A DNA stretch of 64,000 nt from a bacterium (GTDB lineage Bacteria > Verrucomicrobiota > Kiritimatiellia > RFP12 > UBA1067), in NCBI GenBank assembly GCA_037133395.1, contig JBAXOG010000006.1, positions 1,036 to 65,035 of the forward strand, in the 5' to 3' direction. Position numbers and translations under genes: made by a program. The notes under the pieces are model-generated. The model did not search any database, was not told the origin of the DNA, and saw nothing but the letters and a program-made list of their open reading frames with translations. Every line of letters starts with the position of its first letter. Position 1 is the first letter of the stretch. Shown in pieces: positions 1 through 64,000 of the stretch.

Positions 1-1245
1 CCATTCCAGCGTGATGGGATATCTCGTACACTCTTTTAAAAAGCGCACATTGTTGAAGGCGGTAATTCCTTTACGCATCAGCATCAATGTGGCAGTGGAT
101 AGCGACTCAATTCCCGGCTGTAGCCAAGAGACACCGCCACGGCATAACGCTTCAATATCCGAAGCAGATAAATCCGACCGCACTTCATAACGCATTGCAA
201 CCCCTGCAGGCGGCGACAATTTTGAGAACACCTCACGCGGGTAATCCGGCGGCATTAAGTTGTCTACCGCTATCATAAATCTCGACCTTGGGACATAGTT
301 CCACAAAGCATTAATCTGTTGAATGGCACATTCAGCCTGCATCTGTCGATAGTGCGCATTCAAGCCATTGAGTCCACAGAAACGACACGCCTGTCCTTGT
401 GCCCGCAGGCACCCGCGTGACGTCTCAAATAATAATACAGGCGTTCGCTGTGGATTTGGAAATAAGCGCTCGTGGGCATCTAAAAATTCGCTGTACTCTG
501 GAATAACATTCGCATTAATATCTAAATCATCTCCCAAGGGGGCCAAAGTACCTGCACGACCATCACCCCATAAGGCGCGATTCGTTTTAGAAAAAACGCC
601 ATGAATATGGTTACAGCCTTCAATATTGCCAGCCAACATACACCGAATAAAATCAGGGAAGCTCACAAGTGCAGGTCCGGAAAAACAGTAATCGATGTGC
701 CTCACACGTTCGACATAAACGTGGCCCATCTCCCCCTCACACGCGGACCCTCCCAAAACGATGATGAGCCTGGGGTTTCGTCGTTTCAAGAGGCGGGCTA
801 ATGCCAATGATGCTACTGTTTGTGAAAAGAGGAGCGTGAAACCGACAATATTCGCCTCCGCCAGATGATGACAATCGATTAATTCCTCAAGATACGCCTC
901 GAGCAGAGACCGTTGCCGCAGGATAAATTCCCGCACCTTAACGATAGAAGGACTATTTCCATGATAGTACCGCCTCAAATAAGCATCGGTATTATCGTCA
1001 CGCTCAGGGAACGCCACCGCGCTAAATAACCATTCCCCGGCATCGGTCATGAATCCATGCGGTGAATACGGGTGATGATAGAGCTCTGTATCACCCACTA
1101 TTTTGGCGAAATCTAAATTTAGATAATGCGTTGTCACACGCACCTGATCCCCAAGCTGCGCGTGCAACACCGTTTCAAGCTGGGCCAATCCGAGTGACGG
1201 AAGACACGTCATGGCAAACGGCATATTAACCAGTGCTATTTTCAT
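1..1245 (-). CDS. B12-binding-domain radical SAM enzyme of the RiPP-maturation type (N-terminal 415 codons; gene continues beyond left edge)
   Basis: Absent from the ORF track because it has no stop inside the window. Hand translation from ATG (1245..1243) gives MKIALVNMPFAMTCLPSLGLAQLETVLH... and stays open to position 1. It contains ...LLFETSRGCLRAQGQACRFCGLNG..., a C-x7-C-x2-C cluster typical of the 'RiPP maturation radical SAM protein 1' class. An in-frame upstream ATG at 1290 is an alternative start. Confidence 0.7.
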   Translation of the reverse strand, partial: MKIALVNMPFAMTCLPSLGLAQLETVLHAQLGDQVRVTTHYLNLDFAKIVGDTELYHHPYSPHGFMTDAGEWLFSAVAFPERDDNTDAYLRRYYHGNSPSIVKVREFILRQRSLLEAYLEELIDCHHLAEANIVGFTLLFSQTVASLALARLLKRRNPRLIIVLGGSACEGEMGHVYVERVRHIDYCFSGPALVSFPDFIRCMLAGNIEGCNHIHGVFSKTNRALWGDGRAGTLAPLGDDLDINANVIPEYSEFLDAHERLFPNPQRTPVLLFETSRGCLRAQGQACRFCGLNGLNAHYRQMQAECAIQQINALWNYVPRSRFMIAVDNLMPPDYPREVFSKLSPPAGVAMRYEVRSDLSASDIEALCRGGVSWLQPGIESLSTATLMLMRKGITAFNNVRFLKECTRYPITLEW

Positions 1246-1328
1246 TTTTTCCAGTTTCCCAAAAAATAGGGGACATGTCCACTTGTTCATGATAAAAACT
1301 GAGTTATACGCATTGCGTCAAAAGAAAT

Positions 1329-1357
1329 GACACCAGAAAATCGACACCAGAAAATCG
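1329..1357. repeat. Tandem direct repeat ACACCAGAAAATCG x2 in the divergent rSAM / histidine-kinase promoter region
   Basis: Two perfect adjacent copies (1330-1343 and 1344-1357) read directly. Position suggests a regulator binding site; function unknown. Confidence 0.6.
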
Positions 1358-1482
1358 GTGATTGACTATTTTGCCTCCCTCCAGCATAATAAATGTCAAC
1401 GATATGGCATGTATAACATTCCGTATTTACAACAAAGTAGGTGTGCGATCTATTAGTGAATAAGTTGTGGAATGCAAATTAA

Positions 1483-3510
1483 ATGATAAGAACCCTAATA
1501 AACATCTTTAAGGCTAAGCGTTGTGAGCAATCATGCACAACGGAAAGCAAAATAGATGAGCAGACCATAGCCTGCTCATCTTGTCAGAAGTCCCAGGATC
1601 TTGCTGATTGTAAATGTACAGATGATAAATCGCTTGCGCTCGAGACGTTAAGCCAACGACTTATTAAATACCTGCCACAACGTATCTTTGTGAAAGACCG
1701 TAATCTTGTATATGTATTTTGCAATGAAAACTACGCCAGCGACTTAGGGATCAAGCCTGAGCAGATCATCGGTAAAAATGACTTCTCCTTTTACTCGGCC
1801 GAACAAGCGGAAGCCTATCGTGCTGCCGATCAGGCTGTAATGGACAGCAACCAAACAAAAGATTTTGATGAGCAGTATTCAATTGCTGGGGTGACTCGAT
1901 GGGTACACACATCCAAAATGCCGTACTACGACGAACAGGGTCAGCTCGCTGGGGTACTGGGTATCTTTGAAGACATCACCGAACGTAAGCACGCCGAGGA
2001 GGAGTTGCGGAAAAGTAAAATACAACTCCTCGCGATTCTTGAATCCACCGCCGATGCTATTCTTGCAGTCAATGACAAAGGGAACGTCTTGCAAACCAAT
2101 CGTCAATTCAAAGAACTTTGGCGAATACCACAGTCTCTTATGGAAAGCGGCGATGACAGTGCTTTATTGAACTATGTGGTAAGTCAATTGAGCGATCCTG
2201 AGGCGTTCATTAAGAGAGTGATGGAAATCTACGATTCCGATGCGGATCCCATGGACACGTTCACGTTGAAAGACGGGCGCATCATCGAACGCTATTCCAT
2301 AGCGATAAAGATGAATGGAGAACGCATTGGGCGAGTGTGGTCCTTTCGTGATATCACCAACCGTAAGCACGTCGAGGATGAACTACAAAGACTAGACAAG
2401 CTTCAGAGTATTGGTACGCTAGCGGGCGGGATTGCACATGATTTCAATAACATCCTTCAAGGGTTATACGGAAACATCTCCTTTGTTAAAGAAGTGTTGC
2501 CGCAGGATCACCCTTGCTATGGATCCCTTGAAAAAGTAGAACAATCGATGCATCGCGCCGTGCGGCTTACCAAGCAGTTGCTGACGTTCGCCAAGGGTGG
2601 GGCGCCTATCAAGGAGATGTTTGATCTGGGACCTGTAATTGAAGAGACCGCGCGCTTTGATCTTTCCGGTAGTAATGTAAAACTTGTTTATAATCAAGCC
2701 GCCGATCTGTGGCGCATTAATGCGGACAAGGGGCAAATACAGCAAGTTGTTTCCAACCTCGTGATCAACGCTCGTGAAGCCATGCCTAATGGGGGCAATC
2801 TGCATATTACGTTGGAAAACGCCAACCTTGCGGCGGATACTGTTACCGTGATCAATCCTGGCAAATATGTGAAAGTCAGTGTGAAAGACGATGGTGCTGG
2901 TATAGCTCCAGAGGTAATCAAGCAAATTTTTAATCCTTATTTCACGACTAAAAAATTTGGCAAAGGGTTAGGGCTACCCACGGCCTGGTCTATCATGGCC
3001 AAGCACGATGGTTATATCGGTGTGGTTTCGGAGTTGGGAAAGGGTGCGGCTTTTACATTTCATTTACCCGCCTCTACATCTTTGTTGCCAGCAGAAACCA
3101 AACCATCAGACACAAAAGTTCAACCATCACCCCAACCCGCAAAAATTCTTGTGATGGATGATGAGGAAACGATTTGCGACCTTGTTTCCAAAATATTAAT
3201 AAGTAGTGGATATTCCGTCGCAACTGCTCTTGGTGGAAAGAGAGCCATTGCACTTTACAAACAGGCGCAAGAAGCCGGCGCACCTTTCGATCTGGTTCTT
3301 TTAGATCTAACCATTCCTGGCGAGCCTGGCGGCAAAGAAGTCATCAAAGAGCTTCAAGTGCTGGATCCAAAAGTTCGAGCCATTGTTTTCAGTGGCTACG
3401 CTGATAATCCTGTGATGGCCAATCCTACCGCATACGGATTCAAAGATGCCATTGCCAAACCCTATACTTCAAAAGCCTTACGCGAAACCGTAGCAAGGCT
3501 TTTACAATAG
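1483..3510 (+). CDS. Hybrid sensor histidine kinase: Cys-rich N-terminus, two PAS domains, HisKA/HATPase, C-terminal receiver
   Basis: H-box GIAHDFNNILQG. HATPase N/G boxes (NLVINAREAM, DDGAGI, GKGLGL). Receiver KILVMDDEE...DLVLLDLTIPG...K. PAS-like segments are followed by 'ITERKHAEEEL' and 'ITNRKHVEDEL'. Confidence 0.9.
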   Translation: MIRTLINIFKAKRCEQSCTTESKIDEQTIACSSCQKSQDLADCKCTDDKSLALETLSQRLIKYLPQRIFVKDRNLVYVFCNENYASDLGIKPEQIIGKNDFSFYSAEQAEAYRAADQAVMDSNQTKDFDEQYSIAGVTRWVHTSKMPYYDEQGQLAGVLGIFEDITERKHAEEELRKSKIQLLAILESTADAILAVNDKGNVLQTNRQFKELWRIPQSLMESGDDSALLNYVVSQLSDPEAFIKRVMEIYDSDADPMDTFTLKDGRIIERYSIAIKMNGERIGRVWSFRDITNRKHVEDELQRLDKLQSIGTLAGGIAHDFNNILQGLYGNISFVKEVLPQDHPCYGSLEKVEQSMHRAVRLTKQLLTFAKGGAPIKEMFDLGPVIEETARFDLSGSNVKLVYNQAADLWRINADKGQIQQVVSNLVINAREAMPNGGNLHITLENANLAADTVTVINPGKYVKVSVKDDGAGIAPEVIKQIFNPYFTTKKFGKGLGLPTAWSIMAKHDGYIGVVSELGKGAAFTFHLPASTSLLPAETKPSDTKVQPSPQPAKILVMDDEETICDLVSKILISSGYSVATALGGKRAIALYKQAQEAGAPFDLVLLDLTIPGEPGGKEVIKELQVLDPKVRAIVFSGYADNPVMANPTAYGFKDAIAKPYTSKALRETVARLLQ

Positions 3511-3532
3511 ACCTCCATTAACGCTACTAACA

Positions 3533-3562
3533 TTTCAATTGTGTGCTTTTCAATTGTGTGCT
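3533..3562. repeat. Perfect 15-bp tandem duplication TTTCAATTGTGTGCT x2, followed by a T-run
   Basis: Read directly. Lies between the kinase stop and the RayT-like gene. A third partial copy (TGCAATTG) is at ~3603. Confidence 0.7.
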
Positions 3563-3660
3563 CTTTTTGACTAAGGGACAGGTCTTTAGAATAAAAATGT
3601 GTTGCAATTGAGGGAAGAGGGGTGATATAGTGGGGGCGTTAATCAAGAGGAGGTGCTTTC

Positions 3661-4683
3661 ATGAGACATGCACGGGTGAAGGTTGAGGGCACGGGGTGTT
3701 ACCATGTGGTGAGCAGAATCGTGGATCGGAATTTCCGGCTTGATGATAAAGAGAAGGAGATCTTCCGCCGAATGATGCGCAGGGCTGAGATTTTTTCGGG
3801 CGTGAAGATTCTGACGTATGCGATTATGTCCAACCATTTTCATTTGCTTGTTGAGGTTCCAGAACGCGGGGAGGTGGATCAGGAGGAATTGCTCCGCCGG
3901 GTCTCCGCCCTGTATGGAGCGCTTTACACGGCAAACATGCTTAAACAATGGGCGGAATGGCGTAAGAATGGTGCAGCCTCTCTGGTCGAGGAACAACAGA
4001 ATCGACTTCGTCTGAGGATGGGGGACATCAGCGCTTTTGTGAAGACGCTCAAACAGCGCTACAGCATGTCCTACAACGCCCGATATCAGCGCAAAGGGAC
4101 GCTATGGGAGGAACGCTTCAAGAGCCTGTTGGTCGAGAATGGTGAGCCCGCAAGGGCAACAGTTGCGGCATATATCGACCTCAACCCCGTGCGCGCAGCA
4201 TGTGTTGGCGACCCGAAAGATTATCGTTGGAGCGGTTATGGCGAAGCTTGTGGCGGAGGGAAGTCCGCGCGAGCGGGGTTGATGGCTATTCATGAAAGCC
4301 GACCCTATCAACAGCCTGGTTCTTGGCGCTCTGTCAGCGAAAAATATCGCGTTCTGCTTTATGTCGAAGGAGAGGAACGTCACGCTGCCTACGGAGAACG
4401 AATTATCCGCAAGGGGATCACGAGCGAAACGGTCGGCCAGGTTATTGAAGCCAATGGCCGTTTGCCCCTTCCTCAAGTTTTACGGTGTCGTGTACGCTAT
4501 TTCACGGATGGTATGGCTTTTGGAGGGAGGGCATTCGTGGATCAGATCTTTGCGGATAATCGTCCGTTTTTCGGTCCGAAGCGGAAGGATGGTGCACGCA
4601 AGATGCGGATCGGCGAATGGGGCGGTCTTTATACTGCTCGGGCATTGCGTATCAGTCCGGTGAGCCTGCCCTTGACGAGCTGA
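3661..4683 (+). CDS. IS200/IS605-type Y1 (HUH) transposase-like protein, RayT/REP-associated class, with ~170-aa C-terminal extension
   Basis: HUH motif in ILTYAIMSNHFHLLVEV. Downstream block RYSMSYNARYQRKGTLWEERFKSLLV resembles the Tyr-containing W(Q/E)xRF motif of RayT-like proteins. RBS AAGAGGAGG precedes the ATG. No IS ends or tnpB were recognised. Confidence 0.75.
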   Translation: MRHARVKVEGTGCYHVVSRIVDRNFRLDDKEKEIFRRMMRRAEIFSGVKILTYAIMSNHFHLLVEVPERGEVDQEELLRRVSALYGALYTANMLKQWAEWRKNGAASLVEEQQNRLRLRMGDISAFVKTLKQRYSMSYNARYQRKGTLWEERFKSLLVENGEPARATVAAYIDLNPVRAACVGDPKDYRWSGYGEACGGGKSARAGLMAIHESRPYQQPGSWRSVSEKYRVLLYVEGEERHAAYGERIIRKGITSETVGQVIEANGRLPLPQVLRCRVRYFTDGMAFGGRAFVDQIFADNRPFFGPKRKDGARKMRIGEWGGLYTARALRISPVSLPLTS

Positions 4684-4701
4684 TCAGACGAACTCAAACC
4701 T

Positions 4702-5208
4702 ATGTTATACGAAACACCACATCATGAGCATCAAAACCCGTGCCTCAGCCCGGAAATCTTGAACGCGTTGAATGCCTATATCAACGAGCATTATTCACCT
4801 GAGGAGTCTGCAGCAGGCACGTGTGTTTGTGAAGCACCGGCGGAACTGACTGTCTATCTTGCTCGTGCAGATATCTCGTTCTCGCGACGGCTTTTTCAAT
4901 TTATTAGGAAGAGCGGCTTGGATGAAGTCGAAATTTATAAGCGCGCGCACGTGGACCGTAAGCTCTTCTCAAAAATTCGGAGCGATCCGAACTATCAGCC
5001 CAAAAAGGCAACCGTGATTGCCTTTGCCCTAGCCTTACGCCTGTCGTTGGGGGAGACGCGGGATCTTCTATCCTCTGCTGGCTTTGCACTGTCTAACAGT
5101 ACACCCTTTGACTTGATCATCCGATACTTCGTCGAACGTAACGTGTACGATCTTTTTATGATCAACGATGCATTGTACACCTTTGAGCAGCCTGTTCTCA
5201 TGAATTAA
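4702..5208 (+). CDS. XRE-like helix-turn-helix protein (uncharacterised family)
   Basis: Core ...EVEIYKRAHVDRKLFSKIRSDPNYQPKKATVIAFALALRLSLGETRDLLSSAGFALS... is an HTH layout I recognise from small regulators, often annotated next to macro-domain proteins. Only an 18-nt gap after the RayT-like gene. Confidence 0.5.
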   Translation: MLYETPHHEHQNPCLSPEILNALNAYINEHYSPEESAAGTCVCEAPAELTVYLARADISFSRRLFQFIRKSGLDEVEIYKRAHVDRKLFSKIRSDPNYQPKKATVIAFALALRLSLGETRDLLSSAGFALSNSTPFDLIIRYFVERNVYDLFMINDALYTFEQPVLMN

Positions 5209-5219
5209 ACATTTCTAAA

Positions 5220-5240
5220 ATGTCGCTTGCCAAGCGACAT
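5220..5240. promoter_or_regulatory. Perfect 21-bp palindrome ATGTCGCTTG-C-CAAGCGACAT between the HTH gene and the following gene
   Basis: All 10 arm positions pair (checked base by base). Candidate operator for the adjacent HTH protein, or a hairpin substrate for the HUH enzyme. Confidence 0.5.
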
Positions 5241-5325
5241 ATCTGTCTTCGACGTGTGATATGTTAATGTCGTTCTTGCGAATGGTTCGTGAGACAAAAC
5301 ATCAACATCATAAGAGGAGACAGAC

Positions 5326-5943
5326 ATGAATACAGACACCGACAATCAAATCAATACACAGAAACCCGCCGACGAAGAATCCGCGTTTCGCCCTTATCGT
5401 CCGCGTCTTTCGTTTTATCACGCAAACAGTAAAGGGACTGGTAGTGCCGTGCAGTTTGAAGTCATACCAGCGTGTGGCGAGCGCGACGGTGTGGTTTTTA
5501 TGACCCTTGCGCAACAGAAGAGCGTCGCTTCAGGATCGGATGCTCAGGGCAATCGTCAGTACGCCACCTTTGACTGGCAAAACCGTGTTATCGTAAAATT
5601 AAATTTCAGCGACCTCTGCCAGATGCTGTTGGTCTTCCGTGGGCTCGCCACAACCATTATGGACGGCAAGGGGCTGTATCATGACAGTCGTAACACAACG
5701 ACGTTAATCAACGTGACCCGGCAAGTCGAGCCCTATCCAGGTCTATCGCTCGATGTGTCTCGCCGAGGCAAGACCGAAGCCGAAGCTGCAGTTCGCGTTC
5801 GCATGATGTTCAATAACGCGGAGGCGTTCGGACTTGGAACCGTTCTGGAACAGAGCCTCGGGGTGCTCGCCTTTGGCATTCCGAAAGAAGCCATAAACGG
5901 TTCTGGTCCAGCACGGGTTGAGAGCAAACAGACTGTCTTATAA
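5326..5943 (+). CDS. Hypothetical protein; possible Whirly-like ssDNA-binding fold
   Basis: Strong RBS (AAGAGGAG) before the ATG. Segments GSAVQFEVIP..GVVFMTLA..YATFDWQNRVIVKLNFSDLCQMLLVF..LYHDS..GLSLDVS..VRVRMMFNNAEAFGL line up by eye with the plant Whirly pattern (KGKAAL..EP, YDWxxKQxFxLSxxExGxLI, FFHDP, FxxLSV, PxxxAEF). The CDS is likely; the function is speculative. Confidence 0.55.
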   Translation: MNTDTDNQINTQKPADEESAFRPYRPRLSFYHANSKGTGSAVQFEVIPACGERDGVVFMTLAQQKSVASGSDAQGNRQYATFDWQNRVIVKLNFSDLCQMLLVFRGLATTIMDGKGLYHDSRNTTTLINVTRQVEPYPGLSLDVSRRGKTEAEAAVRVRMMFNNAEAFGLGTVLEQSLGVLAFGIPKEAINGSGPARVESKQTVL

Positions 5944-5951
5944 TAGAGGAG

Positions 5952-5971
5952 GGACGAGCGCTTGCTCGTCC
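5952..5971. terminator. GC-rich hairpin GGACGAGC-GCTT-GCTCGTCC between convergent genes
   Basis: 8-bp perfect stem with a tetraloop, 9 nt after the stop of 5326..5943. No clear T-run. A second 8-bp hairpin (CTACGTTA-AGGTTG-TAACGTAG) lies at 5989-6010. Confidence 0.45.
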
Positions 5972-6078
5972 AACACACGCTGCCCCGCCTACGTTAAGGT
6001 TGTAACGTAGCAGGCGCGTGCCTCTCCCTGTCTTCCCCGATCATGCCAGTAATCCATTGACGTCATCGGCAATGGGCT

Positions 6079-7038
6079 TTACACGCCGATTCCTTCAAAG
6101 AGCACAGTCGAAAGATAACGCTCGCCAGCATCCGGCAGGATGACCACGATGGTTTTGCCTGCGAAGGCCTCGTCATTGGCCAAGCGCACAGCAGCCGCAG
6201 CGGCCGCACCGGACGAGATGCCGACAAGGATCCCCTCTTCGACAGCCAGTCGGCGTGCGAACGCGACAGCCTCTGCGCTCTCAACCTGTTCCACGCGATC
6301 GATGATGGAAAGATCCAGTGTGTCTGGAATAAAGCCTGCGCCGATACCTTGAATCTTATGCGGACCTGGCTTCAGTTCCAAGCCTGCTAGCTTCTGGCTG
6401 ATGACCGGGCTCTCTTTCGGTTCCACGGCCACAGAGATAATCGCCTTGCCCTTTACGTTCTTGATGAAGCGCGATACCCCGCTGATCGTACCGCCTGTGC
6501 CAACACCGGAAACAAACACATCAATCCCTCCGTCGGTGTCCGCCCAGATCTCAGGTCCGGTGGTTTGTTCGTGAATCGCCGGATTCGCTGGATTTTTAAA
6601 TTGCTGCGGCAGGAAGTAACGTGCGGGATCCGAAGCTGCGAGCTCCTCAGCCCGGCGGATAGCCCCCTTCATGCCTTCAGCACCGGGTGTCAGCACCAGA
6701 GTTGCGCCAAAGGCAGCCAGCACGCGGCGGCGCTCGATGCTCATGGTCTCGGGCATGGTCAGCGTCAGCTTGTACCCGCGCGCAGCAGCCACTGCGGCCA
6801 GCGCGATACCCGTGTTGCCGCTGGTGGGTTCGACGATCTCGACGCCGGGCTTGAGAACCCCGCGCTTCTCCGCGTCCCAGACCATGGCAGAGCCAATACG
6901 GCACTTGACAGAGTAAGCCGGATTGCGGCCTTCGATCTTGGCCAACACAGTTGCCTTCGCGCCCTGCGTGACCTTGTTCAGACGGACCAACGGCGTGTTG
7001 CCGATGGACAGTGCATTGTCAGTGTAGATTTTACTCAT
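6079..7038 (-). CDS. cysK: Cysteine synthase A (O-acetylserine sulfhydrylase)
   Basis: Near-colinear with E. coli CysK as I remember it: [21 protein letters not shown]..., SVKCRIG (PLP lysine), [28 protein letters not shown]. Confidence 0.95.
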
Positions 7039-7070
7039 GTTCTTACTCCTTGTTCACGGTTTAGTCTTCT

Positions 7071-7094
7071 TTGTCTATTGAGATGGTTGACAAT
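7071..7094. promoter_or_regulatory. Candidate Rrf2 operator in the cysK promoter (TTGTCTATTGA; TTGTC-N13-GACAA dyad)
   Basis: Exact 11-mer TTGTCTATTGA at 7071-7081, shared with 23265-23275 and 23344-23354. Lies 33-56 nt upstream of the cysK ATG. Confidence 0.45.
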
Positions 7095-7145
7095 ATAACA
7101 AATGCCCTCGAGAAGCGCAATAATAATTTTTAATAATTCGAAATC

Positions 7146-7244
7146 GCAGGACTGGCCAAGGACTCCAAGACAGAGAGACTCTAAGACTAAAAGGTCTTTG
7201 ATGTCCTTCGTCTTTTTTTGAGTCTTGGCGTCTTCATGTCCTGC
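7146..7244. repeat. Composite palindromic intergenic element whose arms are built from AAGAC/GTCTT-type sub-repeats
   Basis: Outer clamp GCAGGAC...GTCCTGC. Left arm is ...CCAAGGACTCCAAGACAGAGAGACTCTAAGAC. Right arm GTCTTTGATGTCCTTCGTCTTTTTTTGAGTCTTGGCGTCTTC is its imperfect reverse complement. Confidence 0.8.
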
Positions 7245-7403
7245 GCCCTCAATCCAAGCAAGGACAACAGACAAATCTCTCCCCCGAGCGACAGTGTGCT
7301 TGACAGATACCCCGACGCTTCAGGAGATTAATACCCGCCTCATCGCCAATTGCGCAACAACCTGTTGCTCAATTACCTTTGGGTCACGTCTCAAAGTTAC
7401 CCT

Positions 7404-8123
7404 TTACCATTTTTCTGCATGGGAGAGGCCGAAAACCAAGAAGTCTTTGGCATCCTTGGCTAGCTCATTTTTACGCTCCTGCCAGTCTGGCAGGGCCCGG
7501 CCTAATGCTTGCCAGAAGGCGTGGCCATGATTGCGTTCGCGTAAGTGGATCAGCTCATGAAGGATGACATAGTCCACCAGTCGCACGGGAAGCTGGAGGA
7601 TCTTCCAGTTAAAGAAGAGAATGCCTTTCCGACCGCACGAACCCCACCTGAAGCCCAAATCACGGACATCCACGCCTGACGGCTGGCTTCCTGCGAGCCG
7701 GGAGAGTCTTTCAACCCTTCGCCGCAGCCACTCCATGCCTGTCTGGATGTACCAGCGCTGAAAGTGTTCTGCGGGCAATCCGCAATCGCTCTTTAATAAG
7801 AATCGCGTACCGTCGAACAGCAAGGGCGCTTCTTGACGTTTCACCATCTTTAGGCGGAAGCGCCGTCCGAGATAGCAGAATGATTCGCCGGACACGTATT
7901 CGGGTGAGCATATCTTGGGTAATGCCGCTTCTTTGAGCGCTAGTTTCCCGTGCACCCACAGAAGCTTCTTGTGTATCCAGTGGGAGAGTTCCCCGGTGGA
8001 GGTCTCAGTTGGAGCGTAAGCTACCAGCTCGCCGGCACGGCCCACGGTGAGCCCAAGGGTTTTGCGTCGGTCGCTGCGCCGCACCTCGAAGTTTAGGCCA
8101 CCGATTTGGAGTGCGTTGTTCAT
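7404..8123 (-). CDS. DUF45/YgjP-like (WLM/SprT-type) zinc metallohydrolase, last gene of the type I R-M operon
   Basis: HExxH motif in YVILHELIHLRERNHGHAFW. Its start overlaps the hsdR stop (ATGA at 8120-8123). Confidence 0.85.
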   Translation of the reverse strand: MNNALQIGGLNFEVRRSDRRKTLGLTVGRAGELVAYAPTETSTGELSHWIHKKLLWVHGKLALKEAALPKICSPEYVSGESFCYLGRRFRLKMVKRQEAPLLFDGTRFLLKSDCGLPAEHFQRWYIQTGMEWLRRRVERLSRLAGSQPSGVDVRDLGFRWGSCGRKGILFFNWKILQLPVRLVDYVILHELIHLRERNHGHAFWQALGRALPDWQERKNELAKDAKDFLVFGLSHAEKW

Positions 8124-11100
8124 GCGAGGGTTAGATTCTCGTGGTTTTCTTTGGCTAAGGCGACAAGGCGCTGGGCCATGTCGCGTTCGCTACCCGGACT
8201 ACAGAAGCGTGCTTGGTCGAGGTCGCGGACGAGTGTTTTGACCAGAAGTTCGCGCATGTCGGCATTCCGCCAGAACCCGACCTTCCGTATCTCCTGCCGG
8301 ATACGTTCCACCATCTCCAGTGTTGCCAATATGGCCTTGGCGCGTACTTCCGTTGAGAGCACCTGGCCTTTACTGCACTCCTCCAGCACAAGCCGCACGA
8401 AGGGCACTTGCACCTTGGGGTCGAGGTCAGGAAAGTCATTTCGGTCGCCCTGTTTCATGTCATCAATAAACGTGCGCAACTCGCGCTCCAGGGCATCGGC
8501 ATCATCCTTGAACTTCTTGAGAATCTCTTCCAGCCGTTCGCTCATCTTGCGGGCGTAGGAGGGATTTTGATTCGTGAAGCCGATAATGTGGTAGCGTGCG
8601 GCATGTTGCATCTGAGCGGCACGTGCCCGGCTCCCCTCTTGCGCCTTCAGGAGCTCTTCAAACTTTGCGTCGGTGATCGCCACCGGCGGAATCTTGGGGT
8701 CCACACCTCTGGCAGTGATATGGGCATTGATGAGCGCTTTCACCTTTTCGGCCACCCCCAGCAGGTTCAATGCTGGATCGCGATACAGGTTGGCCGCCAC
8801 CTTGTTGATGAAGCCCAGCAGCTTGGCATCGCGAAATACGTCACAGGGCACTTCAGGACGATGTTCCAGCAACCCGAGCGTCTCATAGAACTTACGAACC
8901 TTGTTGATGAAGTCGGCCCGTATCTTCAAATCGCCAAGCAACTGCACACAGTCTTCCACCTGCGCCTGGAGATCCGTCACACCCTTATCCGTAAAGACAG
9001 CAATCGCCCGCGCCCGCCGGTCAAGCAGCAACGGCAGCTCAACGCTAATGTCGATCATTGCGCCCTGAGTGTCTGTCTTGTCGTAGTCGCCCAGCGCTTC
9101 CGTCAGATGAAGGGCCACGCCGATGTAGTCCACCACATACCCGCATTTCTTTGCGCCATGCGTACGGTTTACACGGGCCACGGCCTGTAGCAGATCGTGC
9201 GCGAGGATCTTCCGGTCGAGGTACATCACCTGTTCGACCGGGGCATCAAACCCCGTCAGAAGCATGTTCATCACGACAAGGATGCAGAGCGGATCAGTCT
9301 TGTCGGTCTTTGCAGCGGAAAACTTCCGCTTGAACCGCTTGATGTTCGCTTCCTGTTTCTCCTTTGTTGTCCAATCCCTCCACGGTTCAGGGTCGTTGTG
9401 GTTTCCCGAGAAGATACCCGCGATCTCAAGAACGCGCAGATTCGCGAGTCGTGGATAGACCTTCAGGAGATAGCGGGTCTGGGCATCCAGCTTCAGCACT
9501 TCGTCGTCCGGCAGACACCGCACCGCTTCTGGCAGTGCCTCCAGTTCAGATACCAGTTCCTTCCGCGCCTTCTCCAGCTTTTCAAGATAGGTCACCACAG
9601 CCTGGCGGCTCGTGGCGACCACCTGAGCCTTAAAACCCTCTGGCAGCACCACGTCCGCATAATGCCGGATCATGTCCCTCGCCTTCTGCTCAATCAACAG
9701 GGGTGCTTCCATCACATCGCCTTCGGTGGCGTACTTGGCCTTGATGATGGACAACTCTTCTGGCTTGTAGTCGCGGAACATGTCTTCGAAAACAGCATCG
9801 AGGCTAAGCGCATCCTTCACCATGCCGTCCGCTGTCCGGCTCTCGTAGAGGATCGGCACGGTCGCGCCGTCCAGCTCTGCGTCCTGAAGAAGATATTTGT
9901 CGATGAAGTCGCCAAAGATCTCTTTCGTCTCTTTCTTCTCTTCGCTGATGATCGGCGTGCCCGTGAAGCCGATGACCGCCGCGTTCGGCATCGCCTTGCG
10001 CAAATTCCGGTGCAACGTGCGTGTGTTCGAACGGTGCGCCTCGTCCACGAGCACAAGGATCTCTTCCGAGTCATTCAGCAACGGGAACTCTTCGAACCGG
10101 ATATTTTCCGTGAAAGTGACTTCCTTTGTGACGACCGGCTCGTCCTTTCCAGGCTTCTTCTCTTTTCGGACAATCGTCATGGAGACGCTCTCCAGCGCCT
10201 CTTCGCTGGCGCATGTCAGCAGTCCTTTCACTGGCTTGCCGCCTGTTTCGCCCGAAGGCTGATATTTCTGCAACATCGCCATGACGATGTCGGGCGTCCG
10301 CTCGCCTAAGAGTCGTTGCGTCAGCGCCGTCGGTGATTCACGCGTCTTCAAATCCGTGTCGGTCGGACGTATCGCTTCGCCACTCAACTGCGCGGTCTGT
10401 CCGAGCTGCTCCTGCAGATCCGTACGGTCCGTGACCACCACGATCTTGAAACGGTGCAGGTCCGGGGTCATGCGCATCTTGCGGACCAGGAAGGCCATGC
10501 TGAGGCTCTTGCCCGACCCCTGCGTGTGCCAGATGATGCCCCCGCGCTCGTCGCGCGTGGCTCCGTCCGCAATCGTCCGCCCCTCCTGCAAACGCGCCAC
10601 CGCCTTGTGGATGGCACGGAACTGCTGATAGCGGGCCACCACCTTGCGCGTCTTGCCGTCCACCTGCTGGAAGACCGAGAAGTTCCTAATCAGGTCAATC
10701 AGGTGAGCGGGCCGCAACATGCCCGCAGTCAGGATCTGCTGGCTTTGGAGTGTGCACCCTTTCTGTTGCAACGCCTCTGGAAGCTGTTTATCCCTGCGGA
10801 AGAACAAGGGCGTGCCGGGGCGGTCCCCTTGCTCGGCCCCCAGTGTTCGCAACTCAGCCGCCGCGCTCCGCACGTCCTGAGCTTTGGGCAAGGTGCCCAC
10901 CTCCTCCGCCACGGTGCTCATGGGCACCGGACTGGTGTCCGCCCATTCCAGATAAGCCTCCGGCGGTGCGCCGATGGTGGCGGCACGCGCCTCGAAGAAG
11001 TCGCTGGCGATCAGCAACTGATTGGTGTGGAAGAGCCGCTCCACCCCTTCGCTCTCGGCGTACAGCGTCGGCCAAAGCTCGCGCCGCTGATTCGAGTAGC

Positions 11101-11650
11101 GAAGCAACTGGTTGATGGCCTCCTGCAAGGGACTCTCAATGCCGGGGCTCTTGAACTCCGCCACCGCTAGGGGGATGCCGTTGACAAAGAGCACCGCATC
11201 GGGAATGATGTGTCCGCGTCCGCTGGCCAGTTCTACCTTGAACTGGTTCATGACCAGAAAATCATTATTGGCGGGATTCTCAAAATCGATATAGTTGACA
11301 GGCTGAGGCCGTCCGTGTTCCCACTCCGGAAGACCATCCGTCACCGTGCCCTTGAGCAAGAGCGTCGTGGCCGACTGGTTCACCTCCATGAGCCGATGCC
11401 CCTCGGCCCGCTCCAGGTCCCGGATGGCGCGGCTGATGCGCGCGCTGTCCAACCACGCCTCGCCATCCCGCAGATTGAGCCGACGCAACGCCGCTTCCAA
11501 CCGCCCCTTCAGCAAGACCTCCCGGAAGCTCTCGCGCTCAGTCAACTCCGGCACATCGACATCGCCCTCTATCCACTGCCAGCCCATCGCCCGGAGTTGC
11601 TCGCAGAAAGGTTTTTCAACGAGGTCATATTCCCATTGGATCTTGCTCAT
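8120..11650 (-). CDS. hsdR: Type I restriction endonuclease subunit R
   Basis: 1176 aa. SF2 helicase motifs WHTQGSGKSLSM (motif I) and LVLVDEAHRS (DEAH). Typical HsdR N-terminus MSKIQWEYDLVEKPFCEQLRAMGWQW. Operon context with hsdM/hsdS. Confidence 0.95.
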   Translation of the reverse strand: MSKIQWEYDLVEKPFCEQLRAMGWQWIEGDVDVPELTERESFREVLLKGRLEAALRRLNLRDGEAWLDSARISRAIRDLERAEGHRLMEVNQSATTLLLKGTVTDGLPEWEHGRPQPVNYIDFENPANNDFLVMNQFKVELASGRGHIIPDAVLFVNGIPLAVAEFKSPGIESPLQEAINQLLRYSNQRRELWPTLYAESEGVERLFHTNQLLIASDFFEARAATIGAPPEAYLEWADTSPVPMSTVAEEVGTLPKAQDVRSAAAELRTLGAEQGDRPGTPLFFRRDKQLPEALQQKGCTLQSQQILTAGMLRPAHLIDLIRNFSVFQQVDGKTRKVVARYQQFRAIHKAVARLQEGRTIADGATRDERGGIIWHTQGSGKSLSMAFLVRKMRMTPDLHRFKIVVVTDRTDLQEQLGQTAQLSGEAIRPTDTDLKTRESPTALTQRLLGERTPDIVMAMLQKYQPSGETGGKPVKGLLTCASEEALESVSMTIVRKEKKPGKDEPVVTKEVTFTENIRFEEFPLLNDSEEILVLVDEAHRSNTRTLHRNLRKAMPNAAVIGFTGTPIISEEKKETKEIFGDFIDKYLLQDAELDGATVPILYESRTADGMVKDALSLDAVFEDMFRDYKPEELSIIKAKYATEGDVMEAPLLIEQKARDMIRHYADVVLPEGFKAQVVATSRQAVVTYLEKLEKARKELVSELEALPEAVRCLPDDEVLKLDAQTRYLLKVYPRLANLRVLEIAGIFSGNHNDPEPWRDWTTKEKQEANIKRFKRKFSAAKTDKTDPLCILVVMNMLLTGFDAPVEQVMYLDRKILAHDLLQAVARVNRTHGAKKCGYVVDYIGVALHLTEALGDYDKTDTQGAMIDISVELPLLLDRRARAIAVFTDKGVTDLQAQVEDCVQLLGDLKIRADFINKVRKFYETLGLLEHRPEVPCDVFRDAKLLGFINKVAANLYRDPALNLLGVAEKVKALINAHITARGVDPKIPPVAITDAKFEELLKAQEGSRARAAQMQHAARYHIIGFTNQNPSYARKMSERLEEILKKFKDDADALERELRTFIDDMKQGDRNDFPDLDPKVQVPFVRLVLEECSKGQVLSTEVRAKAILATLEMVERIRQEIRKVGFWRNADMRELLVKTLVRDLDQARFCSPGSERDMAQRLVALAKENHENLTLA

Positions 11651-13923
11651 ACCTTCACCCTTGCTTCTGCATTTTTGACCTTGCTCTTTTCCAGATCAGA
11701 GTCTTCAAGTATTCTAACCCACCAGTGGGGCAACTTGAGCTCAACATTACAAAGTTTCTTGCAGTTTGCAGGGAAATCTCGAAGTGAACCAACGGCGCGT
11801 GGATTTAACGGTTGAGCGGTTGCCGCATTCCATAGCGCACCTACGATTTCGGCTTCACTCAGTACTTTGATAACTCGCAGTGCATCACATTCAGGCGACG
11901 ACTCTTTTTTGAGCAGATAATTAAACCAAGCTATCAGCTCATATGCGTTCTGACGAATAACTGAGACAGTAGAAGACTCTTCCAATGTCCTTAACATCTC
12001 CTTGCGCAAATCACACCACAATGGCCCATTACAATCAAGGACGATTTGTTTAGCAGGATATGTAGCCCTTGTAAATGAGCGGAATTCGGTTTTTTTAAAC
12101 TGCTCGAGAACTTCTGCTGCATAACGCGGCACCATTAACTTCGACATCATTTTATAAAGATCTTTTATCTCTTCTCTTTCTATATCATGCTTGTATGAAG
12201 AAAAGGGCTCAATAATTTCTACTAATGGAGCTACAGGGCTTTGCCACTTGTCAACAAGATGACACAAGAAGTCTGTTTCCTTTTGCCTAGCAGCAACGTA
12301 AGCAGATGTGTTAGTAAAGTGCAAATATCTTTTGAAAGAGTCTAGGACTAGTTCAAAATCAGAAGCCAACAACTCATAACTGTGCTCGTCTATAGTGCGA
12401 AGGTCAAATGCTAACACCTCAAGAATCTTTAACAAATCATCAGCTACGGACAATTCTACTGTCATCCCATCTTCATCTATGGTTTCCGCTGCGCGATTTA
12501 AACTTTCTTCACGCGCAAGAACAGTAGTCTGGAATAAGGCTCTGTATACTCCTCTGGCCGACTGCCCCACCTTATCGGCATGCGCCTTTATCCAAACATC
12601 GAAAGCGTTTGCACTTGGTTTCTCCCGATGTATGGTGAAAAAACTATCATATTCCTTTAAAGTCACCGCAGCTGGAGCTTCTGCAAGACGCATCTGATAC
12701 ATCAATTTCTCATCGTCAATTCCTATCCATGCGCTAACATGCTCTGACAGCATAAGCAGAACAGAACCGATTTGTTCTTGCTCCTTTTCCGTTAATTCTA
12801 ACTCACAATCTTTTTTGACTTTTTGAATATGTGTTTTGATCAGTTCGCCCGCTTCGTTGTTATCAGCGGCATATACTGTTTTTATCCTGATATTGTCCCA
12901 TAGGTCTCTGTCTTCCAGAAGGGCAGGAGCAAGTCGTGGAAATCGTATTTTAATAACGTTTGCCGCTAGAATAATAGGCCAATTAACTTCATCTGCCCTA
13001 TGACGTTCGACTTGAATCTTCATTAACGAAAGCAAGCGAACAAACTGACGGACAGAACGCGCATTCTGAGGTAAATAGGGTATCACAGAGGCAAGCACAT
13101 TTATTGGCACGTAAGGACAATGAAGTGACACATCCGACTCAGCCATGTGTAGAAGATCATCCTTTGAGACGGCTGGAAGCCATCTTGGGTAGTCGATAAT
13201 TTTTTCAAGAAACTTGAGACCGTCATCAAAGCCTTCATGTTCTTTTGCAAGAATTTTACCAACAACAACAGGGTCAAAGGCGCAGATAAATACGATGCCA
13301 CCACAATTCATAATTTCTTTGATGGCATATAGCATCTCGGGTACGATCTTGCTACTCGTTCGATCAAGATCGTCGACTAGAATAATTAATCGGCCTTTTT
13401 CGTATTTCTGCAGGATTCCCTTTAGATCAGCCTCTTTTGAATAAAGAACTCCTTTGAGCAAATCAAGGCCAAGCAATGCAACACCCGCTTTTTTACTTTC
13501 TGCTACCGCATTGATGTCTTCACTATGCGCTAAGAGCCACTCAGATATGGGTGCCGCTCTTTTCTTTAAGCATTTCTTCCAAGACTGTTTCGTGTCTACT
13601 GCTTCAGCAGGAATTTTTTCAATCACAGCCTGCACGAATGCATGCCAAAGACTTTTCCTCTCGCTATATTCCCACGGATTGAAGCGAACAACAATGTGAC
13701 CGTGACTTTCAGCCAACGTGGCTATCATATTCAATACAGATGTCTTACCAGTTCCCCATTCGCCATATATCCCGATTCGCACAGGCCACTCTTTTGGTCC
13801 TGTAGTCGCTATGCCATAGATTTCGGAGGCAAACGCCCAGCGGTTCAACTTGTCCTCTTTCCGCTGAGACACAGCAGCATCAAAACCTCCCCCCCGAATA
13901 TCTATATCATTTTTTGTGGACAT
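11647..13923 (-). CDS. KAP-family P-loop NTPase embedded between hsdS and hsdR
   Basis: Walker A IYGEWGTGKTS and Walker B RLIILVDDLDR in KAP-like spacing. No obvious TM insert. The C-terminal ~450 aa are unassigned. ATGA overlap with hsdR and 1-nt gap to hsdS. Visibly AT-rich relative to neighbours. Confidence 0.85.
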   Translation of the reverse strand: MSTKNDIDIRGGGFDAAVSQRKEDKLNRWAFASEIYGIATTGPKEWPVRIGIYGEWGTGKTSVLNMIATLAESHGHIVVRFNPWEYSERKSLWHAFVQAVIEKIPAEAVDTKQSWKKCLKKRAAPISEWLLAHSEDINAVAESKKAGVALLGLDLLKGVLYSKEADLKGILQKYEKGRLIILVDDLDRTSSKIVPEMLYAIKEIMNCGGIVFICAFDPVVVGKILAKEHEGFDDGLKFLEKIIDYPRWLPAVSKDDLLHMAESDVSLHCPYVPINVLASVIPYLPQNARSVRQFVRLLSLMKIQVERHRADEVNWPIILAANVIKIRFPRLAPALLEDRDLWDNIRIKTVYAADNNEAGELIKTHIQKVKKDCELELTEKEQEQIGSVLLMLSEHVSAWIGIDDEKLMYQMRLAEAPAAVTLKEYDSFFTIHREKPSANAFDVWIKAHADKVGQSARGVYRALFQTTVLAREESLNRAAETIDEDGMTVELSVADDLLKILEVLAFDLRTIDEHSYELLASDFELVLDSFKRYLHFTNTSAYVAARQKETDFLCHLVDKWQSPVAPLVEIIEPFSSYKHDIEREEIKDLYKMMSKLMVPRYAAEVLEQFKKTEFRSFTRATYPAKQIVLDCNGPLWCDLRKEMLRTLEESSTVSVIRQNAYELIAWFNYLLKKESSPECDALRVIKVLSEAEIVGALWNAATAQPLNPRAVGSLRDFPANCKKLCNVELKLPHWWVRILEDSDLEKSKVKNAEARVKV

Positions 13924-13924
13924 A

Positions 13925-15193
13925 TCAGTTACTCCGCGTTATTTCCGACACCCGCACTCGACCCGTTAGCAAATCGTCCATCAGGCCGGACTTCATGAGG
14001 TTAAGTTTTGCGAGATTCGCTTCCTCTTGAAGGATAACTGAATCTGCTTGCTTCATTCGAGACACAACCAAAGCCTGTTCCTCTTTTTGCGGAAAACCAA
14101 ACTGCAAGTGAGAAAGCAATTTAGTGTTGAGGTTCACCATTGTTGTCCCCACTGCACGCGCGGCGATCTGACGTTGGCCTGTATCATGCCGATACGCAAG
14201 TGAGAGCCATTTAGACGAAAGGGTGTGTTCCTCAAAACGCATCAACAAGCAACCTGTTCCGCACAACCACCCAACTTCGCGTTCCGTAATCGCGGCACAA
14301 CGGGACAGGTCACCCCGTCGGGCAAAAATGAGGTCTCCTAATTTGACACGATGCCGTATTAGTTCGTCCGCTCTTGTAGATGGGATACGGGCTATTTTTT
14401 CGACACTGACAGACCCGCCGAGAACATCTTGAGGCATGATTACGGGCACACCTTCCGCCGTATACTCGTGCGCATGAAGCTGGCTGCCAAACGGCCCCGT
14501 TTGAATAGTCCCCTTGATTCTTTGAAGCCGTTCCCCCATCGACTCGAAAATCCACTCCTTCGGTATCCGTCCCAGCGGTGAATCTTGGAATTGTTCAGGA
14601 TGGGCGATGGGGTCGCGGAGGTGGCCGTGTTCATCGAGGCCGCAGGTGAGAAGGTCGTGAAGCAACCCGGCGCGCACCTGCCTCAGTTTCTCAATCACCG
14701 ACTCAGTCTTCGTAATCGTCTCGTCAATCGTGTCCAGCACTGCTGCGATGCGAGGATTGGATTCGTCAAACCATGGAATCGCCATACCTTCCACGTCTAT
14801 CCGACTAATAGCAACGAAAGTAGAACCTTGTGCCACGCGGGCGAGTGTTGGTGCCGAATATTTTATAGCATGCCACGCGAAACCTTGCTGGTCAGTATCA
14901 AAACGAATAGCTGATAGACCACGTCCAATAATCGTACGCTCTTTTGCCTGATTGAGTTCTCCGACTGGAGCACGTACACTTAACAACATATCGCCCGCTT
15001 CGGCGATGCGTGTAGGGGAAGTGCAACGAAGTCGTGGTAAAGGGTTTCGACATCGAAACTCAGCATTGCCTTGAATAAAGGGTAAGCCGTCGTTGTTCTC
15101 CGAACAAGCAGAGGAAGATGGTGACTGCCCCATGAGGACTTTTGCTTTCTCAGCTATATGAACTGTTCCTGCTTGTTTCATTGATAAACCCAA
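13925..15193 (-). CDS. hsdS: Type I restriction-modification specificity subunit S (two target-recognition domains)
   Basis: 422 aa. Conserved-region helices ...IEKLRQVRAGLLHDLLTCG... and ...LAKLNLMKSGLMDDLLTGRVRV are typical of HsdS central and C-terminal coiled-coil repeats. Confidence 0.9.
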   Translation of the reverse strand: MGLSMKQAGTVHIAEKAKVLMGQSPSSSACSENNDGLPFIQGNAEFRCRNPLPRLRCTSPTRIAEAGDMLLSVRAPVGELNQAKERTIIGRGLSAIRFDTDQQGFAWHAIKYSAPTLARVAQGSTFVAISRIDVEGMAIPWFDESNPRIAAVLDTIDETITKTESVIEKLRQVRAGLLHDLLTCGLDEHGHLRDPIAHPEQFQDSPLGRIPKEWIFESMGERLQRIKGTIQTGPFGSQLHAHEYTAEGVPVIMPQDVLGGSVSVEKIARIPSTRADELIRHRVKLGDLIFARRGDLSRCAAITEREVGWLCGTGCLLMRFEEHTLSSKWLSLAYRHDTGQRQIAARAVGTTMVNLNTKLLSHLQFGFPQKEEQALVVSRMKQADSVILQEEANLAKLNLMKSGLMDDLLTGRVRVSEITRSN

Positions 15194-15234
15194 ATCATGG
15201 TGAATTCATGGATAATGATTCCAGTTAAATGAAA

Positions 15235-15534
15235 TCACTTCAGCACCTCCCAGTGTCCGCCTTTGTCCGGGCCGATGCGGTGGAGGATATTTTCTGCCTT
15301 CAGTTTTCGGATATGCCACTCGATACCTTTGCGTGTGATTCCCAATTGAGACGCCATTTCGTCGGTGGAAATGTTCGCCGAAGCACAAACCAAGCCCAAA
15401 ATTTTTTCCCTAGTTTTCTCCCTAGCTTCTTGGGTAGTGTTCACCATATTTTCCAGAGGCGTTTTTGATGAGCCAATTGGCGAACCTATTGATGAACTTT
15501 TCCCCAGCGTTTTCATGGGCGTTTCTGCCGACAT
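15235..15534 (-). CDS. Small stand-alone winged-HTH protein, paralogous to the C-terminus of the upstream AlbA_2 protein (possible gene remnant)
   Basis: ISTDEMASQLGITRKGIEWHIRKLKAENILHRIGPDKGGHWEVLK aligns with IPELAEQLCMTTRGIEKHIVQLRDARQLLRIGGRKLGHWEVLK in the 515-aa protein. I trimmed the 197-aa track ORF to Met99 because its N-terminal part reads through a 27-bp inverted-repeat element. Confidence 0.45.
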   Translation of the reverse strand: MSAETPMKTLGKSSSIGSPIGSSKTPLENMVNTTQEAREKTREKILGLVCASANISTDEMASQLGITRKGIEWHIRKLKAENILHRIGPDKGGHWEVLK

Positions 15535-15607
15535 GCCTTTGCCTGTAACTTCAAAGTACGGAACCACATAATCCACAAAAAAATCAAAAAATGCTAATTC
15601 CCCTCTG

Positions 15608-15695
15608 CGGCTCACCGAGACGGTTCGCCCTACCCGCTTCGCACGGGGCATCTGCCTGATCCGAAGGAGGTAGGGCGAACCGTCTCGGTGAGCCG
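15608..15695. repeat. Palindromic element with perfect 27-bp inverted arms and a 34-nt loop
   Basis: CGGCTCACCGAGACGGTTCGCCCTACC (15608-15634) is the exact reverse complement of 15669-15695. Lies between the AlbA_2 gene stop and the orphan wHTH. Confidence 0.9.
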
Positions 15696-15824
15696 TAGTG
15701 TGTTTCGTGCATTTCAGATGCAAAAAAGTTACTCCTTCGTTTTCTCCAGCTCGGCTGGCGAGGCGCTTGTTCTGATGCCCCTCGCACACGGTCACAGCAA
15801 AAATGCCCCCCTCAATAGATGAAC

Positions 15825-17372
15825 TCACTTCAGCACCTCCCAGTGGCCAAGTTTTCGCCCACCTATTCGGAGAAGCTGTCTTGCATCCCTCAGTTGAACA
15901 ATATGCTTCTCAATGCCACGAGTCGTCATACACAACTGCTCAGCAAGTTCGGGAATAGTCATTTCCCGTTGGGTCGCCAACAGAGTAAGGATCTTTTCAC
16001 CCGTCTTTACCGAACTTTCTTTACCGAACTTCTTTACCGAACTTTTCACCCTAGTCTTTACCGAACTTTTCACCCTAGTTTTTACCGAAATGTCAGGCGA
16101 AAGGTTTTTTTCTTTAGTGCTTTCCTGGGCAGTATTTTCAGGGGTTTCTTGGGTAGTTTGCCCCTTTTTCTTTACCGAAGTTTCTGTCCTAGGTTTCACC
16201 GAAGTTTTTGTCCTAGTCTTTACCGAACTTTCAGGTGTTTCTCTAAGCGTTTCTTTAGGCGTTTCTTTGAGCGTTTCTTGGGTAGTCGCCTCACCCTCGG
16301 CAAAGGAGGGTCGGTTGAAGGAGATGATAAAGAGGTTGCCGACTTCACGGAAGATCACATCCGGAACATGTTTCAGAATCAAAGGCATGCCGCGCCCCCA
16401 GGCTTCGACCATCTCGATCCGGCGGAACAAGTCGGCAATCAACGGATTGCGCCGTTGCGAGACATATCCCTTGCGCAAGTCGTCGATCGTGATCAAACCG
16501 TACAGGCGTCCTGGACTCCTGATCTCGACGCGATCTTTGAAAACAGCCACCTGGACATAGTCAGAGTCGCAATAGTCGCGATGGCAAAAGGCATTGATAA
16601 TGGCCTCGCGCAACGCCTCGACCGGGATCTCCGGCACATCCACGCGATAGAGTCCTTCGAGCCGCATGCCGATATGAATATTCTTGAGGATGTACTTCTG
16701 GGCTTCTTCGATGAGTTCAAGAATGTCGCCGTCAAAATCGTGGCGGTCTAAGATCATGGCACTCTCTTGCGTGCCGAACACGGCGCAGCGCAACTGCATC
16801 GGAGCCGTTCGATCAAAGAACAGGGTCGCGGCGTTCAGCAAATGTCCGTTCTTGAGCAATCCCAGTTTCTTAAGCGCATTGACGGGATCATCCCACGTCA
16901 GACGGGCCCGTTCGACAAAGGCTCGCAACTTGACTTCATCCAAATCAGAGACCTTCTTGTCTGAGATTGCGCTGTCCCACGCATGTTGACCCTGATTCTT
17001 CGCGACGATCAGCCGTTCGAGTTCCCGTGCGCTGAGCTGGCGGTCTTCGTCCGCCACGCGCATATAGGCCCGTCCGTAGGCGTAATAGGGTGTCTCGGTT
17101 CCCTCGAACGTCACCTTGATGCAGACCGCCTGATCGACCGTCTCCGCCGTAATCTTGGGATAGATGCGAGGCTCGATGTGTGCTGCGATAGCCTGCGAGA
17201 TGTCGCGCAGGGTCTTGGCAGAGGCTGGCAGCCCGACGACTTGTCCGTTGTCCTTGATGCCAAACCAGAGTTCGCCTCTGCCATGCTTGTTCAGGATGGC
17301 TGAGATTGAGACCAGCCCGGCATGGAGTTCAGCGAGGCTTTTCTTAAGTTCGACTGTTTCGGATTCTTTCAT
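15825..17372 (-). CDS. AlbA_2 (Schlafen-type 'divergent AAA') + HATPase_c_4-like + low-complexity linker + winged-HTH protein
   Basis: N-terminus MKESETVELKKSL...GELWFGIKDNGQVVGL (AlbA_2 signature). EALREAIINAFCHRDY...RVEIRSPGRL (HATPase_c_4-like). C-terminal wHTH. ATGA overlap with the hsdM stop. Confidence 0.8.
   Translation of the reverse strand: MKESETVELKKSLAELHAGLVSISAILNKHGRGELWFGIKDNGQVVGLPASAKTLRDISQAIAAHIEPRIYPKITAETVDQAVCIKVTFEGTETPYYAYGRAYMRVADEDRQLSARELERLIVAKNQGQHAWDSAISDKKVSDLDEVKLRAFVERARLTWDDPVNALKKLGLLKNGHLLNAATLFFDRTAPMQLRCAVFGTQESAMILDRHDFDGDILELIEEAQKYILKNIHIGMRLEGLYRVDVPEIPVEALREAIINAFCHRDYCDSDYVQVAVFKDRVEIRSPGRLYGLITIDDLRKGYVSQRRNPLIADLFRRIEMVEAWGRGMPLILKHVPDVIFREVGNLFIISFNRPSFAEGEATTQETLKETPKETLRETPESSVKTRTKTSVKPRTETSVKKKGQTTQETPENTAQESTKEKNLSPDISVKTRVKSSVKTRVKSSVKKFGKESSVKTGEKILTLLATQREMTIPELAEQLCMTTRGIEKHIVQLRDARQLLRIGGRKLGHWEVLK
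16005..16285. repeat. Intragenic tandem repeats encoding the K/S/T/V/E-rich linker of the AlbA_2 protein
   Basis: Perfect 24-bp tandem CTTTACCGAACTTTTCACCCTAGT at 16032-16055 and 16056-16079, plus degenerate copies either side. Encodes ...SVKTRVKSSVKTRVKSSVKK... and ETLKETPKETLRETP... Confidence 0.85.
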
Positions 17373-20107
17373 GTTTCCTCCGGCTGGTAACCCAACACGC
17401 TCAGCATGCCCTTCATCTTGCCGGAAAGCGTGTCACGTTCGCGGGTCAGGTCTGTCAGCGTCACCCGATACTTGTCCCAGATCCCTTCGATGAAGCGCAC
17501 GAGCTGCTGACGCTTCTCGGACATCGCCGCGTCAAGGCCGGACTGGATGTCTTGCGCGAAGAGGTCAAGGACCAGGGCACGCTTGTCACTGTCGCTAATC
17601 GCGAGGCAGCGGCCTTTGAGTTCGTTCACGAATTCAGCGGTCAGGGTGCGGTAAAGCTCACGGGCTTCCGCGAGCTGAGTCTTGATCTGCTCATAGGGTT
17701 GAAGCAACTCAGCAAGTGTGCTCAGTTGGTCGTAGACCGCTTGAATCGCGACTTTTGCCGCCGAGGCGGCGCGTTTCTCTGCGGGGGTTGCCTTGGCTTT
17801 GCTTGCAACCTTCTCCAATTTTGCCAGCTCCTTGAGCGCATCCCGGTTCTCGGCCTTGAGTTCTTTGCTTTGGCGTTCAAGATCCTTGGCATAGTTCCAG
17901 GCAGTCAGTTCCTCCTCTTCCAGATCGTCAGGCGCGTTGCCCTGCTCAAACGCCTCTTTTTCAGCCTTGAGACGGGCAATGTCGGACTTGCTGTCGGAAA
18001 TACGTTTGAGATAGTCGGTCATGGTATGCTGAACGAGCTTATGTCCGAAGGGGTCGAAGGCGGGGCCAGTAGAATCGTCCTCCTCCAACGCATCCGCGAT
18101 GGTGTCCACCCAGCCGTCGATCACCCCTGGAAAGCCATTCTCCATGAGCGTCTTGAAATCAGGCAGCGTATCCGTCCACCACGTGGCGATCACGCCAGAC
18201 AGTTTAAAACGATCCAAGCAAGGTAGAAGCGGCGTCCCGCCGCTTTTCTTGGCCAGCGGCCAGACGCCGCACGGCGTATTAAGCGGCGAGACGCCGCTTC
18301 CACTTTGGGCAAGAGCCTCCACGAAGGTATCGAGCACCTCGGTGCGGACGCGGTTCAGGTCGCGGCGTTCCGGTAACGTCGCGAGACGGGGCGCATGCGC
18401 CGTCCACCACGTGTCGAGTTGCTCCTTCACGAAAGCGAGGCGGTTCTGGAGACCGGAGTCACCATCGACCCGTGCACGGATAAGCGTGCGCTCGGAGAGC
18501 GCTGGCGCGAAATCATAATAGGCAGCTTCGTCTTTCCGCAGTGAGAATACATGGTCGGAATCAAAGCCGAGGGCATCAAAGAGCGGACGATGCGTGGCCA
18601 CCTCCGCCACGGGCACGCCGCCGAGCAAGTGGGCGCGCACGTCGTGCGGTTCCGGGGGCGGCGAGTTGTCCACATAGCGCCGGATGTTAAGATTGAAATC
18701 GTTGGCCTCGCTGGCGATCTCCTCCAGCGTCACGACACGCGCATAGCCGTGAATATCTTCATAGCGGTCATAGGTCGAGGCGATCTTCTCGATGTGCTCA
18801 GGACGCAGGTAGTTCTGGGCGCGTCCTTCATGGAACTCCGCGTCGGCATTGATGAAGAGCACCTTGCGGCGGCGATTCTCCGGCTTGTGCGGATTGGGAG
18901 GCGTGCCAATAAGATTAGGCCGCATCACGATTACGCAGGCGGGGATGCCTGCGCCATAGAATAGGTTCTGCGGTAGACCGATGACAGCCTCGACGATATC
19001 CTGCTCCAGGAATTTCTTGCGGATCTCCCGTTCCGCACCGCCGCGGAAGAGCACGCCATGCGGCATCACGGTGGCGACCATGCCGCCCGGCTTGCAGACG
19101 GCAAGCATGTGCTGGGCGAACATGAGGTCGCCTTTCTTGCCTGTTGTCGGACACCAGCCCCAGCGGAAACGTTCAGGGAACTCCATGTTGCTCTTGGTGT
19201 AGTTCTGGCTGAAGGGCGGATTGGCGATCACGCGGTCAAACCGTTCCAGTTCACCGCCCTCACGATGCAGAGGATGCAGCAGCGTATCCTCAAGCTGGAT
19301 GTCCGCGCCGGACACGCCATGCAAGAGCATATTGAGCCGGCAAATGGCCCAAGCAGAGGCATCATTGACCTGACCGCAGAGACGCAGGTTCGTCGGGTCG
19401 CCCCCTGACTGTTCGACAAACTCTCGGGTGATGATAAGCATGCCACCTGAACCGCAGGTGGGGTCATAGACCTTCATGCCTGCTGCAGGCTTGAGGATAC
19501 GGACCATCAGGCGGATCACATCACGCGGCGTATAGAAGTCGCCGCCCTTCTTGCCTGCCGACTCGGCGAACATATTGATCAGGAACTCGTAAGCCGCGCC
19601 TAGCAGATCAGAGAATTGGAAATCTTCATTCCGGAGACGATAACGGCTGAAGATCCGGACAATGTCCTTACAGGCTTCATCCGAGATGATGCGCTTGGTC
19701 CCCTGCACACGCATGAAACTGATGTGATCCAAGACGTGTTGGAGTGACTCGTTCGACTCCCCCAGCGCATCAAGGGCCTTATCGAGGACTTTTCCGTAGG
19801 CCTCCGTCGCATCATTTAGCTTATCCTGGAGAAACTCCCAGCGGGCACGGTCAGGAACAAAAAAGCCGTCATAAAAATCAGGATTCTCACCATACGTTTG
19901 GGAAGCCTCATGTGTGGCCATACCCTGTTCGACCTTGCGTCCGACGATCCGCTCGCGTTCAGCGTCGAAAACATCTGAGCAACGCTTCAAAAACAGAATG
20001 CCGAAGATATAATCCTTGTACGTGGCGGCATCCAGCCCCTCCTGGCGAAGGCGGTCAGCAACGGAATAGAGGTGGCGTTCAAGCTTGGCAAGTGACAATC
20101 GGGGCAT
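17369..20107 (-). CDS. hsdM: Type I R-M N6-adenine DNA methyltransferase subunit M, unusually long (912 aa) with ~430-aa C-terminal coiled-coil-rich extension
   Basis: HsdM_N-like N-terminus (LERHLYSVADRLR...). SAM motif VYDPTCGSGGML. Catalytic VIANPPFS. The extension is rich in heptad-like K/E/A/L sequence. Confidence 0.95.
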   Translation of the reverse strand: MPRLSLAKLERHLYSVADRLRQEGLDAATYKDYIFGILFLKRCSDVFDAERERIVGRKVEQGMATHEASQTYGENPDFYDGFFVPDRARWEFLQDKLNDATEAYGKVLDKALDALGESNESLQHVLDHISFMRVQGTKRIISDEACKDIVRIFSRYRLRNEDFQFSDLLGAAYEFLINMFAESAGKKGGDFYTPRDVIRLMVRILKPAAGMKVYDPTCGSGGMLIITREFVEQSGGDPTNLRLCGQVNDASAWAICRLNMLLHGVSGADIQLEDTLLHPLHREGGELERFDRVIANPPFSQNYTKSNMEFPERFRWGWCPTTGKKGDLMFAQHMLAVCKPGGMVATVMPHGVLFRGGAEREIRKKFLEQDIVEAVIGLPQNLFYGAGIPACVIVMRPNLIGTPPNPHKPENRRRKVLFINADAEFHEGRAQNYLRPEHIEKIASTYDRYEDIHGYARVVTLEEIASEANDFNLNIRRYVDNSPPPEPHDVRAHLLGGVPVAEVATHRPLFDALGFDSDHVFSLRKDEAAYYDFAPALSERTLIRARVDGDSGLQNRLAFVKEQLDTWWTAHAPRLATLPERRDLNRVRTEVLDTFVEALAQSGSGVSPLNTPCGVWPLAKKSGGTPLLPCLDRFKLSGVIATWWTDTLPDFKTLMENGFPGVIDGWVDTIADALEEDDSTGPAFDPFGHKLVQHTMTDYLKRISDSKSDIARLKAEKEAFEQGNAPDDLEEEELTAWNYAKDLERQSKELKAENRDALKELAKLEKVASKAKATPAEKRAASAAKVAIQAVYDQLSTLAELLQPYEQIKTQLAEARELYRTLTAEFVNELKGRCLAISDSDKRALVLDLFAQDIQSGLDAAMSEKRQQLVRFIEGIWDKYRVTLTDLTRERDTLSGKMKGMLSVLGYQPEET
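18226..18300. repeat. In-frame palindromic repeat element inside hsdM: two AAGCGGCG-NNN-CGCCGCTT hairpin units flanking nested mini-hairpins
   Basis: Unit 1 is 18227-18245 (loop TCC) and unit 2 is 18281-18299 (loop AGA). Between them are TGGCCAGCGGCCA and ACGCCGCACGGCGT. The span is 75 bp (25 codons), encoding roughly SGSGVSPLNTPCGVWPLAKKSGGTPLLP. Confidence 0.7.
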
Positions 20108-20391
20108 AAGGTTCTCATTCTATAAAGAGGGAAATTATTAATCACCCATGAATGGGAACTATTATGCTTTTGGGCGTGCAAATAGTCAACTCCTATCTTG
20201 ATCGGCTTCGAGGGTTGAAAAGCGCATCCGGCAATGGCGCTGTCGTGGAAGCGCGGGGATCGGCAATCCTCAAAAAAAGGCGCTCTTTCGCGTGTCGCTT
20301 TCATTACTTGAGATACAGCTTCTTCAAAAGCAAGGTGTATGCTTGGCCATAGTTGATACAACGAACTCCATGCACGTCAGGCCTTATCAAT

Positions 20392-20458
20392 TTGTCAGCA
20401 TTGGGAAGACCGCTGACAACTAGCGCAAAATTCAAGTAGAATCTTAAGATTGCGCTAG
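20392..20458 (-). terminator. Two tandem hairpins downstream of the Rrf2 operon
   Basis: TTGTCAGC-N12-GCTGACAA (20392-20419) and CTAGCGCAA-N21-TTGCGCTAG (20420-20458), 35-100 nt after the Rrf2 stop. No strong U-tract. Confidence 0.4.
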
Positions 20459-20492
20459 ATTAACCTCGTTTGGGAAAAGACAAAGCTTTCGC

Positions 20493-20936
20493 TTAAATCG
20501 TATAATTCAAGCTGTCGATGGCTTCCGCTTCACGGTGACGGGCAAGCAGGTCTTCCAGGGTGATCCCGGCAAGCACATCTGCAATTTTGTTTTCTAATTC
20601 GACCCAGGCTTTATGGGTGATCAGGTAAACGCTGTTTCGATTTTTAGCTTCAACCTTTTGATCCGCAACAAAGGTCACAGACCCTTCCAGCACGTTGACA
20701 ATATCGCGGATGCTAACCTCCGAGGGCTTACGCGCCAATACGTATCCGCCTTGTGAACCGCGCTTTACGCGCAAGATTCCTGCGGCGGTCAGCGGGGTGA
20801 CAACATGCCACAGATAGGGCTGCGAAATTCCTTGGCGTGCGGCAATGTCACTCAAGGTCACCGGACCCTGATGCTGATGCAGTGCCACTTCCAACAAGAG
20901 TCGCAATGCGTACCGTCCTTTTGTAGTGATTTTCAT
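20493..20936 (-). CDS. Rrf2-family transcriptional regulator (CymR/IscR-like)
   Basis: MKITTKGRYALRLLLEVALH...LSDIAARQGISQPYLWHVVTPLTAAGILRVKRGSQGGYVLAR is the canonical Rrf2 wHTH. No obvious 3-Cys cluster. Last gene of an operon with two Cys/Met PLP enzymes. Confidence 0.9.
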   Translation of the reverse strand: MKITTKGRYALRLLLEVALHQHQGPVTLSDIAARQGISQPYLWHVVTPLTAAGILRVKRGSQGGYVLARKPSEVSIRDIVNVLEGSVTFVADQKVEAKNRNSVYLITHKAWVELENKIADVLAGITLEDLLARHREAEAIDSLNYTI

Positions 20937-20938
20937 TT

Positions 20939-22081
20939 TTAGGTTTCAGAGTTTAACGCTTGGTTAAGATCAGCGATGAGATCCTCGGGGCTCTCCAGCC
21001 CTACAGAAAGTCGTACGAGTCCATCCGTGATGCCGCGCGCCTGGCGCTCGTCAGCCGGCATGGCTGCATGTGACATGGTTCTGGGATAGGAGAGGATGCT
21101 CTCCACGCCGCCGAGGCTGACCGCGACCAGCGGCAACTTCACACGCTTCAAGAAGGCCACAGCCGTGGGTCCGTTTGCCAGCTCGAATGAAATGACCGCA
21201 CCGCCGCCGCGAGCCTGTTGCGCATGGATCGCGTACCCCGCATGGCTTTCAAGGCCTGGATAAAATACGTGGCGAATTTCTTTCCGGCCCGACAGCCAAC
21301 GCGCCATCTCCCCAGCGCTCCGTTGCTGCGCGTCGAGACGAACGCCCAGCGTCTTGATGCCGCGCAGCACAAGCCAGGAGTCCTGCGGACCCAGAATCGC
21401 ACCGAAGTTGTTTTGAATGGACTTGAGTTTTTTTCCAAGATCCGCGTCGCGGGTGACAGCCAGACCGGCAATCACGTCGCTGTGTCCGCCCAGAAATTTT
21501 GTCGCGCTGTGAACCACAATGTCAAAGCCGAGTTCAAGCGGGCGCTGCAGGTGCGGGGTCATGAAGGTGTTGTCCGTGATGGCCAGTATCCCATGCTCGT
21601 GCGCAATGGTTGCCATCGTCCGCAGATCCGTGATCTGTAGCAACGGATTGGCTGGAGTTTCTACGAATAGCCCGCGCGTGGCTGGCGTGATGGCTTTACG
21701 GACCGCATCAGGATCCATGCTGTCGACGAATGTCACCTGAAGCCCCCAGCGCTTGAAGAGTGTGGTCAGCACGCGGTAGGTGCCACCATAAATATCACGG
21801 CCAACCACCAGATGGTCGCCCGGCTGAAAGAGCATCAGCACCGAAGAGGTCGCTGCCATGCCCGAAGCAAAGGCCAGTCCGCGCGCGCCGCCCTCCAGTA
21901 GTGCGATGGTATGTTCCAGCGCCTCGCGCGTCGGGTTGTCGCTTCGGGCGTAGTCATACGCGCCGAGATGTTCAGGATCAGGTTGATTAAACGTCGAAAC
22001 TTGATAAATCGGTATGCTCGACGCGCCAGTATACGGATCGCGGTCGCGTCCCGAATGAATCAATGTTGTCCGGTCATTCAT
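20939..22081 (-). CDS. Cys/Met-metabolism PLP-dependent enzyme (cystathionine gamma-lyase / beta-lyase / gamma-synthase family)
   Basis: YARSDNPTREALE, GMAATS, HSATKFLGGHSDV (PLP-Lys motif). ATGA overlap with the upstream paralogue. Confidence 0.85.
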   Translation of the reverse strand: MNDRTTLIHSGRDRDPYTGASSIPIYQVSTFNQPDPEHLGAYDYARSDNPTREALEHTIALLEGGARGLAFASGMAATSSVLMLFQPGDHLVVGRDIYGGTYRVLTTLFKRWGLQVTFVDSMDPDAVRKAITPATRGLFVETPANPLLQITDLRTMATIAHEHGILAITDNTFMTPHLQRPLELGFDIVVHSATKFLGGHSDVIAGLAVTRDADLGKKLKSIQNNFGAILGPQDSWLVLRGIKTLGVRLDAQQRSAGEMARWLSGRKEIRHVFYPGLESHAGYAIHAQQARGGGAVISFELANGPTAVAFLKRVKLPLVAVSLGGVESILSYPRTMSHAAMPADERQARGITDGLVRLSVGLESPEDLIADLNQALNSET

Positions 22082-23229
22082 AACACAGTCTCCAGATCGT
22101 CCAGCAGATCGCGCACATCCTCAATGCCTACTGAGAGCCGCAGCAACCGGTCGTTGATGCCGAGACGACATCGCGTCGCCTCCTCGATATCTGCATGCGT
22201 CTGCACAGACGGGTACGTGATGAGGGATTCTACACCACCCAGACTTTCGGCGAACAGGAAAATCTTTACGTTAGCTAAAATTGCAGGTACGCGTGCAGGA
22301 TCATCCACTTCAAACGAAATCATACCGCCCCACCCGCTCTTCTCGCGCAGCAGAATATCGCGTCCGGGATGGTTCTGCAGCCCCGGATAATAGACGCGCC
22401 GTACGCGCGGATGCTTCGCCAGCCACGTGGCGATGGTCAGCGCATTCTCCTGCTGCCGCTCCACACGCAGAGTCAAGGTCTTGAGTCCGCGCAGCGTCAG
22501 CCAGGAGTCCTGCGGACCTAGAATGCCGCCGGATGCATTCTGCAAGAAGCCGATGCGCTCCGACAGTTCCGGGGTTGCCGTGACCACCGCGCCCGCCACT
22601 ACATCGTTGTGACCCGCCAGATATTTTGTTGCGCTGTAGACCACCAAATCCGCGCCCTGTTCAACCGGACGCTGCAAGACCGGCGTAAGGAATGTGTTGT
22701 CCACAATCGTGAGGATGCCTCGCGCACGAGCCAACGAAGCAATAGCCCTAATATCGGCAATTCGAAGGATCGGATTGGTCGGCGACTCAATCAACACGCC
22801 TCGCACACGCGGAATAGCCAACGCCAATTCAACGGCAGCCGTGTCCGAGGTATCAACATAGATGGCCTCGATCCCAAGCGGACGATAGATTCTTTCAAAC
22901 AACCGGTATGTGCCACCGTAGAGATCTTCAGTGACCACCAACTTGTCTCCGGGAACAAATAAGCGAAGCACCGCATCGATCGCCGCCAGCCCGGAGGCAA
23001 AGGCGAACCCGCGGTGGCCGACATCGGCAGCCGCCAGGGTCTCTTCCAGCACCAACCGGGTCGGATTGGACGAGCGCGAATAGTCGAAGCCTGTGCTCTG
23101 GCCAAGTCCGGGATGGACAAAAGATGCCGTTTGATAGATCGGGACCGAGATCGACCCCGTTGCCTTATCATACCGAGTGCCGGCCTGGGCCAGTCGTGTC
23201 GTCAACTGTGTTTGTTTCGCTGAACTCAA
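22078..23229 (-). CDS. Cys/Met-metabolism PLP-dependent enzyme (cystathionine gamma-synthase / beta-lyase family)
   Basis: YSRSSNPTRLVLE, YSATKYLAGHNDV. I moved the start from the track's TTG at 23259 to the in-frame TTG at 23229, which is preceded by a perfect AAGGAGG SD (23235-23241 on the plus strand). Confidence 0.8.
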   Translation of the reverse strand: MSSAKQTQLTTRLAQAGTRYDKATGSISVPIYQTASFVHPGLGQSTGFDYSRSSNPTRLVLEETLAAADVGHRGFAFASGLAAIDAVLRLFVPGDKLVVTEDLYGGTYRLFERIYRPLGIEAIYVDTSDTAAVELALAIPRVRGVLIESPTNPILRIADIRAIASLARARGILTIVDNTFLTPVLQRPVEQGADLVVYSATKYLAGHNDVVAGAVVTATPELSERIGFLQNASGGILGPQDSWLTLRGLKTLTLRVERQQENALTIATWLAKHPRVRRVYYPGLQNHPGRDILLREKSGWGGMISFEVDDPARVPAILANVKIFLFAESLGGVESLITYPSVQTHADIEEATRCRLGINDRLLRLSVGIEDVRDLLDDLETVL

Positions 23230-23263
23230 AGCTGCCTCCTTGACAATAAAATCTTTCAACCTT

Positions 23264-23297
23264 ATTGTCTATTGAATTGATGTATAATGTAGACAAT
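23264..23297. promoter_or_regulatory. Candidate Rrf2 operator, dyad ATTGTCTA-N18-TAGACAAT, in the divergent met/sbp control region
   Basis: 8-bp perfect inverted arms. Contains the 11-mer TTGTCTATTGA (23265-23275). Lies 35-68 nt upstream of the revised met-operon start. Confidence 0.5.
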
Positions 23298-23342
23298 TTG
23301 CCCCAGTCTGTCAACAGGGTATATATTTAAAATATAATCTAT

Positions 23343-23379
23343 ATTGTCTATTGACATGGTAGAGAATAGATGCTATTGT
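23343..23379 (+). promoter_or_regulatory. Candidate sbp promoter with overlapping operator
   Basis: -35 TTGACA at 23351-23356, a 17-nt spacer, and -10 TATTGT at 23374-23379. The third exact copy of the 11-mer TTGTCTATTGA (23344-23354) overlaps the -35. TCTATT-N12-AATAGA dyad at 23347-23370. Confidence 0.45.
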
Positions 23380-23460
23380 ATGCTCCATTCAAGCCGATTA
23401 AGGCGGAGAAGAGACAGCTAACACACATGGCCACAGTGCCGCATAAGAAGGAGATCAACA

Positions 23461-24537
23461 ATGAACAGCATTACAACACACACGTACTTCGCAGCAGGAT
23501 TGCTCGCCCTGGCGGCGAGTTCCGCATGGGCAACGGAAGCCACCAGCCTATTGAATGTCTCGTATGACCCTACCCGCGAACTGTACAAAGACTTTAACAC
23601 ATCCTTTAGCCAGTCTTATCAAAAGGAGCATGGCGGTAAACCAGTCGCCATCCGCCAGTCGCATGGCGGATCAGGCAAACAAGCTCGGGCCGTCATCGAT
23701 GGGTTGGAGGCGGATGTGCTGACCTTGGCGCTGGCCTACGATATTGACGAGGTTGCGGCAAAATCAGGACTGCTGTCTGCGGACTGGCAGAAGCGCCTCC
23801 CCAATAACAGCGCGCCTTACACCTCAACGATTGTCTTCCTGGTCCGCAAGGGTAACCCTAAGCAGATCAAGGACTGGCCCGATCTTATCAATCCAGGTGT
23901 TGAGGTAATCACACCGAACCCGAAGACTTCGGGCGGCGCGCGCTGGAACCATCTGGCTGCTTGGGGATTCATCCTCGACCGTGAACTGGGCGGAGACCTG
24001 AGTAAGCTGAACAAACCGGAATTCGCAGCACAAGCTTCGGCGGCTAAGGAAAAGGCAAAAACATTCGTTGCTGCCCTCTACAAGCATGTTCCTGTACTCG
24101 ACTCGGGCGCTCGCGGATCAACCACGACGTTCGTCCAGCGCGGCATCGGCGACGTGCTTTTGGCCTGGGAGAATGAGGCCTACTTAGCCGTCAACGAATT
24201 GGGCAAGGATAAGTTCGACATCGTCACCCCGCCGGTCAGCATCCTTGCGGAGCCGACCGTGGCCGTCGTGGACAAGGTGGTGGATAAGCGCGGGTCACGC
24301 GCGATTGCGGAAGCCTACCTCAAGAACCTTTACAGCGCAGAGGGCCAACGCCTTGCTGCTAAACACTACTATCGTCCGCGCAATCCGGAGCAGGCTGATC
24401 CCGCGGATATCGCCCGCTTTCCCAAGACCCGCCTGCTGACGATCGATGCCATCTCCGGCGGCTGGAGCATTGCGCACAAGGAACACTTTGCAGACGGCGC
24501 CTTGTTTGATCAGATCTACCTTCCCGCCGGAAAATAA
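23461..24537 (+). CDS. sbp: Sulfate/thiosulfate ABC transporter substrate-binding protein
   Basis: Signal peptide, then [17 protein letters not shown]...[29 protein letters not shown], close to E. coli Sbp/CysP. Confidence 0.9.
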
Positions 24538-24567
24538 CATGCACAGAACAATGTCCGAAGAAGGAAC

Positions 24568-25404
24568 ATGATGAAACTGAACTGGAAAGAAAAAAGTGTA
24601 CTGCCTGGTTTCGGCCTGGCCTTTGGCTACACGGTCTTCTACCTGTCACTGCTGGTGCTGGTACCTCTCGCCGCATTGGTGCTGCGCAGCAGCGAGCTGG
24701 GCATCACAGGTTTCATCAAGACCATCACCCACCCGCGCGTGCTGGCCTCATTCAAAGTGACCTTCTCAACGGCGTTCGCCGCAGCGTTGATCAACGTGGT
24801 GCTCGGGGTTGTGGTCGCGTGGTTCCTTGTGCGCGGACGTTTCCCACTGAAGCGCCTCGTGGATGCGCTGGTGGATCTGCCCTTCGCGTTGCCCACTGCG
24901 GTCAGCGGCATCGCGCTGACCGCGCTCTTTGCGCCGAACAGCACTTTGGGCGGTGCGCTGTTGAAGCTCGGCATTAAAGTCGCGTTCACCACGACTGGCA
25001 TCACCATCGCCATGATCTTTATCGGCCTGCCTTTTGTGATCCGCAGCGTGCAACCCGCGCTTGCGGATCTGAGCCGCGAACTGGAAGAGGCCGCGCACAG
25101 TCTGGGGGCGTCGCGGTTCCAGACCTTGAGGCGCGTAGTGCTGCCCCTTCTCGCACCCTCGATCCTGAGCGGTTTCACACTGGCCTTTTCGCGGGCGCTG
25201 GGCGAATACGGCTCGGTTGTCTTTATTGCGGGCAACATGCCCATGAAAACCGAGATCGCTTCGCTGCTGATCATCACCAAGCTGGAACAGTTCGATTATG
25301 CGGGCGCCACAGCCATTGCTGTCGCCCTGCTGTCGCTCTCGCTGATCGCAATCTTTTTAATCAACGTGTTGCAGGCGCGAACGGCTAAGTATTTCGGGAA
25401 TTGA
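24568..25404 (+). CDS. cysT: Sulfate ABC transporter permease
   Basis: Polytopic permease with an EAA-type loop (ELEEAAHSLGASRFQTLRRVVLPLL). Operon position after sbp. Confidence 0.9.
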   Translation: MMKLNWKEKSVLPGFGLAFGYTVFYLSLLVLVPLAALVLRSSELGITGFIKTITHPRVLASFKVTFSTAFAAALINVVLGVVVAWFLVRGRFPLKRLVDALVDLPFALPTAVSGIALTALFAPNSTLGGALLKLGIKVAFTTTGITIAMIFIGLPFVIRSVQPALADLSRELEEAAHSLGASRFQTLRRVVLPLLAPSILSGFTLAFSRALGEYGSVVFIAGNMPMKTEIASLLIITKLEQFDYAGATAIAVALLSLSLIAIFLINVLQARTAKYFGN

Positions 25405-25418
25405 AACGGCAGGAGAGA

Positions 25419-25568
25419 GGAATACTGGAATGTTGGAATACTGGAATATTGGAAGAAGACATGGAGGGACGCGCTTCGTCGCGTCCGGCCACGACGAAGC
25501 GTGGCCCTCCAAAAGCCGGTATTCCGTTTCCCCATCATTCCAACATTCCCCTATTCCATCATTCCAGC
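25419..25568. repeat. Composite palindromic element, 'GGAAT' family, copy 1
   Basis: Left arm GGAATACT GGAATGTT GGAATACT GGAATATT GGAAG (8-nt period). Central ~20-bp hairpin clamped by GGAGGG...CCCTCC (25463-25510). Right arm is the reverse-complement 8-mer array. Fills the cysT-cysW spacer. Confidence 0.9.
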
Positions 25569-25580
25569 GAAGTTAATGTC

Positions 25581-26414
25581 ATGAAAAATGCACAATCCAT
25601 ATCGTGGCCCCGTTTCGTTGAGAACGCCCTTCTGACCCTTGCAGCTTTGCTGATCGTGGGCCTTTTCATCCTATTGCCTCTTTTGGTGGTGCTTCAAACA
25701 GCTTTTGCCAATGGCGTGAAGGTCTGGCTGGCCAGTGTGAACGAGCCGGATGCACGCTCCGCCATCTATTTAACCCTGGGCGTGACAGCGCTCGTGGTGC
25801 CGCTCAATACGCTCTTCGGTATTGCCGCGGCGTGGGTTATCGCCAAGTTCCGGTTCAAGGGCCGCAGCCTCCTGCTGACACTGGTGGACTTGCCCTTCGC
25901 GGTCTCGCCCGTCGTCGCGGGTCTGATCTTTATCCTAATCTTCGGTCGTCACGGCTGGCTGGGCACATGGTTGTCGGAGCATAATCTGCGCATCGTCTTC
26001 GCCGTGCCGGGCATCCTCATCGCGACGCTCTTCGTGACCTTTCCCTTTGTGGCGCGCGAATTGATCCCGCTCATGGCGGAGCAAGGTTCTGAAGAGGAGC
26101 AAGCCGCGCTCAGCCTCGGGGCGACTGGCTGGCAGACGTTCATAAAGGTGACCCTGCCAAATATCAAGTGGGGCCTGCTCTACGGAATAATCCTCTGCAA
26201 TGCGCGGGCCATGGGCGAATTCGGCGCGGTCTCCGTGGTCTCCGGTCATATCCGCGGCGAGACCAACACCTTGCCGCTGCATGTGGAGGTTCTTTACAAT
26301 GAGTACAATTTTACAGCCGCCTTCGCCTGCGCCTCGCTGCTGGCGGGACTGGCATTGGTAACACTGGCCATCAAGACGATTGTGGAGCTGAAGAGCGCGC
26401 AAGAGTCAGGATAA
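25581..26414 (+). CDS. cysW: Sulfate ABC transporter permease
   Basis: EAA loop EEQAALSLGATGWQTFIKVTLPNI. Start moved from 25401 to the in-frame ATG at 25581 (MKNAQSISWPRF...), because the upstream 60 codons are a read-through of the repeat element (WNTGILE...HHSNIPLFHHS). Confidence 0.9.
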   Translation: MKNAQSISWPRFVENALLTLAALLIVGLFILLPLLVVLQTAFANGVKVWLASVNEPDARSAIYLTLGVTALVVPLNTLFGIAAAWVIAKFRFKGRSLLLTLVDLPFAVSPVVAGLIFILIFGRHGWLGTWLSEHNLRIVFAVPGILIATLFVTFPFVARELIPLMAEQGSEEEQAALSLGATGWQTFIKVTLPNIKWGLLYGIILCNARAMGEFGAVSVVSGHIRGETNTLPLHVEVLYNEYNFTAAFACASLLAGLALVTLAIKTIVELKSAQESG

Positions 26415-26428
26415 CAACAGATGAAACG

Positions 26429-26499
26429 AACATCCAACATCGAACGTCCAACATCTAACGTTGAATTTTGAATAAGGCAATAACGCAATAAGGCAATTC
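26429..26499. repeat. cysW-cysA spacer element: AACATCCAACATCGAACGTCCAACATCTAACG sub-repeats plus 'AATAAGGCAAT' family copy
   Basis: AATAAGGCAATAACGCAATAAGGCAATTC at 26471-26499. Related copies at 27704-27725, 29541-29562 (inverted) and 39325-39359. Confidence 0.85.
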
Positions 26500-26511
26500 T
26501 TTGGAGTTTTT

Positions 26512-27582
26512 ATGAGCATAACCATTCAAAACGTGAACAAGACATTCGGGACGTTTCAGGCCCTTCGGGATGTGAATCTGGAGGTGACCTCCGGAAGTCT
26601 CACCGCCCTGCTCGGGCCTTCGGGCTCGGGCAAGACAACGCTGTTGCGCATTGTGGCGGGACTGGAGAGTCTCGACGAGGGAAATGGCGGCGATATACTT
26701 TTTGATGGAACACCTGTCACCGCCAATCCCGTCAACCGCAGACAAGTCGGTTTCGTCTTCCAGCATTATGCGCTCTTCCGTCACATGACCGTCTTTGAGA
26801 ACATCGCCTTCGGTCTGCGCGTCAAGCCACGTAAGGAGCGGCTGACGAAGGCGGAAATTAAAGATCGTGTCATCGAATTGCTTAAACTGGTTCAGCTCGA
26901 ACAGCTAGCAGATCGTTTTCCTTCACAACTTTCCGGCGGACAACGTCAGCGCATCGCGCTGGCGCGGGCTTTGGCGATTCATCCCAAAGTCCTCTTGCTC
27001 GATGAACCGTTTGGCGCACTCGATGCCCAGGTGCGAACAGAGCTGAGGCGCTGGCTGCGTCATCTGCATGATACAATTCATGTGACCAGCATCTTTGTGA
27101 CACACGATCAGGAAGAGGCGCTCGAAGTGGCGGACAGCATAGTGGTGATGAACAAGGGACGGATCGAGCAGGTCGGTGCGCCTAACGAGGTCTTCCAGAA
27201 TCCGGCATCGGAATTTGTGATGAAATTTCTCGGTGACGTGAATGTCTTTCACGGACGCATCCATGATGATCGAGGCGTCTTCACGGATGAGCAGAAAGAC
27301 GGGGATGAAAGCGTCCGACTCCTGGTCCGTCCGCATGATCTGGACATTCAATTGACGCCTGGCAATGGCATCAGCCTGCCCGCACAGGTTTACCGCGTGT
27401 TGACCGCCGGGCCGTTGGTGAAGGTTGAGTTGCTCAACAACCAGAACCAGTTGATCCAGGTTTATGTACCCCATGAAACCTATCGGGTGACGCCTGTTAA
27501 AGCCGGTCATCAGGTCTACTTGGTACCCAAAGCATCGCGTATCTATGGCGAAGGCGTTGGACCTGTGGATTATGCGATTTAA
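26512..27582 (+). CDS. cysA: Sulfate/thiosulfate ABC transporter ATP-binding protein
   Basis: Walker [10 protein letters not shown], signature LSGGQRQR, Walker B LLLDEPF. C-terminal TOBE-like domain. Confidence 0.95.
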
Positions 27583-27725
27583 ATGCTTAAGCATTTCTGA
27601 GTGTCAGTAAGTCGGGAAGTGTCAGTAAGTGTCAGTAAGTCCAAATAATAAGGCTCGTTGGAGCGAAGCGGAAACCATTCGGCGAATGCCGAAAGCGAAG
27701 CGGTAATAATGCAATAAGGCAATTC
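27581..27725. repeat. cysA-cysH spacer element with several repeat components
   Basis: Read directly: a 16-bp palindrome AAATGCTTAAGCATTT (27581-27596, overlapping the cysA stop codon), GTGTCAGTAAG x3 (27601-27642), a GC hairpin region, and an 'AATAAGGCAAT' family copy (27704-27725). Confidence 0.85.
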
Positions 27726-27729
27726 TAAA

Positions 27730-28476
27730 ATGAGTACAGAAACCTGGAGAGATAATCTTGAGGGCAAAGACCCCGAAACCGTGCTCCGCTTGATGTGGGA
27801 GCGCTTTGGCGCGTCGTTGGTCTTTGCGACGTCGTTGTCTGCGGAAGATCAGATTTTGACCGAGATGATTGCACGGAACAAATGGCCGATTCCCTTTGTG
27901 ACCTTGGATACGGGACGTCTCTTTCCTGAGACGTATGATCTGTTGGCGGCGACCGAAAAGCAGTATAACATCAAAATTAAAATCTTCTTTCCGGAGCGTG
28001 AAGCCGTGGAACAGATGGTTTCAGAGCAAGGCGTGAACCTCTTTTTTGACAGCATCGCCAATCGTAAACGTTGCTGCCAGGTGCGCAAACTGGAGCCGCT
28101 GAAACGTGCGCTCTCCCCCTATAGTGCTTGGATCTGTGGCCTGCGGCGCGAGCAGTCCGTCACGCGCGCCTTAGTCCGCGTGGTCGAGGATGATGCGCTC
28201 AACGGAAAGGTGAAGATTAATCCGCTGATTGATTGGACGGAAGCGCAGGTCTGGGGATATATTGCGGCGCGTAACGTGCCTTACAATCCGCTCCATGACA
28301 AGGGATTTCCAAGCATCGGATGCGCCTGCTGCACACGGGCCATCAAACAGACCGAGTCAGTTCGTGCAGGTCGCTGGTGGTGGGAAGAGCCGGAGCATAA
28401 GGAGTGCGGCCTGCACCGAAAGCCCGAGGGGCAAGCATCCGATGAGGAACAAGGGCGGATGTTTCTGGGCGAATAG
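27730..28476 (+). CDS. cysH: Adenylyl-sulfate (APS)/PAPS reductase, Fe-S-type signature
   Basis: Conserved C-terminal KECGLH. Also a Cys pair RKRCCQVRK and SIGCACCT (CxxC), the two extra Cys pairs that characterise [4Fe-4S] APS reductases. Confidence 0.9.
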   Translation: MSTETWRDNLEGKDPETVLRLMWERFGASLVFATSLSAEDQILTEMIARNKWPIPFVTLDTGRLFPETYDLLAATEKQYNIKIKIFFPEREAVEQMVSEQGVNLFFDSIANRKRCCQVRKLEPLKRALSPYSAWICGLRREQSVTRALVRVVEDDALNGKVKINPLIDWTEAQVWGYIAARNVPYNPLHDKGFPSIGCACCTRAIKQTESVRAGRWWWEEPEHKECGLHRKPEGQASDEEQGRMFLGE

Positions 28477-28556
28477 GCGTCCTCGCCTGTTCACGGGCGG
28501 CATGTAGGCCGCCCGCCACTTCCCCGAAACATTGTTGCACAGGCGAGGACGCCTAT
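28473..28556. repeat. Palindromic element with perfect 18-bp inverted arms and a nested GC hairpin
   Basis: ATAGGCGTCCTCGCCTGT (28473-28490) is the reverse complement of 28539-28556. The nested hairpin is GGGCGGC-ATGTAG-GCCGCCC. The left arm overlaps the cysH stop codon. Confidence 0.9.
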
Positions 28557-28626
28557 GCGCCCAGGATTTGAACTGAATGAAACGCGCGTAACCAAGAAGC
28601 TGAACACGAAGAGAGGAACAGCCATC

Positions 28627-29535
28627 ATGAGTGAAAAAACATTAAGTCAGTTAAGACAACTTGAAGCCGAGAGTATTCATATTTTCCGCGATGCCGTAAG
28701 TCAGGCGCAGAACCCGATCCTGCTCTACTCCATTGGAAAAGATTCCTCGGTGCTGGTGCGGTTGGCACAGAAGGCCTTCTTTCCCGGACGTCTACCTTTT
28801 AAACTGCTGCATATCGACTCCACGTGGAAGTTCCGGGAGATGATCGCCTTCCGCGACCAGTTCTGCAAGGAACAAGAACTCGAGCTTCTTGTACATTCAA
28901 ACGAACAGGGCCGTGCTGACGGGGTGAATCCTTTTGATTATGGCAGTCGGAAATACACAGACCTCATGAAGACACAGGCCTTGCTTCAGGCGCTCAAGAA
29001 GGGCAAGTATGATCTGGCGTTTGGCGGTGCGCGCCGCGATGAAGAAAAGTCCCGCGCAAAAGAGCGCGTCTTCTCCTTTCGTGACAAGCATCAGCAGTGG
29101 GATCCCAAGAACCAGCGGCCGGAACTCTGGAACATCTACAATGCACGCGTCAATCCCGACGAGAGCGTGCGCGTTTTTCCGCTGTCGAATTGGACGGAGA
29201 CCGACATCTGGCAGTATATCCGGATCGAGCAGATTCCGATTGTGCCGCTCTATTTCGCAGCGCAGCGTCCGGTCGTGGAAAGGGATGGACAGTGGATCAT
29301 GGTGGATGACGAGCGCATGAGGCTCCATCCCGGCGAGCGTCCTCAGGAACGCTGGGTACGCTTCCGCACGCTGGGTTGCTATCCGCTCACCGGTGCGATC
29401 GAGTCGCGCGCCACCACCGTCGAGGAGATCGTTGCCGAGACGTTGCAGGTTCGGGTCAGCGAACGTTCGACACGCGTCATCGACCATGATGGCGACTCCT
29501 CAATGGAACAAAAGAAACGCGAAGGGTATTTCTAA
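28627..29535 (+). CDS. cysD: Sulfate adenylyltransferase subunit 2
   Basis: [14 protein letters not shown]...[11 protein letters not shown]...[13 protein letters not shown], close to E. coli CysD. Start moved to ATG 28627 (RBS AGAGAGGAA), because the track start at 28555 lies inside the palindromic element. Confidence 0.95.
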
Positions 29536-29540
29536 GTAGC

Positions 29541-29562
29541 CATTGCCTTATTGCGTTATTGG
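29541..29562. repeat. 'AATAAGGCAAT' family copy in inverted orientation, in the cysD-cysN spacer
   Basis: CATTGCCTTATTGCGTTATTGG is the reverse complement of CCAATAACGCAATAAGGCAATG. Confidence 0.8.
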
Positions 29563-29577
29563 ATTGGGAGCATAATT

Positions 29578-31443
29578 ATGAAAAACATCGAAAACTATTT
29601 AGACGAACACGAGAACAAGAATCTGCTAAGGTTCATCACCTGCGGTTCTGTGGATGACGGCAAATCGACCCTCATTGGCCGCCTGCTCTACGACAGCAAG
29701 CTGATCTACGAAGACCAGCTCAGCTCGTTGCAGGATGCCAGTGACAAGAACGGGACGACTGGCGCGGGAGAGATCGATTATGCGTTGCTGCTCGACGGCC
29801 TCAAGGCTGAACGCGAACAGGGCATTACCATCGATGTGGCCTATCGCTATTTTTCAACACCGCAACGGAAGTTCATCATCGCGGACACCCCGGGACATGA
29901 ACAGTACACGCGCAACATGGCCACCGGTGCCTCGACTGCCAATCTTGCGATCATCCTGATTGATGCGCGGTATGGCGTGGTGACGCAAACACGGCGTCAT
30001 GCCTTCATTGCCTCATTGCTCGGTATCAAACATTTGCTGGTCGCGGTGAACAAGATGGACATCGGCGGCTATAGCGAAGAGACCTTCCTGACCATCCGCC
30101 AGTCCTTCAGCGATTTTGCGCAGAAGCTCGACATACCTGATATTCGCTTTGTGCCTGTTTCCGCACTTAAAGGAACGAATGTCACCGTCCGTTCACGGGA
30201 ACTGACACCCTGGTATTCTGGGCCGTCCCTGCTTCAGATTCTGGAGACCGTCGACATTTCGAACGATGTCAACACGCGCGACTTACGCTTCCCGGTGCAG
30301 GTTGTGATCCGTCCACACCTCAACTTCCGTGGCTTCGCGGGAACCGTTGTTTCGGGAACCATTAAGCCCGGAGAGAAAATCCATGTGCTCCCCTCCCACA
30401 AGACGTCAACCGTCAAGCGCATTGTCACTGCTGATGGCGACCTGGACGAAGCCTTCGCCCCTCAGGCCGTGACGCTGGAGCTGGAAGACGAGGTGGATAT
30501 CAGCAGCGGCGACATGATTGTCCACGACAACAACCGTCCTGCATTGAAGGACCGCTTTGAAGCTGTGGTGATCTGGATGAGCGAGACGCCTTTGAAGGCG
30601 GGCGCCAATTACCTTGTCCGCCATGCGGGACGCTTTGTGAAGGCGCGCATTGAGGCGCTCGTCTATGCCATCGATGTCAACACCATGGAGCAGAAGGCGG
30701 TCGACGCGCTGCCCTTGAACGGAATCGGACGCATCGTGGTCGAGACCACCAAGCCGCTCTATGTAGATCCCTATTCCGTGAACCACGCCACAGGCAGTCT
30801 CGTCTTCGTCGACGAGCTTAGTAACGTCACGGCAGGCGCCGCTTTGGTGACCGACACGGTCTTCGTAGATCCTGATTCGGCACGGGTTGTCTCAGATGGC
30901 AAGAGTCTGTTGCGGGATCATGTGGAACGTCGCGAGTTTCATTGGGAAGCAGGACTGGTCACGGCCAAGGATCGTCTCATCCGTAACCGCCATGTGGGCA
31001 AGAGCGTCATCGTGACAGGTTCCTCAACACAGACTGTGAGCGACTTTGGCCGCCAACTCGAACAGCGCCTCTTTCGCTTGAACCTGAGCTCCTACTTCCT
31101 TGGGTTCTCGAGTTTGTCGCGCGGGTTGGCCTCGGATGTAACAGATAACCGTTCAGAACATGACGCACAGATTCAGCGTCTGGGCGAACTGGCTCGAATC
31201 TTGACAGACGCAGGTTTAATCTTCATCACGGCGCTACCAGCCGCAGATGACTATACGATCGAGCGGCTGAGTCTGCTGAACCAGCCGAACGATTTATTGG
31301 TGGTTTCAATCGAAGAGGCCGGCAAGCAGACCTTGGGTGCTGCAACCATTACGCTCTTGGAGTCCACTCCACGGGAAACAGGACTGGCAGCTGTCCTCTC
31401 CTTGCTGGCAAGCAACCATGTTATCCCGGAGTACTGCATTTAG
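29578..31443 (+). CDS. cysN: Sulfate adenylyltransferase subunit 1 (GTPase) fused to a degenerate APS-kinase-like C-terminal domain
   Basis: G1 GSVDDGKST, G3 DTPGHEQY, G4 NKMD. The C-terminal ~170 aa align with CysC, but the P-loop reads VTGSSTQTVSD instead of GLSGSGKST and LDGDNxR reads LGFSSLSR. Start set to ATG 29578 (MKNIENYL..., RBS GGGAG). Confidence 0.9.
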   Translation: MKNIENYLDEHENKNLLRFITCGSVDDGKSTLIGRLLYDSKLIYEDQLSSLQDASDKNGTTGAGEIDYALLLDGLKAEREQGITIDVAYRYFSTPQRKFIIADTPGHEQYTRNMATGASTANLAIILIDARYGVVTQTRRHAFIASLLGIKHLLVAVNKMDIGGYSEETFLTIRQSFSDFAQKLDIPDIRFVPVSALKGTNVTVRSRELTPWYSGPSLLQILETVDISNDVNTRDLRFPVQVVIRPHLNFRGFAGTVVSGTIKPGEKIHVLPSHKTSTVKRIVTADGDLDEAFAPQAVTLELEDEVDISSGDMIVHDNNRPALKDRFEAVVIWMSETPLKAGANYLVRHAGRFVKARIEALVYAIDVNTMEQKAVDALPLNGIGRIVVETTKPLYVDPYSVNHATGSLVFVDELSNVTAGAALVTDTVFVDPDSARVVSDGKSLLRDHVERREFHWEAGLVTAKDRLIRNRHVGKSVIVTGSSTQTVSDFGRQLEQRLFRLNLSSYFLGFSSLSRGLASDVTDNRSEHDAQIQRLGELARILTDAGLIFITALPAADDYTIERLSLLNQPNDLLVVSIEEAGKQTLGAATITLLESTPRETGLAAVLSLLASNHVIPEYCI

Positions 31444-31468
31444 GGTGCGATTCAACTTTGTTGAATTA

Positions 31469-31605
31469 GTACCCAAGGGAGGAAGGAGGAAGTAGTAGGG
31501 AGGAGTTGTATTAGGGCTTGTTTTATTGAGGTTTTTGTTTATTACCTCCTACTTCCTCCTTCCTACCTCCTCCTTGGTACGGTTCAGTTTCAACTAAACT
31601 GAACC
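31469..31605. repeat. Composite palindromic element (GGAGG/GGAAG sub-repeat arms) plus a 10-bp perfect hairpin
   Basis: Left arm is GTACCCAAGGGAGGAAGGAGGAAGTAGTAGGGAGG. Right arm is CCTCCTACTTCCTCCTTCCTACCTCCTCCTTGGTAC (ends at 31580). Then the hairpin GGTTCAGTTT-CAACT-AAACTGAACC (31581-31605). Lies in the cysN-sir spacer. Confidence 0.85.
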
Positions 31606-31674
31606 ACACCCTATACGAAAGGCTGTGCTATTGAGAGGGGAATCTGTTATTCTCTTCCCCCATTGGAGAAATGG

Positions 31675-33216
31675 ATGTACGAAAACTATACGACGCTCAA
31701 GGATGCCTTCACTGATTTTATCGCTGAACGGCTGACTGCTGATGGACTTAAACCCGTTGCCGCACCTTATGGTATCTATCAACAGCGAGACGGGAGCTTT
31801 ATGATCCGTGTACGTGTGAATGGGGGTGAAATCGATTGTGTAACGCTTACAGCCTTTGCCGATCTGCTCGAACGGGTGGGTGGACAGGCGCATCTGACCT
31901 CCCGGCAGGATATTCAGTTTCACAATATTCCGGCAGATCGTGTGGTTGAGACGGTTCTCGCGTGTGATCGTCTTGGATGGCCCTTCAAGGGCGGCGGCGG
32001 CAACACCTATCGCAACATCATGGTCGGTAGTGAAAGTGGCCTTTCTCCGGACTCCCTATTTGATGTCTATCCTTATGCGGAGGCTCTTAATCGCGCTATG
32101 CAGGGCTTTGACAAGGCCTTCACACTTCCGCGCAAATTCAAGATCGGCTTTTTCGCCTGCGAGAAGGATGTTCTGAAAGCCTCGATACAGGATCTTGGCT
32201 TCGTGGCCAACTTTCGGGAGGGCGAGCGGGGGTTCAAGGTTTATGCAGGGGGTGGCTTGGGTCGCGACAGTGCAGTCGGCATTTGCCTGATTGAGTTTCT
32301 GCCCGTGGAACGACTGGTGGAGGTCGCCTTCGCGATGATCTCGCTCTTTCACGATCATGGTGACCGGACCAACCGCAATCACGCCCGACTTCGTTTTCTG
32401 CTCAAGCGGATCGGCTCTGAGGGGTTCCGGAAACTCTATGCGGATTATTATGCAACCACGGAAGTCGCCGAGCCTCTTTCCGTCCAGATGCGAGACTATT
32501 CCATTGACGGACTGCGTGAACGATTTCTGCCCGCCCCGTTGGGTGTTGCTTCGGATCCAGACTATGTCCGCTGGGCTGCTGTGGCGGTTTCACCGACGCG
32601 TCTCGGCGACTGGGTCAAGTCCGTTCGTCTTTTTGTACCTTACGGCAATCTGACGGCTTCTGCTGTACGCACAATCGCTAAGATCGCTTCGGAGGCGGGC
32701 TCGACTCGCGTACGCCTGCTGGCATCGCAAGATATCCTGATCCCTGTTGCCTCAGCTTCGTCGCTGCCGTGGCTTTATCATCAACTGCGCCAACGGTTGC
32801 CAGAGGTGGATATTCTCTTCCGCTCCTTCAAGGGCCACATTGTGACCTGCGTCGGCGCATCCATCTGCAAGATCGGCATGGTGGATACGCCAGCGCTGGC
32901 AGACCGGTTGGCCGAGTCGCTGGATCGTCTGCTGTCCGAGGATCCGAACAAACGCCAAGCTTTGCAGAAATGGGTAGCCGACGGTGTGCGAATCTCTGGA
33001 TGTCCGAATGCCTGCTCCGCGCATCCTGCCGCGCAACTGGGCATCGGCTGCATCAACCAGAAGGTCGATGGCGTCATCGTGCCCCATGCCCATGTCTACA
33101 CAGGCGCAGGAGTCACGCAAGGCCGCCCGCATCTCGCGAAAGACGAAACCGGCATCTGTTATCCCATCGACGCATTGCTCGAACATGTCGAGACGATTCT
33201 CCTCTCCCGCGGTTAA
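31675..33216 (+). CDS. sir: Assimilatory sulfite reductase, ferredoxin/NirA-type siroheme-[4Fe-4S] hemoprotein
   Basis: Cluster/siroheme cysteines TCVGASICKIG (Cx5C) and SGCPNACSAHP (Cx3C). Nitrite/sulfite reductase ferredoxin-like half domains. Operon context. ATG 31675 is preferred (GGAGAA 5-10 nt upstream) over the track's TTG at 31663. Confidence 0.8.
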   Translation: MYENYTTLKDAFTDFIAERLTADGLKPVAAPYGIYQQRDGSFMIRVRVNGGEIDCVTLTAFADLLERVGGQAHLTSRQDIQFHNIPADRVVETVLACDRLGWPFKGGGGNTYRNIMVGSESGLSPDSLFDVYPYAEALNRAMQGFDKAFTLPRKFKIGFFACEKDVLKASIQDLGFVANFREGERGFKVYAGGGLGRDSAVGICLIEFLPVERLVEVAFAMISLFHDHGDRTNRNHARLRFLLKRIGSEGFRKLYADYYATTEVAEPLSVQMRDYSIDGLRERFLPAPLGVASDPDYVRWAAVAVSPTRLGDWVKSVRLFVPYGNLTASAVRTIAKIASEAGSTRVRLLASQDILIPVASASSLPWLYHQLRQRLPEVDILFRSFKGHIVTCVGASICKIGMVDTPALADRLAESLDRLLSEDPNKRQALQKWVADGVRISGCPNACSAHPAAQLGIGCINQKVDGVIVPHAHVYTGAGVTQGRPHLAKDETGICYPIDALLEHVETILLSRG

Positions 33217-33408
33217 GTTCCCTAACGGTTGTGCGGGATGAAGTTAGGTGGTGAAGTGGTAGTGCGGTAAAGAAACTGGCTCGTTCTTTTTTGCCCACGG
33301 AACACACGAAACGACACGGAAGCATTTGTTTTAGGACCAACCCATGACTTGCGGAGGGGTGGTAATTATGGTACTTTCAAAACGTAATATACACCGAGGA
33401 AGTCGTTC

Positions 33409-36348
33409 ATGCAATTGGGATGGAATGAGATCAAACAACGGGCAGTTCAATTCTCGCGGGAGTGGGCTGGCGAGACCCGTGAGGATGCCGAAGCAAAATC
33501 CTTTTGGGATGCTTTCTTCAATGTGTTTGGCATTCCACGGCGTAGCGTCGCCACTTTTGAGGAACCTGTCCGAAAGCTCAACAATCAGTATGGGTATATT
33601 GATCTTTTCTGGAAAGGACGACTCCTCGTCGAGCACAAGTCTCTTGGGAAAAGTCTCGATCAAGCCGAATCTCAGGCCTTCGATTATCTGCAATCCCTCG
33701 CCCGTGCAGGCCGCCATGATGAAATCCCGCGCTATGTGATCGTGACTGACTTTGACCGCCTCGCGCTTTTTGATCTCGAGCCCGATGATGTGAAAGGGTT
33801 ACCGATTTTTTGCGGCTTACATGTCCAGCGTGTCGAAATTCGAATAAAAGATTTGCATCGCCATATCCGCCTCTTTGGCTTTATTCCCGGTTATAAGGTC
33901 CGCACGTTCGCGCATGAAGACCCGATCAACATCAAGGCGGCGGAAGTCATGGGCCGACTGCACGATGCCATGAAAGCCGGAGGCTACACGGGACATGCCT
34001 TGGAGCGCTTCCTTGTCCGCATTCTTTTCTGCCTTTTTTCAGAAGACACAGGCATTTTTGATCCGAATGCTTTTACGGAATACATCGATAGCGAGACGCG
34101 CCGTGATGGTTCCGACCTCGGGCTACACCTCGCACGTCTCTTCCAGGTTCTCGACACCCCGCGTGAACAGCGCCAGAGGAATCTCGATGACCGCCTGCTG
34201 AACATGCCTTATGTGAACGGCGGACTGTTTGCCGAGGTTTTACCCCTTGCTGAGATGAATACGGAGATGCGGATTGCGTTGGTGCGCTGTACGTGTTTCG
34301 ACTGGAGCCGAATATCCCCTGCCGTCTTCGGTTCGCTGTTCCAGGCAATCATGTTGCCTGCAGAACGTCGCCAGATCGGGGCGCACTACACCTCCGAACG
34401 CGATATTCTCAAGCTGATACACGCGCTCTTTCTGGATGACTTGCGTGCGGAATTTGAATCCATTAAACATGATCGCAAAAAACTCGCTACTTTTCATCAG
34501 AAGCTGGGAACGCTCAAATTTTTCGATCCCGCCTGCGGGTGTGGCAATTTCTTAGTGATTACCTACCGCGAGTTGCGCCTCCTTGAACTGGACGTTCTCG
34601 ACGCATTGGGATATGGGGAACAGACCATTACCGACATCTCGTTGCTTTCCCACGTAGACGTCGATCAAATGTTCGGCATTGAAATCGAGGAATGGCCTGC
34701 CCGCATTGCTGAGACGGCCCTATGGCTGATGGATCATCAAATGAATCTTCTACTGGCTGAAAAGTTCGGCCAATATTATGTCCGCTTGCCACTCAAGAAA
34801 TCTGCCCGTATTTGTCATGACAACGCCTTGCGACTCAATTGGCGTTACGTGATCAATCCCGTTGAATGTTCTTATATTCTTGGCAATCCACCCTTTGTGG
34901 GCAAGCAGTCCCAGAACGCTCAGCAAAAAGAGGATATGGCGGCTATCTGGGGGGATGCAAAAGGATATGGGGTTCTCGACTATGTGACGTGCTGGTATAA
35001 GAAGGCCGCAGAGTTTATCCATGAAACAAACATCCAGGTCGGTTTTGTCTCTACTAATTCAATCACACAGGGCGAACAAGTGGGAGTTCTTTGGAACGCG
35101 CTTTTTAGACATGGCCTCCAATTGATTTTTGCGTACAGGACCTTTCCGTGGCAGAGCGAGGCACGCGGTAAGGCGCATGTGCATGTCGTTATAATTGGAT
35201 TTGCACAAACGTTCCATGAAAAAAAACGTATTTTTGAAGAAATCGGCGACAAAGTCGTTGTTAATGAAGTACGCAACATTAGCCCCTATCTTGTAGAGGG
35301 CGGCAACACTGTATTGCTAAATCGTGAACAACCTCTCTGTAATGTATGTGAGATTGGAATGGGCAACCAGATGATCGATGCCGGCCATTATCTCTTTACG
35401 CCTGAAGAAAAATCGGCTTTTATAGCCATTGAATCCGCTTCAGAACCTTGGTTCAGACGTTGGATTGGTTCTGAAGAGTTTATAAACGGAATTGAACGTT
35501 GGTGTCTGTTATTAAGAGACTGCCCGCCTGATCAGTTGCGAAAGATGCCCGAGGCAATGAAACGCATCGAAGCCGTACGCGCATCCCGTCTTGCTAGTAA
35601 GCGGACATCTACGATCAAACTTGCAAAGACACCAACAAGGTTCCAGGTTGAAAACTTTCCAACAGTGCCTTTCTTGGTGATACCTGAAGTCAGTTCCGAA
35701 AAAAGGTATTATATTCCGATGGCATTTATGTCGCCCGCTCAAATGGTTTGTAGCAATAAAGTACGCCTTCTCCCATCCGCAACCCTTTTCCATTTTGGCG
35801 TGCTAACATCCGCAATGCACATGGATTGGATGCGACATGTTACTGGCAGGCTAAAGTCCGATTATCAGTATTCCGTGAAGCTGGTCTATAATAATTTTCC
35901 ATGGCCACAGTTAGATGTGTCCATTCCGGACTACGGCACGCCTTGCGCCGATGAGAACTGCGTCAAAGAGGCAGCGGCGCGGTCGTATTGGACTTCTTAC
36001 CATGAAGGCAGCGTAGAAGAAGAGGCGAAGGCCAAAGAGCGGCACAGGGCCGGGCTCCTCAAGGGTGATGCGAAAAAAGTGGCTGCCGTGGAGGCGAAGG
36101 CGCAGGCGGTACTGGACGTCCGTGAGAAATATCCGCGCTCGACACTGGCTGATCTGTACGACCCATCATCCATGCCGAGTGATCTCGTAAAGGCCCACGC
36201 CGACCTTGATCGTGCTGTTGACCGTTGCTATCGAACCGCGCCCTTTACCTCCGACCGCCAGCGCGTCGAATTCCTCTTCGCCCTCTATGAGTCCCTGACT
36301 GCCCCGCTTCTACCGGTGGAAAAGAAGTTGAGAAAGAAAAAAACTTAA
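33409..36348 (+). CDS. MmeI-family (Type IIL) single-polypeptide restriction-modification enzyme
   Basis: N-terminal PD-(D/E)xK-like YIDLFWKGRLLVEHKS (D-x9-E-x-K). SAM motif FFDPACGCGNFLV. Catalytic ILGNPPFVG. Typical family C-terminus LADLYDPSSMPSDLVKAHADLDRAVDRCY...SDRQRVEFLFALYESL. Confidence 0.85.
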   Translation: MQLGWNEIKQRAVQFSREWAGETREDAEAKSFWDAFFNVFGIPRRSVATFEEPVRKLNNQYGYIDLFWKGRLLVEHKSLGKSLDQAESQAFDYLQSLARAGRHDEIPRYVIVTDFDRLALFDLEPDDVKGLPIFCGLHVQRVEIRIKDLHRHIRLFGFIPGYKVRTFAHEDPINIKAAEVMGRLHDAMKAGGYTGHALERFLVRILFCLFSEDTGIFDPNAFTEYIDSETRRDGSDLGLHLARLFQVLDTPREQRQRNLDDRLLNMPYVNGGLFAEVLPLAEMNTEMRIALVRCTCFDWSRISPAVFGSLFQAIMLPAERRQIGAHYTSERDILKLIHALFLDDLRAEFESIKHDRKKLATFHQKLGTLKFFDPACGCGNFLVITYRELRLLELDVLDALGYGEQTITDISLLSHVDVDQMFGIEIEEWPARIAETALWLMDHQMNLLLAEKFGQYYVRLPLKKSARICHDNALRLNWRYVINPVECSYILGNPPFVGKQSQNAQQKEDMAAIWGDAKGYGVLDYVTCWYKKAAEFIHETNIQVGFVSTNSITQGEQVGVLWNALFRHGLQLIFAYRTFPWQSEARGKAHVHVVIIGFAQTFHEKKRIFEEIGDKVVVNEVRNISPYLVEGGNTVLLNREQPLCNVCEIGMGNQMIDAGHYLFTPEEKSAFIAIESASEPWFRRWIGSEEFINGIERWCLLLRDCPPDQLRKMPEAMKRIEAVRASRLASKRTSTIKLAKTPTRFQVENFPTVPFLVIPEVSSEKRYYIPMAFMSPAQMVCSNKVRLLPSATLFHFGVLTSAMHMDWMRHVTGRLKSDYQYSVKLVYNNFPWPQLDVSIPDYGTPCADENCVKEAAARSYWTSYHEGSVEEEAKAKERHRAGLLKGDAKKVAAVEAKAQAVLDVREKYPRSTLADLYDPSSMPSDLVKAHADLDRAVDRCYRTAPFTSDRQRVEFLFALYESLTAPLLPVEKKLRKKKT

Positions 36349-36479
36349 GATTTTCTTTGAGCTATCAAACGATTAATTGAATGTATCAACCACCAAGATT
36401 GCCTTGTTATTGATTGCTGAACCATCCGTGGCAACAATAACTTCCTTATGATAATCACCCATGTCGGCTTTGCTAGGTG

Positions 36480-37040
36480 CTATTTAGGCAGATTGTCTGC
36501 TAGACGTTTTCCCTTGTGGCTGACGGCATCGGGATAGTCTTGCCTGATCTCATCAAAGAGAGCCTTCGCCTCTTTATCTTTGCCTTTTTCTTTATAATAG
36601 TAGCCCAGGTAGAGCCTTGCATACGCACCGACTTGGACACCGCTGCCATAGTAGCAATCGCCAAAATCCTTGATGGCCAGTTTCAGATACTTTTCTTTCT
36701 CCTCCCCAGCTGACATCTGCCCCATATACTGGACAGCGCATCCTGTCCGGTTCGCCTTGGGAAACTTTTCAATGAGCTTCTTTAAACTCTCTTTTGCCTC
36801 CGGGGTGTTCCACTGTTTATTGGCCACTTGATAGAGCTTCTCTATTTCACGAAGTTCGTCTATGGAATAGGTCTTCCGGTCTTCTTCAAACCGCTTGCGG
36901 ATGACTTCTTTGCGATCTGTTGCTTTGCTGTCCGCGACAGTAGTAGCTCCTTGCTTAATCGCTGCCGTTTCCGCACGAGTATTCCCATCCGGAATCACAA
37001 GCGAGAGGATCACGCTTATGAGTGTCAGTGATTTTTTCAT
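36480..37040 (-). CDS. Secreted/lipoprotein TPR-repeat protein
   Basis: Signal peptide MKKSLTLISVILSLVIP. TPR-like segments (YARLYLGYYYKEKGKDKEAKALFDEIRQDYPD). Confidence 0.6.
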   Translation of the reverse strand: MKKSLTLISVILSLVIPDGNTRAETAAIKQGATTVADSKATDRKEVIRKRFEEDRKTYSIDELREIEKLYQVANKQWNTPEAKESLKKLIEKFPKANRTGCAVQYMGQMSAGEEKEKYLKLAIKDFGDCYYGSGVQVGAYARLYLGYYYKEKGKDKEAKALFDEIRQDYPDAVSHKGKRLADNLPK

Positions 37041-37052
37041 TGATTATCTTTA

Positions 37053-37655
37053 TTAGGCTGATATCTTTTTTGCAACTCTCGCCACATGCGCGCCTTGGAA
37101 ACGAGCGATTTTGAGTTCGTTCTCAGAGGGCTGACGGCTGCCATCCGCGCCTGCAAGCGTACTTGCGCCGTAGGGTGTGCCGCCGGTGATTTCACTCATG
37201 TTCGTGAGTTCAGGGCAGGCATACGGGACGCCCACGACGATCATGCCGTGATGAAAGAGCGTGGTATGAAACGAAGTGATCGTTGTCTCTTGGCCGCCGT
37301 GCTGTGTGCCTGTGGAAATAAATACACTCCCCACCTTACCCACCAGCTTCCCGCCAGCCCATAATCCGCCCGTGCGATCTAGGAAATTGCGCATTTGCGC
37401 GCACATGTTGCCGAAACGTGTCGGTGTGCCGAAGATGATTGCATCGTAGTTCGACAACTCCTCCACGGTCGCAAGCGGTGCTGCCTGATCAACCTTGGCT
37501 CCAGCCTTTCGTGCAGCCTCTTCTGTCATCAGATCGGGAATGCGCTTAAGGGTAACTTCCGTGCCTTCAACGCTGCCCGCGCCTTCAGCCACTGCTTTTG
37601 CCATCGTCTCGACGTGACCATACATGCTGTAATAAACAACCAGAACCTTTGCCAT
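37053..37655 (-). CDS. wrbA: NAD(P)H:quinone oxidoreductase, flavodoxin-like
   Basis: [26 protein letters not shown]... is almost identical in layout to E. coli WrbA. The track ORF (start 37775) was trimmed to Met41. Confidence 0.9.
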
Positions 37656-37784
37656 AAACGTGTCTCCTTGTTTGGTGTGTAACCTTGAAAGTAGCATAGT
37701 GCTTCTCTGATCAAAGGACAAGGGGAAATTCACACCCTCGCACTTCTTGCATAGCACGAGGGGCTTTTGATACACTTGTTAATC

Positions 37785-39158
37785 ATGAATGTCCAATTTG
37801 CTCACGATTATTTTGAAACGAACCGCCCAGCCATCATGGATGAGTGGTTTGATTTTCTGCGTATTCCAACCATTGGTACGGATCCCAAGCGGTTGAAGGA
37901 GTGCGCTCGTTGCGCCGCTTGGTTGAAACAATTTTTGCGTCCGCTCGGGTTTGATGTTGAAATTTTGACACCGTCCGCCGGGCGTCCTGTGCCAGTCGTC
38001 TTTGCTGAACGCCTGGGCGAACATAGCGCCATGAATGTGCTCTTTTATGGACATTACGATGTCCAGCCCGAAGATCCGTTGAGTGAATGGAAAACGCCGC
38101 CGTTTGAACCGACGCTGATTGAGGAGCGCGTGTATGCGCGTGGCGCTCAGGACAATAAAGGCCAGCTCTTTGGTTTCCTCCAAGGGGTCAAGGCGCTGAT
38201 CGAAGCCGGCAAGCCTTTGCCCACGTTGAAGGTGCTGATTGAAGGACAGGAGGAGAGCGGCAGTGAGGCCATCTCGCTTCTTGCACCCGAAATGGCATCC
38301 CGCATCCGTGCAGATGTCATGATGGTCTGCGATACATCAAGCGGACCGGACAAGCAGCCCTCTATCGTTGCAGGACTTCGCGGCGTGCAGCATTTTACGG
38401 TCACACTGACAGGGCCGGATCACGATTTGCATTCCGGTGTGCATGGAGGGGTGGCTCCAAACCCTGCTCAGGGCATGGCGAGATTGCTCACGTCCCTTCA
38501 CAACCCTGACGGTTCAATCGCGGTAGCTGGTTTCAGCGACAAGGTGTGTCCGCCGAGTGCTGAAGAACGCGAACACGCGGTGAAAGCGGCCATCTCCGAT
38601 GAGCAATATGAAAAGGAGATCGGATGTCCCCCGGCAGGTGGCGCAGAAAACATGCATATGATTTTGCGCGGCAGTTTTATGCCAACCATTGAGATCAATG
38701 GCATTCACACGGGATACGGCGGCCCAGGGTCCAAGACCGTGATTCCTGCGTCAGCGCTGGCCAAGATCAGCATGCGCCTTGTCCCTGGCCAGATTCCGAG
38801 TGAAACATATTTAGCGGTGCAAAAGCATTTGGAAGCGCATTGCCCGCGTGGCATGAAGGTCGCATTATCAGAAGCCTGCCGAGGTGCCCCCGGCTTCCGG
38901 CTCCCACTTAATTCGCCCATCTTCCGTCTCGCGGCGGAGGTGCTGGGGCAGATGGATCCGCGGGGTGCACTTTTCCGCTGGGAAGGCGCATCGATTCCCA
39001 TCGTTGCAACGTTGCAAGCCATTTCAGGTGCCGCGCCTTTGTTGGTGGGCTTCGGACGCGAGGAAGATAAGATTCATTGTCCAAATGAGTCGTTCGGTGT
39101 TGATCAATTGGTACAATGTATGACCTGGTCAGCGATGATGCTGCATGCGCTGAAATAA
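37785..39158 (+). CDS. M20-family metallopeptidase (dipeptidase/ArgE-DapE-like)
   Basis: LFYGHYDVQP, GAQDNKGQ, EGQEESGS metal-ligand motifs. The start could be 37767 or 37785. Confidence 0.85.
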   Translation: MNVQFAHDYFETNRPAIMDEWFDFLRIPTIGTDPKRLKECARCAAWLKQFLRPLGFDVEILTPSAGRPVPVVFAERLGEHSAMNVLFYGHYDVQPEDPLSEWKTPPFEPTLIEERVYARGAQDNKGQLFGFLQGVKALIEAGKPLPTLKVLIEGQEESGSEAISLLAPEMASRIRADVMMVCDTSSGPDKQPSIVAGLRGVQHFTVTLTGPDHDLHSGVHGGVAPNPAQGMARLLTSLHNPDGSIAVAGFSDKVCPPSAEEREHAVKAAISDEQYEKEIGCPPAGGAENMHMILRGSFMPTIEINGIHTGYGGPGSKTVIPASALAKISMRLVPGQIPSETYLAVQKHLEAHCPRGMKVALSEACRGAPGFRLPLNSPIFRLAAEVLGQMDPRGALFRWEGASIPIVATLQAISGAAPLLVGFGREEDKIHCPNESFGVDQLVQCMTWSAMMLHALK

Positions 39159-39324
39159 ATAATCGCCCCGCCCGGGGTACCGGGAATAAACTGACGGGTA
39201 ACTTTTTTCTCACAGAGGCATTCGCCTACGCGAATACGTGTACGGCGGACAGGCAGAGCGTACAGAGTTTTGAACCACCCGGATCGACAAAGCTCGCGAC
39301 AAAGTATTTGAAAAACGTACCACT

Positions 39325-39359
39325 GAATAAGGCAATAAGGCAATCACGCAATAAGGCAT
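39325..39359. repeat. 'AATAAGGCAAT' family copy
   Basis: GAATAAGGCAATAAGGCAATCACGCAATAAGGCAT, in the M20-DoxX spacer. Confidence 0.8.
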
Positions 39360-39438
39360 AAACGTATTCGCTTCGCGAAATTTCTTCAAGTTACAGGCGA
39401 GGTTTTGTAGAACGAGAAATATTGAATAGGGGGACAAG

Positions 39439-40926
39439 TTGAAAAAGACGATGGTCATCACGGTGTTACGCATGCTGATTGGCTGGCACTTTCTGTATGA
39501 GGGGATTTGGAAGCTCATCCAGCCAGGCGGGTGGTCGGCCATGGGCTTTCTGAAAACGAGCCAGTGGTTCGCCGCTCCGCTTTTCCACCACATCGCGGAG
39601 ACGTCTTGGCTGTTGCGGACGTGCGACCTGATGAATATGTGGGGGCTTACGCTGATCGGTCTGGGGCTGCTCTTCGGCGTCCTGGTTCGTCCTGCGGCGG
39701 CAAGTGGTATCTTGTTGCTGGCCTGCTACTATGTCGCCCAGCCACCGTTTCTCGCGGCGTCTTCCGAGGGACATTACCTGTGGATCGATCGTAATGCGGT
39801 AGAGGCCGTCGCGTTGCTGGCAGTCCTGTTCTTGCCTTCTTATGATTTGGGTGGCTTTATCGCGGGCTGGTTCTGTAAGCAGATCCGGCGCCGCGATCCG
39901 GCGGCAGACGGTGGAAGCGGACTGGGTGTCAAGTCGGCTGGACGGCGCGACTTGCTGCTGAGCCTCACGTCGTTGCCGATCATCGGCGCGTTCGGCTACG
40001 CCTTCCTCCGCAAGCACGGTCCAGTTTGGGAGCGAGAAAACCTGAAGGGCAAACCGGATGCTGTGACCAGTGCCACCATTAAGACCTTCGATTTTCTGGA
40101 TATCAAGGACCTGAAGAAGCCGATCGACAAATACGGCAAGATCGGCAACCTGAAGCTCAGCCGCATGTTTCTGGGCGGAAACATGATGGGGGGCTGGGCG
40201 CATGCGCGCGACTTGCTTTACACGGACAAACTGGTCAAAGCCTATCACTCCGACTGGCGCATCTTTCGCACGTTCCACATGGCCGAGCAGTGCGGCATCA
40301 ACGCCATCCTAACCAATCCAGCCCTGATGCGCGTGATCAACGACTACTGGAAGAAAGAAGGCGGCAAGATCCAGTTTATCTCGGATTGCGGCCATCCAGA
40401 AGGATTGATCCGCGGTGCACAGCTCTCGGTCGAAAACGGAGCATCTGCCGTTTATACCCATGGCGGTGTGTCGGACGGTTGGGCGAAGAACGGCGAAGCC
40501 AAGAAGTTCGCGGACACACTGGCCGCGATGCGCAAGTTGGGTGTACCCGCCGGCATCGGCGCGCACAATCTGGACACGGTCAAGTTCTGCGTCGAGCACG
40601 GAATCATCCCCGATTTCTGGATGAAAACCCTGCACCGGACCAATTATTGGTCGGCACGACCTGGCGAACCGCAACGCGACAACATCTTCTGTACGAACCC
40701 CGATGAAACGGTCGCCTACATGGAGAAGCTGGAACAACCGTGGATCGCGTTTAAGGTTTTAGCGGCAGGAGCCATCCTTCCCAAAGACGCGTTCCCTTAT
40801 TCGTTCAAGAGTGGGGCGGACTTCATCTGCGTCGGAAACTACGACTTCCAGCTTGTCGAGAATGTTAATCTGCTCAACGATGTATTGGATGGAAAGATCG
40901 ATCGCAAGCGCCCGTGGCGGGCGTAA
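39439..40926 (+). CDS. DoxX-family membrane domain fused to an uncharacterised ~330-aa soluble domain
   Basis: N-terminus VLRMLIGWHFLYEGIWKL plus ~4 predicted TM helices (DoxX-like). The C-terminal part has alternating beta/alpha-like pattern with no motif I recognise. Uses a TTG start. Confidence 0.55.
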   Translation: MKKTMVITVLRMLIGWHFLYEGIWKLIQPGGWSAMGFLKTSQWFAAPLFHHIAETSWLLRTCDLMNMWGLTLIGLGLLFGVLVRPAAASGILLLACYYVAQPPFLAASSEGHYLWIDRNAVEAVALLAVLFLPSYDLGGFIAGWFCKQIRRRDPAADGGSGLGVKSAGRRDLLLSLTSLPIIGAFGYAFLRKHGPVWERENLKGKPDAVTSATIKTFDFLDIKDLKKPIDKYGKIGNLKLSRMFLGGNMMGGWAHARDLLYTDKLVKAYHSDWRIFRTFHMAEQCGINAILTNPALMRVINDYWKKEGGKIQFISDCGHPEGLIRGAQLSVENGASAVYTHGGVSDGWAKNGEAKKFADTLAAMRKLGVPAGIGAHNLDTVKFCVEHGIIPDFWMKTLHRTNYWSARPGEPQRDNIFCTNPDETVAYMEKLEQPWIAFKVLAAGAILPKDAFPYSFKSGADFICVGNYDFQLVENVNLLNDVLDGKIDRKRPWRA

Positions 40927-40959
40927 AAAATTATTAAAGTAAAGAGAAGGAGAAAGACG

Positions 40960-42153
40960 ATGCAGCGAAAATATTGGGGTGTGGTTTTACTTGGGGCGGT
41001 TGTGAGCGTGGGTTATGCGGGGGATCAGGCGATGACGATTTCCGTCGATTCGCCTGCGTTTGTTTTTTCGCCGGGCAACTGGGTAGGCGATGCTGGACGC
41101 GGTGGTAAGGTGTTCCGGCAGACGTGGAACCCGGGTGCTTATTTTCGGGTGACGTGGGAGTCGGATTCGACGAACACGGTGCCGACACTTCTGCTGGATG
41201 CCTCGACGTATGACGGCTCTTTTGGTCCGCCTAAGCTCGCGTGTAATCTGGATGGAATTTGGAGTGGCGATCTTTCCTGTGCGAAAGAGGTCGCTGTACC
41301 CGGTATGAACCCGCGCATCAAGAAGCATGTGCTGATCGGTTATCTGAAAACCTCAGCGCAGGTGAAGCGCTGGGGCTCAGCAGACGCGAGTGGGTTAAAT
41401 GTTGTTCGTGTCACGGGGCTTCGGGTGGGAAGCGACAGCAAACTGGGTGTCGACGCTGCCCAGCCGAAATGGGCGCTGATCGTGGGCGACAGTATCACCG
41501 AGGGTTGCGGTGCGAATGAACTTGAAGGCTATTCCCATTTGGTGGGGCAGGCCTTCCGGTCACTGGGCTACGAGTATGCGCTGAGCGCCTGCGGCTGGAG
41601 CGGCTGGTTGCACCGGGGTGATAATCCGCCGGGTGATGTGCCCGGTTATTATGTGATTTCGAATTCGGTCAACGGGGCAGGGGGTCAGTATTTCGATGCC
41701 TTGAGCCGTTGGAACAAGATCGACTCGCTTCATTCGTTGTTGGATGCCAATGGCCGCATCAGTGCGTTTGGCGCGGTTGGACAAGAGCCGTCGGTGATCC
41801 TGATCAACTACGCCACGAATGATGCGATCCACCCGACAAACACGAGCGATTTGCAGGCCAGCATGGCCCAGGGGCTTGAGGCGTTGCGGAAGGCCGCTCC
41901 TGACGCGCACCTCTTCTTCATCATTCCCTTCGGCCAATACCGGGTGAAAGAGATCCGTCAGACGGTCGATAGCTATCAAGGGGCTCATCCGGGCGACCGC
42001 CGGATCTCAATCATTGATCTGGGGCCTGATGCGGCTCGGGCGCTCACACCCAAGAGCGGCTATTGGGGCGGGTTGCATCCGAATCCCCGCGCCCATGCGA
42101 CGTTTGCCGCCCAGATCATCGTGCAGATCATGACTCAGCTCTCCGTTCGTTAA
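40960..42153 (+). CDS. Secreted SGNH/GDSL-family hydrolase
   Basis: Signal peptide. Block I LIVGDSITEG, block III NYATNDA, block V GGLHPNPRAH. Confidence 0.7.
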   Translation: MQRKYWGVVLLGAVVSVGYAGDQAMTISVDSPAFVFSPGNWVGDAGRGGKVFRQTWNPGAYFRVTWESDSTNTVPTLLLDASTYDGSFGPPKLACNLDGIWSGDLSCAKEVAVPGMNPRIKKHVLIGYLKTSAQVKRWGSADASGLNVVRVTGLRVGSDSKLGVDAAQPKWALIVGDSITEGCGANELEGYSHLVGQAFRSLGYEYALSACGWSGWLHRGDNPPGDVPGYYVISNSVNGAGGQYFDALSRWNKIDSLHSLLDANGRISAFGAVGQEPSVILINYATNDAIHPTNTSDLQASMAQGLEALRKAAPDAHLFFIIPFGQYRVKEIRQTVDSYQGAHPGDRRISIIDLGPDAARALTPKSGYWGGLHPNPRAHATFAAQIIVQIMTQLSVR

Positions 42154-42174
42154 CCCGAAAAAAAGGAGAATTTT

Positions 42175-43191
42175 ATGGCAAACATTTCACGCCGTCAATA
42201 CCTCGAAGGATCACTTGTTGCCGCTGCCGCTGTGGGCGTCGGGAGCCATCTCCGGGCCGCCGAGGCTCCGGCTGTCACTGCTACCCAGCAGGTTCATTCT
42301 CCCGGGCGCCCCCGCATTCCAAAGGTGTCGGGACGATTCATCAACATCTACAAGCCGCAGGCGGATGTGTACACCTTGCCCACCGTTACGACTAAGCCGA
42401 TCGACGGCAGCATCACCTACAAGCAGGGTGTGACCTATCCGGACTGGCGGACAAATGATCACACGTTCCTCAAAGACAACAATAACCGGTGGCACTGTTT
42501 CGGCATCACGAGGCCCTGGGTCTCTGGCGATAACGGCCACTCGGGTGAGGGATTGTGTTTTCACGCTATCGCGCCGGAAGGTACGTTCGCGCAGGCGGCC
42601 ACGTTCCAGTCGTGGCGTGATCTGCCCAAAATAACGGTGGGCGATTGCGGCTGGGCTCCTGCGTCCGTGAAGATTGGCCAAGAATATTCGTTGGTTGGTT
42701 CCCGTCTCGGGCGTGTGACCTCCACGGATTTGCTCACGTGGACGGATAGGGGAAGGCTGAATGCGAAAGGGGGAAACCGCGACCCTTACATCCTGCATTG
42801 GGACAACACCTATTACCTCCTGCGCTGTGATGGCAACGGAATCAGTTTGATCACTTCAGCGGACTTCATCACTTGGTCAGCCCCGATTACGATTTACAAG
42901 CCGAACAAAGAGAGTTACCAAACCGAATCGCCCGTCCTCATCCCTTATGGCGGGCTGTTCTATTTGTTCTGGACCCTGTGGGACATGGCGGATCCGACGA
43001 CGGGCGGCTACTGTCCGCGGTCCTTTGTTCATTGCTCGGAGTCGCCACTGGACTTTCATAATAAGCCAGTTCTGGCCGAATACACGGTCCATGCGCCAGA
43101 GATCATCCAAGACGAAAGCGGGCAGTGGTACATGTCCAGTGTCGACCACCCACACCGCGGGATCAGTGTCGCTCCACTGTCCTGGGAATAG
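42175..43191 (+). CDS. TAT-secreted five-bladed beta-propeller glycoside hydrolase (GH43-like)
   Basis: Twin-arginine signal SRRQYLEGSLVAAAAVG. Candidate catalytic-type motifs NDHTF, RDPYIL and ESPVLI in propeller spacing. Confidence 0.55.
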   Translation: MANISRRQYLEGSLVAAAAVGVGSHLRAAEAPAVTATQQVHSPGRPRIPKVSGRFINIYKPQADVYTLPTVTTKPIDGSITYKQGVTYPDWRTNDHTFLKDNNNRWHCFGITRPWVSGDNGHSGEGLCFHAIAPEGTFAQAATFQSWRDLPKITVGDCGWAPASVKIGQEYSLVGSRLGRVTSTDLLTWTDRGRLNAKGGNRDPYILHWDNTYYLLRCDGNGISLITSADFITWSAPITIYKPNKESYQTESPVLIPYGGLFYLFWTLWDMADPTTGGYCPRSFVHCSESPLDFHNKPVLAEYTVHAPEIIQDESGQWYMSSVDHPHRGISVAPLSWE

Positions 43192-43202
43192 AATAAAAAA
43201 AA

Positions 43203-46200
43203 ATGAATAAAGCACTGCTCAGCATTGTCCTGACGCTTTCGGGCGCCGTATACGCCAAGGACGCCAACCCCGCCGTGGAGCTCGGGAAGAATTCCATCGA
43301 TCCGGCGACGAGCCAAGGCAAAGGCGAACTGGAGGTCGGCTTTCTGAATCCCCCTGACTCGGCCAAGCCGCAGACGTGGTGGCACTGGGCTGACGGCAAC
43401 ATTGGCAAGGAGGGGATCACCGCCGAACTGGAGGCCATGAAGCGTATCGGACTGGGGGGAGCGCACTTATTTACGGTGGGGGGCTACCCGCCGATTCCGA
43501 ATCCAAAAGTACCCTGTCTCAGTCCAGAGTGGCACGGTATGGTACGCCACGCGTTGGCGGAGTGCGACCGCCTCGGGCTGGCCTTGACCGCGCAGGACTG
43601 TGCGGGCTGGACCACAGCGGGTGGACCGTGGATCACGCCGGACAAGGCGATGTTTCATGTGGTCTGCGAAAAGCAGTCGGTCACAAACGGCAGTACGGTG
43701 AAATTGGCGGCGCCGCCGTCGTGGCCCGAAAAAGGGGCTTCCTATTACCGAGACATTGCAGTGTTGGCTTTTCCCACACCTGCGGCCTTTCTCGAACCAG
43801 CGACATTGCCTTTGCCCACGGTGACATCGGGTTTTGATGGCATACCCGATGTGAGCATGCTTAACCGGAGCGAGGCCCAGACCAAGGATAAAAAGTCGGA
43901 GAGTATCGTGTGCGCAATGGCATCCAAGCAGCCGGGATGGGTACAGTTTGAATTTCCCGAAGCGGTGACCTGCCGGTCAGTTCTGATCATGGGCGGCGGG
44001 CGGGAATGTATCGAGCCGGATGAGCAGCGTCCGTCCGTGTGGGCGGGAGACGACGGGAAGCATTTTCAGAAAGTAATTCAGCTTTCCACCTTTGTCTGCG
44101 TGTATAACTGCGCGGAGGACGGCGTGACGCACGCGATTCCTGCCACGCGGGCACGGTTCTTCCGTCTCGTCTGGGACAGCCCAGCCAAGCCCCTCCTGAA
44201 GCGCGTGACGTGGTCTGCCGGGCCGGTGATCACAGCGCATAAGGCGCAAGTGGGCGACGAAGGTCGAACCATGGTTTCCGAACCGAATTTTCCGGATGAG
44301 GCGAACAGCGCGGTGGATCCAGCGGGTATCATCGATCTCACCGAGAAACGTGATGCTCAAGGCAACCTGACATGGACGGCACCCGCGGGTTCATGGACGG
44401 TGCTACGCGTCGGCTACCGGGGAACCGGCAAAGGCAACGCGCCCGCTCCGCGTGAAGCGTCTGGGTTGGAGTGCGACAAGTTCAGCCGCGCGGCGACGTC
44501 ATTCCATTTCGACAACTACATCGGGCGGATACTCGCAGAAGCCAAGGCCGCTAAAAGCAAGGCGATGAAAGGGGTATTGGTGGACAGTTGGGAGGCGGGT
44601 ACGCAGAATTGGTCGCCGGTTTTCCGGGATGAGTTCCGCAAGCGGCGCGGCTACGACATGCTTCCTTATCTGCCTGCTTATGCGGGATTCATCGTAGGCG
44701 ACCGCGAACGCACGCGGCGTTATCTGCGCGACGCACGGCAGACGGGCAGCGACTTGGTCTCCGAGAACTTTTTTGGGACGTTGCGGAAACGTGCGCATGA
44801 AAAGGGTCTGCAACTCTATGCCGAGTCCTGCGGCGGCAACGGCGCGGGTGTGATGGTGGCCGATGGTGTGCAGCATTACCTGTACACAGACATTCCGATG
44901 ACAGAAGATGGCGGGCGACCGATGCGGGAGGCGGTTTCGGCCGCACGCCTCACAGGCAAGCCAGTGGTGGCGATGGAAACATTTACTCAAGGGGGCGGCG
45001 CCGATTGGTCCAGCCATCCGGGTAACCTCAAGTCAGGCAGCGACGGATATTTTTGTAGCGGCATCAGCCGCCTCGTCTTCCATACATACGCGCACAATCC
45101 CAATGTTGAAAGGCTCGCACCAGGTCCAGCCTTCTGGAAATACGGCTTGCCGTTTAGTCGCGGGCAGACGTGGTGGGAACAGGGAAGGGCGTGGATGATC
45201 TACCTCTCGCGGTGTCAGTTCCTGCTACAGCGCGGTCAAGGCGCGGCTGATACGCTCTGTTTTTACGGCGAAGAGCCTGCGGGTCCGATTCCGAACGTGT
45301 TTGTCAAAAACGTGTCAGTTCGCGACACGTGGGGAAAACTGCCGAAGGGGTATGATTTCGATCTGTTGCCGGCGGAGTTTCTGATCAAGGAGCTGTCCGT
45401 TCGAGACGGCATGTTGGCGGGATCGGACGGCGCCGCTTATCGACTGTTGGTCTTACGCGACTCCGACCGGATGACGCCCGAGGCCGCCGCAAAGATTCGA
45501 AAACTGGTGAAAGCGGGAGCTACGATTCTGGGTCCGAAACCGCAACGGAGCCCCAGCCTGCAAGATTACCCACGGTGTGACGCAGCGGTACGAGCGGTAG
45601 GGGATGAGGTGTGGGGTGACTGCGACGGCAAGACCGTCACGCAACACACCTTTGGCAAGGGGCGCGTGTTCTGGGGTGTGACGGTGGCGGAGGCGCTGAA
45701 GGTCATGGCCTTACAACCGGACTTCGCCTATACCTGCGGTGACGCAAACGCGAACATCCGTTTTATTCACCGCCGTGATAATGATGCGGAGATCTACTTC
45801 GTTGCCTGTCAGGGACCTGGCTCCGTGGACATCGAGGCGAGCTTCCGCGTCAGTGGCAAAAGGCCCGAGCTTTGGGATCCTGTCACCGGGCGTATGCACG
45901 AGGCCTCCTCGTTCCGTCAGGAAGGTGGGCGGACGTTCCTGCCGTTGCACTTCGAGCGGGCCGGCTCGGTATTCGTGATCTTCCGCAAATCCATAGATGC
46001 CGATGCGACTGGACGTGCGAAGAGCAACGAACCAACGCTCACAGAAGCACTGACGTTGAAAGCACCGTGGAGCGTGTCGTTCAAGGGCTGGGGCGCGCCA
46101 GAGTCCATTGCTTTTGCAACGCTTGAGGATTGGGCGAAGCGGCCGGAAAAGGCCATCCAGTATTATTCCGGTACGGCGGTGTACCGCACCGCATTCGACT

Positions 46201-46514
46201 GGGCCTCATCGGTTCCGGAAAAGGTACTGCTCGATCTTGGGAATGTCGAGGTCATTGCGACAGTCTTTCTAAACGGGACGGACTGTGGCATTGCTTGGAC
46301 ACACCCCTACCGGGTGGAGATCGCCAAAGCACTGAAGCAGGGCCGCAACGAATTGGAAGTTCACGTAGCCAATACGTGGGCCAACCGCTTGATCGGGGAT
46401 GAGCGGTTACCTGCGGCGGAACGGAAGACCTGGACGACGTACCATGCTTTCACCAAAGATTCCCAGCCCATTCGTTCCGGACTACTGGGGCCGGTTGTGA
46501 TTCAAACTGAATAA
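43203..46514 (+). CDS. Large secreted glycoside hydrolase, GH106 (alpha-L-rhamnosidase)-like with C-terminal galactose-binding-like domain
   Basis: Signal peptide. The N-terminal FLNPPDSAKPQTWWHWADGNIGKEGITAELEAMKRIGLGGAHLF motif is one I associate with this family. Family assignment is from memory only. Confidence 0.5.
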   Translation: MNKALLSIVLTLSGAVYAKDANPAVELGKNSIDPATSQGKGELEVGFLNPPDSAKPQTWWHWADGNIGKEGITAELEAMKRIGLGGAHLFTVGGYPPIPNPKVPCLSPEWHGMVRHALAECDRLGLALTAQDCAGWTTAGGPWITPDKAMFHVVCEKQSVTNGSTVKLAAPPSWPEKGASYYRDIAVLAFPTPAAFLEPATLPLPTVTSGFDGIPDVSMLNRSEAQTKDKKSESIVCAMASKQPGWVQFEFPEAVTCRSVLIMGGGRECIEPDEQRPSVWAGDDGKHFQKVIQLSTFVCVYNCAEDGVTHAIPATRARFFRLVWDSPAKPLLKRVTWSAGPVITAHKAQVGDEGRTMVSEPNFPDEANSAVDPAGIIDLTEKRDAQGNLTWTAPAGSWTVLRVGYRGTGKGNAPAPREASGLECDKFSRAATSFHFDNYIGRILAEAKAAKSKAMKGVLVDSWEAGTQNWSPVFRDEFRKRRGYDMLPYLPAYAGFIVGDRERTRRYLRDARQTGSDLVSENFFGTLRKRAHEKGLQLYAESCGGNGAGVMVADGVQHYLYTDIPMTEDGGRPMREAVSAARLTGKPVVAMETFTQGGGADWSSHPGNLKSGSDGYFCSGISRLVFHTYAHNPNVERLAPGPAFWKYGLPFSRGQTWWEQGRAWMIYLSRCQFLLQRGQGAADTLCFYGEEPAGPIPNVFVKNVSVRDTWGKLPKGYDFDLLPAEFLIKELSVRDGMLAGSDGAAYRLLVLRDSDRMTPEAAAKIRKLVKAGATILGPKPQRSPSLQDYPRCDAAVRAVGDEVWGDCDGKTVTQHTFGKGRVFWGVTVAEALKVMALQPDFAYTCGDANANIRFIHRRDNDAEIYFVACQGPGSVDIEASFRVSGKRPELWDPVTGRMHEASSFRQEGGRTFLPLHFERAGSVFVIFRKSIDADATGRAKSNEPTLTEALTLKAPWSVSFKGWGAPESIAFATLEDWAKRPEKAIQYYSGTAVYRTAFDWASSVPEKVLLDLGNVEVIATVFLNGTDCGIAWTHPYRVEIAKALKQGRNELEVHVANTWANRLIGDERLPAAERKTWTTYHAFTKDSQPIRSGLLGPVVIQTE

Positions 46515-46540
46515 CGTAGACGAAAACGGGTAGGAAAAAA

Positions 46541-48175
46541 ATGAATCAAGTTTTATGCAGGGGGCAACAACGGTATTTAGAATTCGGGTTCAAGGGCCTG
46601 GCTGCCCTTTTGTGCGGCGCAGTTCTCAATGTTGCGGTAGCCGCTGTGCGGCCTGCCGGCGAATTTGGGGCGCTTCCGGACGATGATAAAGATGATGCGG
46701 TGGCGATCAACCGCGTACTTGCGCAAGCGCAGCCGGGCGACACGGTCACTCTTGCCGAAGGAACGTTTCTATTATCGGCACAGCTACAACTGCGAGAGGG
46801 CGTCACACTGAAAGGTGCCGGGCAGGAGAAGACGCGCCTTGTCTTCTGCGGAGAGCATAAACATTGTTTCATCCACATGAGTAAAATCTCCAAAGTGGAG
46901 GTTTGTCATTTGACCCTTGACGCTCGGCGTAACCCCAAGGCCATTCAAGGCATTGTGGCTGCTGAGTGTACGTCGTTGTCCCTCCACCATTTGACCATCC
47001 AGAATTTTGCGGACACAGAGGACTTTGGCCCGCACGGCATTCTGTTGTCCCGGACATCGGACTCGGTTATCAGCGATAATACGATCAGCAATATCGCACC
47101 AGAGGATCCTTGGGGGGCGGGCATTCGGGTGGGCGACGGTTCGCTACGGAACGTGATCGAGCGGAACCACATCGATAAAACGGGGCGTGGCGGTATCTTC
47201 ACGAACAACGGTGCTGCGGAGGCTGTGATTCGGGAAAACGTGATCACCGGTTCGGGCGGCATCGGGTTTGCGATCGAAGTCCACAGTGGAAGTGATCGAA
47301 CGTTGGTGGAGGACAATGTGGTCGACCACGGGCTGAGCATTGTCAGCGGAAATTGCGCGGTGCGACGGAACATCGTGACGGTTGCTGACGGGACGTGGAA
47401 AGCGTATGGCATCGAGGGAGGGGGCGGGCCGGACGGGGTTGTGACCGGCAACATCATCCACTACGGGCAGATCGAGGGTATTTCTCTTTCGGGCACCGCA
47501 CCCTACATATTCTGGGCTCACAATCAATTTGTATGCTGCACGATGTGGGGCATGCAGATCCAAGGACCATCCGAGAGCAACAAGATCAGCAACCTGTATT
47601 TTTATGACAACACGTTCAGCCGGACCTTTAAGGGTCATCCGAGTGCTGTTTACAAAGGGGCGGACGGACACGCGATCCGGCTCAACAACCATGTCTCTCA
47701 TCTGGTCTTCGACAGTAATCGGATAATCGACAACGCTGGCCAGGGGTTTCAGATATGCGGGCGAGATGTCAACTACCTGACCTTCGTCAATAATGTCATT
47801 GCGAACAACCGGGCAGCTTCGATCCTGGGTTATCCGGGGGATACCGTGGTTTGGGAAAACAACCGGGTGGCGGGCAACGGAACGAACGTGGTATTAAAAA
47901 CCCAAGGCAAAGTCGGGAGTCTGCCGGTTGCGTCTTTTTCGGTGCCATCCCGTGTTCGCGCGGGCGAGCCGGTGGTTTTTAAAAACACCTCGACGGACGC
48001 GGAGGCGATCGCTCACGTGCTCTGGGATTTCGACGACGGCATTCCGTCCGTTGAACGAGATCCCACGTATACCTATCACAAGCCTGGAGCCTATCGCGTG
48101 AACCTGTTGGTTTGGAACAAACAGGATCATGCGGCCATGGCAGCCGAGCGGACGATCTGGGTTGAAGGCAACTAG
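46541..48175 (+). CDS. Right-handed parallel beta-helix (pectate-lyase-fold) protein with C-terminal PKD domain
   Basis: Repeated ~22-aa N/G/I-rich turns (NxIxxN...). C-terminus ASFSVPSRVRAGEPVVFKNTS...WDFDDG...TYTYHKPGAYRVNLLVWN is a PKD signature. Confidence 0.7.
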   Translation: MNQVLCRGQQRYLEFGFKGLAALLCGAVLNVAVAAVRPAGEFGALPDDDKDDAVAINRVLAQAQPGDTVTLAEGTFLLSAQLQLREGVTLKGAGQEKTRLVFCGEHKHCFIHMSKISKVEVCHLTLDARRNPKAIQGIVAAECTSLSLHHLTIQNFADTEDFGPHGILLSRTSDSVISDNTISNIAPEDPWGAGIRVGDGSLRNVIERNHIDKTGRGGIFTNNGAAEAVIRENVITGSGGIGFAIEVHSGSDRTLVEDNVVDHGLSIVSGNCAVRRNIVTVADGTWKAYGIEGGGGPDGVVTGNIIHYGQIEGISLSGTAPYIFWAHNQFVCCTMWGMQIQGPSESNKISNLYFYDNTFSRTFKGHPSAVYKGADGHAIRLNNHVSHLVFDSNRIIDNAGQGFQICGRDVNYLTFVNNVIANNRAASILGYPGDTVVWENNRVAGNGTNVVLKTQGKVGSLPVASFSVPSRVRAGEPVVFKNTSTDAEAIAHVLWDFDDGIPSVERDPTYTYHKPGAYRVNLLVWNKQDHAAMAAERTIWVEGN

Positions 48176-48244
48176 ACCCTTAAATACCCCGTCCCTTTGT
48201 TCGATTTTTTTGAAGTTATAGGCAATTAATAGAGGAGTGGACGT

Positions 48245-50326
48245 ATGAATGTGACAAGAACCCCCGGTGTTCTAATTATGGTTTTGGCTTGGGTGGTTGG
48301 AACAACAACCCTTTATGCCGATCAGGGTATGTGGCTGTATACCGATGCCCCCCGAGCGCAACTCAAGGCCAAATACGGGTTCGAGCCTGATGACGCCTGG
48401 CTTGAGCATGTGCGGAAAGCCTCGGTGCGTTTCAACAGTGGGGGTTCCGGCTCGTTTGTCTCAGAAGACGGTCTGGTTCTTTCCAACCATCATGTGGGTT
48501 CGGATAACCTGCATAAGTTCGGCGATGCGACACATAATTATTTGCGTGATGGTTTCTTCGCCAAGACACGCAAAGAGGAAAAGAAATGTCTGGATCTTGA
48601 ACTCAATGTGTTGATGGAGATTGAGGACGTTACAGCTCGTGTCAAAGCGGCTGTGCAGCCTGGGCAAACGCCTGAGCAGGCCTTTGCCGCCCGCCGTTCG
48701 GCGAAGGCCGCCATTGAAAAAGAGTCGCTCGAAAAGACTGGCCTGCGGAGCGACGTGGTCACGCTCTACCAGGGCGGTCGCTACCACCTCTACCGGTTCA
48801 AGAAATATACGGATGTGCGTCTGGTATTTGCCCCCGAACAGCAAGCCGCCTTTTTCGGTGGAGACCCTGACAATTTCGAGTATCCGAGGTTTGATCTGGA
48901 CATTTGTTTCTTCCGTGTCTATGAAAATGATCGTCCGGTCAAGGTACAGCATTATTTGAAGTTCAGCGCAACAGGGGCCGCTGAAAACGAGCTGGTGTTT
49001 GTTTCGGGTCACCCAGGGAATACGTCTCGGTCGTTGACGATGGAGGAGCTTTCTTATCTACGGGATCAGCGATATCCGTATTTTCTGAATCTAGCACATC
49101 AGCTTGAGGTGATGTTGATTTCATACAGCGGGCGGAGTGCGGAAAATGCCCGACGGGCAAAGGAAATGTTATTCGGTATACAAAATAGCCGCAAGGCCGT
49201 TGAAGGCAAACTGGCCGGCATGTTGGATCCCCAATTGATGGCGCTCAAGCAGGCGGACGAGACAAACCTTCGTCAGACTGTAATAGCAAAGCCAGAATTG
49301 AAAGGAACGCTGTCAGCATGGGATGCGGTGGCTGGTGCGCAAAAAGTAATCGCTGATCATGCTCTCCTTTACAACCTGTTGGAAAGGGGTCACGGCTTCA
49401 ACAGCACGTTGTTTGTAATTGCGCGAACCCTGTTGCGGTCCGCAGAAGAAAAGTCTAAACCCAACGGTGACCGCCTGCGTGAATTTCGAGATTCTAACCG
49501 AGAGTCGTTGGAGCTGGAGCTGTTTTCGGATGAGCCGTTGTATGACGATTTTGAGCAGCTCAAGTTGGGGCAGTCGTTGACATGGCTGGCAGGTAATCTC
49601 GGCTTTGCCCATCCGCTCGTGCAACAGGTACTAGCCGGGAAGTCTCCGCGCGATCGTGCTGCGGAACTGGTGCTCAAATCGGATTTAAAAAATAGTGCAC
49701 TGCGGCGCACATTATATGCGGGCACGCCGCACGACGTGGTAATGGCACATGACCCCATGATCGAGCTGGCGCGGCTTCTGGATCCCGAGTCGCGGGCGGT
49801 ACGAAAGATCATGGAAACTCAGGATGAGGTGAAGCAGCAAGCTTATGCTAAAATCGCCTGCGCGCGATTTGCGCTTGAAGGTACGAGCCTGTATCCTGAC
49901 GCGACCTTTACCCTGCGGCTGGCGTATGGTGTGGTCAAGGGTTACGAGCAAGAGGGACAGAAGATCCCATTCCAAACGACCTTCGCCGGACTTTATGAAC
50001 GGTCCAAGGCGCATCAGAACCAGCCGCCGTTTGATTTGCCGGAACGCTGGCTGAAGCGGAAGTCCAAACTCGATATGGACACGCCGTTCAATTTTGTCGC
50101 GACTGCGGATATTATTGGCGGCAACTCGGGTAGCCCAGTGGTCAACAAAAAGGGCGAGTTCGTGGGCATCATTTTTGATGGCAATATCCAGTCCCTGGTT
50201 CTGGATTTCATCTATACGGAGACGCAGGCGCGTGCGGTGTCGGTGCATTCACGCGCCATTCTTGAGTCGCTGAAGAAGGTGTATGGTGCTACTGCTCTGG
50301 CCGATGAACTGCAGGGCAGCCCATAA
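48245..50326 (+). CDS. S46-family dipeptidyl-peptidase (DPP7/DPP11-like)
   Basis: N-terminal ADQGMWL after the signal peptide. Catalytic His region SNHHVG. Ser region IIGGNSGSPVVN. Confidence 0.9.
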   Translation: MNVTRTPGVLIMVLAWVVGTTTLYADQGMWLYTDAPRAQLKAKYGFEPDDAWLEHVRKASVRFNSGGSGSFVSEDGLVLSNHHVGSDNLHKFGDATHNYLRDGFFAKTRKEEKKCLDLELNVLMEIEDVTARVKAAVQPGQTPEQAFAARRSAKAAIEKESLEKTGLRSDVVTLYQGGRYHLYRFKKYTDVRLVFAPEQQAAFFGGDPDNFEYPRFDLDICFFRVYENDRPVKVQHYLKFSATGAAENELVFVSGHPGNTSRSLTMEELSYLRDQRYPYFLNLAHQLEVMLISYSGRSAENARRAKEMLFGIQNSRKAVEGKLAGMLDPQLMALKQADETNLRQTVIAKPELKGTLSAWDAVAGAQKVIADHALLYNLLERGHGFNSTLFVIARTLLRSAEEKSKPNGDRLREFRDSNRESLELELFSDEPLYDDFEQLKLGQSLTWLAGNLGFAHPLVQQVLAGKSPRDRAAELVLKSDLKNSALRRTLYAGTPHDVVMAHDPMIELARLLDPESRAVRKIMETQDEVKQQAYAKIACARFALEGTSLYPDATFTLRLAYGVVKGYEQEGQKIPFQTTFAGLYERSKAHQNQPPFDLPERWLKRKSKLDMDTPFNFVATADIIGGNSGSPVVNKKGEFVGIIFDGNIQSLVLDFIYTETQARAVSVHSRAILESLKKVYGATALADELQGSP

Positions 50327-50355
50327 ATAACCTGTCCCTGTGTCCGCTCATCTCG

Positions 50356-51129
50356 CTATGCTTCGCGCTGATGGCGTTTGCGATAGTGGAAGGGCGTGCA
50401 GGACATCAGTTGCTTGAAGGTTTTCGTGAAGTGGCTGTGGTCGTAGAACCCTACTGCGAGCGCGATGTCTGTGATCGTGCGGTCAGTATGTTCTAGCAAA
50501 TCACGCGCTGCGCGGATGCGCACGCGCAGGAGGTACTCAATCGGACTGCATCCCAATATTTTTGAGAAGCGCCGTTCAAAGTGGGCTTGTGAAAGGCGCG
50601 AACGCTTCACCAAGTCCGCGAGCGTAATAGGTGTGGCATAGTTCGTGTGAAGATAGTCCAGGACTCTGGCGATGCGGCCATACCACTCCGGCGTATCACG
50701 CATGCCGTCAATGATGCGGTGTACCCCTGCCACGCCAATCGTCTTGCCATTTTTACCCTTGATCGGAAACTTGCTCCCGACGATCAGGCGGTCGGAATGT
50801 TCCGGTGCGGGTTCGACGGTGTTTAGGATCGGCTTCCCGCTTTTGATCACCGCTAGATCACTGGTGGCATAAATGTCCGCGCGATCTTTTGAAAAAAGAT
50901 CATGATCGGTCTTGCCGATGACATCGCGTTCGCTTTGCACCCCGGAATATTCCTGCGAGCGCCGATTCTGCATGATAAAGCGGCCTTGGGTGTCCTTGAT
51001 GAAGAAGGCGACATCCGGCAAGGCTTCAAAAAGGTGTTGAATAAGGCGGGGGTCGCCGATTTGGTCCAAGAACGCCTGTTGAAAGTCTAATGGTTTCATC
51101 CGATAAGCATAGCGAAGGGTCTGATACAC
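50356..51129 (-). CDS. AraC-family transcriptional regulator with N-terminal PAS-like sensor
   Basis: C-terminal AraC HTH (ITDIALAVGFYDHSHFTKTFKQLMSCTPFHYRK). The start may be Met11 (51099). Confidence 0.85.
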   Translation of the reverse strand: MYQTLRYAYRMKPLDFQQAFLDQIGDPRLIQHLFEALPDVAFFIKDTQGRFIMQNRRSQEYSGVQSERDVIGKTDHDLFSKDRADIYATSDLAVIKSGKPILNTVEPAPEHSDRLIVGSKFPIKGKNGKTIGVAGVHRIIDGMRDTPEWYGRIARVLDYLHTNYATPITLADLVKRSRLSQAHFERRFSKILGCSPIEYLLRVRIRAARDLLEHTDRTITDIALAVGFYDHSHFTKTFKQLMSCTPFHYRKRHQREA

Positions 51130-51240
51130 CTCAAGAAAAAGGTGATAAGATTTTACAAATTTTTGAGAAGATAATACAAGGCAAACTTCATTGGGATGTG
51201 CTAACCTGATGATACGTTTAAATAAAGGGAGGGGATTTTT

Positions 51241-52581
51241 ATGGAAATGACACGCAATGGTTTTTTAAAAACCATATCCGCAGGAGCAACGTTTTCTGCC
51301 TTGCCGGGCATTCTGAAGGCGCAGCAGGCGCCCTCAGCAAATGTGGCTGGGGCCAACAGTAAACTCAATATTGCTGGCATTGGCTTTGGAGGCCAGGGTG
51401 CGAGCAACTTGAACACCGTCGCGAACAAAGGGCATACGATTTTTGCGTTGTGCGATGTGGACCCCAATCATGTTAAGAAGATATGCGAGAAATATCCGCA
51501 GGCGAAGTTCTATGTGGACTACCGCGAGATGTTGGCGCAGGAGAAAAATATTGATGGCGTGGTGATTGCAACGCCCGACCATACCCATGCGGTGATCGCT
51601 GCTGCAGCTATGAAGGCTGGCAAGCATGCGTTTGTGCAGAAGCCCCTCTGCCATGATGTTTTTGAGTGCCGCGAGCTGATGCGTATCGCCAAAGAAAAGA
51701 AGGTCGTGACGCAGATGGGCATTCAAGGACACGCCTCGCCAGGGCACTACTTGATTCGTGAATGGGTGGCGGCAGGAGCTATCGGCACCCTCACGAGCAT
51801 TGATTCGTGGTGTGACCTCTCTTACTATCCCTGGGGCCATGCCTATTGGTCGTCGTGTATCGGCACGAAGCCCAAAGAGAAGATGCCCCTGCCAGAGGGG
51901 ATGAATTGGGACATCTTCATTGGACCTGCGGCGATGCGTGATTTCCATCGTGCGTATCATCCGGGTTCCTGGCGGGCTTGGTGGGATTTCGGCAATGGCA
52001 TGATGGGCGACCGCGGGGCGCACACCCTTGACGTGGTCTTTGAGATTCTGAATCGCAGAATGCCCGTGGCGATTGATGCGACCTCGTGCGGCAATAATCC
52101 CGATACGCATCCGCTGTCAGCCGTGATCACCTTTACGTTTGCTAAGCCGGATCTGAAGGTGACGTGGTATGAAGGCACCCGTCCGCCGCGGCCTGTTGAA
52201 CTTCCCGATGACCAGAGATTGCCTGCTGAGGGCGGTATCATCCTGAATGGTACGGAAGGGAAGATTATTGCAGGCATCTATGGGGATAGTCCCCGCATCA
52301 TTCCTGAAGCACGCATGAAGAGCTTTAAGCGGCCAGAGCAGACGCTGGTGCGTCCCAAGGGCGGCATTGAAGGCGACTGGCTGAACGCCATTGTCGAAGG
52401 GCGTAAATCCTGTGCCGACTTCGAGTATTCGGCGCGCCTCACGGAACTCACGTTGTTGGGCAACATTGCCAAGCGCGCGGACACGCGGCTGGTGTGGGAC
52501 GAGACCGCCATGAAGGTCACGAATATCGACAGCGCCAACCAATGGATCAAGTGTGCGCGCAGGGCTGGTTGGGAGATGTAA
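51241..52581 (+). CDS. TAT-signal Gfo/Idh/MocA-family oxidoreductase
   Basis: Signal TRNGFLKTISAGATFSALPGILKAQ. Rossmann LNIAGIGFGGQG. EKP-like motif FVQKPL. Confidence 0.85.
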   Translation: MEMTRNGFLKTISAGATFSALPGILKAQQAPSANVAGANSKLNIAGIGFGGQGASNLNTVANKGHTIFALCDVDPNHVKKICEKYPQAKFYVDYREMLAQEKNIDGVVIATPDHTHAVIAAAAMKAGKHAFVQKPLCHDVFECRELMRIAKEKKVVTQMGIQGHASPGHYLIREWVAAGAIGTLTSIDSWCDLSYYPWGHAYWSSCIGTKPKEKMPLPEGMNWDIFIGPAAMRDFHRAYHPGSWRAWWDFGNGMMGDRGAHTLDVVFEILNRRMPVAIDATSCGNNPDTHPLSAVITFTFAKPDLKVTWYEGTRPPRPVELPDDQRLPAEGGIILNGTEGKIIAGIYGDSPRIIPEARMKSFKRPEQTLVRPKGGIEGDWLNAIVEGRKSCADFEYSARLTELTLLGNIAKRADTRLVWDETAMKVTNIDSANQWIKCARRAGWEM

Positions 52582-52586
52582 GACAA

Positions 52587-52735
52587 GGAATAATGGAATG
52601 CTGGAATATTGGAATACTGGTATGGAGGGTACGGTTACACCCGCACCGACGGTCGGGGTGTAACCCGACCCTCCAACTTGTTTCAAGCGTCGGCGTTCCC
52701 CATTATTCCAGCATTCCCGTATTCCAACATTCCAG
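52587..52735. repeat. Composite palindromic element, 'GGAAT' family, copy 2
   Basis: Left arm GGAATAAT GGAATGCT GGAATATT GGAATACT GG. The central hairpin is clamped by GGAGGG...CCCTCC (52624-52674) but has a different stem sequence from copy 1. The right arm is the reverse-complement array. Confidence 0.9.
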
Positions 52736-52751
52736 TAAAGTATAAGACACC

Positions 52752-53753
52752 ATGAATTCATTAGAGAGATACATCAAGACCCTCAAGGGTGAACCCGTTG
52801 ACTTCTTGCCGCGGGTTCCCATCTTGATGCAGTTTGCTGCGGAATATATTGGGTCGAACTATGCGGCCTTTGCTTCAGATTACAACGTGCTTGTGGAAGC
52901 GAACATCCGTTGTCGCGAGGCATTTGATTTTGATCAGGTCAGCGTGATCTCGGATCCCTATCGCGAGGTGCAGGGGTTTGGCGGAAAGATCCGGTACGAA
53001 ATCAATCATCCGCCCGTGTGCGAACAGATTGTTGTTCCCGAGATTACCGACCTTTCTGCTTTGCCCGAGGACCCCGACCCGTATCATTGCGAGCGCATGC
53101 TCGACCGTCTTCTGGCGGTGCGCGAATATAAAAAGCGTGTAGGGGGGGAGTGTTCGATTTTAGGCTGGGTCGAAGGACCTGCGGCCGAGGCGGCAGATTT
53201 GCATGGTGTGGAGAATTTTCTATTGGACACGATGATGGAGCCTGAAGCGTGCGCGGTCTTGATGGCGCGCTGCACGAAGACGGCGATTCGCTTTGCAAAG
53301 GCGCAGCTTGCAGAAGGCGCAGATACGATTGGCGTGGGAGATGCGATTTGCAGTCAGCTTCCGCCGGCTCTCTATCGCGAACTGGTCTGGCCGTATGAGA
53401 AACAACTTTTCGAAGCGATCCACGCTGCAGGTGGGCTTGTAAAGCTTCACATTTGCGGCGACATTACGCATCTGCTTCCGCATATAGCCGAGTTACCCAT
53501 TGACATTCTGGATCTGGATCATATCACCGATCCTGAAACTGCGCGGAAGACAATAGGCAGCGCCATTGCGATTGCCGGGCGGATCGATCCGGTGGCCGAT
53601 GTTCTTCATGGAACGCCTCAAGCGATACGCGGGGCTGTCCTTGAAAGTTATGCCAAAATCGGCAATCCGCATCTCGTGATGGCTGGTTGCGAAATTCCCT
53701 CCGGCACGCCAACCGAAAATCTGAAGGCGCTTTGCGCCCCCGTCTTTTTTTAG
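52752..53753 (+). CDS. Uroporphyrinogen-decarboxylase (URO-D) family protein (MtaA/CmuA-like methyltransferase/decarboxylase)
   Basis: Overall URO-D family layout (ERYIKTLKGEPVDFLPRVP..., ...HICGD...). Specific function not assignable. Confidence 0.75.
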   Translation: MNSLERYIKTLKGEPVDFLPRVPILMQFAAEYIGSNYAAFASDYNVLVEANIRCREAFDFDQVSVISDPYREVQGFGGKIRYEINHPPVCEQIVVPEITDLSALPEDPDPYHCERMLDRLLAVREYKKRVGGECSILGWVEGPAAEAADLHGVENFLLDTMMEPEACAVLMARCTKTAIRFAKAQLAEGADTIGVGDAICSQLPPALYRELVWPYEKQLFEAIHAAGGLVKLHICGDITHLLPHIAELPIDILDLDHITDPETARKTIGSAIAIAGRIDPVADVLHGTPQAIRGAVLESYAKIGNPHLVMAGCEIPSGTPTENLKALCAPVFF

Positions 53754-53911
53754 AACTCACGAAAACAAGAACTAAGAGTTTGACTTTTACATACCCTCCC
53801 TTCTATAGTAAACGAAGGTTTTATAAGTTATAGTAATAAGTGTTGCGTAAAATGCTACGGGACATTTATGTTTTTTTTGTATTGATTTTGAGCGATAGGG
53901 AGGTAGAGATC

Positions 53912-56900
53912 ATGAAAAATAGACTTGAACAGCAAGTTATGCGCGCACGATATTCCCGATTTTTAGGTCTTGGTGTAGTAGGGGTAGTTTTCTATCTCAG
54001 CCTGCTGCTGCCGCAATCGGCTATGGCAGCTCCGGGCTTACCCGCCATCACCACTCAACCGATCAGCGCGGTGGCGACAGTAGGGCAGCTAGCCAGTCTG
54101 AGCGTCGCCAATAGCGGCACAGGACCGTTCAATTACCAGTGGTATAAGGACGGGGTACGGCAGATCGGCCAGACGAACACTACATTATCATATACTTCCT
54201 TTGCATTTACGGCCAGCGGCAGTTACTACGCGGTGGTGACGAGTATGTATGGGATGGCCATCAGTTTTCCGGCCACCCTAAGCGTGACCAACGCCCCGTT
54301 GCAAGTTTGGGGGCGTAATGACTATGGCCAGTTGGGTAACGGTACGACGAACAGCGTCAATGTGCCTGCTCAGGTGGCGAGCAATGTGGTGTTGACGGCG
54401 AGTGGTCAGTATCACTCTTTGTTTGTAAAAGCGGACAGCACGCTATGGACTATGGGCTGGAATCCCTATGGAGCACTGGGCGACGGCACGTTCTCAAATA
54501 CTAACCGACCGATTCAGGTAGCGAGCAATGTGGTGGCGGCGGCTGGCGGCTATAGGCACTCTTTGTTTGTAAAAGCGGATGGCACCCTGTGGGCCATGGG
54601 CGATAATACTTCTGGTCAGTTAGGAGCCGGCACGGCGACCGCGACCAACCAGCCTATCATGGTGACGAATGGTGTGGTGATGGTCGCTGCTGGCGATTCT
54701 CATTCGTTGTTTGTGAAAAAGGATGGTACGTTGTGGACGATGGGCTACAATTATTCTGGCGAGTTAGGCAACGGCACGACGATAAACACCAACCGCCCCA
54801 TTATGGTGGCGAGCAATGTGGTGGCAGTGGCGGGCGGCAATTATCACTCTTTGTTTGTGAAAGCAGACGGCACGCTGTGGGCCATGGGGTTCAACACTTA
54901 TGGTCAGTTGGGCAATGGTACAGTGGCCAACGCCCTTTCACCTATTCAGGTGGCTAGTAATGTGGTGGGTGTGGCAGGTGGCCAGTATCACTCGTTGTTT
55001 GTAAAAGCGGACGGCATGCTGTGGGGAATGGGTCGGGATGACAATGGACAGTTGGGTAATGGTGCGATGTTGACGACCACCAACTTGCCAGTTCAGGTGA
55101 CCAACAGCGTGGTAGCGGTGGCTTGTGGTGCTTCTCACTCGCTGTTGGCAAAAGCAGATGGCACGCTCTGGACTATGGGGCTCAATGCTTATGGCCAATT
55201 GGGCAACGGTACGTTAAGCACTTCTTATTCGCCAGTGCAGGTGGCTGGTGGAGGCTTGTTACTCGCCAGTCTGACGAAGGGGCCGTCTTACGACCATTCT
55301 TTGGCGATCGCGGAAGTGGTACCTCCGGCTCCACCCGCCATCACGGCGCAGCCGATCAGTGCGGTGGTGACGGTGGGACAACCCACCAGTCTGAGCGTCA
55401 CGAATAGCGGCACAGGGCCCTTTGGCTACCAATGGTTTAAGGATGGGGTACGGCAGACCGGGCAGACCAACAGTACTTTGTCTTATGCCTCCTTCGCCTT
55501 CACGAACAGCGGCAGTTACTCGGTGGTCATCACGAATGCTCTGGGGATGGCGATCAGTCTTCCTGCCAACCTGAGCGTAACAAATGCCACACTGCGCGTT
55601 TGGGGCTACAATTCGGATGGTCAGTTGGGGAACGGCACGACGACGCACACCAATCTGCCCATTACGGTGGCAAGCAATGTGGTGGTGGCGGCTGGAGGTT
55701 TTTATCACTCTCTGTTTGTGAAAGCGGACAACACGCTCTGGGCCATGGGGAAAAATAATTATGGCCAGTTGGGTAATGGCACGACAGGGGGGATTACGAA
55801 CATTCCCGTTCAGGTGGCGAGCAATGTGGTGACGGTGGCCGCTGGCGAATATCATTCCTTATTTGTGAAAGCAAACGGGACGCTGTGGACCATGGGTCGG
55901 AATTACTATGGTCAGTTAGGCAACAACACCTATAACGATGCCAACCAGCCGGTACAGGTGGCGAATAATGTGGTGGCGGTGGCTGGCGGAGGAGAGCATT
56001 CCTTGTTCGTGAAAGCGAACGGAACGCTGTGGACCATGGGATACAATCTTGCCGGTCAGTTAGGCGACGGCACGACGGCTATCAAAATCAGTCCTGTTCT
56101 GGTGACGAGCAATGTGGTTGCGGTAGGAGGAGGAACGTCCCACTCTTTGTTTATGAAAGCTGACGGGACGCTGTGGGCCATGGGCTACAATTATTCTGGC
56201 CAATTGGGCGACGGCACGACGATTAACAGAAGCAGTCCGGTTCAGGTGGCGAGCAATGTGATGGCGATGGCGAGCGGTACAGATCATTCTCTGTTTGTGA
56301 AAGAGGATGGTACGTTGTGGGGTATGGGGTACAATGCGTATGGCCAGCTTTGCAACGAGCCATCGGGCCAAATCAGCCGACCAGTACAGGCGGCGAGCAA
56401 TGTGGTGGCAGTGGCCGCTGGCTTTTGTCACTCCATGTTTGTGAAAGAGGATGGTACGCTGTGGGGCATGGGTGCTAATAGTGGCGGTCTGCTGGGCAAT
56501 GGTACGACGGACAATGCTTACCAGCCAGTCCAGGTGTTTGGCTTGCTGGCAGCCAGTCTGGCCAAAAAAGCAGGCAGTATTCATTCGTTGGCGATCGCGG
56601 AAGTCATGCCTCCGGCTCCACCCGCCATCACGGCTCAACCTATCAGCGCGGTGGTGGCCGTGGGGCAAGCAGCCAGCCTGAGCGTCACGAACAGTGGAAC
56701 AGGGCCGTTCGGCTATCAGTGGCTCAAGGACGGCGTGATCCTAGCCGGTCAGACGAACAGCACCTTATCGTATACATCCTTCCAGTTTACCGATAGCAGT
56801 AGTTACTCCGTGGTTATCACCAATGCGTATGGTATGGCGATCAGTTTCCCAGCTAGTCTGAGCATTCCCAATGCCCCGTTACGGGTTTGGGGCAACAATG

Positions 56901-59900
56901 TCTATGGCCAGTTGGGCAACGGCACGAACGGTACGGGGGTCTACGCCCTCCTGCCCATCACGGTGGCGAGCAATGTGGTGGCAACGGCCGGCGGTGCCTT
57001 CCATTCCCTATTTGTGAAGGCGGACAACACGCTGTGGGCTATGGGCTATAATTTCTCTGGCCAGTTGGGCAACGGCACGACGACAGACACCAACCGCCCC
57101 ATTGCAGTGGCGAGCAACGTGGTGGCAACGGCTGCCGGCGCTTTTCATTCCCTGTTTGTGAAAGCGGATGGCACCTTGTGGAGCATGGGGCGCAATGTTG
57201 ATGGCCAGTTGGGCGATGGCACTAATACCAACATCGACCGGCCGGTACAGGTGGCGAGCAACGTGGTGGCGGCGGCCGGCGGTGAATTCCATTCCCTGTT
57301 TGTGAAAGCAGACGGCACGCTGTGGGCCATGGGTGCCAATGTCTATGGCCAGTTGGGCAACAACACGACAAACAATGCCAACCTGCCGATCATGGTGGCG
57401 AGCAATGTGATGGCCGTTGCTGCTGGGGGTGATCAGTCTCTGTTTGTGAAAGCAGACAACACCCTGTGGGCCATGGGAGAGAACAGCAGTGGCCAGTTGG
57501 GGAACGGAACGACGGTCAACGAGAGCCGTCCTATCCAGGTCACCAACAATGTAACAGCCGTTGCTGTTGGGGGTGCTCATTCCCTGTTTGTGAAAGCGGA
57601 CGGCATGCTGTGGACCATGGGAAACAATAATTTTGGCCAGATGGGCAATAGTATAACGGGTGGTTCCACTAACCAACCGATACAGGTGGCGAGCAATGTG
57701 GTGATGGCGGCTACTGGGTATAATCATTCTTTGTTTGTGAAAGCAGACGGCGCGCTGTGGGCCATGGGAAACAACACTTATGGTCAGCTGGGCAACGGCA
57801 AAACGGTGAGCACCAATTGTCCGACTCAGGTCTCTGGCGGCCTCCTGACCGTTGTTCTGGCCCAAGCGCCATTGGCTGAGCATTCTCTGGCGATCGCGGG
57901 CGCAGTACCCGTGGTATCCGTATCCAACCAGACTGTTACGGTCGACCAAACCACGAACTTCGTGGCCGTCGTCACAGGCGATGGTCCGTTCACGTATCAA
58001 TGGCAAAAGAATGGCACCAATATCGTGAATGCCACGAATGCCTCGTACACGGTTTCCAGCGCGGCTGTGAGCGATGCCGGCAATTATGCTGTGAGCGTTG
58101 TCAGTCCTTTTGGCACCACAACCAGCGCCGTTGCCACGTTGACGGTGAACAAGGCTACGCCGAGTGTGACGACCTGGCCCACGGCTTCCACAATTACGTT
58201 TGGCCAAACGCTGGCCGCTTCCACGCTGAGCGGTGGAACGGGTTCGGTGGCTGGCGTGTTTGCCTTCACCTTGCCAGCCACGGTTCCAGCGGTGGGGTCC
58301 ACCTCACACGGTGTCACCTTTACGCCGACGGACACGAACAGTTATAACAGCGTGACCAGCTCCGTGAGCGTAACGGCCATCGATCCTCCGGCCATCTCCT
58401 CCCAGCCTGTCAGTGCGGTGCTGACAGCGGGGCAGGCAGCCAATCTGAGTGCCACCCATAGCGGCACAGGACCGTTCGGCTACCAGTGGCTTAAGGATGG
58501 CGTGATCCTAGCGGGTCAGACGAACAGGACCTTGTCGTATACATCCTTTGCGTTTACGAACAGCGGCAGTTACTCCGTGGTCATCACCAATGCGTATGGT
58601 ATGACCATCAGTTTCCCGGCCAGCTTGAGTGTCCCAGACGCTCCGCTACAGGTTTGGGGTAACAATGTGAGTGGCCAGCGGGGCGACGGCACGAATACCG
58701 ATACCAACCGGCCCGTCTACGTGACGAACAACGTGGTGGTGGCAACTGGCGGCTTTTCTCATTCCCTATTTGTGAAAGCGGATGGGACGCTGTGGGCTAT
58801 GGGCTACAATGCTCAAGGCCAGCTGGGTAACGGCACGACGGCCAATACCAACCTGCCTGTCTACGTGACGAACAATGTGGTGGCGGCGGCTGGCGGCAGT
58901 GGTTACTCCCTATTTGTGAAAGCGGACGGCACGTTGTGGGCCATGGGTCAAAACAATTATGGGCAGCTGGGGGACGGCACGACGGCCAATACGGGAACCA
59001 ACCTGCCGGTACAGGTGGCGAATAATGTGGTGGCGGCGGCTGGCGGCAGTGGTCACTCCCTGTTTGTGAAAGCGGACGGCACGTTGTGGGCTATGGGTCA
59101 AAACAATTATGGGCAGCTGGGGGACGGCACGACAGCCAATACAGGAACCAACCTGCCGGTACAGGTGGCGAACAATGTGGTGGCGGCGGCTTGCGGCAGT
59201 GGTCATTCCCTGTTTGTAAAAGCGGACGGCACGTTGTGGGCCATGGGTTGGAATGCTGCTGGTCAGATGGGGGACGGCACGACAAACAACGCCAGCCTGC
59301 CGGTACAGGTGGCGAACAACGTGGTGGTGGCAACTGGCGGCCGTTTGCACTCTCTGTTTGTGAAAGCGGACGGGACGCTGTGGGCCATGGGTAACAATGT
59401 ATGGGGTCAGTTGGGCAACGGCACGAATACGGAGACCAACCGGCCTGTTTATGTGACGAACAACGTGGCGGCGGCGGCGGGTGGCTATCAGCACTCCCTG
59501 TTTGTAAAAGCGGACGGGACGCTGTGGACCATGGGCTACAATAACAAGGGACAGCTGGGCAACGGCACGACGGATTCTACCAATCTGCCGGTGCAGGTGA
59601 CCGGTTTGCTGGTCGCCAGTTTGGCCAAAGAACCACAGGCTAGCCATTCTTTGGCGATTGCGGAAATCCTGTTGCCTGACCTGCAAGTTCTCGGCACGAA
59701 TGGCACAGAGATTGAAAGTGGCAGCGGCGTCTCGCCGCTGAATGGCACCCAGTTCGCCCCGATCCTTCCGGGCGCAACCGTCACCAACACCTTAAGCATC
59801 ACGAACAACGGTATGTCGCTCCTGACGATCAGCGGGGCAGGGGTTCAGGGGGCAGGGTTCAGAGTTCAGGGAATACCCGCGACGGTTTCTGTGGGCGCAG

Positions 59901-62900
59901 TGTCGAGCTTTGATGTGGTCTTCAATCCCGATGCGGTCGGGAGCTTTACATCAACGCTCAGCATATCTAACAATTCGCCTACAGCCGTCTACACGGTTAA
60001 CTTGGCGGGCTCGTGTTACCAACTTTCGGCGAACAGCGGTCCGTATGTGGGCGGCAACACCATCACTGTAACCAACGGCACCTTCGGTACCATCACCCAT
60101 GTTTTGGTGGGCGGTGTGCAGGCGACGATCACGGGGTCGGGTACGACGTGGTTCACGATCACCCTGCCAGCCGCGGGCTCGGCGGGCGTGAAAGACATTG
60201 TGGTGCAGACCTCCAACAACGGCGATATCACGTTGACGGGTGCTTATACGGTCAACCCAGCAGGCGTGATTGGCCTACCGGCCGGCCCCTCCGTCTGGAC
60301 GAATCTGAGTAGTGGTGTGGATGTTGCTGTACAGGCGTTGGCACCAGACGCGAATGGCGATCTATATGTGGGTGGCCTGTTCGCTAACGCGGGAGGCAAG
60401 GCGGCCAGTCGGATAGCGAAGTGGAATGCGTCGTCAGGCACTTGGACGAATCTGGGCAGTGGCGTGAATGGCGTTGTGCGCGTGTTGGCGTATGACGGGG
60501 CAAACCTGTACGTGGGCGGGGAGTTCACGACTGCAGGCGGTGTAACGGCCAACCGGGTGGCGAAGTGGACTGCGTCGTCAGGCACTTGGACGAATCTGGG
60601 CTCCGGCATGAACGACACGGTGTTTACTTTGGCGCATGACGGAACGAATCTATATGCAGGCGGCTATTTCACAACTGCAGACGGCGTGACGGTCAACAAG
60701 GTGGCGAAGTGGAATGGCACGAGTTGGACGAATCTGGGCAGTGGCGTGAACACCTATGTGTATGCCTTGGCGCATGACGGGACGAATCTTTACGCGGGCG
60801 GCTATTTCACGACTGCGGGGGGCGTGTCAGCCAATAATGTAGCGATGTGGAATGGTACGAGCTGGACAAATCTGGCTGGCGGTGTGAACGGCAATGCGTA
60901 TGCCTTGACACATGATGGGACGAATCTGTATGCAGGCGGTTCATTCACCACGGCAGGCGGTTTGGGGGCCACCCGGATGGCGAAGTGGAATGGCACGAGC
61001 TGGACAAATATGGGCAGTGGCACGAGCGGCGATGTGATGGCCTTGTCGCATGACGGGGCGAATCTGTATGCAGGCGGTTCATTCACGACCGCAGGCGGTG
61101 TTACGGTTAACCGGGTGGCGAAGTGGGATACATTGTCGGGCATCTGGACAAATATGGGCGCCGGCATGGACATTTCTGTGTATGCCTTGGCTCAAAATGG
61201 GGCCAATCTATACGCAGGCGGGGGTTTCACGACCGCAGGTGGCGTGGCGGCCAATCGCGTGGCAAAGTGGGGCCCGACGTTCCCGGCAGATCTCGGAGTC
61301 ACCCCGTCGTCCGGCTCGTGGGTGGGAGGTTATTCTGTAGTCATCTCAGGCACGAACTTGTGCGACGGAACAATGGGCGACGTGACCAACGTGACGCTGT
61401 GTGGCGTGAGCGCGACGGTCACAGCAGTGAACGGCTCGACGCAGATTGTAGTCACAGCCGGCGTTTCTGGCGTGACGGGTCTCGGCGATGTGCGTGTGTT
61501 CTCAACCAGCTTCGGCACGACAATTAAGAGCAATGCGTTTGAATATCTGCGGGTCGAACAGGTTTCGCTGGTGTTCACACCGGCGAGTCCTCAGACCTTT
61601 GGAACGACCAATGCGCTCTCCGTTTCAGGCGGTTCCGGAACAGGGGCGGTCAGTTATGACGTCCTCAGCGGTCCCGGCCAAATCGTTGGTGGCACGAGTT
61701 TGGTGATGACCGGCGGCGTAGGAACCGTTCAGGTTCGGGCACTGAAGGCGCAGGATAACTTGTATTTTGTGACGTCCATCACCTCTGGCGTGACGGCGGC
61801 CAAGGCCAGTCAATCGATCAGCTTCGCGAACCCTGGCGCCCAACTCACAACCAACAGCGTCGGGCTAGCGGCGACCGCTTCCTCGGGCCTTGTTCCCACA
61901 TTTAGCGTGGTGAGTGGCGCTGCCTCAATCAGCGAGGGCACTAACCTAATCTTCACTACTGCAGGCAACGTGAGTGTTGTGGCTGCGCAAGGTGGCGACG
62001 GGAACTGGAACTCCGCCACGAGCGTGACGAACACCTTCACGGTCAGCCTGACTGAGCAGGCAACGATGACGTTTAGTAGCCTTGTCTCTCCGCAGATCTA
62101 TGCCACCACCAATACAATTTCCGCCATAGGCGGATCCGGCACGGGTCTGGTGTCGTATGCCGTTCAATCTGGCCCCGGAACGATTTTGGGGACTGGCCCA
62201 ACATTCAGGTTCATCGTACTGGGTATGTCGGGCGTTAAACTCGTTGTTAATTCTGGTACGGGTACAGTGGTCGTCGTGGCTACCCGGGCTGCAAGTGCGT
62301 TGTACAGTGCGCAATCGATAACGGGTTTAGTGAACTGTGCTAAGGCCGAGCAAGGTATCACCTTCACTGGCTTTAGCGATCAGTTCTGGACCAATCAATT
62401 GCTTCTGGCGGCGACCGCATCGAGCAGTTTGGGTGTGGCGTTCACTGTCGCTTCTGGCCCCGCTTTGATTAGCAATAATACGAATCTGAGTTTCACCGGT
62501 TATGGCACTGTCGGCATCGCGGCGGCACAGACGGGCAACGAAAATTATAAGGCGGCAAGTTCCGTGACTAACTTTATCCCTGTGCTAGGGCCGCAACTTG
62601 CGGTGCTGGGTACCAATAGCGCGGTGGTGGCGAACAGTAATGTTGTCTCTATAGCGGACGGTACTGACTTCGGTGCCTGCGTGATCGGGAAAAGCACGGT
62701 AACGAATCAGTTTGTGGTCAGAAACATCGGCAATGCGCCAGCAGGTATCAGTGGCGTGACGATGACCGGCCTAGGGGCGAACTCGTTCGAGTTGGTTTCC
62801 CCTCCTCCGTTCGCGACGACTATCGATGGCGACGATGTGTCCTTCAAGTTGGCCTTCCAACCGCGTGCCGGCGGACTCCAGACCGCGGTGTTCACGATTT

Positions 62901-64000
62901 ATTACAACGGGACGAACACAGCGTATCGGGTGAACGTGGTGGGTGTCGGATTAGACGGTGGCATTGCTCTGACGACCAACACGCTGCTCTACGGCGCGAC
63001 CTACGCGGGCACGAACCCGGTGGCGCAGAGCGTGGATCTGACGAATGTCGGGGGAAGCGGCTTCACCTACACGAATGTGATTGCCTACGGCTCGGGCGCG
63101 TTGGCGTGGCTGAGTGCGCGGCCGGCGGCCGGCACGGTCGAGGCCTCCGCTTCGACGAACCTCGCCTTTACGGCCAATATCACGAATCTGAACGCGGGAA
63201 CCTACACCGCCACCAACTTTGTGACCGCCGCCGACGCGACCAACTCGCCGCAGAGCGTGGTAGTTACGCTGACGGTGGCCAAAGCGGCTCAGACCGTAAA
63301 CTTCGCAAACATTGGCGATCAGCTTACGACGAACATCGTGACCTTGAGCGCTGCCGCAACATCTGGTTTGAACGTGACAAACTTTAGCGTGGTCAGTGGC
63401 TCTGCCTTAATCAGCGAGGGCACCAACCTGACCTTCACGGGCGCAGGCAGTGTGAGTGTCGTGGCGGAGCAAGCTGGCGACGGAAACTGGAATCCGGCGG
63501 TCAGCGAGACCAATACCTTCACGGTCAGCCTGGCCGAACAGGCGGTGCTGACGTTTAATCCCGCCTCCCCGCAGATTTATGCCACCACCAACACGATCAC
63601 CGCCACGGGCGGATCCGGTGTTGGCATGGTGTCTTATGTCGTGTACTCCGGTCCTGGGACGATCTTCGGGAATGATACGTTCCGATCATCTGGGTTTACA
63701 GGATCGTATAGGCCTCCCGCAGGAGCCAATCTCATTGTCAATTCAGGCACGGGCACAGTGGTCGTCGTGGCCACCAAAGCCGCGAGTGCGTTGTACAATG
63801 TGCAGTCGGTAACCGGTGTCGTGGAGTGCGCTAAGGCACCTGCATCGGTGGGACTGAGCAACACGAACCAGGTCTATAGCGGCGAGGCTAGGGTTGCCAC
63901 GGCGACAACGGTACCTGCAGGGCAAACGGTTGACCTCACGTATGATGGCTCAATAAATGCACCGACGAACGTGGGGGCCTATACTGTCATCGGCATCGTC
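53912..64000 (+). CDS. Giant secreted/cell-surface repeat protein (first 3363 codons; continues beyond right edge)
   Basis: Absent from the ORF track (no stop in frame 2 up to the window end). RBS GGGAGG before ATG 53912, then a signal/anchor. Ig modules start at 54041, 55334, 56621 and ~58388 (PAITxQPISAV...GTGPFxYQWxKDG). Each is followed by ~7 RCC1 blades (HSLFVKADGTLWAMGxNxxGQLGxGT). Two extra Ig-like domains lie at ~57900-58380. Then a choice-of-anchor-D-like domain (~59680-60010), IPT/TIG domains, and a ~48-aa x7 propeller (60293-61270; WTNLGSGVN...LYAGGxFTTAGGV..N.VAKW). It ends in repeated Ig/MBG-like modules. Confidence 0.85.
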   Translation, partial: MKNRLEQQVMRARYSRFLGLGVVGVVFYLSLLLPQSAMAAPGLPAITTQPISAVATVGQLASLSVANSGTGPFNYQWYKDGVRQIGQTNTTLSYTSFAFTASGSYYAVVTSMYGMAISFPATLSVTNAPLQVWGRNDYGQLGNGTTNSVNVPAQVASNVVLTASGQYHSLFVKADSTLWTMGWNPYGALGDGTFSNTNRPIQVASNVVAAAGGYRHSLFVKADGTLWAMGDNTSGQLGAGTATATNQPIMVTNGVVMVAAGDSHSLFVKKDGTLWTMGYNYSGELGNGTTINTNRPIMVASNVVAVAGGNYHSLFVKADGTLWAMGFNTYGQLGNGTVANALSPIQVASNVVGVAGGQYHSLFVKADGMLWGMGRDDNGQLGNGAMLTTTNLPVQVTNSVVAVACGASHSLLAKADGTLWTMGLNAYGQLGNGTLSTSYSPVQVAGGGLLLASLTKGPSYDHSLAIAEVVPPAPPAITAQPISAVVTVGQPTSLSVTNSGTGPFGYQWFKDGVRQTGQTNSTLSYASFAFTNSGSYSVVITNALGMAISLPANLSVTNATLRVWGYNSDGQLGNGTTTHTNLPITVASNVVVAAGGFYHSLFVKADNTLWAMGKNNYGQLGNGTTGGITNIPVQVASNVVTVAAGEYHSLFVKANGTLWTMGRNYYGQLGNNTYNDANQPVQVANNVVAVAGGGEHSLFVKANGTLWTMGYNLAGQLGDGTTAIKISPVLVTSNVVAVGGGTSHSLFMKADGTLWAMGYNYSGQLGDGTTINRSSPVQVASNVMAMASGTDHSLFVKEDGTLWGMGYNAYGQLCNEPSGQISRPVQAASNVVAVAAGFCHSMFVKEDGTLWGMGANSGGLLGNGTTDNAYQPVQVFGLLAASLAKKAGSIHSLAIAEVMPPAPPAITAQPISAVVAVGQAASLSVTNSGTGPFGYQWLKDGVILAGQTNSTLSYTSFQFTDSSSYSVVITNAYGMAISFPASLSIPNAPLRVWGNNVYGQLGNGTNGTGVYALLPITVASNVVATAGGAFHSLFVKADNTLWAMGYNFSGQLGNGTTTDTNRPIAVASNVVATAAGAFHSLFVKADGTLWSMGRNVDGQLGDGTNTNIDRPVQVASNVVAAAGGEFHSLFVKADGTLWAMGANVYGQLGNNTTNNANLPIMVASNVMAVAAGGDQSLFVKADNTLWAMGENSSGQLGNGTTVNESRPIQVTNNVTAVAVGGAHSLFVKADGMLWTMGNNNFGQMGNSITGGSTNQPIQVASNVVMAATGYNHSLFVKADGALWAMGNNTYGQLGNGKTVSTNCPTQVSGGLLTVVLAQAPLAEHSLAIAGAVPVVSVSNQTVTVDQTTNFVAVVTGDGPFTYQWQKNGTNIVNATNASYTVSSAAVSDAGNYAVSVVSPFGTTTSAVATLTVNKATPSVTTWPTASTITFGQTLAASTLSGGTGSVAGVFAFTLPATVPAVGSTSHGVTFTPTDTNSYNSVTSSVSVTAIDPPAISSQPVSAVLTAGQAANLSATHSGTGPFGYQWLKDGVILAGQTNRTLSYTSFAFTNSGSYSVVITNAYGMTISFPASLSVPDAPLQVWGNNVSGQRGDGTNTDTNRPVYVTNNVVVATGGFSHSLFVKADGTLWAMGYNAQGQLGNGTTANTNLPVYVTNNVVAAAGGSGYSLFVKADGTLWAMGQNNYGQLGDGTTANTGTNLPVQVANNVVAAAGGSGHSLFVKADGTLWAMGQNNYGQLGDGTTANTGTNLPVQVANNVVAAACGSGHSLFVKADGTLWAMGWNAAGQMGDGTTNNASLPVQVANNVVVATGGRLHSLFVKADGTLWAMGNNVWGQLGNGTNTETNRPVYVTNNVAAAAGGYQHSLFVKADGTLWTMGYNNKGQLGNGTTDSTNLPVQVTGLLVASLAKEPQASHSLAIAEILLPDLQVLGTNGTEIESGSGVSPLNGTQFAPILPGATVTNTLSITNNGMSLLTISGAGVQGAGFRVQGIPATVSVGAVSSFDVVFNPDAVGSFTSTLSISNNSPTAVYTVNLAGSCYQLSANSGPYVGGNTITVTNGTFGTITHVLVGGVQATITGSGTTWFTITLPAAGSAGVKDIVVQTSNNGDITLTGAYTVNPAGVIGLPAGPSVWTNLSSGVDVAVQALAPDANGDLYVGGLFANAGGKAASRIAKWNASSGTWTNLGSGVNGVVRVLAYDGANLYVGGEFTTAGGVTANRVAKWTASSGTWTNLGSGMNDTVFTLAHDGTNLYAGGYFTTADGVTVNKVAKWNGTSWTNLGSGVNTYVYALAHDGTNLYAGGYFTTAGGVSANNVAMWNGTSWTNLAGGVNGNAYALTHDGTNLYAGGSFTTAGGLGATRMAKWNGTSWTNMGSGTSGDVMALSHDGANLYAGGSFTTAGGVTVNRVAKWDTLSGIWTNMGAGMDISVYALAQNGANLYAGGGFTTAGGVAANRVAKWGPTFPADLGVTPSSGSWVGGYSVVISGTNLCDGTMGDVTNVTLCGVSATVTAVNGSTQIVVTAGVSGVTGLGDVRVFSTSFGTTIKSNAFEYLRVEQVSLVFTPASPQTFGTTNALSVSGGSGTGAVSYDVLSGPGQIVGGTSLVMTGGVGTVQVRALKAQDNLYFVTSITSGVTAAKASQSISFANPGAQLTTNSVGLAATASSGLVPTFSVVSGAASISEGTNLIFTTAGNVSVVAAQGGDGNWNSATSVTNTFTVSLTEQATMTFSSLVSPQIYATTNTISAIGGSGTGLVSYAVQSGPGTILGTGPTFRFIVLGMSGVKLVVNSGTGTVVVVATRAASALYSAQSITGLVNCAKAEQGITFTGFSDQFWTNQLLLAATASSSLGVAFTVASGPALISNNTNLSFTGYGTVGIAAAQTGNENYKAASSVTNFIPVLGPQLAVLGTNSAVVANSNVVSIADGTDFGACVIGKSTVTNQFVVRNIGNAPAGISGVTMTGLGANSFELVSPPPFATTIDGDDVSFKLAFQPRAGGLQTAVFTIYYNGTNTAYRVNVVGVGLDGGIALTTNTLLYGATYAGTNPVAQSVDLTNVGGSGFTYTNVIAYGSGALAWLSARPAAGTVEASASTNLAFTANITNLNAGTYTATNFVTAADATNSPQSVVVTLTVAKAAQTVNFANIGDQLTTNIVTLSAAATSGLNVTNFSVVSGSALISEGTNLTFTGAGSVSVVAEQAGDGNWNPAVSETNTFTVSLAEQAVLTFNPASPQIYATTNTITATGGSGVGMVSYVVYSGPGTIFGNDTFRSSGFTGSYRPPAGANLIVNSGTGTVVVVATKAASALYNVQSVTGVVECAKAPASVGLSNTNQVYSGEARVATATTVPAGQTVDLTYDGSINAPTNVGAYTVIGIV
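58891..59190 (+). repeat. Near-identical 150-bp tandem duplication (two RCC1 blades) inside the giant gene
   Basis: 58891-59040 versus 59041-59190 shows 6 mismatches in 150 bp by my alignment. Both encode ...GGSGxSLFVKADGTLWAMGQNNYGQLGDGTTANTGTNLPVQVANNVVAAA... Confidence 0.9.

What the first reader, a model, noticed from the sequence alone, without database searches (positions are those of the whole stretch)
11647..13923. KAP-family P-loop NTPase wedged between hsdS and hsdR, the slot occupied by the PrrC anticodon nuclease in EcoprrI
Seen: a 758-aa ORF with Walker A GEWGTGKTS and Walker B LIILVDDLD in a KAP-like layout. The C-terminal ~450 aa have no motif I recognise. Its stop overlaps the hsdR start (ATGA, 11647-11650) and its start is 1 nt from the hsdS stop, so it is translationally embedded in the R-M operon. 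It is nevertheless far more AT-rich than hsdR. My hand counts give 26/60 G+C at 12001-12060 versus 43/60 at 10501-10560, so it looks like a compositionally foreign cassette.

Established: in the E. coli type Ic locus EcoprrI, prrC sits in this same position (hsdM-hsdS-prrC-hsdR). It is held latent by the R-M complex and is unleashed when phage T4 Stp inhibits restriction.

Inference: this KAP NTPase may be an analogous R-M-guarded abortive-infection effector of an uncharacterised kind.
Basis: partly seen in the sequence, partly recalled or inferred. Interest (0 to 1): 0.78.

Follow-up and report, generated by a model that had tools for sequence, protein, structure and literature searches.

The report
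KAP NTPase cargo in restriction operon
A gene for a soluble ATPase-type protein of the KAP family sits, translationally coupled, between two subunit genes of a type I restriction-modification operon; it is most likely one more self-contained anti-phage gene riding in a known cargo slot of such operons, not a proven PrrC-like guard of the restriction enzyme.

Summary
There is a 758-aa ORF at 11647-13923 (- strand) with the stated Walker A and B motifs. It starts 1 nt after the hsdS stop and its stop overlaps the hsdR start (ATGA). Its GC3 is 0.39, against 0.70-0.75 in hsdM and hsdR.

The protein is a soluble KAP-family P-loop NTPase. Its nearest characterised relative is F-plasmid PifA, and only the N-terminal ~260 aa align. 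Residues ~262-757 fold confidently as an all-alpha, solenoid-like module. That module matches no nuclease, pore or other enzyme. It defines a large unnamed family (569 clusters at E<=1e-10), seen here mostly in Verrucomicrobiota and relatives.

Family members are repeatedly and tightly embedded in methylation-based restriction systems: type I, type III, type IIG, DISARM-like, BREX and Hma. They also occur alone, and the type-I-linked copies are polyphyletic. In sister loci of the same type I family, the hsdS-hsdR slot is empty or holds unrelated defence genes (DRT1, SoFic, PD-T7-3, GmrSD, PrrC-related PDC-S06).

Verdict: very probably an embedded, self-contained anti-phage gene of the recently validated class "KAP NTPase plus unknown C-terminus". 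A PrrC-style latent guard remains possible but is not favoured. It is a new member of a known kind, of moderate interest.

The parts
11647..13923 (-). KAP-family P-loop NTPase gene (758 aa), the feature under study
   Evidence: ORF and translation. Pfam PF07693 E 4.6e-32. An identical protein (P0001) occurs on 6 metagenome contigs with the same neighbours.
13837..13887 (-). Conserved N-terminal motif (residues 13-29, GFDAAV...D..LNRW) ahead of the P-loop, shared with PifA
   Evidence: G13, D15, D24, R28 and W29 are invariant in 50 family members. The motif aligns with PifA GLDAAVEDVPEDRYGF.
13738..13764 (-). Walker A motif GEWGTGKTS (residues 54-62)
   Evidence: Translation. G54, W56, G57, G59 and K60 are invariant.
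13363..13389 (-). Walker B motif LIILVDDLD (residues 179-187)
   Evidence: Translation. D184, D185, L186, D187 and R188 are invariant.
13153..13785 (-). KAP NTPase core (residues 47-257) with a 110-125-aa helical insert between Walker A and Walker B that lacks a transmembrane segment
   Evidence: Pfam match. The highest Kyte-Doolittle 19-residue mean in the insert is 0.88 for this protein and 0.52-1.48 across the family. The insert has low pLDDT, 45-62.
11653..13140 (-). Family-specific C-terminal all-alpha module (residues 262-757). The first ~70-110 residues are probably the NTPase helical lid; the rest is a solenoid-like region of unknown function.
   Evidence: AF2 on this segment gives pLDDT 88.8 and predicts helices only, apart from two single-residue bridges. 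The best Foldseek PDB hit has E 0.07 and TM 0.17, to armadillo/HEAT proteins. The profile finds 738 clusters at E<=1e-3; where the listed proteins are full length (~750 aa), the module sits at ~255-750. It is absent from 105 more distant KAP ORFs.
13925..15193 (-). hsdS (422 aa), ending 1 nt before the KAP start
   Evidence: Pfam Methylase_S and PADLOC Specificity_I over residues 11-416. Junction.
8120..11650 (-). hsdR (1176 aa), whose start overlaps the KAP stop by 4 nt (ATGA)
   Evidence: HSDR_N, SWI2_SNF2 and T1R_D3 domains; TIGR00348. Junction.
17369..20107 (-). hsdM (912 aa), first gene of the operon
   Evidence: HsdM_N + N6_Mtase; PADLOC MTase_I E 1e-257.
15825..17372 (-). Second embedded cargo: Schlafen AlbA_2 + HATPase_c_4 + HTH protein (515 aa), overlapping hsdM and the next gene
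   Evidence: Pfam. Homologues sit directly upstream of hsdR in sister loci L166, L178, L180, L184, L185 and L199.
15235..15828 (-). Winged-HTH ORF (197 aa) between the Schlafen gene and hsdS
   Evidence: Pfam HTH_24 at residues 137-181. A strong hairpin lies inside its 5' third, so the true start is uncertain.
7404..8123 (-). YgjP-like metallopeptidase gene overlapping the end of hsdR; conserved last gene of this type I family
   Evidence: Pfam PF01863 E 9e-48. It follows hsdR in most sister loci and in the P0016 locus.
20161..20189 (-). Sigma-70-like promoter candidate upstream of hsdM (TTGACT-17-CATAAT, 10/12)
   Evidence: Consensus scan. This is a pattern match only.

Best explanation
The gene encodes a self-contained, single-polypeptide anti-phage protein of the class [quoted passage not shown]. 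PifA of plasmid F is the classical example, and the Enterococcus and gut-metagenome KAP proteins are the recently tested ones.

It was acquired horizontally as cargo in the hsdS-hsdR slot of a widely transferred type I R-M operon. It is co-transcribed and translationally coupled with hsdS and hsdR, so it is made whenever the restriction enzyme is made. It travels with the operon and provides a second, mechanistically different layer of defence.

Proposed working, step by step:
- Shown: residues ~13-260 form the N-terminal KAP NTPase, with intact and invariant Walker A and B motifs.
- Inferred: residues up to about 330-375 form the NTPase helical lid.
- Inferred: the NTPase acts as an NTP-driven switch.
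- Inferred: the family-specific alpha-solenoid (residues ~376-757) is the surface that recognises a phage-derived or infection-derived cue.
- Inferred: cue binding changes nucleotide turnover and/or oligomeric state, as in ring-forming relatives such as RdrA. This state blocks phage growth.
- Inferred, by analogy with PifA and Tmn: because no nuclease, protease, pore or membrane segment is recognisable, the output is most likely NTP-consuming or assembly-based. It could also be direct inactivation of a phage component. Enzymatic cleavage of nucleic acid is unlikely.

The protein does not need HsdMSR for its activity.
For: (1) Identity.
- Pfam KAP_NTPase E 4.6e-32.
- The best PADLOC hit is PifA at E 2.9e-25.
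- hhalign of the family profile against F-plasmid PifA gives 98.7% probability and E 2.7e-16 over residues 9-260, including a shared N-terminal G[FL]DAAV motif.
- The best structural neighbours are the RADAR RdrA rings, then Orc1/Cdc6.

(2) A conserved full-length family.
- More than 120 homologues of about 750 aa cover 95-99% of the query.
- 50 aligned members share invariant Walker residues plus invariant C-terminal residues R289, R296, R307, E312, W315, E415, P417, T421, E424, N659 and W698.
- The C-terminal profile finds 569 clusters at E<=1e-10; the full-length proteins among the best 150 keep one architecture.

(3) Guilt by embedding.
- Members sit inside or abutting: type I (window; P0016; P0002/L233); BREX (L081); DISARM-like SNF2 + DrmMI (L001, L005, L020, L023, L082, L150); type IIG (L016, L019); Hma (L097); type III (L100); and GmrSD (L003).
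- Spacing is usually a 4-nt overlap or a 1-nt spacer.
- Among 104 immediate neighbours, the commonest Pfam family is the Eco57I methylase (7), followed by ResIII, N6_Mtase and GmrSD.
- The same count on 104 neighbours of more distant KAP genes gives integrases and recombinases, with only one N6_Mtase.

(4) The slot is a defence-cargo hotspot.
- In loci whose HsdR is 64-87% identical, the hsdS-hsdR interval is empty in about 10 and holds variable cargo in about 16.
- All ten cargo proteins tested match PADLOC defence families, nine of them over about 85% or more of the model: Drt1a (E 0), SoFic, PD-T7-3 (two loci), PDC-S39 (two loci), PDC-S05, PDC-S06, PDC-M07A and PDC-S28. Pfam adds GmrSD and Fic.

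(5) Autonomy.
- Solitary copies exist (L079, L080, L102, L013, L010).
- There is no conserved partner gene.
- Type-I-linked copies are polyphyletic, and the window protein is closer (44%) to a DISARM-linked copy than to the P0016 type-I copy (38%).

(6) Mobility.
- KAP GC3 is below that of its neighbours in 26 of 30 loci, with a mean difference of -0.11.

(7) Precedent.
- KAP NTPases with unknown C-terminal regions protect E. faecalis from phages, and both Walker B and the C-terminal region are required (PMC13552941, read).
- Embedded genes in type I, BREX, DISARM and Hma systems are mostly defence genes (bioRxiv 10.1101/2024.01.29.577857).
Against: - There is no experimental evidence for this family. 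The host is an uncultured bacterium known only from metagenome assemblies.
- No effector activity can be named. The C-terminal module has no structural or sequence neighbour, so the output step is pure inference.
- The tested KAP defence proteins (EF_KAP and the gut ORFs) and PifA share only the NTPase half with this family. The C-terminal profile finds nothing in 105 more distant KAP ORFs, and PifA aligns only to residue 260.
- The strong, class-spanning association with methyltransferase-based systems is more specific than ordinary defence-island clustering. It could reflect a functional dependence that this explanation denies.
- My gene calls in the related loci come from a simple longest-ORF rule.
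- The NJ tree has no support values.
Confidence: 0.58

Rival explanations
1. PrrC-like guard, the first reader's model, in its narrow or broadened form. The KAP protein is kept latent by contact with the restriction or methyltransferase complex encoded around it, or it monitors a feature common to methylation-based systems. It is unleashed as an abortive-infection effector when a phage neutralises restriction, for example with a DNA mimic, an Stp-like peptide or a SAM-degrading enzyme.
For: - The gene occupies exactly the prrC position and is translationally coupled on both sides.
- The closest homologue (60% identity) keeps the same hsdS-TGAnATG-KAP junction although the hsdS target-recognition domain differs.
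- A third copy sits in hsdM-hsdS-KAP-hsdR-ygjP.
- Every host system found (type I, III, IIG, DISARM-like, BREX, Hma) uses a SAM-dependent DNA methyltransferase.
- This association is specific to the family when compared with other KAP genes.
- A PrrC-related ABC ATPase occupies the same slot in sister locus L168.
- PrrC and PARIS are precedents for anti-restriction-triggered effectors (text read).
Against: - Partner systems belong to at least six unrelated classes with different subunit structures, so a conserved physical contact is hard to picture.
- Solitary copies exist in housekeeping or IS contexts.
- Type-I-linked copies are polyphyletic.
- None of about 26 sister type I loci carrying both hsdS and hsdR has a KAP gene. 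Their cargo matches PADLOC defence families unrelated to one another, which from my own knowledge act on their own when cloned.
- No nuclease or other killing domain is recognisable.
- PrrC itself is almost exclusive to type I loci, unlike this family.
Confidence: 0.17
2. Accessory or regulatory factor of restriction systems, not a defence effector in its own right. An NTP-driven assembly/disassembly or quality-control factor tunes restriction complexes. It might, for example, limit self-restriction after acquisition or remodel stalled translocating enzymes. [quoted passage not shown]
For: - The gene is tightly co-expressed with restriction subunits in many system classes.
- The C-terminal alpha-solenoid looks like a protein-interaction scaffold, not an enzyme.
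- The 2004 proposal is quoted in PMC13552941 and in bioRxiv 10.1101/2022.08.21.504612.
Against: - Most loci of the same type I family work without it: the slot is empty or holds other cargo.
- Solitary copies exist.
- Hosts are too diverse for one accessory role.
- KAP proteins tested so far act as defences by themselves.
Confidence: 0.1
3. Selfish passenger with a non-defence role. It could be an addiction or maintenance function of a mobile cassette, or a decaying insertion that is merely tolerated in the operon.
For: - GC3 is 0.39 against 0.70-0.75 in the flanking hsd genes.
- GC3 is lower than in the neighbours in 26 of 30 family loci.
- One copy lies next to an IS transposase.
Against: - The ORF is intact and all family-invariant residues are kept.
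- The identical gene is present in 6 independent assemblies.
- No recombinase or transposase accompanies it in the window or in most loci.
- The family is large and keeps one architecture, which argues for selection on function.
Confidence: 0.05

Closest known systems
PifA of plasmid F (phage T7 exclusion; PADLOC/DefenseFinder 'Pif')
   Same: - It is the best defence-library hit (PADLOC PifA E 2.9e-25).
- The KAP NTPase half is homologous, including the G[FL]DAAV motif before the P-loop (28% identity over 271 aa; hhalign 98.7%).
- It has almost the same length (741 against 758 aa).
- There is no clear transmembrane segment in the Walker A-B insert of either protein.
- Both are single-polypeptide proteins.
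   Different: - The C-terminal ~480 aa are not alignable.
- pifA is paired with the repressor gene pifC on a plasmid, not embedded in an R-M operon.
- PifA's triggers (T7 gp1.2 and gp10) and its membrane-leakage phenotype are known from the literature (cited) and cannot be transferred to this protein.
[quoted passage not shown]
   Same: - The domain logic is the same: a KAP NTPase plus a large C-terminal region with no known fold.
- They are single-gene anti-phage activities that need Walker B and the C-terminal region.
   Different: - EF_KAP has transmembrane helices, and this protein has none.
- Those genes were found next to small serine recombinases. Recombinases and integrases are the typical neighbours of the distant KAPs sampled here, whereas this family sits in restriction operons.
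- The C-terminal module of this family was not found in any of 105 distant KAP ORFs.
- I did not compare directly with the published sequences.
PrrC anticodon nuclease in EcoprrI (hsdM-hsdS-prrC-hsdR)
   Same: - Same position in a type I operon.
- It is a P-loop NTPase with an extra C-terminal region.
- It is embedded cargo.
- A PrrC-related protein (PDC-S06/AAA_13) occupies the same slot in sister locus L168.
   Different: - PrrC is an ABC-type ATPase with a C-terminal anticodon-nuclease domain. This protein is KAP-type, with no AAA_13 or PrrC hit and no nuclease fold.
- PrrC is almost exclusive to type I loci. This family is spread over six system classes and solitary sites.
RdrA of the RADAR system
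   Same: It is the best structural neighbour of the full-length model (8hr8, 8fnu; E about 1e-4): a large ATPase with a helical C-terminal part that forms heptameric rings.
   Different: - Global TM-score is only about 0.3.
- No RdrB deaminase gene lies nearby in any locus.
- There is no sequence-level match.
QatA (QatABCD) and Tmn
   Same: They are KAP or KAP-like P-loop NTPases used in phage defence. QatA models hit the first ~100 residues.
   Different: - The NCBIfam QatA score is 65 against a cutoff of 600, and there are no qatBCD neighbours.
- Tmn is a membrane protein with transmembrane helices in the NTPase. This protein is soluble.
Embedded defence cargo of R-M, BREX, DISARM and Hma systems ('guilt by embedding'; PADLOC PDC/HEC candidates; TgvAB in Vibrio cholerae type I R-M)
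   Same: - The genetic arrangement and the host systems are the same.
- PADLOC candidate PDC-S20 shares the P-loop N-terminus.
   Different: No PADLOC v2.0.0 model covers this protein beyond about residue 260, so the family is not among the listed candidates.

Membership tests
KAP family P-loop NTPase (Pfam PF07693) | Match to the family profile above the curated threshold | tested here: met
   111.9 bits against a cutoff of 20, E 4.6e-32, residues 47-257.
KAP family P-loop NTPase (Pfam PF07693) | Walker A and Walker B separated by a long insert | tested here: met
   GEWGTGKTS at 54-62 and LIILVDDLD at 179-187. The insert is 110-125 aa across the family.
KAP family P-loop NTPase (Pfam PF07693) | Transmembrane helices inserted in the NTPase domain (present in many but not all KAP proteins) | tested here: not met
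   The highest Kyte-Doolittle 19-residue mean in the insert is 0.88 (family range 0.52-1.48). The only window above 1.6 is the buried strand after Walker B. This is a hydropathy scan, not a dedicated TM predictor.
PifA (Pif system) | Full-length similarity to PifA | tested here: not met
   PADLOC PifA matches profile positions 6-264 of 720 only. hhalign aligns residues 9-260 only.
PifA (Pif system) | Adjacent pifC-type repressor gene | tested here: not met
   pifC lies next to pifA in F. The window neighbours are hsdS and hsdR.
PrrC/RloC anticodon nucleases | ABC-type ATPase head (Pfam AAA_13 / PADLOC PrrC) | tested here: not met
   No AAA_13 or PrrC hit for the window protein. By contrast, cargo in sister locus L168 gives AAA_13 at E 2e-111.
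PrrC/RloC anticodon nucleases | C-terminal nuclease domain | tested here: not met
   The confident all-alpha model has no Foldseek hit better than E 0.07, and no nuclease is among the hits.
PrrC/RloC anticodon nucleases | Location between hsdS and hsdR of a type I operon | tested here: met
PrrC/RloC anticodon nucleases | Latency imposed by the R-M complex and activation by an anti-restriction factor | not testable with these tools
   This needs genetics or biochemistry. The indirect evidence (promiscuous hosts, solitary copies) argues against it.
QatA (QatABCD) | Score above the NCBIfam equivalog cutoff, and qatBCD neighbours | tested here: not met
   65.3 bits against a cutoff of 600. No QueC or TatD neighbours.
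RdrA (RADAR) | Adjacent RdrB adenosine deaminase, and close structural match | tested here: not met
   TM about 0.3 only. No deaminase partner is conserved. A dCMP-deaminase-family gene lies two genes downstream in L081 only.
Embedded defence cargo (guilt-by-embedding criterion of Payne et al.) | Gene nested between core genes of a known multi-gene defence system, recurring in several systems, and neither mobilome nor housekeeping | tested here: met
   It is nested in type I (window) and in DISARM-like SNF2-KAP-DrmMI (L005, L020). It is appended with overlap to Hma, BREX, type III and type IIG systems.
Embedded defence cargo (guilt-by-embedding criterion of Payne et al.) | Demonstrated anti-phage activity | not testable with these tools

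The most novel reading that the evidence does not exclude
The family is a general back-up sensor for methylation-based immunity. Its alpha-solenoid would detect what phages use against all SAM-dependent restriction systems, such as DNA-mimic inhibitors of the Ocr/ArdA type, SAM depletion by phage SAM lyases, or loss of the methyltransferase itself. The KAP NTPase would then convert that signal into growth arrest.

This would explain why one protein family is wired by translational coupling into type I, type III, type IIG, DISARM-like, BREX and Hma operons. It would be a PrrC-like logic carried out by an unrelated fold with no recognisable nuclease.
Probability: 0.12. Interest if true: 0.8.

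Novelty: new member of a known kind. Interest (0 to 1): 0.4.

Why it matters
The finding adds a sizeable, unnamed protein family to the list of candidate anti-phage genes. The family has 569 clusters at E<=1e-10, and in the genomes sampled here it occurs mainly in Verrucomicrobiota, Lentisphaerota and Kiritimatiellia. These phyla have almost no experimental phage biology, and current defence libraries recognise only the NTPase half of the protein.

It also documents a well-behaved natural cargo slot. One type I R-M family has spread across many phyla, and its hsdS-hsdR interval is either empty or filled with interchangeable defence genes. That makes the slot a practical hunting ground for new systems.

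Finally, the family is unusually faithful to methyltransferase-based restriction systems of six different classes. This gives a concrete, testable question: is embedding only co-transfer and co-expression, or does it reflect sensing of anti-restriction?

Tried and rejected
- **Nuclease or pore effector in the C-terminus: rejected.**
  - No Pfam, NCBIfam or PADLOC hit lies beyond about residue 260.
  - There is no PDB sequence hit.
  - Foldseek on a separate, confident model of residues 262-757 gives only armadillo/HEAT-like noise, with best E 0.07 and TM 0.17.
- **Membrane-inserted KAP: rejected** by hydropathy.
- **Conserved partner gene (two-gene system): rejected.** Clustering of the +/-4 neighbours finds only the host-system genes recurring.
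- **Membership of Pif, Qat, RADAR or PrrC: rejected** (see the membership rows).
- **Presence on plasmids or in phages: not found.**
  - tblastn against 72,556 plasmids finds only NTPase-half matches, none covering 80% of the query.
  - tblastn against 50,697 phage records finds nothing.
  - The BFVD fold search returns only generic ATPases.
- **Strict linkage to type I R-M: rejected**.
- **L021 as a type-I-embedded case: downgraded.** Its upstream partial gene is not hsdS, and hsdR lies 3.2 kb downstream, so it counts only as adjacent.
- **Enrichment test with phmmer queries taken from the family's own loci.** It gave 14/36 against 7/82. It is biased by construction, so I replaced it with the unbiased Pfam neighbour counts.
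- **RNA element in the operon.** No Rfam family reaches threshold at 7000-20600.
- **The 2004 KAP family paper (PMC416466)** is not held in the library, so its content is cited only as quoted by others.

Full report
**1. The observation**

The window has an ATG-initiated ORF of 758 codons on the minus strand at 11647-13923. Its translation carries YGEWGTGKTS (residues 53-62) and RLIILVDDLDRT (178-189).

Read on the coding strand, the upstream junction is ...GAG TAA C**TGA**t**ATG** TCC.... The hsdS stop is at 13927-13925, one spacer base follows at 13924, and the start is at 13923-13921. The downstream junction is ...AAG GT**ATGA**GC..., so the stop (11649-11647) and the hsdR start (11650-11648) overlap by 4 nt (raw bases).

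Over whole genes:

| Gene | GC3 |
|---|---|
| KAP | 0.39 |
| hsdS | 0.49 |
| winged-HTH ORF | 0.54 |
| Schlafen-like gene | 0.61 |
| hsdM | 0.70 |
| hsdR | 0.745 |
| flanking housekeeping genes | 0.65-0.67 |

**2. The operon**

All genes from 20107 down to 7404 are on the minus strand. All overlap or abut except the winged-HTH ORF and hsdS, which are 41 nt apart:

| Gene | Coordinates | Size and domains |
|---|---|---|
| hsdM | 17369-20107 | 912 aa |
| Schlafen-like | 15825-17372 | 515 aa; AlbA_2 + HATPase_c_4 + HTH |
| winged-HTH ORF | 15235-15828 | 197 aa |
| hsdS | 13925-15193 | 422 aa |
| KAP | 11647-13923 | 758 aa |
| hsdR | 8120-11650 | 1176 aa; HSDR_N, SWI2_SNF2, T1R_D3 |
| YgjP-like metallopeptidase | 7404-8123 | 239 aa |

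A sigma-70-like site lies upstream of hsdM at 20189-20161. This is a pattern match only. No convincing minus-strand terminator interrupts the operon.

The island sits between an Rrf2 regulator plus a Cys/Met-metabolism PLP enzyme (20493-22081) and a PALP (cysteine-synthase-type) gene (6079-7038).

The identical KAP protein, with the same neighbours, occurs on six assembled contigs from several samples. The arrangement is therefore not an assembly artefact.

**3. The protein**

*NTPase half.*
- Pfam KAP_NTPase matches residues 47-257 (E 4.6e-32).
- In defence libraries the best hit is PifA (E 2.9e-25), followed by QatA and PDC-S20. All of these cover only the N-terminal part. NCBIfam QatA is far below its cutoff.
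- I took pifA from plasmid F (NC_002483, 42445-44670, next to pifC). The family profile aligns to it with 98.7% probability, but only over residues 9-260. That stretch includes a shared G[FL]DAAV motif ahead of the P-loop.
- The Walker A-B insert (110-125 aa) has no transmembrane-grade hydrophobic stretch in any of 47 family members. Unlike classical KAP proteins, Tmn or EF_KAP, this protein is soluble.

*Predicted structure.*
- AlphaFold2 with a 50-sequence alignment gives pLDDT 86 and pTM 0.77. Everything after about residue 254 is helical.
- The best PDB neighbours of the whole model are the heptameric RADAR ATPase RdrA (E about 1e-4, TM about 0.3), then Orc1/Cdc6-type ATPases.
- A separate model of residues 262-757 (pLDDT 88.8) has no significant neighbour. 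The best hits are beta-catenin, importins and FANCI at E>=0.07 and TM<0.2.
- The viral structure library adds only generic ATPases.

The C-terminal region is thus an alpha-solenoid-like module of unknown function. It is not a recognisable nuclease, protease, pore or membrane domain.

**4. The family**

- A sequence search returns more than 120 proteins of about 750 aa at 33-60% identity over 95-99% of the query. All come from metagenomes or MAGs.
- Fifty aligned members share invariant Walker residues and a set of invariant C-terminal residues: R289, R296, R307, E312, W315, E415, P417, T421, E424, N659 and W698.
- A profile of the C-terminal module alone finds 738 clusters (representatives at 50% identity) at E<=1e-3, and 569 at E<=1e-10.
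- Among the best 150, the full-length proteins (~750 aa) carry the module at positions ~255-750; the shorter hits are fragments.
- In species-representative genomes the full-length family occurs in Verrucomicrobiota, Lentisphaerota and Kiritimatiellia, with one Ignavibacteriales MAG.
- No full-length member is in PLSDB plasmids or in GenBank phage records.

**5. Genomic context of the family**

I combined precomputed Pfam annotation with Pfam and PADLOC scans of neighbours.

| Host context | Loci and gene order |
|---|---|
| Type I R-M | window; P0016 (hsdM-hsdS-KAP-hsdR-ygjP); P0002/L233 (hsdS-TGAcATG-KAP) |
| Near type I genes | L083 (KAP then hsdM); L021 (hsdR-ygjP 3.2 kb downstream; its upstream gene is not hsdS) |
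| DISARM-like (SNF2 helicase +/- PLD plus Eco57I-type methylase, PADLOC DrmMI at E=0) | KAP after the methylase in L001, L023, L082 (two paralogues) and L150; KAP between helicase and methylase in L005 and L020 |
| Type IIG | L016, L019 |
| BREX | L081 (PglX-...-PglZ-BrxL-KAP) |
| Hma | L097 (DUF1156 methylase-PDDEXK-DUF499-KAP) |
| Type III | L100 (mod-res-KAP) |
| Type IV | L003 (KAP-GmrSD/Schlafen) |
| Solitary, in housekeeping or IS surroundings | L079, L080, L102, L013, L010, L085 |

- Junctions with the host genes are typically 4-nt overlaps or 1-nt spacers.
- No small partner gene recurs.
- As an unbiased control, I scanned 104 immediate neighbours of the family and 104 immediate neighbours of more distant KAP genes against Pfam.
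  - The family's list is led by Eco57I methylase (7), ResIII (3), N6_Mtase (2) and GmrSD (2).
  - The control list is led by phage integrase (7), IMS (4) and resolvase/recombinase (3), with a single N6_Mtase.
  - Embedding in methyltransferase-based restriction systems is therefore a property of this family, not of KAP genes in general.
- An earlier phmmer-based comparison (14/36 against 7/82) points the same way. It is biased, because its queries came from the family's own loci.

**6. The slot**

HsdR of the window has relatives at 64-87% identity in Verrucomicrobiota, Acidobacteriota, Omnitrophota, Desulfobacterota, Bacteroidota and other phyla, so this type I family is widely transferred. 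The canonical order is hsdM-hsdS-hsdR-ygjP.

- In about 10 loci hsdS is followed directly by hsdR.
- In about 16 loci the interval holds variable cargo.
- None of the sister loci has a KAP gene.

All ten cargo proteins I tested match a PADLOC family, nine of them over about 85% or more of the model:

| Cargo family | Locus |
|---|---|
| Drt1a (E=0) | L170 |
| SoFic | L210 |
| PD-T7-3 | L178, L184 |
| PDC-S39 | L166, L203 |
| PDC-S05 | L187 |
| PDC-M07A | L169 |
| PDC-S28 | L178 |
| PDC-S06 (AAA_13 ABC ATPase with a secondary PrrC hit) | L168 |

Pfam adds GmrSD (L183, L188) and Fic (L181). Homologues of the window's Schlafen-like gene often sit directly before hsdR.

This shows two things.
- The slot is a genuine defence-cargo hotspot, which supports a defence role for the KAP gene.
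- It also hosts families unrelated to one another and to KAP. From my own knowledge, DRT1, SoFic and PD-T7-3 work on their own when cloned. Occupying the prrC position therefore says little about functional coupling to HsdMSR.

**7. History**

- In a neighbour-joining tree of full-length members, type-I-linked copies fall in at least three places: window+P0002, P0016+L083, and L021. They are interleaved with DISARM-like, BREX, Hma and solitary copies.
- The window protein is 59% identical to P0002. Its next closest relative, at 44%, is a DISARM-linked copy. It is 38% identical to the type-I copy P0016. The tree has no support values.
- KAP GC3 is lower than that of its neighbours in 26 of 30 loci, by as much as 0.51.

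Both results indicate frequent movement between hosts and contexts.

**8. Mechanism**

*Shown.*
- An intact and conserved KAP NTPase.
- A conserved, family-specific alpha-helical C-terminal module.
- Translational coupling into the operon.
- Recurrent embedding in restriction systems.
- No partner gene.
- No recognisable catalytic effector.

*Established elsewhere.*
- PifA excludes T7 (cited).
- KAP NTPases with unknown C-terminal regions protect E. faecalis, and this requires Walker B and the C-terminal region (PMC13552941).
- Genes embedded in type I, BREX, DISARM and Hma systems are mostly defence genes, and PrrC is the case of a guard (bioRxiv 10.1101/2024.01.29.577857).
- TgvAB is an independent type IV system inside a type I operon (PMC11411939).

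*Inferred.* The protein is an autonomous NTP-driven sensor-switch. Its solenoid recognises an infection cue, and its output is assembly-based or NTP-consuming, not nucleolytic.

| Explanation | My estimate |
|---|---|
| Autonomous embedded defence gene | about 0.58 |
| PrrC-like or broader "guard of methylation-based immunity" | about 0.17 |
| Accessory factor of restriction systems | about 0.10 |
| Non-defence passenger | about 0.05 |

The remainder is unassigned.

**9. Comparison and novelty**

The protein works like, and is partly homologous to, PifA. It fits the newly defined class of KAP NTPases fused to unknown C-terminal regions, and it fits the guilt-by-embedding pattern. It is not a member of the Pif, Qat, RADAR or PrrC families (see the membership rows).

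I found no paper describing this family or KAP genes between hsdS and hsdR. PADLOC v2.0.0, NCBIfam 20 and Pfam recognise only its NTPase half.

I therefore rate it a new member of a known kind. It is a good candidate for experiment, and its fidelity to methyltransferase-based systems is interesting. It is not a surprise to a specialist.

Noticed in passing
window 15605-15698 (- strand transcript), inside the ORF at 15235-15828: A 26-nt perfect inverted repeat (46-nt arms at 85% complementarity, 2-nt gap) folds as an RNA hairpin of -79.4 kcal/mol, z-score -12. It lies in the 5' third of the 197-aa winged-HTH ORF, whose HTH domain is at residues 137-181. It occurs once in the window, has no Rfam match, and among the fetched loci is found only in the copy of this same locus. 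It may be a regulatory or attenuator element between the Schlafen gene and hsdS, and the annotated ORF start may be wrong.
   Followed up: partly
window 15825-17372 (- strand); repeats at 15993-16279: A second embedded cargo gene encodes Schlafen AlbA_2 + HATPase_c_4 + C-terminal HTH (515 aa). It contains 24-nt and 12-nt tandem repeats that encode a low-complexity linker (…SVKTRVKSSVKTRVKSSVKK…). Homologues sit immediately upstream of hsdR in six sister loci. Prokaryotic Schlafen proteins were recently reported as anti-phage defences (PMC13552941).
   Followed up: partly
sister loci L164-L229 (hsdS-hsdR interval), e.g. L170:4619-8395, L168:7704-10001, L210:7959-9152: One widely transferred type I R-M family (HsdR 64-87% identical across many phyla) has an hsdS-hsdR interval that is either empty or filled with interchangeable defence genes: DRT type 1, PDC-S06 (PrrC-related), SoFic, PD-T7-3, PDC-S39, PDC-S05, PDC-M07A, PDC-S28, GmrSD and Fic. 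Several cargo ORFs (e.g. L188:7229-8182, L190, L210:7057-7974) were not scanned and may be new candidates.
   Followed up: partly
window 7404-8123 and the sister loci: A YgjP-like (PF01863) metallopeptidase gene overlaps the end of hsdR here. It follows hsdR in most sister loci and in the P0016 locus. It behaves like a conserved fourth gene of this type I family, and no PADLOC or NCBIfam model matches it.
   Followed up: no
window 6079-7038 and 20493-22081; inverted repeat at 7209-7230 / 20261-20282: The 12.7-kb R-M island separates a cysteine-synthase-type PALP gene from an Rrf2 regulator plus a Cys/Met-metabolism PLP enzyme. These genes would plausibly be neighbours without the island. A 22-nt inverted repeat (82% complementary) lies in both flanking intergenic regions, but a few pairs of that quality are expected by chance in 13.8 kb.
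   Followed up: partly
L082 10001-12223 and 14907-17123: Two paralogous full-length KAP genes of this family lie 2.7 kb apart, downstream of a DISARM-like PLD-SNF2 / NYN / DrmMI cluster. They are separated by four small unknown ORFs.
   Followed up: no
window 17369-20107: HsdM is unusually long (912 aa; 868-958 aa in sister loci). It has about 300 aa beyond the N6_Mtase domain, a region covered only by PADLOC MTase_I models and by no Pfam domain.
   Followed up: no
L001 8931-9494: The small gene two genes upstream of the KAP gene in the DISARM-like locus L001 matches PADLOC candidate PDC-M04B (E 5e-39). An EVE-domain gene lies between it and KAP. Several embedded candidates are thus stacked in one host system.
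   Followed up: no

Follow-up and report, generated by a model that had tools for sequence, protein, structure and literature searches.

The class of prokaryotic Schlafen proteins (pSlfn) that carry a HisKinase-HTH part was defined by Perez Taboada et al. (Nat Microbiol 2026, PMC13056530). It accounts for 19.2% of cases and is the second most common pSlfn architecture (PMC13056530), and so one of the two most common prokaryotic Schlafen architectures. In the same study proof of tRNase and defence activity was confined to two fusion types, Ig-like (RorSlfn5) and DUF262, and the HisKinase-fused pSlfn constructs, when expressed on their own in E. coli, showed no defence phenotype. RorSlfn5 (PMC13056530) and CbCash (PMC13462974) cut tRNA through the Ex4(E/D)xK motif, which was defined experimentally by residues E15/D20 of the former and E17/D22/K24 of the latter. 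The Schlafen-GHKL unit has been named 'Schlatpase' (bioRxiv 10.64898/2026.05.29.728809). The SLFN+PF13749 unit of RzAgo was shown there to bind ATP, to tetramerise when driven by ATP and to cleave tRNA; assembly of the nuclease by ATP-driven tetramerisation is described for RzAgo only. The same preprint reports stand-alone Schlatpase-HTH proteins as well as Poribacteria Schlatpase genes located in, or fused to, type I restriction-modification (R-M) systems. Bioinformatic analyses have further revealed a tight association of Schlafen-ATPase-DNA-binding clusters with R-M, BREX and type I CRISPR (Weickert et al., Nat Commun 2026, PMC13462974), and Schlafen-HisKinase-wHTH proteins in BREX loci have been read, also on bioinformatic grounds, as a back-up suicidal RNase (NAR 2026, PMC12839542). 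In view of these four reports, an earlier note on this DNA no longer reflects the state of knowledge where it says that most bacterial members carry no annotation beyond that of a putative regulator. Both the class and its linkage to R-M are already described, three of the 2026 papers placing it inside R-M and BREX loci, and the gene presented here is a clean new example.

PrrC of the EcoprrI system is a tRNA-cutting back-up effector inside a type I hsd operon. It combines an ABC-type NTPase with a nuclease domain of its own and occupies the slot between hsdS and hsdR. To our knowledge, only PrrC has been proven to be silenced by EcoprrI and activated by T4 Stp. The C proteins of R-M systems are stand-alone proteins of ~80-100 aa with an Xre-type HTH, and their operator (C-box) lies ahead of their own gene.

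In the window (the whole 64,000-nt stretch of DNA that was analyzed) a type I R-M operon includes a gene coding for a Schlafen-GHKL-wHTH protein (Table 1). Translation and the junction sequence bore out the 515-aa open reading frame that had been proposed, with its start overlapping the hsdM stop. The ATG (17372-17370) overlaps the hsdM TGA (17371-17369) by 4 nt, GGAGGA lies 5 nt upstream, and the junction reads ...GAG GAA ACA TGA with ATGAAAGAATCC. The proposed domain layout held as well. SLFN_AlbA_2 (PF04326) maps to residues 3-113 (E 4e-16, 60 bits against a Pfam cut-off of 25.3) and HATPase_c_4 (PF13749) to residues 272-336 (E 5.9e-19, 68 bits against 26). The C-terminal HTH_11 match (residues 459-497, 21.3 bits) falls slightly below its cut-off of 25, and the presence of a wHTH is backed by the predicted fold of this region (pLDDT ~92, three helices and a beta wing in the first AF2 model) and by a family profile, which matches solved ArsR/Lrp/MarR-type wHTH proteins (E 1.5e-3 and weaker). 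The suspected repeat origin of the linker was likewise found, in the form of two 24-nt tandem blocks (15993-16089 and 16170-16232) and 12-nt repeats (16237-16279). Gaps in the alignment with homologues that are 440-470 aa long show that this linker is longer than in most relatives. Two antisense frames (15819-16751 and 15913-16560), considered as possible genes, have no family matches and were dismissed.

Table 1. Coordinates of the Schlafen gene, its parts and its surroundings in the window
Feature	Coordinates	Strand	Basis
Schlafen-GHKL-wHTH ('Schlatpase'-HTH) gene P0001, 515 aa	15825..17372	-	ORF and translation, Pfam
Schlafen (AlbA_2) nuclease domain, aa 1-115	17028..17372	-	Pfam, AF2 core model, Foldseek
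Codons of E3-S-E-T-V-E8-L-K10, Schlafen catalytic motif Ex4ExK	17343..17366	-	Conservation in alignments A1 and A4
GHKL (HATPase_c_4) ATPase domain, aa 246-356	16305..16637	-	Pfam, motif conservation, Foldseek
Low-complexity K/T/S/E-rich linker, 12- and 24-nt tandem repeats	16008..16304	-	Repeat finders, alignment gaps
Current C-terminal wHTH tail, aa 456-515	15828..16007	-	HTH_11, pLDDT ~92, tail clustering
hsdM, 912 aa, long C-terminal extension	17369..20107	-	N6_Mtase, HsdM_N; PADLOC MTase_I
~730-nt segment without counterpart in sister-genome orthologue	15527..16258	-	blastn, L007 versus window
Palindromic element, 46-nt arms, dispersed REP-like family	15605..15698	.	Repeat search
Orphan wHTH, the gene's original tail displaced downstream	15235..15534	-	Intact 99-codon frame from ATG
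hsdS	13925..15193	-	Methylase_S; PADLOC Specificity_I
KAP-family P-loop NTPase, N-terminal part PifA/QatA-like	11647..13923	-	
hsdR	8120..11650	-	HSDR_N, SWI2_SNF2, TIGR00348
YgjP-like (DUF45) metallopeptidase gene, last in operon	7404..8123	-	PF01863, E 8.9e-48
13.2-kb island with whole operon	7275..20471	.	Missing from same-genus genome G003

The Schlafen motif Ex4ExK (E3, E8, K10) is invariant among 31 close homologues (alignment A1), and the three residues are at least 90% conserved across 99 sequences reaching down to 30% identity (A4). The GHKL residues E256, N260, P287, G288, G326 and G328 are conserved in both alignments; E256, N260, G288, G326 and G328 are invariant in the 31 homologues and either invariant or at least 90% conserved in the 99 diverse sequences. 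By our reading of the alignment, E256/N260 correspond to the N-box, P287-G288 to G1 and G326/G328 to G2. An initial AF2 run with the full-length protein and the 31 close homologues reached a pLDDT of only 59 and was replaced by a run with the 356-aa core and the 99 diverse sequences, which gave a mean pLDDT of 94.2. Structure prediction and inspection of the catalytic residues, both suggested in the earlier note, thus agree on a Schlafen fold with conserved E3, E8 and K10. In Foldseek searches the core model matched the nuclease domains of the mammalian Schlafens SLFN12, 14, 5, 13 and 11 (E 4.6e-5 to 7e-4) as well as the tRNase domain of SAMD9, all with probability 0.99-1.0, and also the catalytic (ATPase) domains of histidine kinases, PDK and BCKDK.

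The best match in both fold (E 2.8e-23) and sequence (E 7.8e-11, about 21% identity) is DIP2311 of Corynebacterium diphtheriae (PDB 3lmm). This protein has the same layout of AlbA_2, GHKL and C-terminal wHTH and a solved full-length structure, a structural-genomics entry with no assigned function. Residues 22-292 align with the PADLOC model of SLFN-pAgo, and the Schlafen domain precedes HATPase_c_4 in a single polypeptide, which is the order of the Schlatpase supradomain. The SLFN_AlbA_2+PF13749 unit is therefore common to RzAgo and the protein studied here, in which the sole extra module is the ~60-aa wHTH on its repeat linker. With published HisKinase-HTH pSlfn proteins (PMC13056530) it shares the three-part architecture, the Ex4(E/D)xK motif and the defence-island context, and it belongs to this class (alias 'Schlatpase'-HTH). 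The clusters described in PMC13462974 and PMC12839542 are alike in class and in their nesting within nuclease-based defence loci. Cash has a different sensor and detects cA4 via Csx15.

The gene had been placed between hsdM and hsdS. It is indeed flanked by hsdM, hsdS, the KAP NTPase gene and hsdR, yet hsdS is not directly next to it, as the orphan second wHTH and a dispersed palindromic repeat lie in between. Through the start codon that overlaps the hsdM stop, the Schlafen gene is most probably co-expressed with the type I R-M operon. The operon resides in an island absent from G003 (locus L094), where Rrf2 abuts window position 7274.

We collected at least 1760 homologues of the protein and, at E<=1e-3, 12,934 cluster representatives. 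Close relatives are scarce among mobile elements, with 2 records in the plasmid collection and 15 in the phage collection. Neighbourhood statistics for such genes in hsd operons, also proposed earlier, revealed strong enrichment at hsdM: of the 59 informative loci, 30 have it no more than 2.6 kb upstream. The immediate upstream neighbour has N6_Mtase in 22 of 56 scanned cases, the downstream one Methylase_S in 17 of 46, and of 62 upstream genes on the same strand, 29 extend over the start codon of the Schlafen gene. About half of the close relatives, then, sit just downstream of hsdM, which is a new observation. The same operon slots are also used by the unrelated passengers YhcG, ORF6N, RhuM, AbiE and KAP. 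A Rosetta-stone search for R-M domain fusions among the representatives yielded nothing beyond tandem Schlatpase-HTH units and proteins carrying two wHTH domains. Within the genome studied, three of the four other full-length paralogues (four of five with this gene) are found in restriction-type loci, two of them inside type III systems, each flanked by res and mod, and the third close to a pair of an HKD+SNF2 helicase and a type IIG-like methylase; this, too, is new. In sister genome G002 (locus L007) the orthologue occupies this same site of the chromosome without any hsd genes, and it is under purifying selection (pN/pS 0.10). Since no R-M genes accompany it there, the protein is suggested to be self-contained, riding in the operon as a passenger rather than serving as an obligate R-M subunit.

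Comparison with the sister genome, together with the wider set of relatives, also revealed the history of the C-terminal part. The segment that has no counterpart in the G002 orthologue comprises a new linker and a new wHTH together with the stop codon, as well as a 3' flank resembling locus L008 (window 15848-15722 matches L008 11462-11588 at 85%) and the palindromic repeat, at least ~25 further copies of which are scattered over other contigs of this genome. The segment is bordered by a direct repeat of 20 nt, the two copies of which (16259-16278 and 15507-15526) match imperfectly. Downstream of it, the orphan wHTH is 92-97% identical at the nucleotide level (blastn) to the tail of the sister-genome orthologue (pN/pS 0.14 between the two) and matches HTH_24 with 30.4 bits against a cut-off of 21.9. 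The current tail clusters with those of L010-L012, L014 and L030 and is P0004/P0005-like, P0004 being the closest homologue. Judging from these alignments, the tail has recently been swapped in the window and the former one persists as the orphan. A 197-aa frame (15235-15828) was rejected as a real gene because it is a chimera running through the dispersed palindromic repeat; for the N-terminal 97 aa there is no match in Pfam.

Mean pairwise identity is 0.39 for the tail versus 0.70-0.80 for the other domains, core and tail identities correlate with r = 0.31, and in some pairs the cores are 96-97% identical while the tails share just 26-33%. In near-identical Chlorobiaceae operons (92-94%) the 800 nt upstream of hsdM are 94% identical and the wHTH tails 26-33%. 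The linker-wHTH tail is thus, at the level of sequence, a hypervariable and exchangeable cassette, and this pattern suggests that specificity is determined by the wHTH. Hypervariability of this kind is typical of sensor domains in defence proteins. No co-variation was found between the tail and the HsdS target-recognition domains (TRDs) (correlation 0.25-0.32); L071 and L084, for example, have tails 91% identical and TRDs 26% identical. Co-variation would have meant a DNA specificity shared by the wHTH tail and HsdS. Tail type also fails as a predictor of hsdM presence, the tail clusters mixing loci with and without hsdM.

We consider the protein most likely to be a latent, ATP-gated tRNA endonuclease acting as a back-up anti-phage effector, which we infer from the characterised relatives. 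Phage infection would activate the Schlafen RNase, tRNA would be cleaved and the infection aborted, so that the tRNase would form a second line of defence behind restriction, with the wHTH tail as a sensing or tethering module. For this reading as a whole (a HisKinase-HTH pSlfn with an intact Ex4ExK RNase domain, a GHKL ATPase, a flexible repeat linker and a variable wHTH, co-expressed with the R-M operon) we estimate a probability of about 0.6. The earlier note had left the choice between a regulator and a sensor/effector. Conservation of the Ex4ExK and GHKL residues supports the latter better, and such residues would be needless for a pure regulator. It is accordingly highly improbable that the protein is a C-protein-like controller whose wHTH binds the operon promoter and times methylase and nuclease expression, even though the tail is of the ArsR/Lrp/MarR type, the old COG2865 label reads 'predicted transcriptional regulator' and the gene takes an early position in the operon. 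Tails diverge beneath a nearly constant hsdM upstream region, the orthologue survives where there is no hsd operon to control, the gene lies inside the operon and not ahead of it, and with its 515 aa, several domains, enzyme-like make-up and ArsR/MarR-like wHTH the protein does not look like a C protein. A non-nuclease DNA-binding ATPase or 'RecG-like helicase', which would handle DNA instead of cleaving RNA, has in our opinion hardly any chance of being correct. The names given in many records, for instance 'ATP-dependent DNA helicase RecG', suggest it, and PDB titles indicate DNA binding by some mammalian Schlafens and by the SAMD9 AlbA_2 domain. However, there is no helicase domain among the Pfam/NCBIfam matches, PF13749 is a GHKL fold and not a helicase (Foldseek; bioRxiv 10.64898/2026.05.29.728809), and the RNase motif is intact.

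Another possibility is that the protein guards the R-M system in the manner of PrrC. It would be silenced by the type I enzyme or watch it, and fire once this enzyme has been disabled by an anti-restriction factor of a phage or once products of restriction (such as DNA ends or ssDNA) appear, each system having a dedicated guard. Translational coupling with hsdM, the frequent hsdM adjacency and the presence of four of the five paralogues in four different restriction-type loci all speak for such an arrangement. So do published reports of linkage to the DNA-targeting systems R-M, BREX and type I CRISPR (PMC13462974, PMC12839542), while the lack of defence by HisKinase-class pSlfn alone (PMC13056530) fits the need for a partner. 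Nevertheless, we regard it as possible but on the whole unlikely. The G002 orthologue is maintained by selection at the same site without hsd genes, and tail type tracks neither hsdM presence nor the HsdS TRDs. Because this orthologue and about half of the close relatives are away from hsdM, the data can be explained without any physical or functional coupling to the restriction enzyme. PrrC and the protein studied here share hsd-operon embedding, but they are unrelated and differ in slot (here hsdM-hsdS); no homology to PrrC (ABC-type NTPase and ACNase) was found among the Pfam, NCBIfam and PADLOC matches.

The locus is a compact natural experiment in itself. The same gene can be compared between this genome, where a type I R-M operon surrounds it, and the sister genome, where it has none; a single locus contains both the current tail and the orphan one; and sibling paralogues reside in type III and helicase-methylase systems of the same genome. 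Tail-swap and operon-deletion tests are therefore easy to design.

The R-M-free sister orthologue and the tail cassette with its orphan are likewise new here. A more far-reaching idea, which we put forward tentatively and consider rather improbable, is that the linker-wHTH may be a cassette-exchanged specificity module whose diversification takes place in the hypervariable block that also contains the HsdS TRDs, with displaced tails being kept as orphans. Each restriction system would then have its own Schlafen-ATPase 'guard', whose tail would sense a restriction-linked infection cue (an anti-restriction DNA mimic or a DNA restriction product) and whose tRNase firing would be tied to the state of the R-M enzyme. 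The arrangement of the cassette resembles Rhs/CdiA polymorphic toxin loci, where a new 3' cassette is likewise inserted at a constant hinge point and leaves the previous 3' end downstream as an orphan. Those loci exchange a toxin tip together with its immunity gene, whereas here it is the DNA-binding wHTH of a defence protein that is exchanged.

The gene described in the earlier note as a 515-aa ORF with AlbA_2, HATPase_c_4, a repeat-encoded linker and a C-terminal HTH proved to have all these parts in the ORF, Pfam and repeat searches (see the table), with tandem repeats of 12 and 24 nt encoding the linker. The reported overlap with hsdM could be read directly in the sequence: the Schlafen start codon and the hsdM stop share bases (ACATGA), and GGAGGA is located 5 nt 5' of the start. 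The minus-strand operon consists of hsdM (912 aa), the Schlafen gene, an orphan wHTH, hsdS, a KAP NTPase gene, hsdR and a gene for a YgjP-like metallopeptidase, in that order. The proposed insertion between hsdM and hsdS is therefore accurate as to the position 3' of hsdM, but the orphan wHTH also intervenes before hsdS.

Location and domains of the Schlafen protein
Feature	Position	Strand or protein	Basis
Schlafen-GHKL-wHTH ORF	15825..17372	(-)	515 aa, translation
SLFN_AlbA_2 domain	residues 3-113	Schlafen protein	Pfam, E 4e-16
HATPase_c_4 domain	residues 272-336	Schlafen protein	Pfam, E 5.9e-19
HTH_11, weak match	residues 459-497	Schlafen protein	Pfam

HsdM (the C-terminal half of its gene occupies 17369-18670) extends ~400 aa beyond the usual length. 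Since the PADLOC model MTase_I PDLC03027 covers residues 8-908 and HsdM proteins of 887-904 aa occur in three related loci (L011, L014 and L079), the long form is a recurrent variant. The YgjP-like (DUF45) gene (7404-8123) overlaps the hsdR stop; genes for HExxH proteins are found 3' of hsdR also in L012, L019 and L054.

Homologues of the Schlafen protein are abundant, with 1760+ matches among the scored candidates and, in a 50%-identity library, 12,934 representatives at E<=1e-3 (5,583 at E<=1e-10). Sources label them 'ATP-dependent DNA helicase RecG', 'divergent AAA domain protein' or 'putative DNA binding domain-containing protein'; the protein itself has neither a helicase nor an AAA domain. 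One library representative, P0149 (2918 aa), is a giant predicted protein with two tandem Schlafen-GHKL-HTH units; an error of gene calling or assembly may have produced it. The sole PDB sequence match is 3lmm (DIP2311), which shares the three-part layout. A first structure prediction, from a shallow alignment, scored poorly (pLDDT 59), while a second one, restricted to the 356-aa core and drawing on 99 diverse sequences, gave pLDDT 94.2. In a Foldseek search against the PDB this core model matched 3lmm (E 2.8e-23), the nuclease domains of SLFN12, 14, 5, 13 and 11 and the SAMD9 tRNase domain (probability 0.99-1.0), and also the ATP-binding domains of histidine kinases, PDK and BCKDK.

Published papers have already covered both this architecture and its association with R-M, so the class and the link are known. 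pSlfn-HisKinase (34%) and pSlfn-HisKinase-HTH (19.2%) are the commonest architectures, and no defence was seen with the HisKinase fusions that were tested by themselves in E. coli (Perez Taboada et al., PMC13056530). Schlafen-ATPase-DNA-binding clusters are 'tightly associated' with BREX, R-M and type I CRISPR (Weickert et al., PMC13462974), and a BREX survey treats Schlafen-HisKinase-wHTH proteins as back-up suicidal effectors (PMC12839542). The RzAgo preprint counts 60,692 'Schlatpase' (SLFN+PF13749) proteins, with an HTH in >90% of structurally annotated C-terminal tails and with genes inside or fused to type I R-M (bioRxiv 10.64898/2026.05.29.728809). The assignment of our gene as a further member of this class, entailing no new principle, is well supported.

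The Schlafen active site, Ex4(E/D)xK, was defined in three papers of 2026 and is mutation-proven, the residues being E15/D20 in RorSlfn5 (PMC13056530) and E17/D22/K24 in CbCash (PMC13462974). Our protein begins M-K-E3-S-E-T-V-E8-L-K10, and E3, E8 and K10 are invariant across 31 close homologues and >=90% conserved in 99 sequences reaching down to 30% identity. The catalytic-site conservation on which the earlier note had made its proposal depend is present. Both alignments also conserve E256, N260, P287-G288 and G326/G328; we read the first two as the putative GHKL N-box and the others as glycine boxes. D41 was considered as a third acidic residue and rejected, as it is not conserved among the 31 close homologues; it has no place in the motif as given by the bacterial literature.

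Genomic context was compiled for eighty loci of the close subfamily only, with genes called by a simple longest-ORF scheme. The neighbourhood count suggested earlier bore out the link to hsd operons: hsdM lies on the same strand <=2.6 kb upstream in 30 of 59 informative loci, the window included. The immediate upstream gene is N6_Mtase/HsdM in 22/56 scanned loci, the immediate downstream gene is HsdS in 17/46, and a same-strand upstream gene overlaps the start codon in 29/62. Among the other neighbours are the usual hsd passengers (YhcG/DUF1016, ORF6N, KilA-N, RhuM, AbiE and DUF4143).

In a genome of the same genus (G003), Rrf2 is joined directly to the sequence corresponding to position 7274, which defines the 13.2-kb block 7275-20471 as an island. 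Nearby, G003 has a different 9.4-kb insert with YhcG and a 2342-aa protein, and the Rrf2-cysK site appears to be a hot spot of variable islands. Encoded at L094 (G003:C25, 1708-9989) are a YhcG/DUF1016 nuclease and the 2342-aa protein, which has no Pfam or PADLOC match. In the sister genome G002 (L007, OW818680.1), the 456-aa orthologue P0007 directly follows Rrf2, and no hsd genes are present at the locus. Homology starts exactly at the Schlafen ATG and ends at the orphan-tail stop codon. Nucleotide identity is 89.3% over 1113 nt and pN/pS is 0.10, so purifying selection can maintain the gene even where no R-M genes adjoin it.

Compared with its G002 counterpart, the gene in the window has an insertion of ~730 nt at the linker (16258-15527), flanked by an imperfect 20-nt direct repeat. 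It contains a new repeat linker, a new wHTH with its own stop codon, ~100 nt homologous (85%) to the 3' flank of L008, an allele from the Lentisphaerales, and a palindromic element of which the genome has ~25 or more copies. The original tail lies 3' of the insertion (15235-15534, minus strand), 92-97% identical to the G002 tail and with its frame intact from an ATG. Its pN/pS is 0.14, from 15 differences only, with non-synonymous changes not in excess; this tail may have been left behind recently, or it may be expressed as a wHTH on its own. The palindromic element (15605-15698; ~100 nt, 46-nt arms) resembles a REP or MITE family, its dispersed copies (e.g. C153:6357-6460 and C30:34301-34404) being 80-97% identical.

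Tail replacement recurs throughout the family. Pairwise identity averages 0.70 for the Schlafen domain, 0.66 for the middle, 0.80 for GHKL and 0.39 for the tail; core and tail identities correlate only at r = 0.31, and some loci combine 96-97% identical cores with 26-33% identical tails. Four Chlorobiaceae comparisons show 92-94% DNA homology that breaks off at one shared point, the linker start, and picks up again within the central repeat of hsdS and within hsdR. Behind its current tail, L064 keeps an orphan one of the L029 type, and L037 has a similar remnant. Among the compared loci, no co-variation of the tail with HsdS target-recognition domains or with hsdM presence was found. Two library representatives (P0142 and P0247) have two tandem wHTH domains, the state that the window locus would assume if the stop codon between its tails were lost.

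In our best reading, the protein would be a Schlafen tRNase that is latent and gated by ATP, with a variable wHTH tail for sensing or tethering; expressed from the R-M operon, it would serve as a second-line, abortive-infection-type effector. The analysis itself establishes only identity, conservation, fold, context and tail exchange, and the proposed activity, gating and trigger are inferred from RzAgo, Cash and RorSlfn5. The C-protein-like control of hsd expression entertained in the earlier note is weakened, because the enzymatic residues are strictly conserved, conserved promoters adjoin unrelated tails and the G002 orthologue lacks hsd genes. The same stand-alone orthologue argues against a guard role like that of PrrC, the anticodon nuclease embedded in a type I R-M operon; recurrent pairing with restriction-type systems speaks for such a role, which we consider rather unlikely. 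The locus offers a useful natural contrast, with versus without R-M, plus two tails in one locus.

The window's genome (G000) codes for five full-length paralogues, the window gene included. One has no recognisable restriction context. Two lie between type III res and mod (L090, G000:C202, 548-7186; L092, G000:C1, 5843-13432), the start of the former overlapping the res stop. Another (L091, G000:C74, 1-10351) has an AbiEi_2 gene next to it and lies upstream of genes for an HKD+SNF2 helicase (PADLOC 'HKD+Snf2', DrmD/BrxH-like) and for a methylase of type IIG/PglX-like kind; this locus may be a BREX-related system. The L005 / L092 paralogue (595 aa) reads E-P-K-R-W-D-W-Q-K in place of a clean Ex4ExK and may therefore be catalytically altered.
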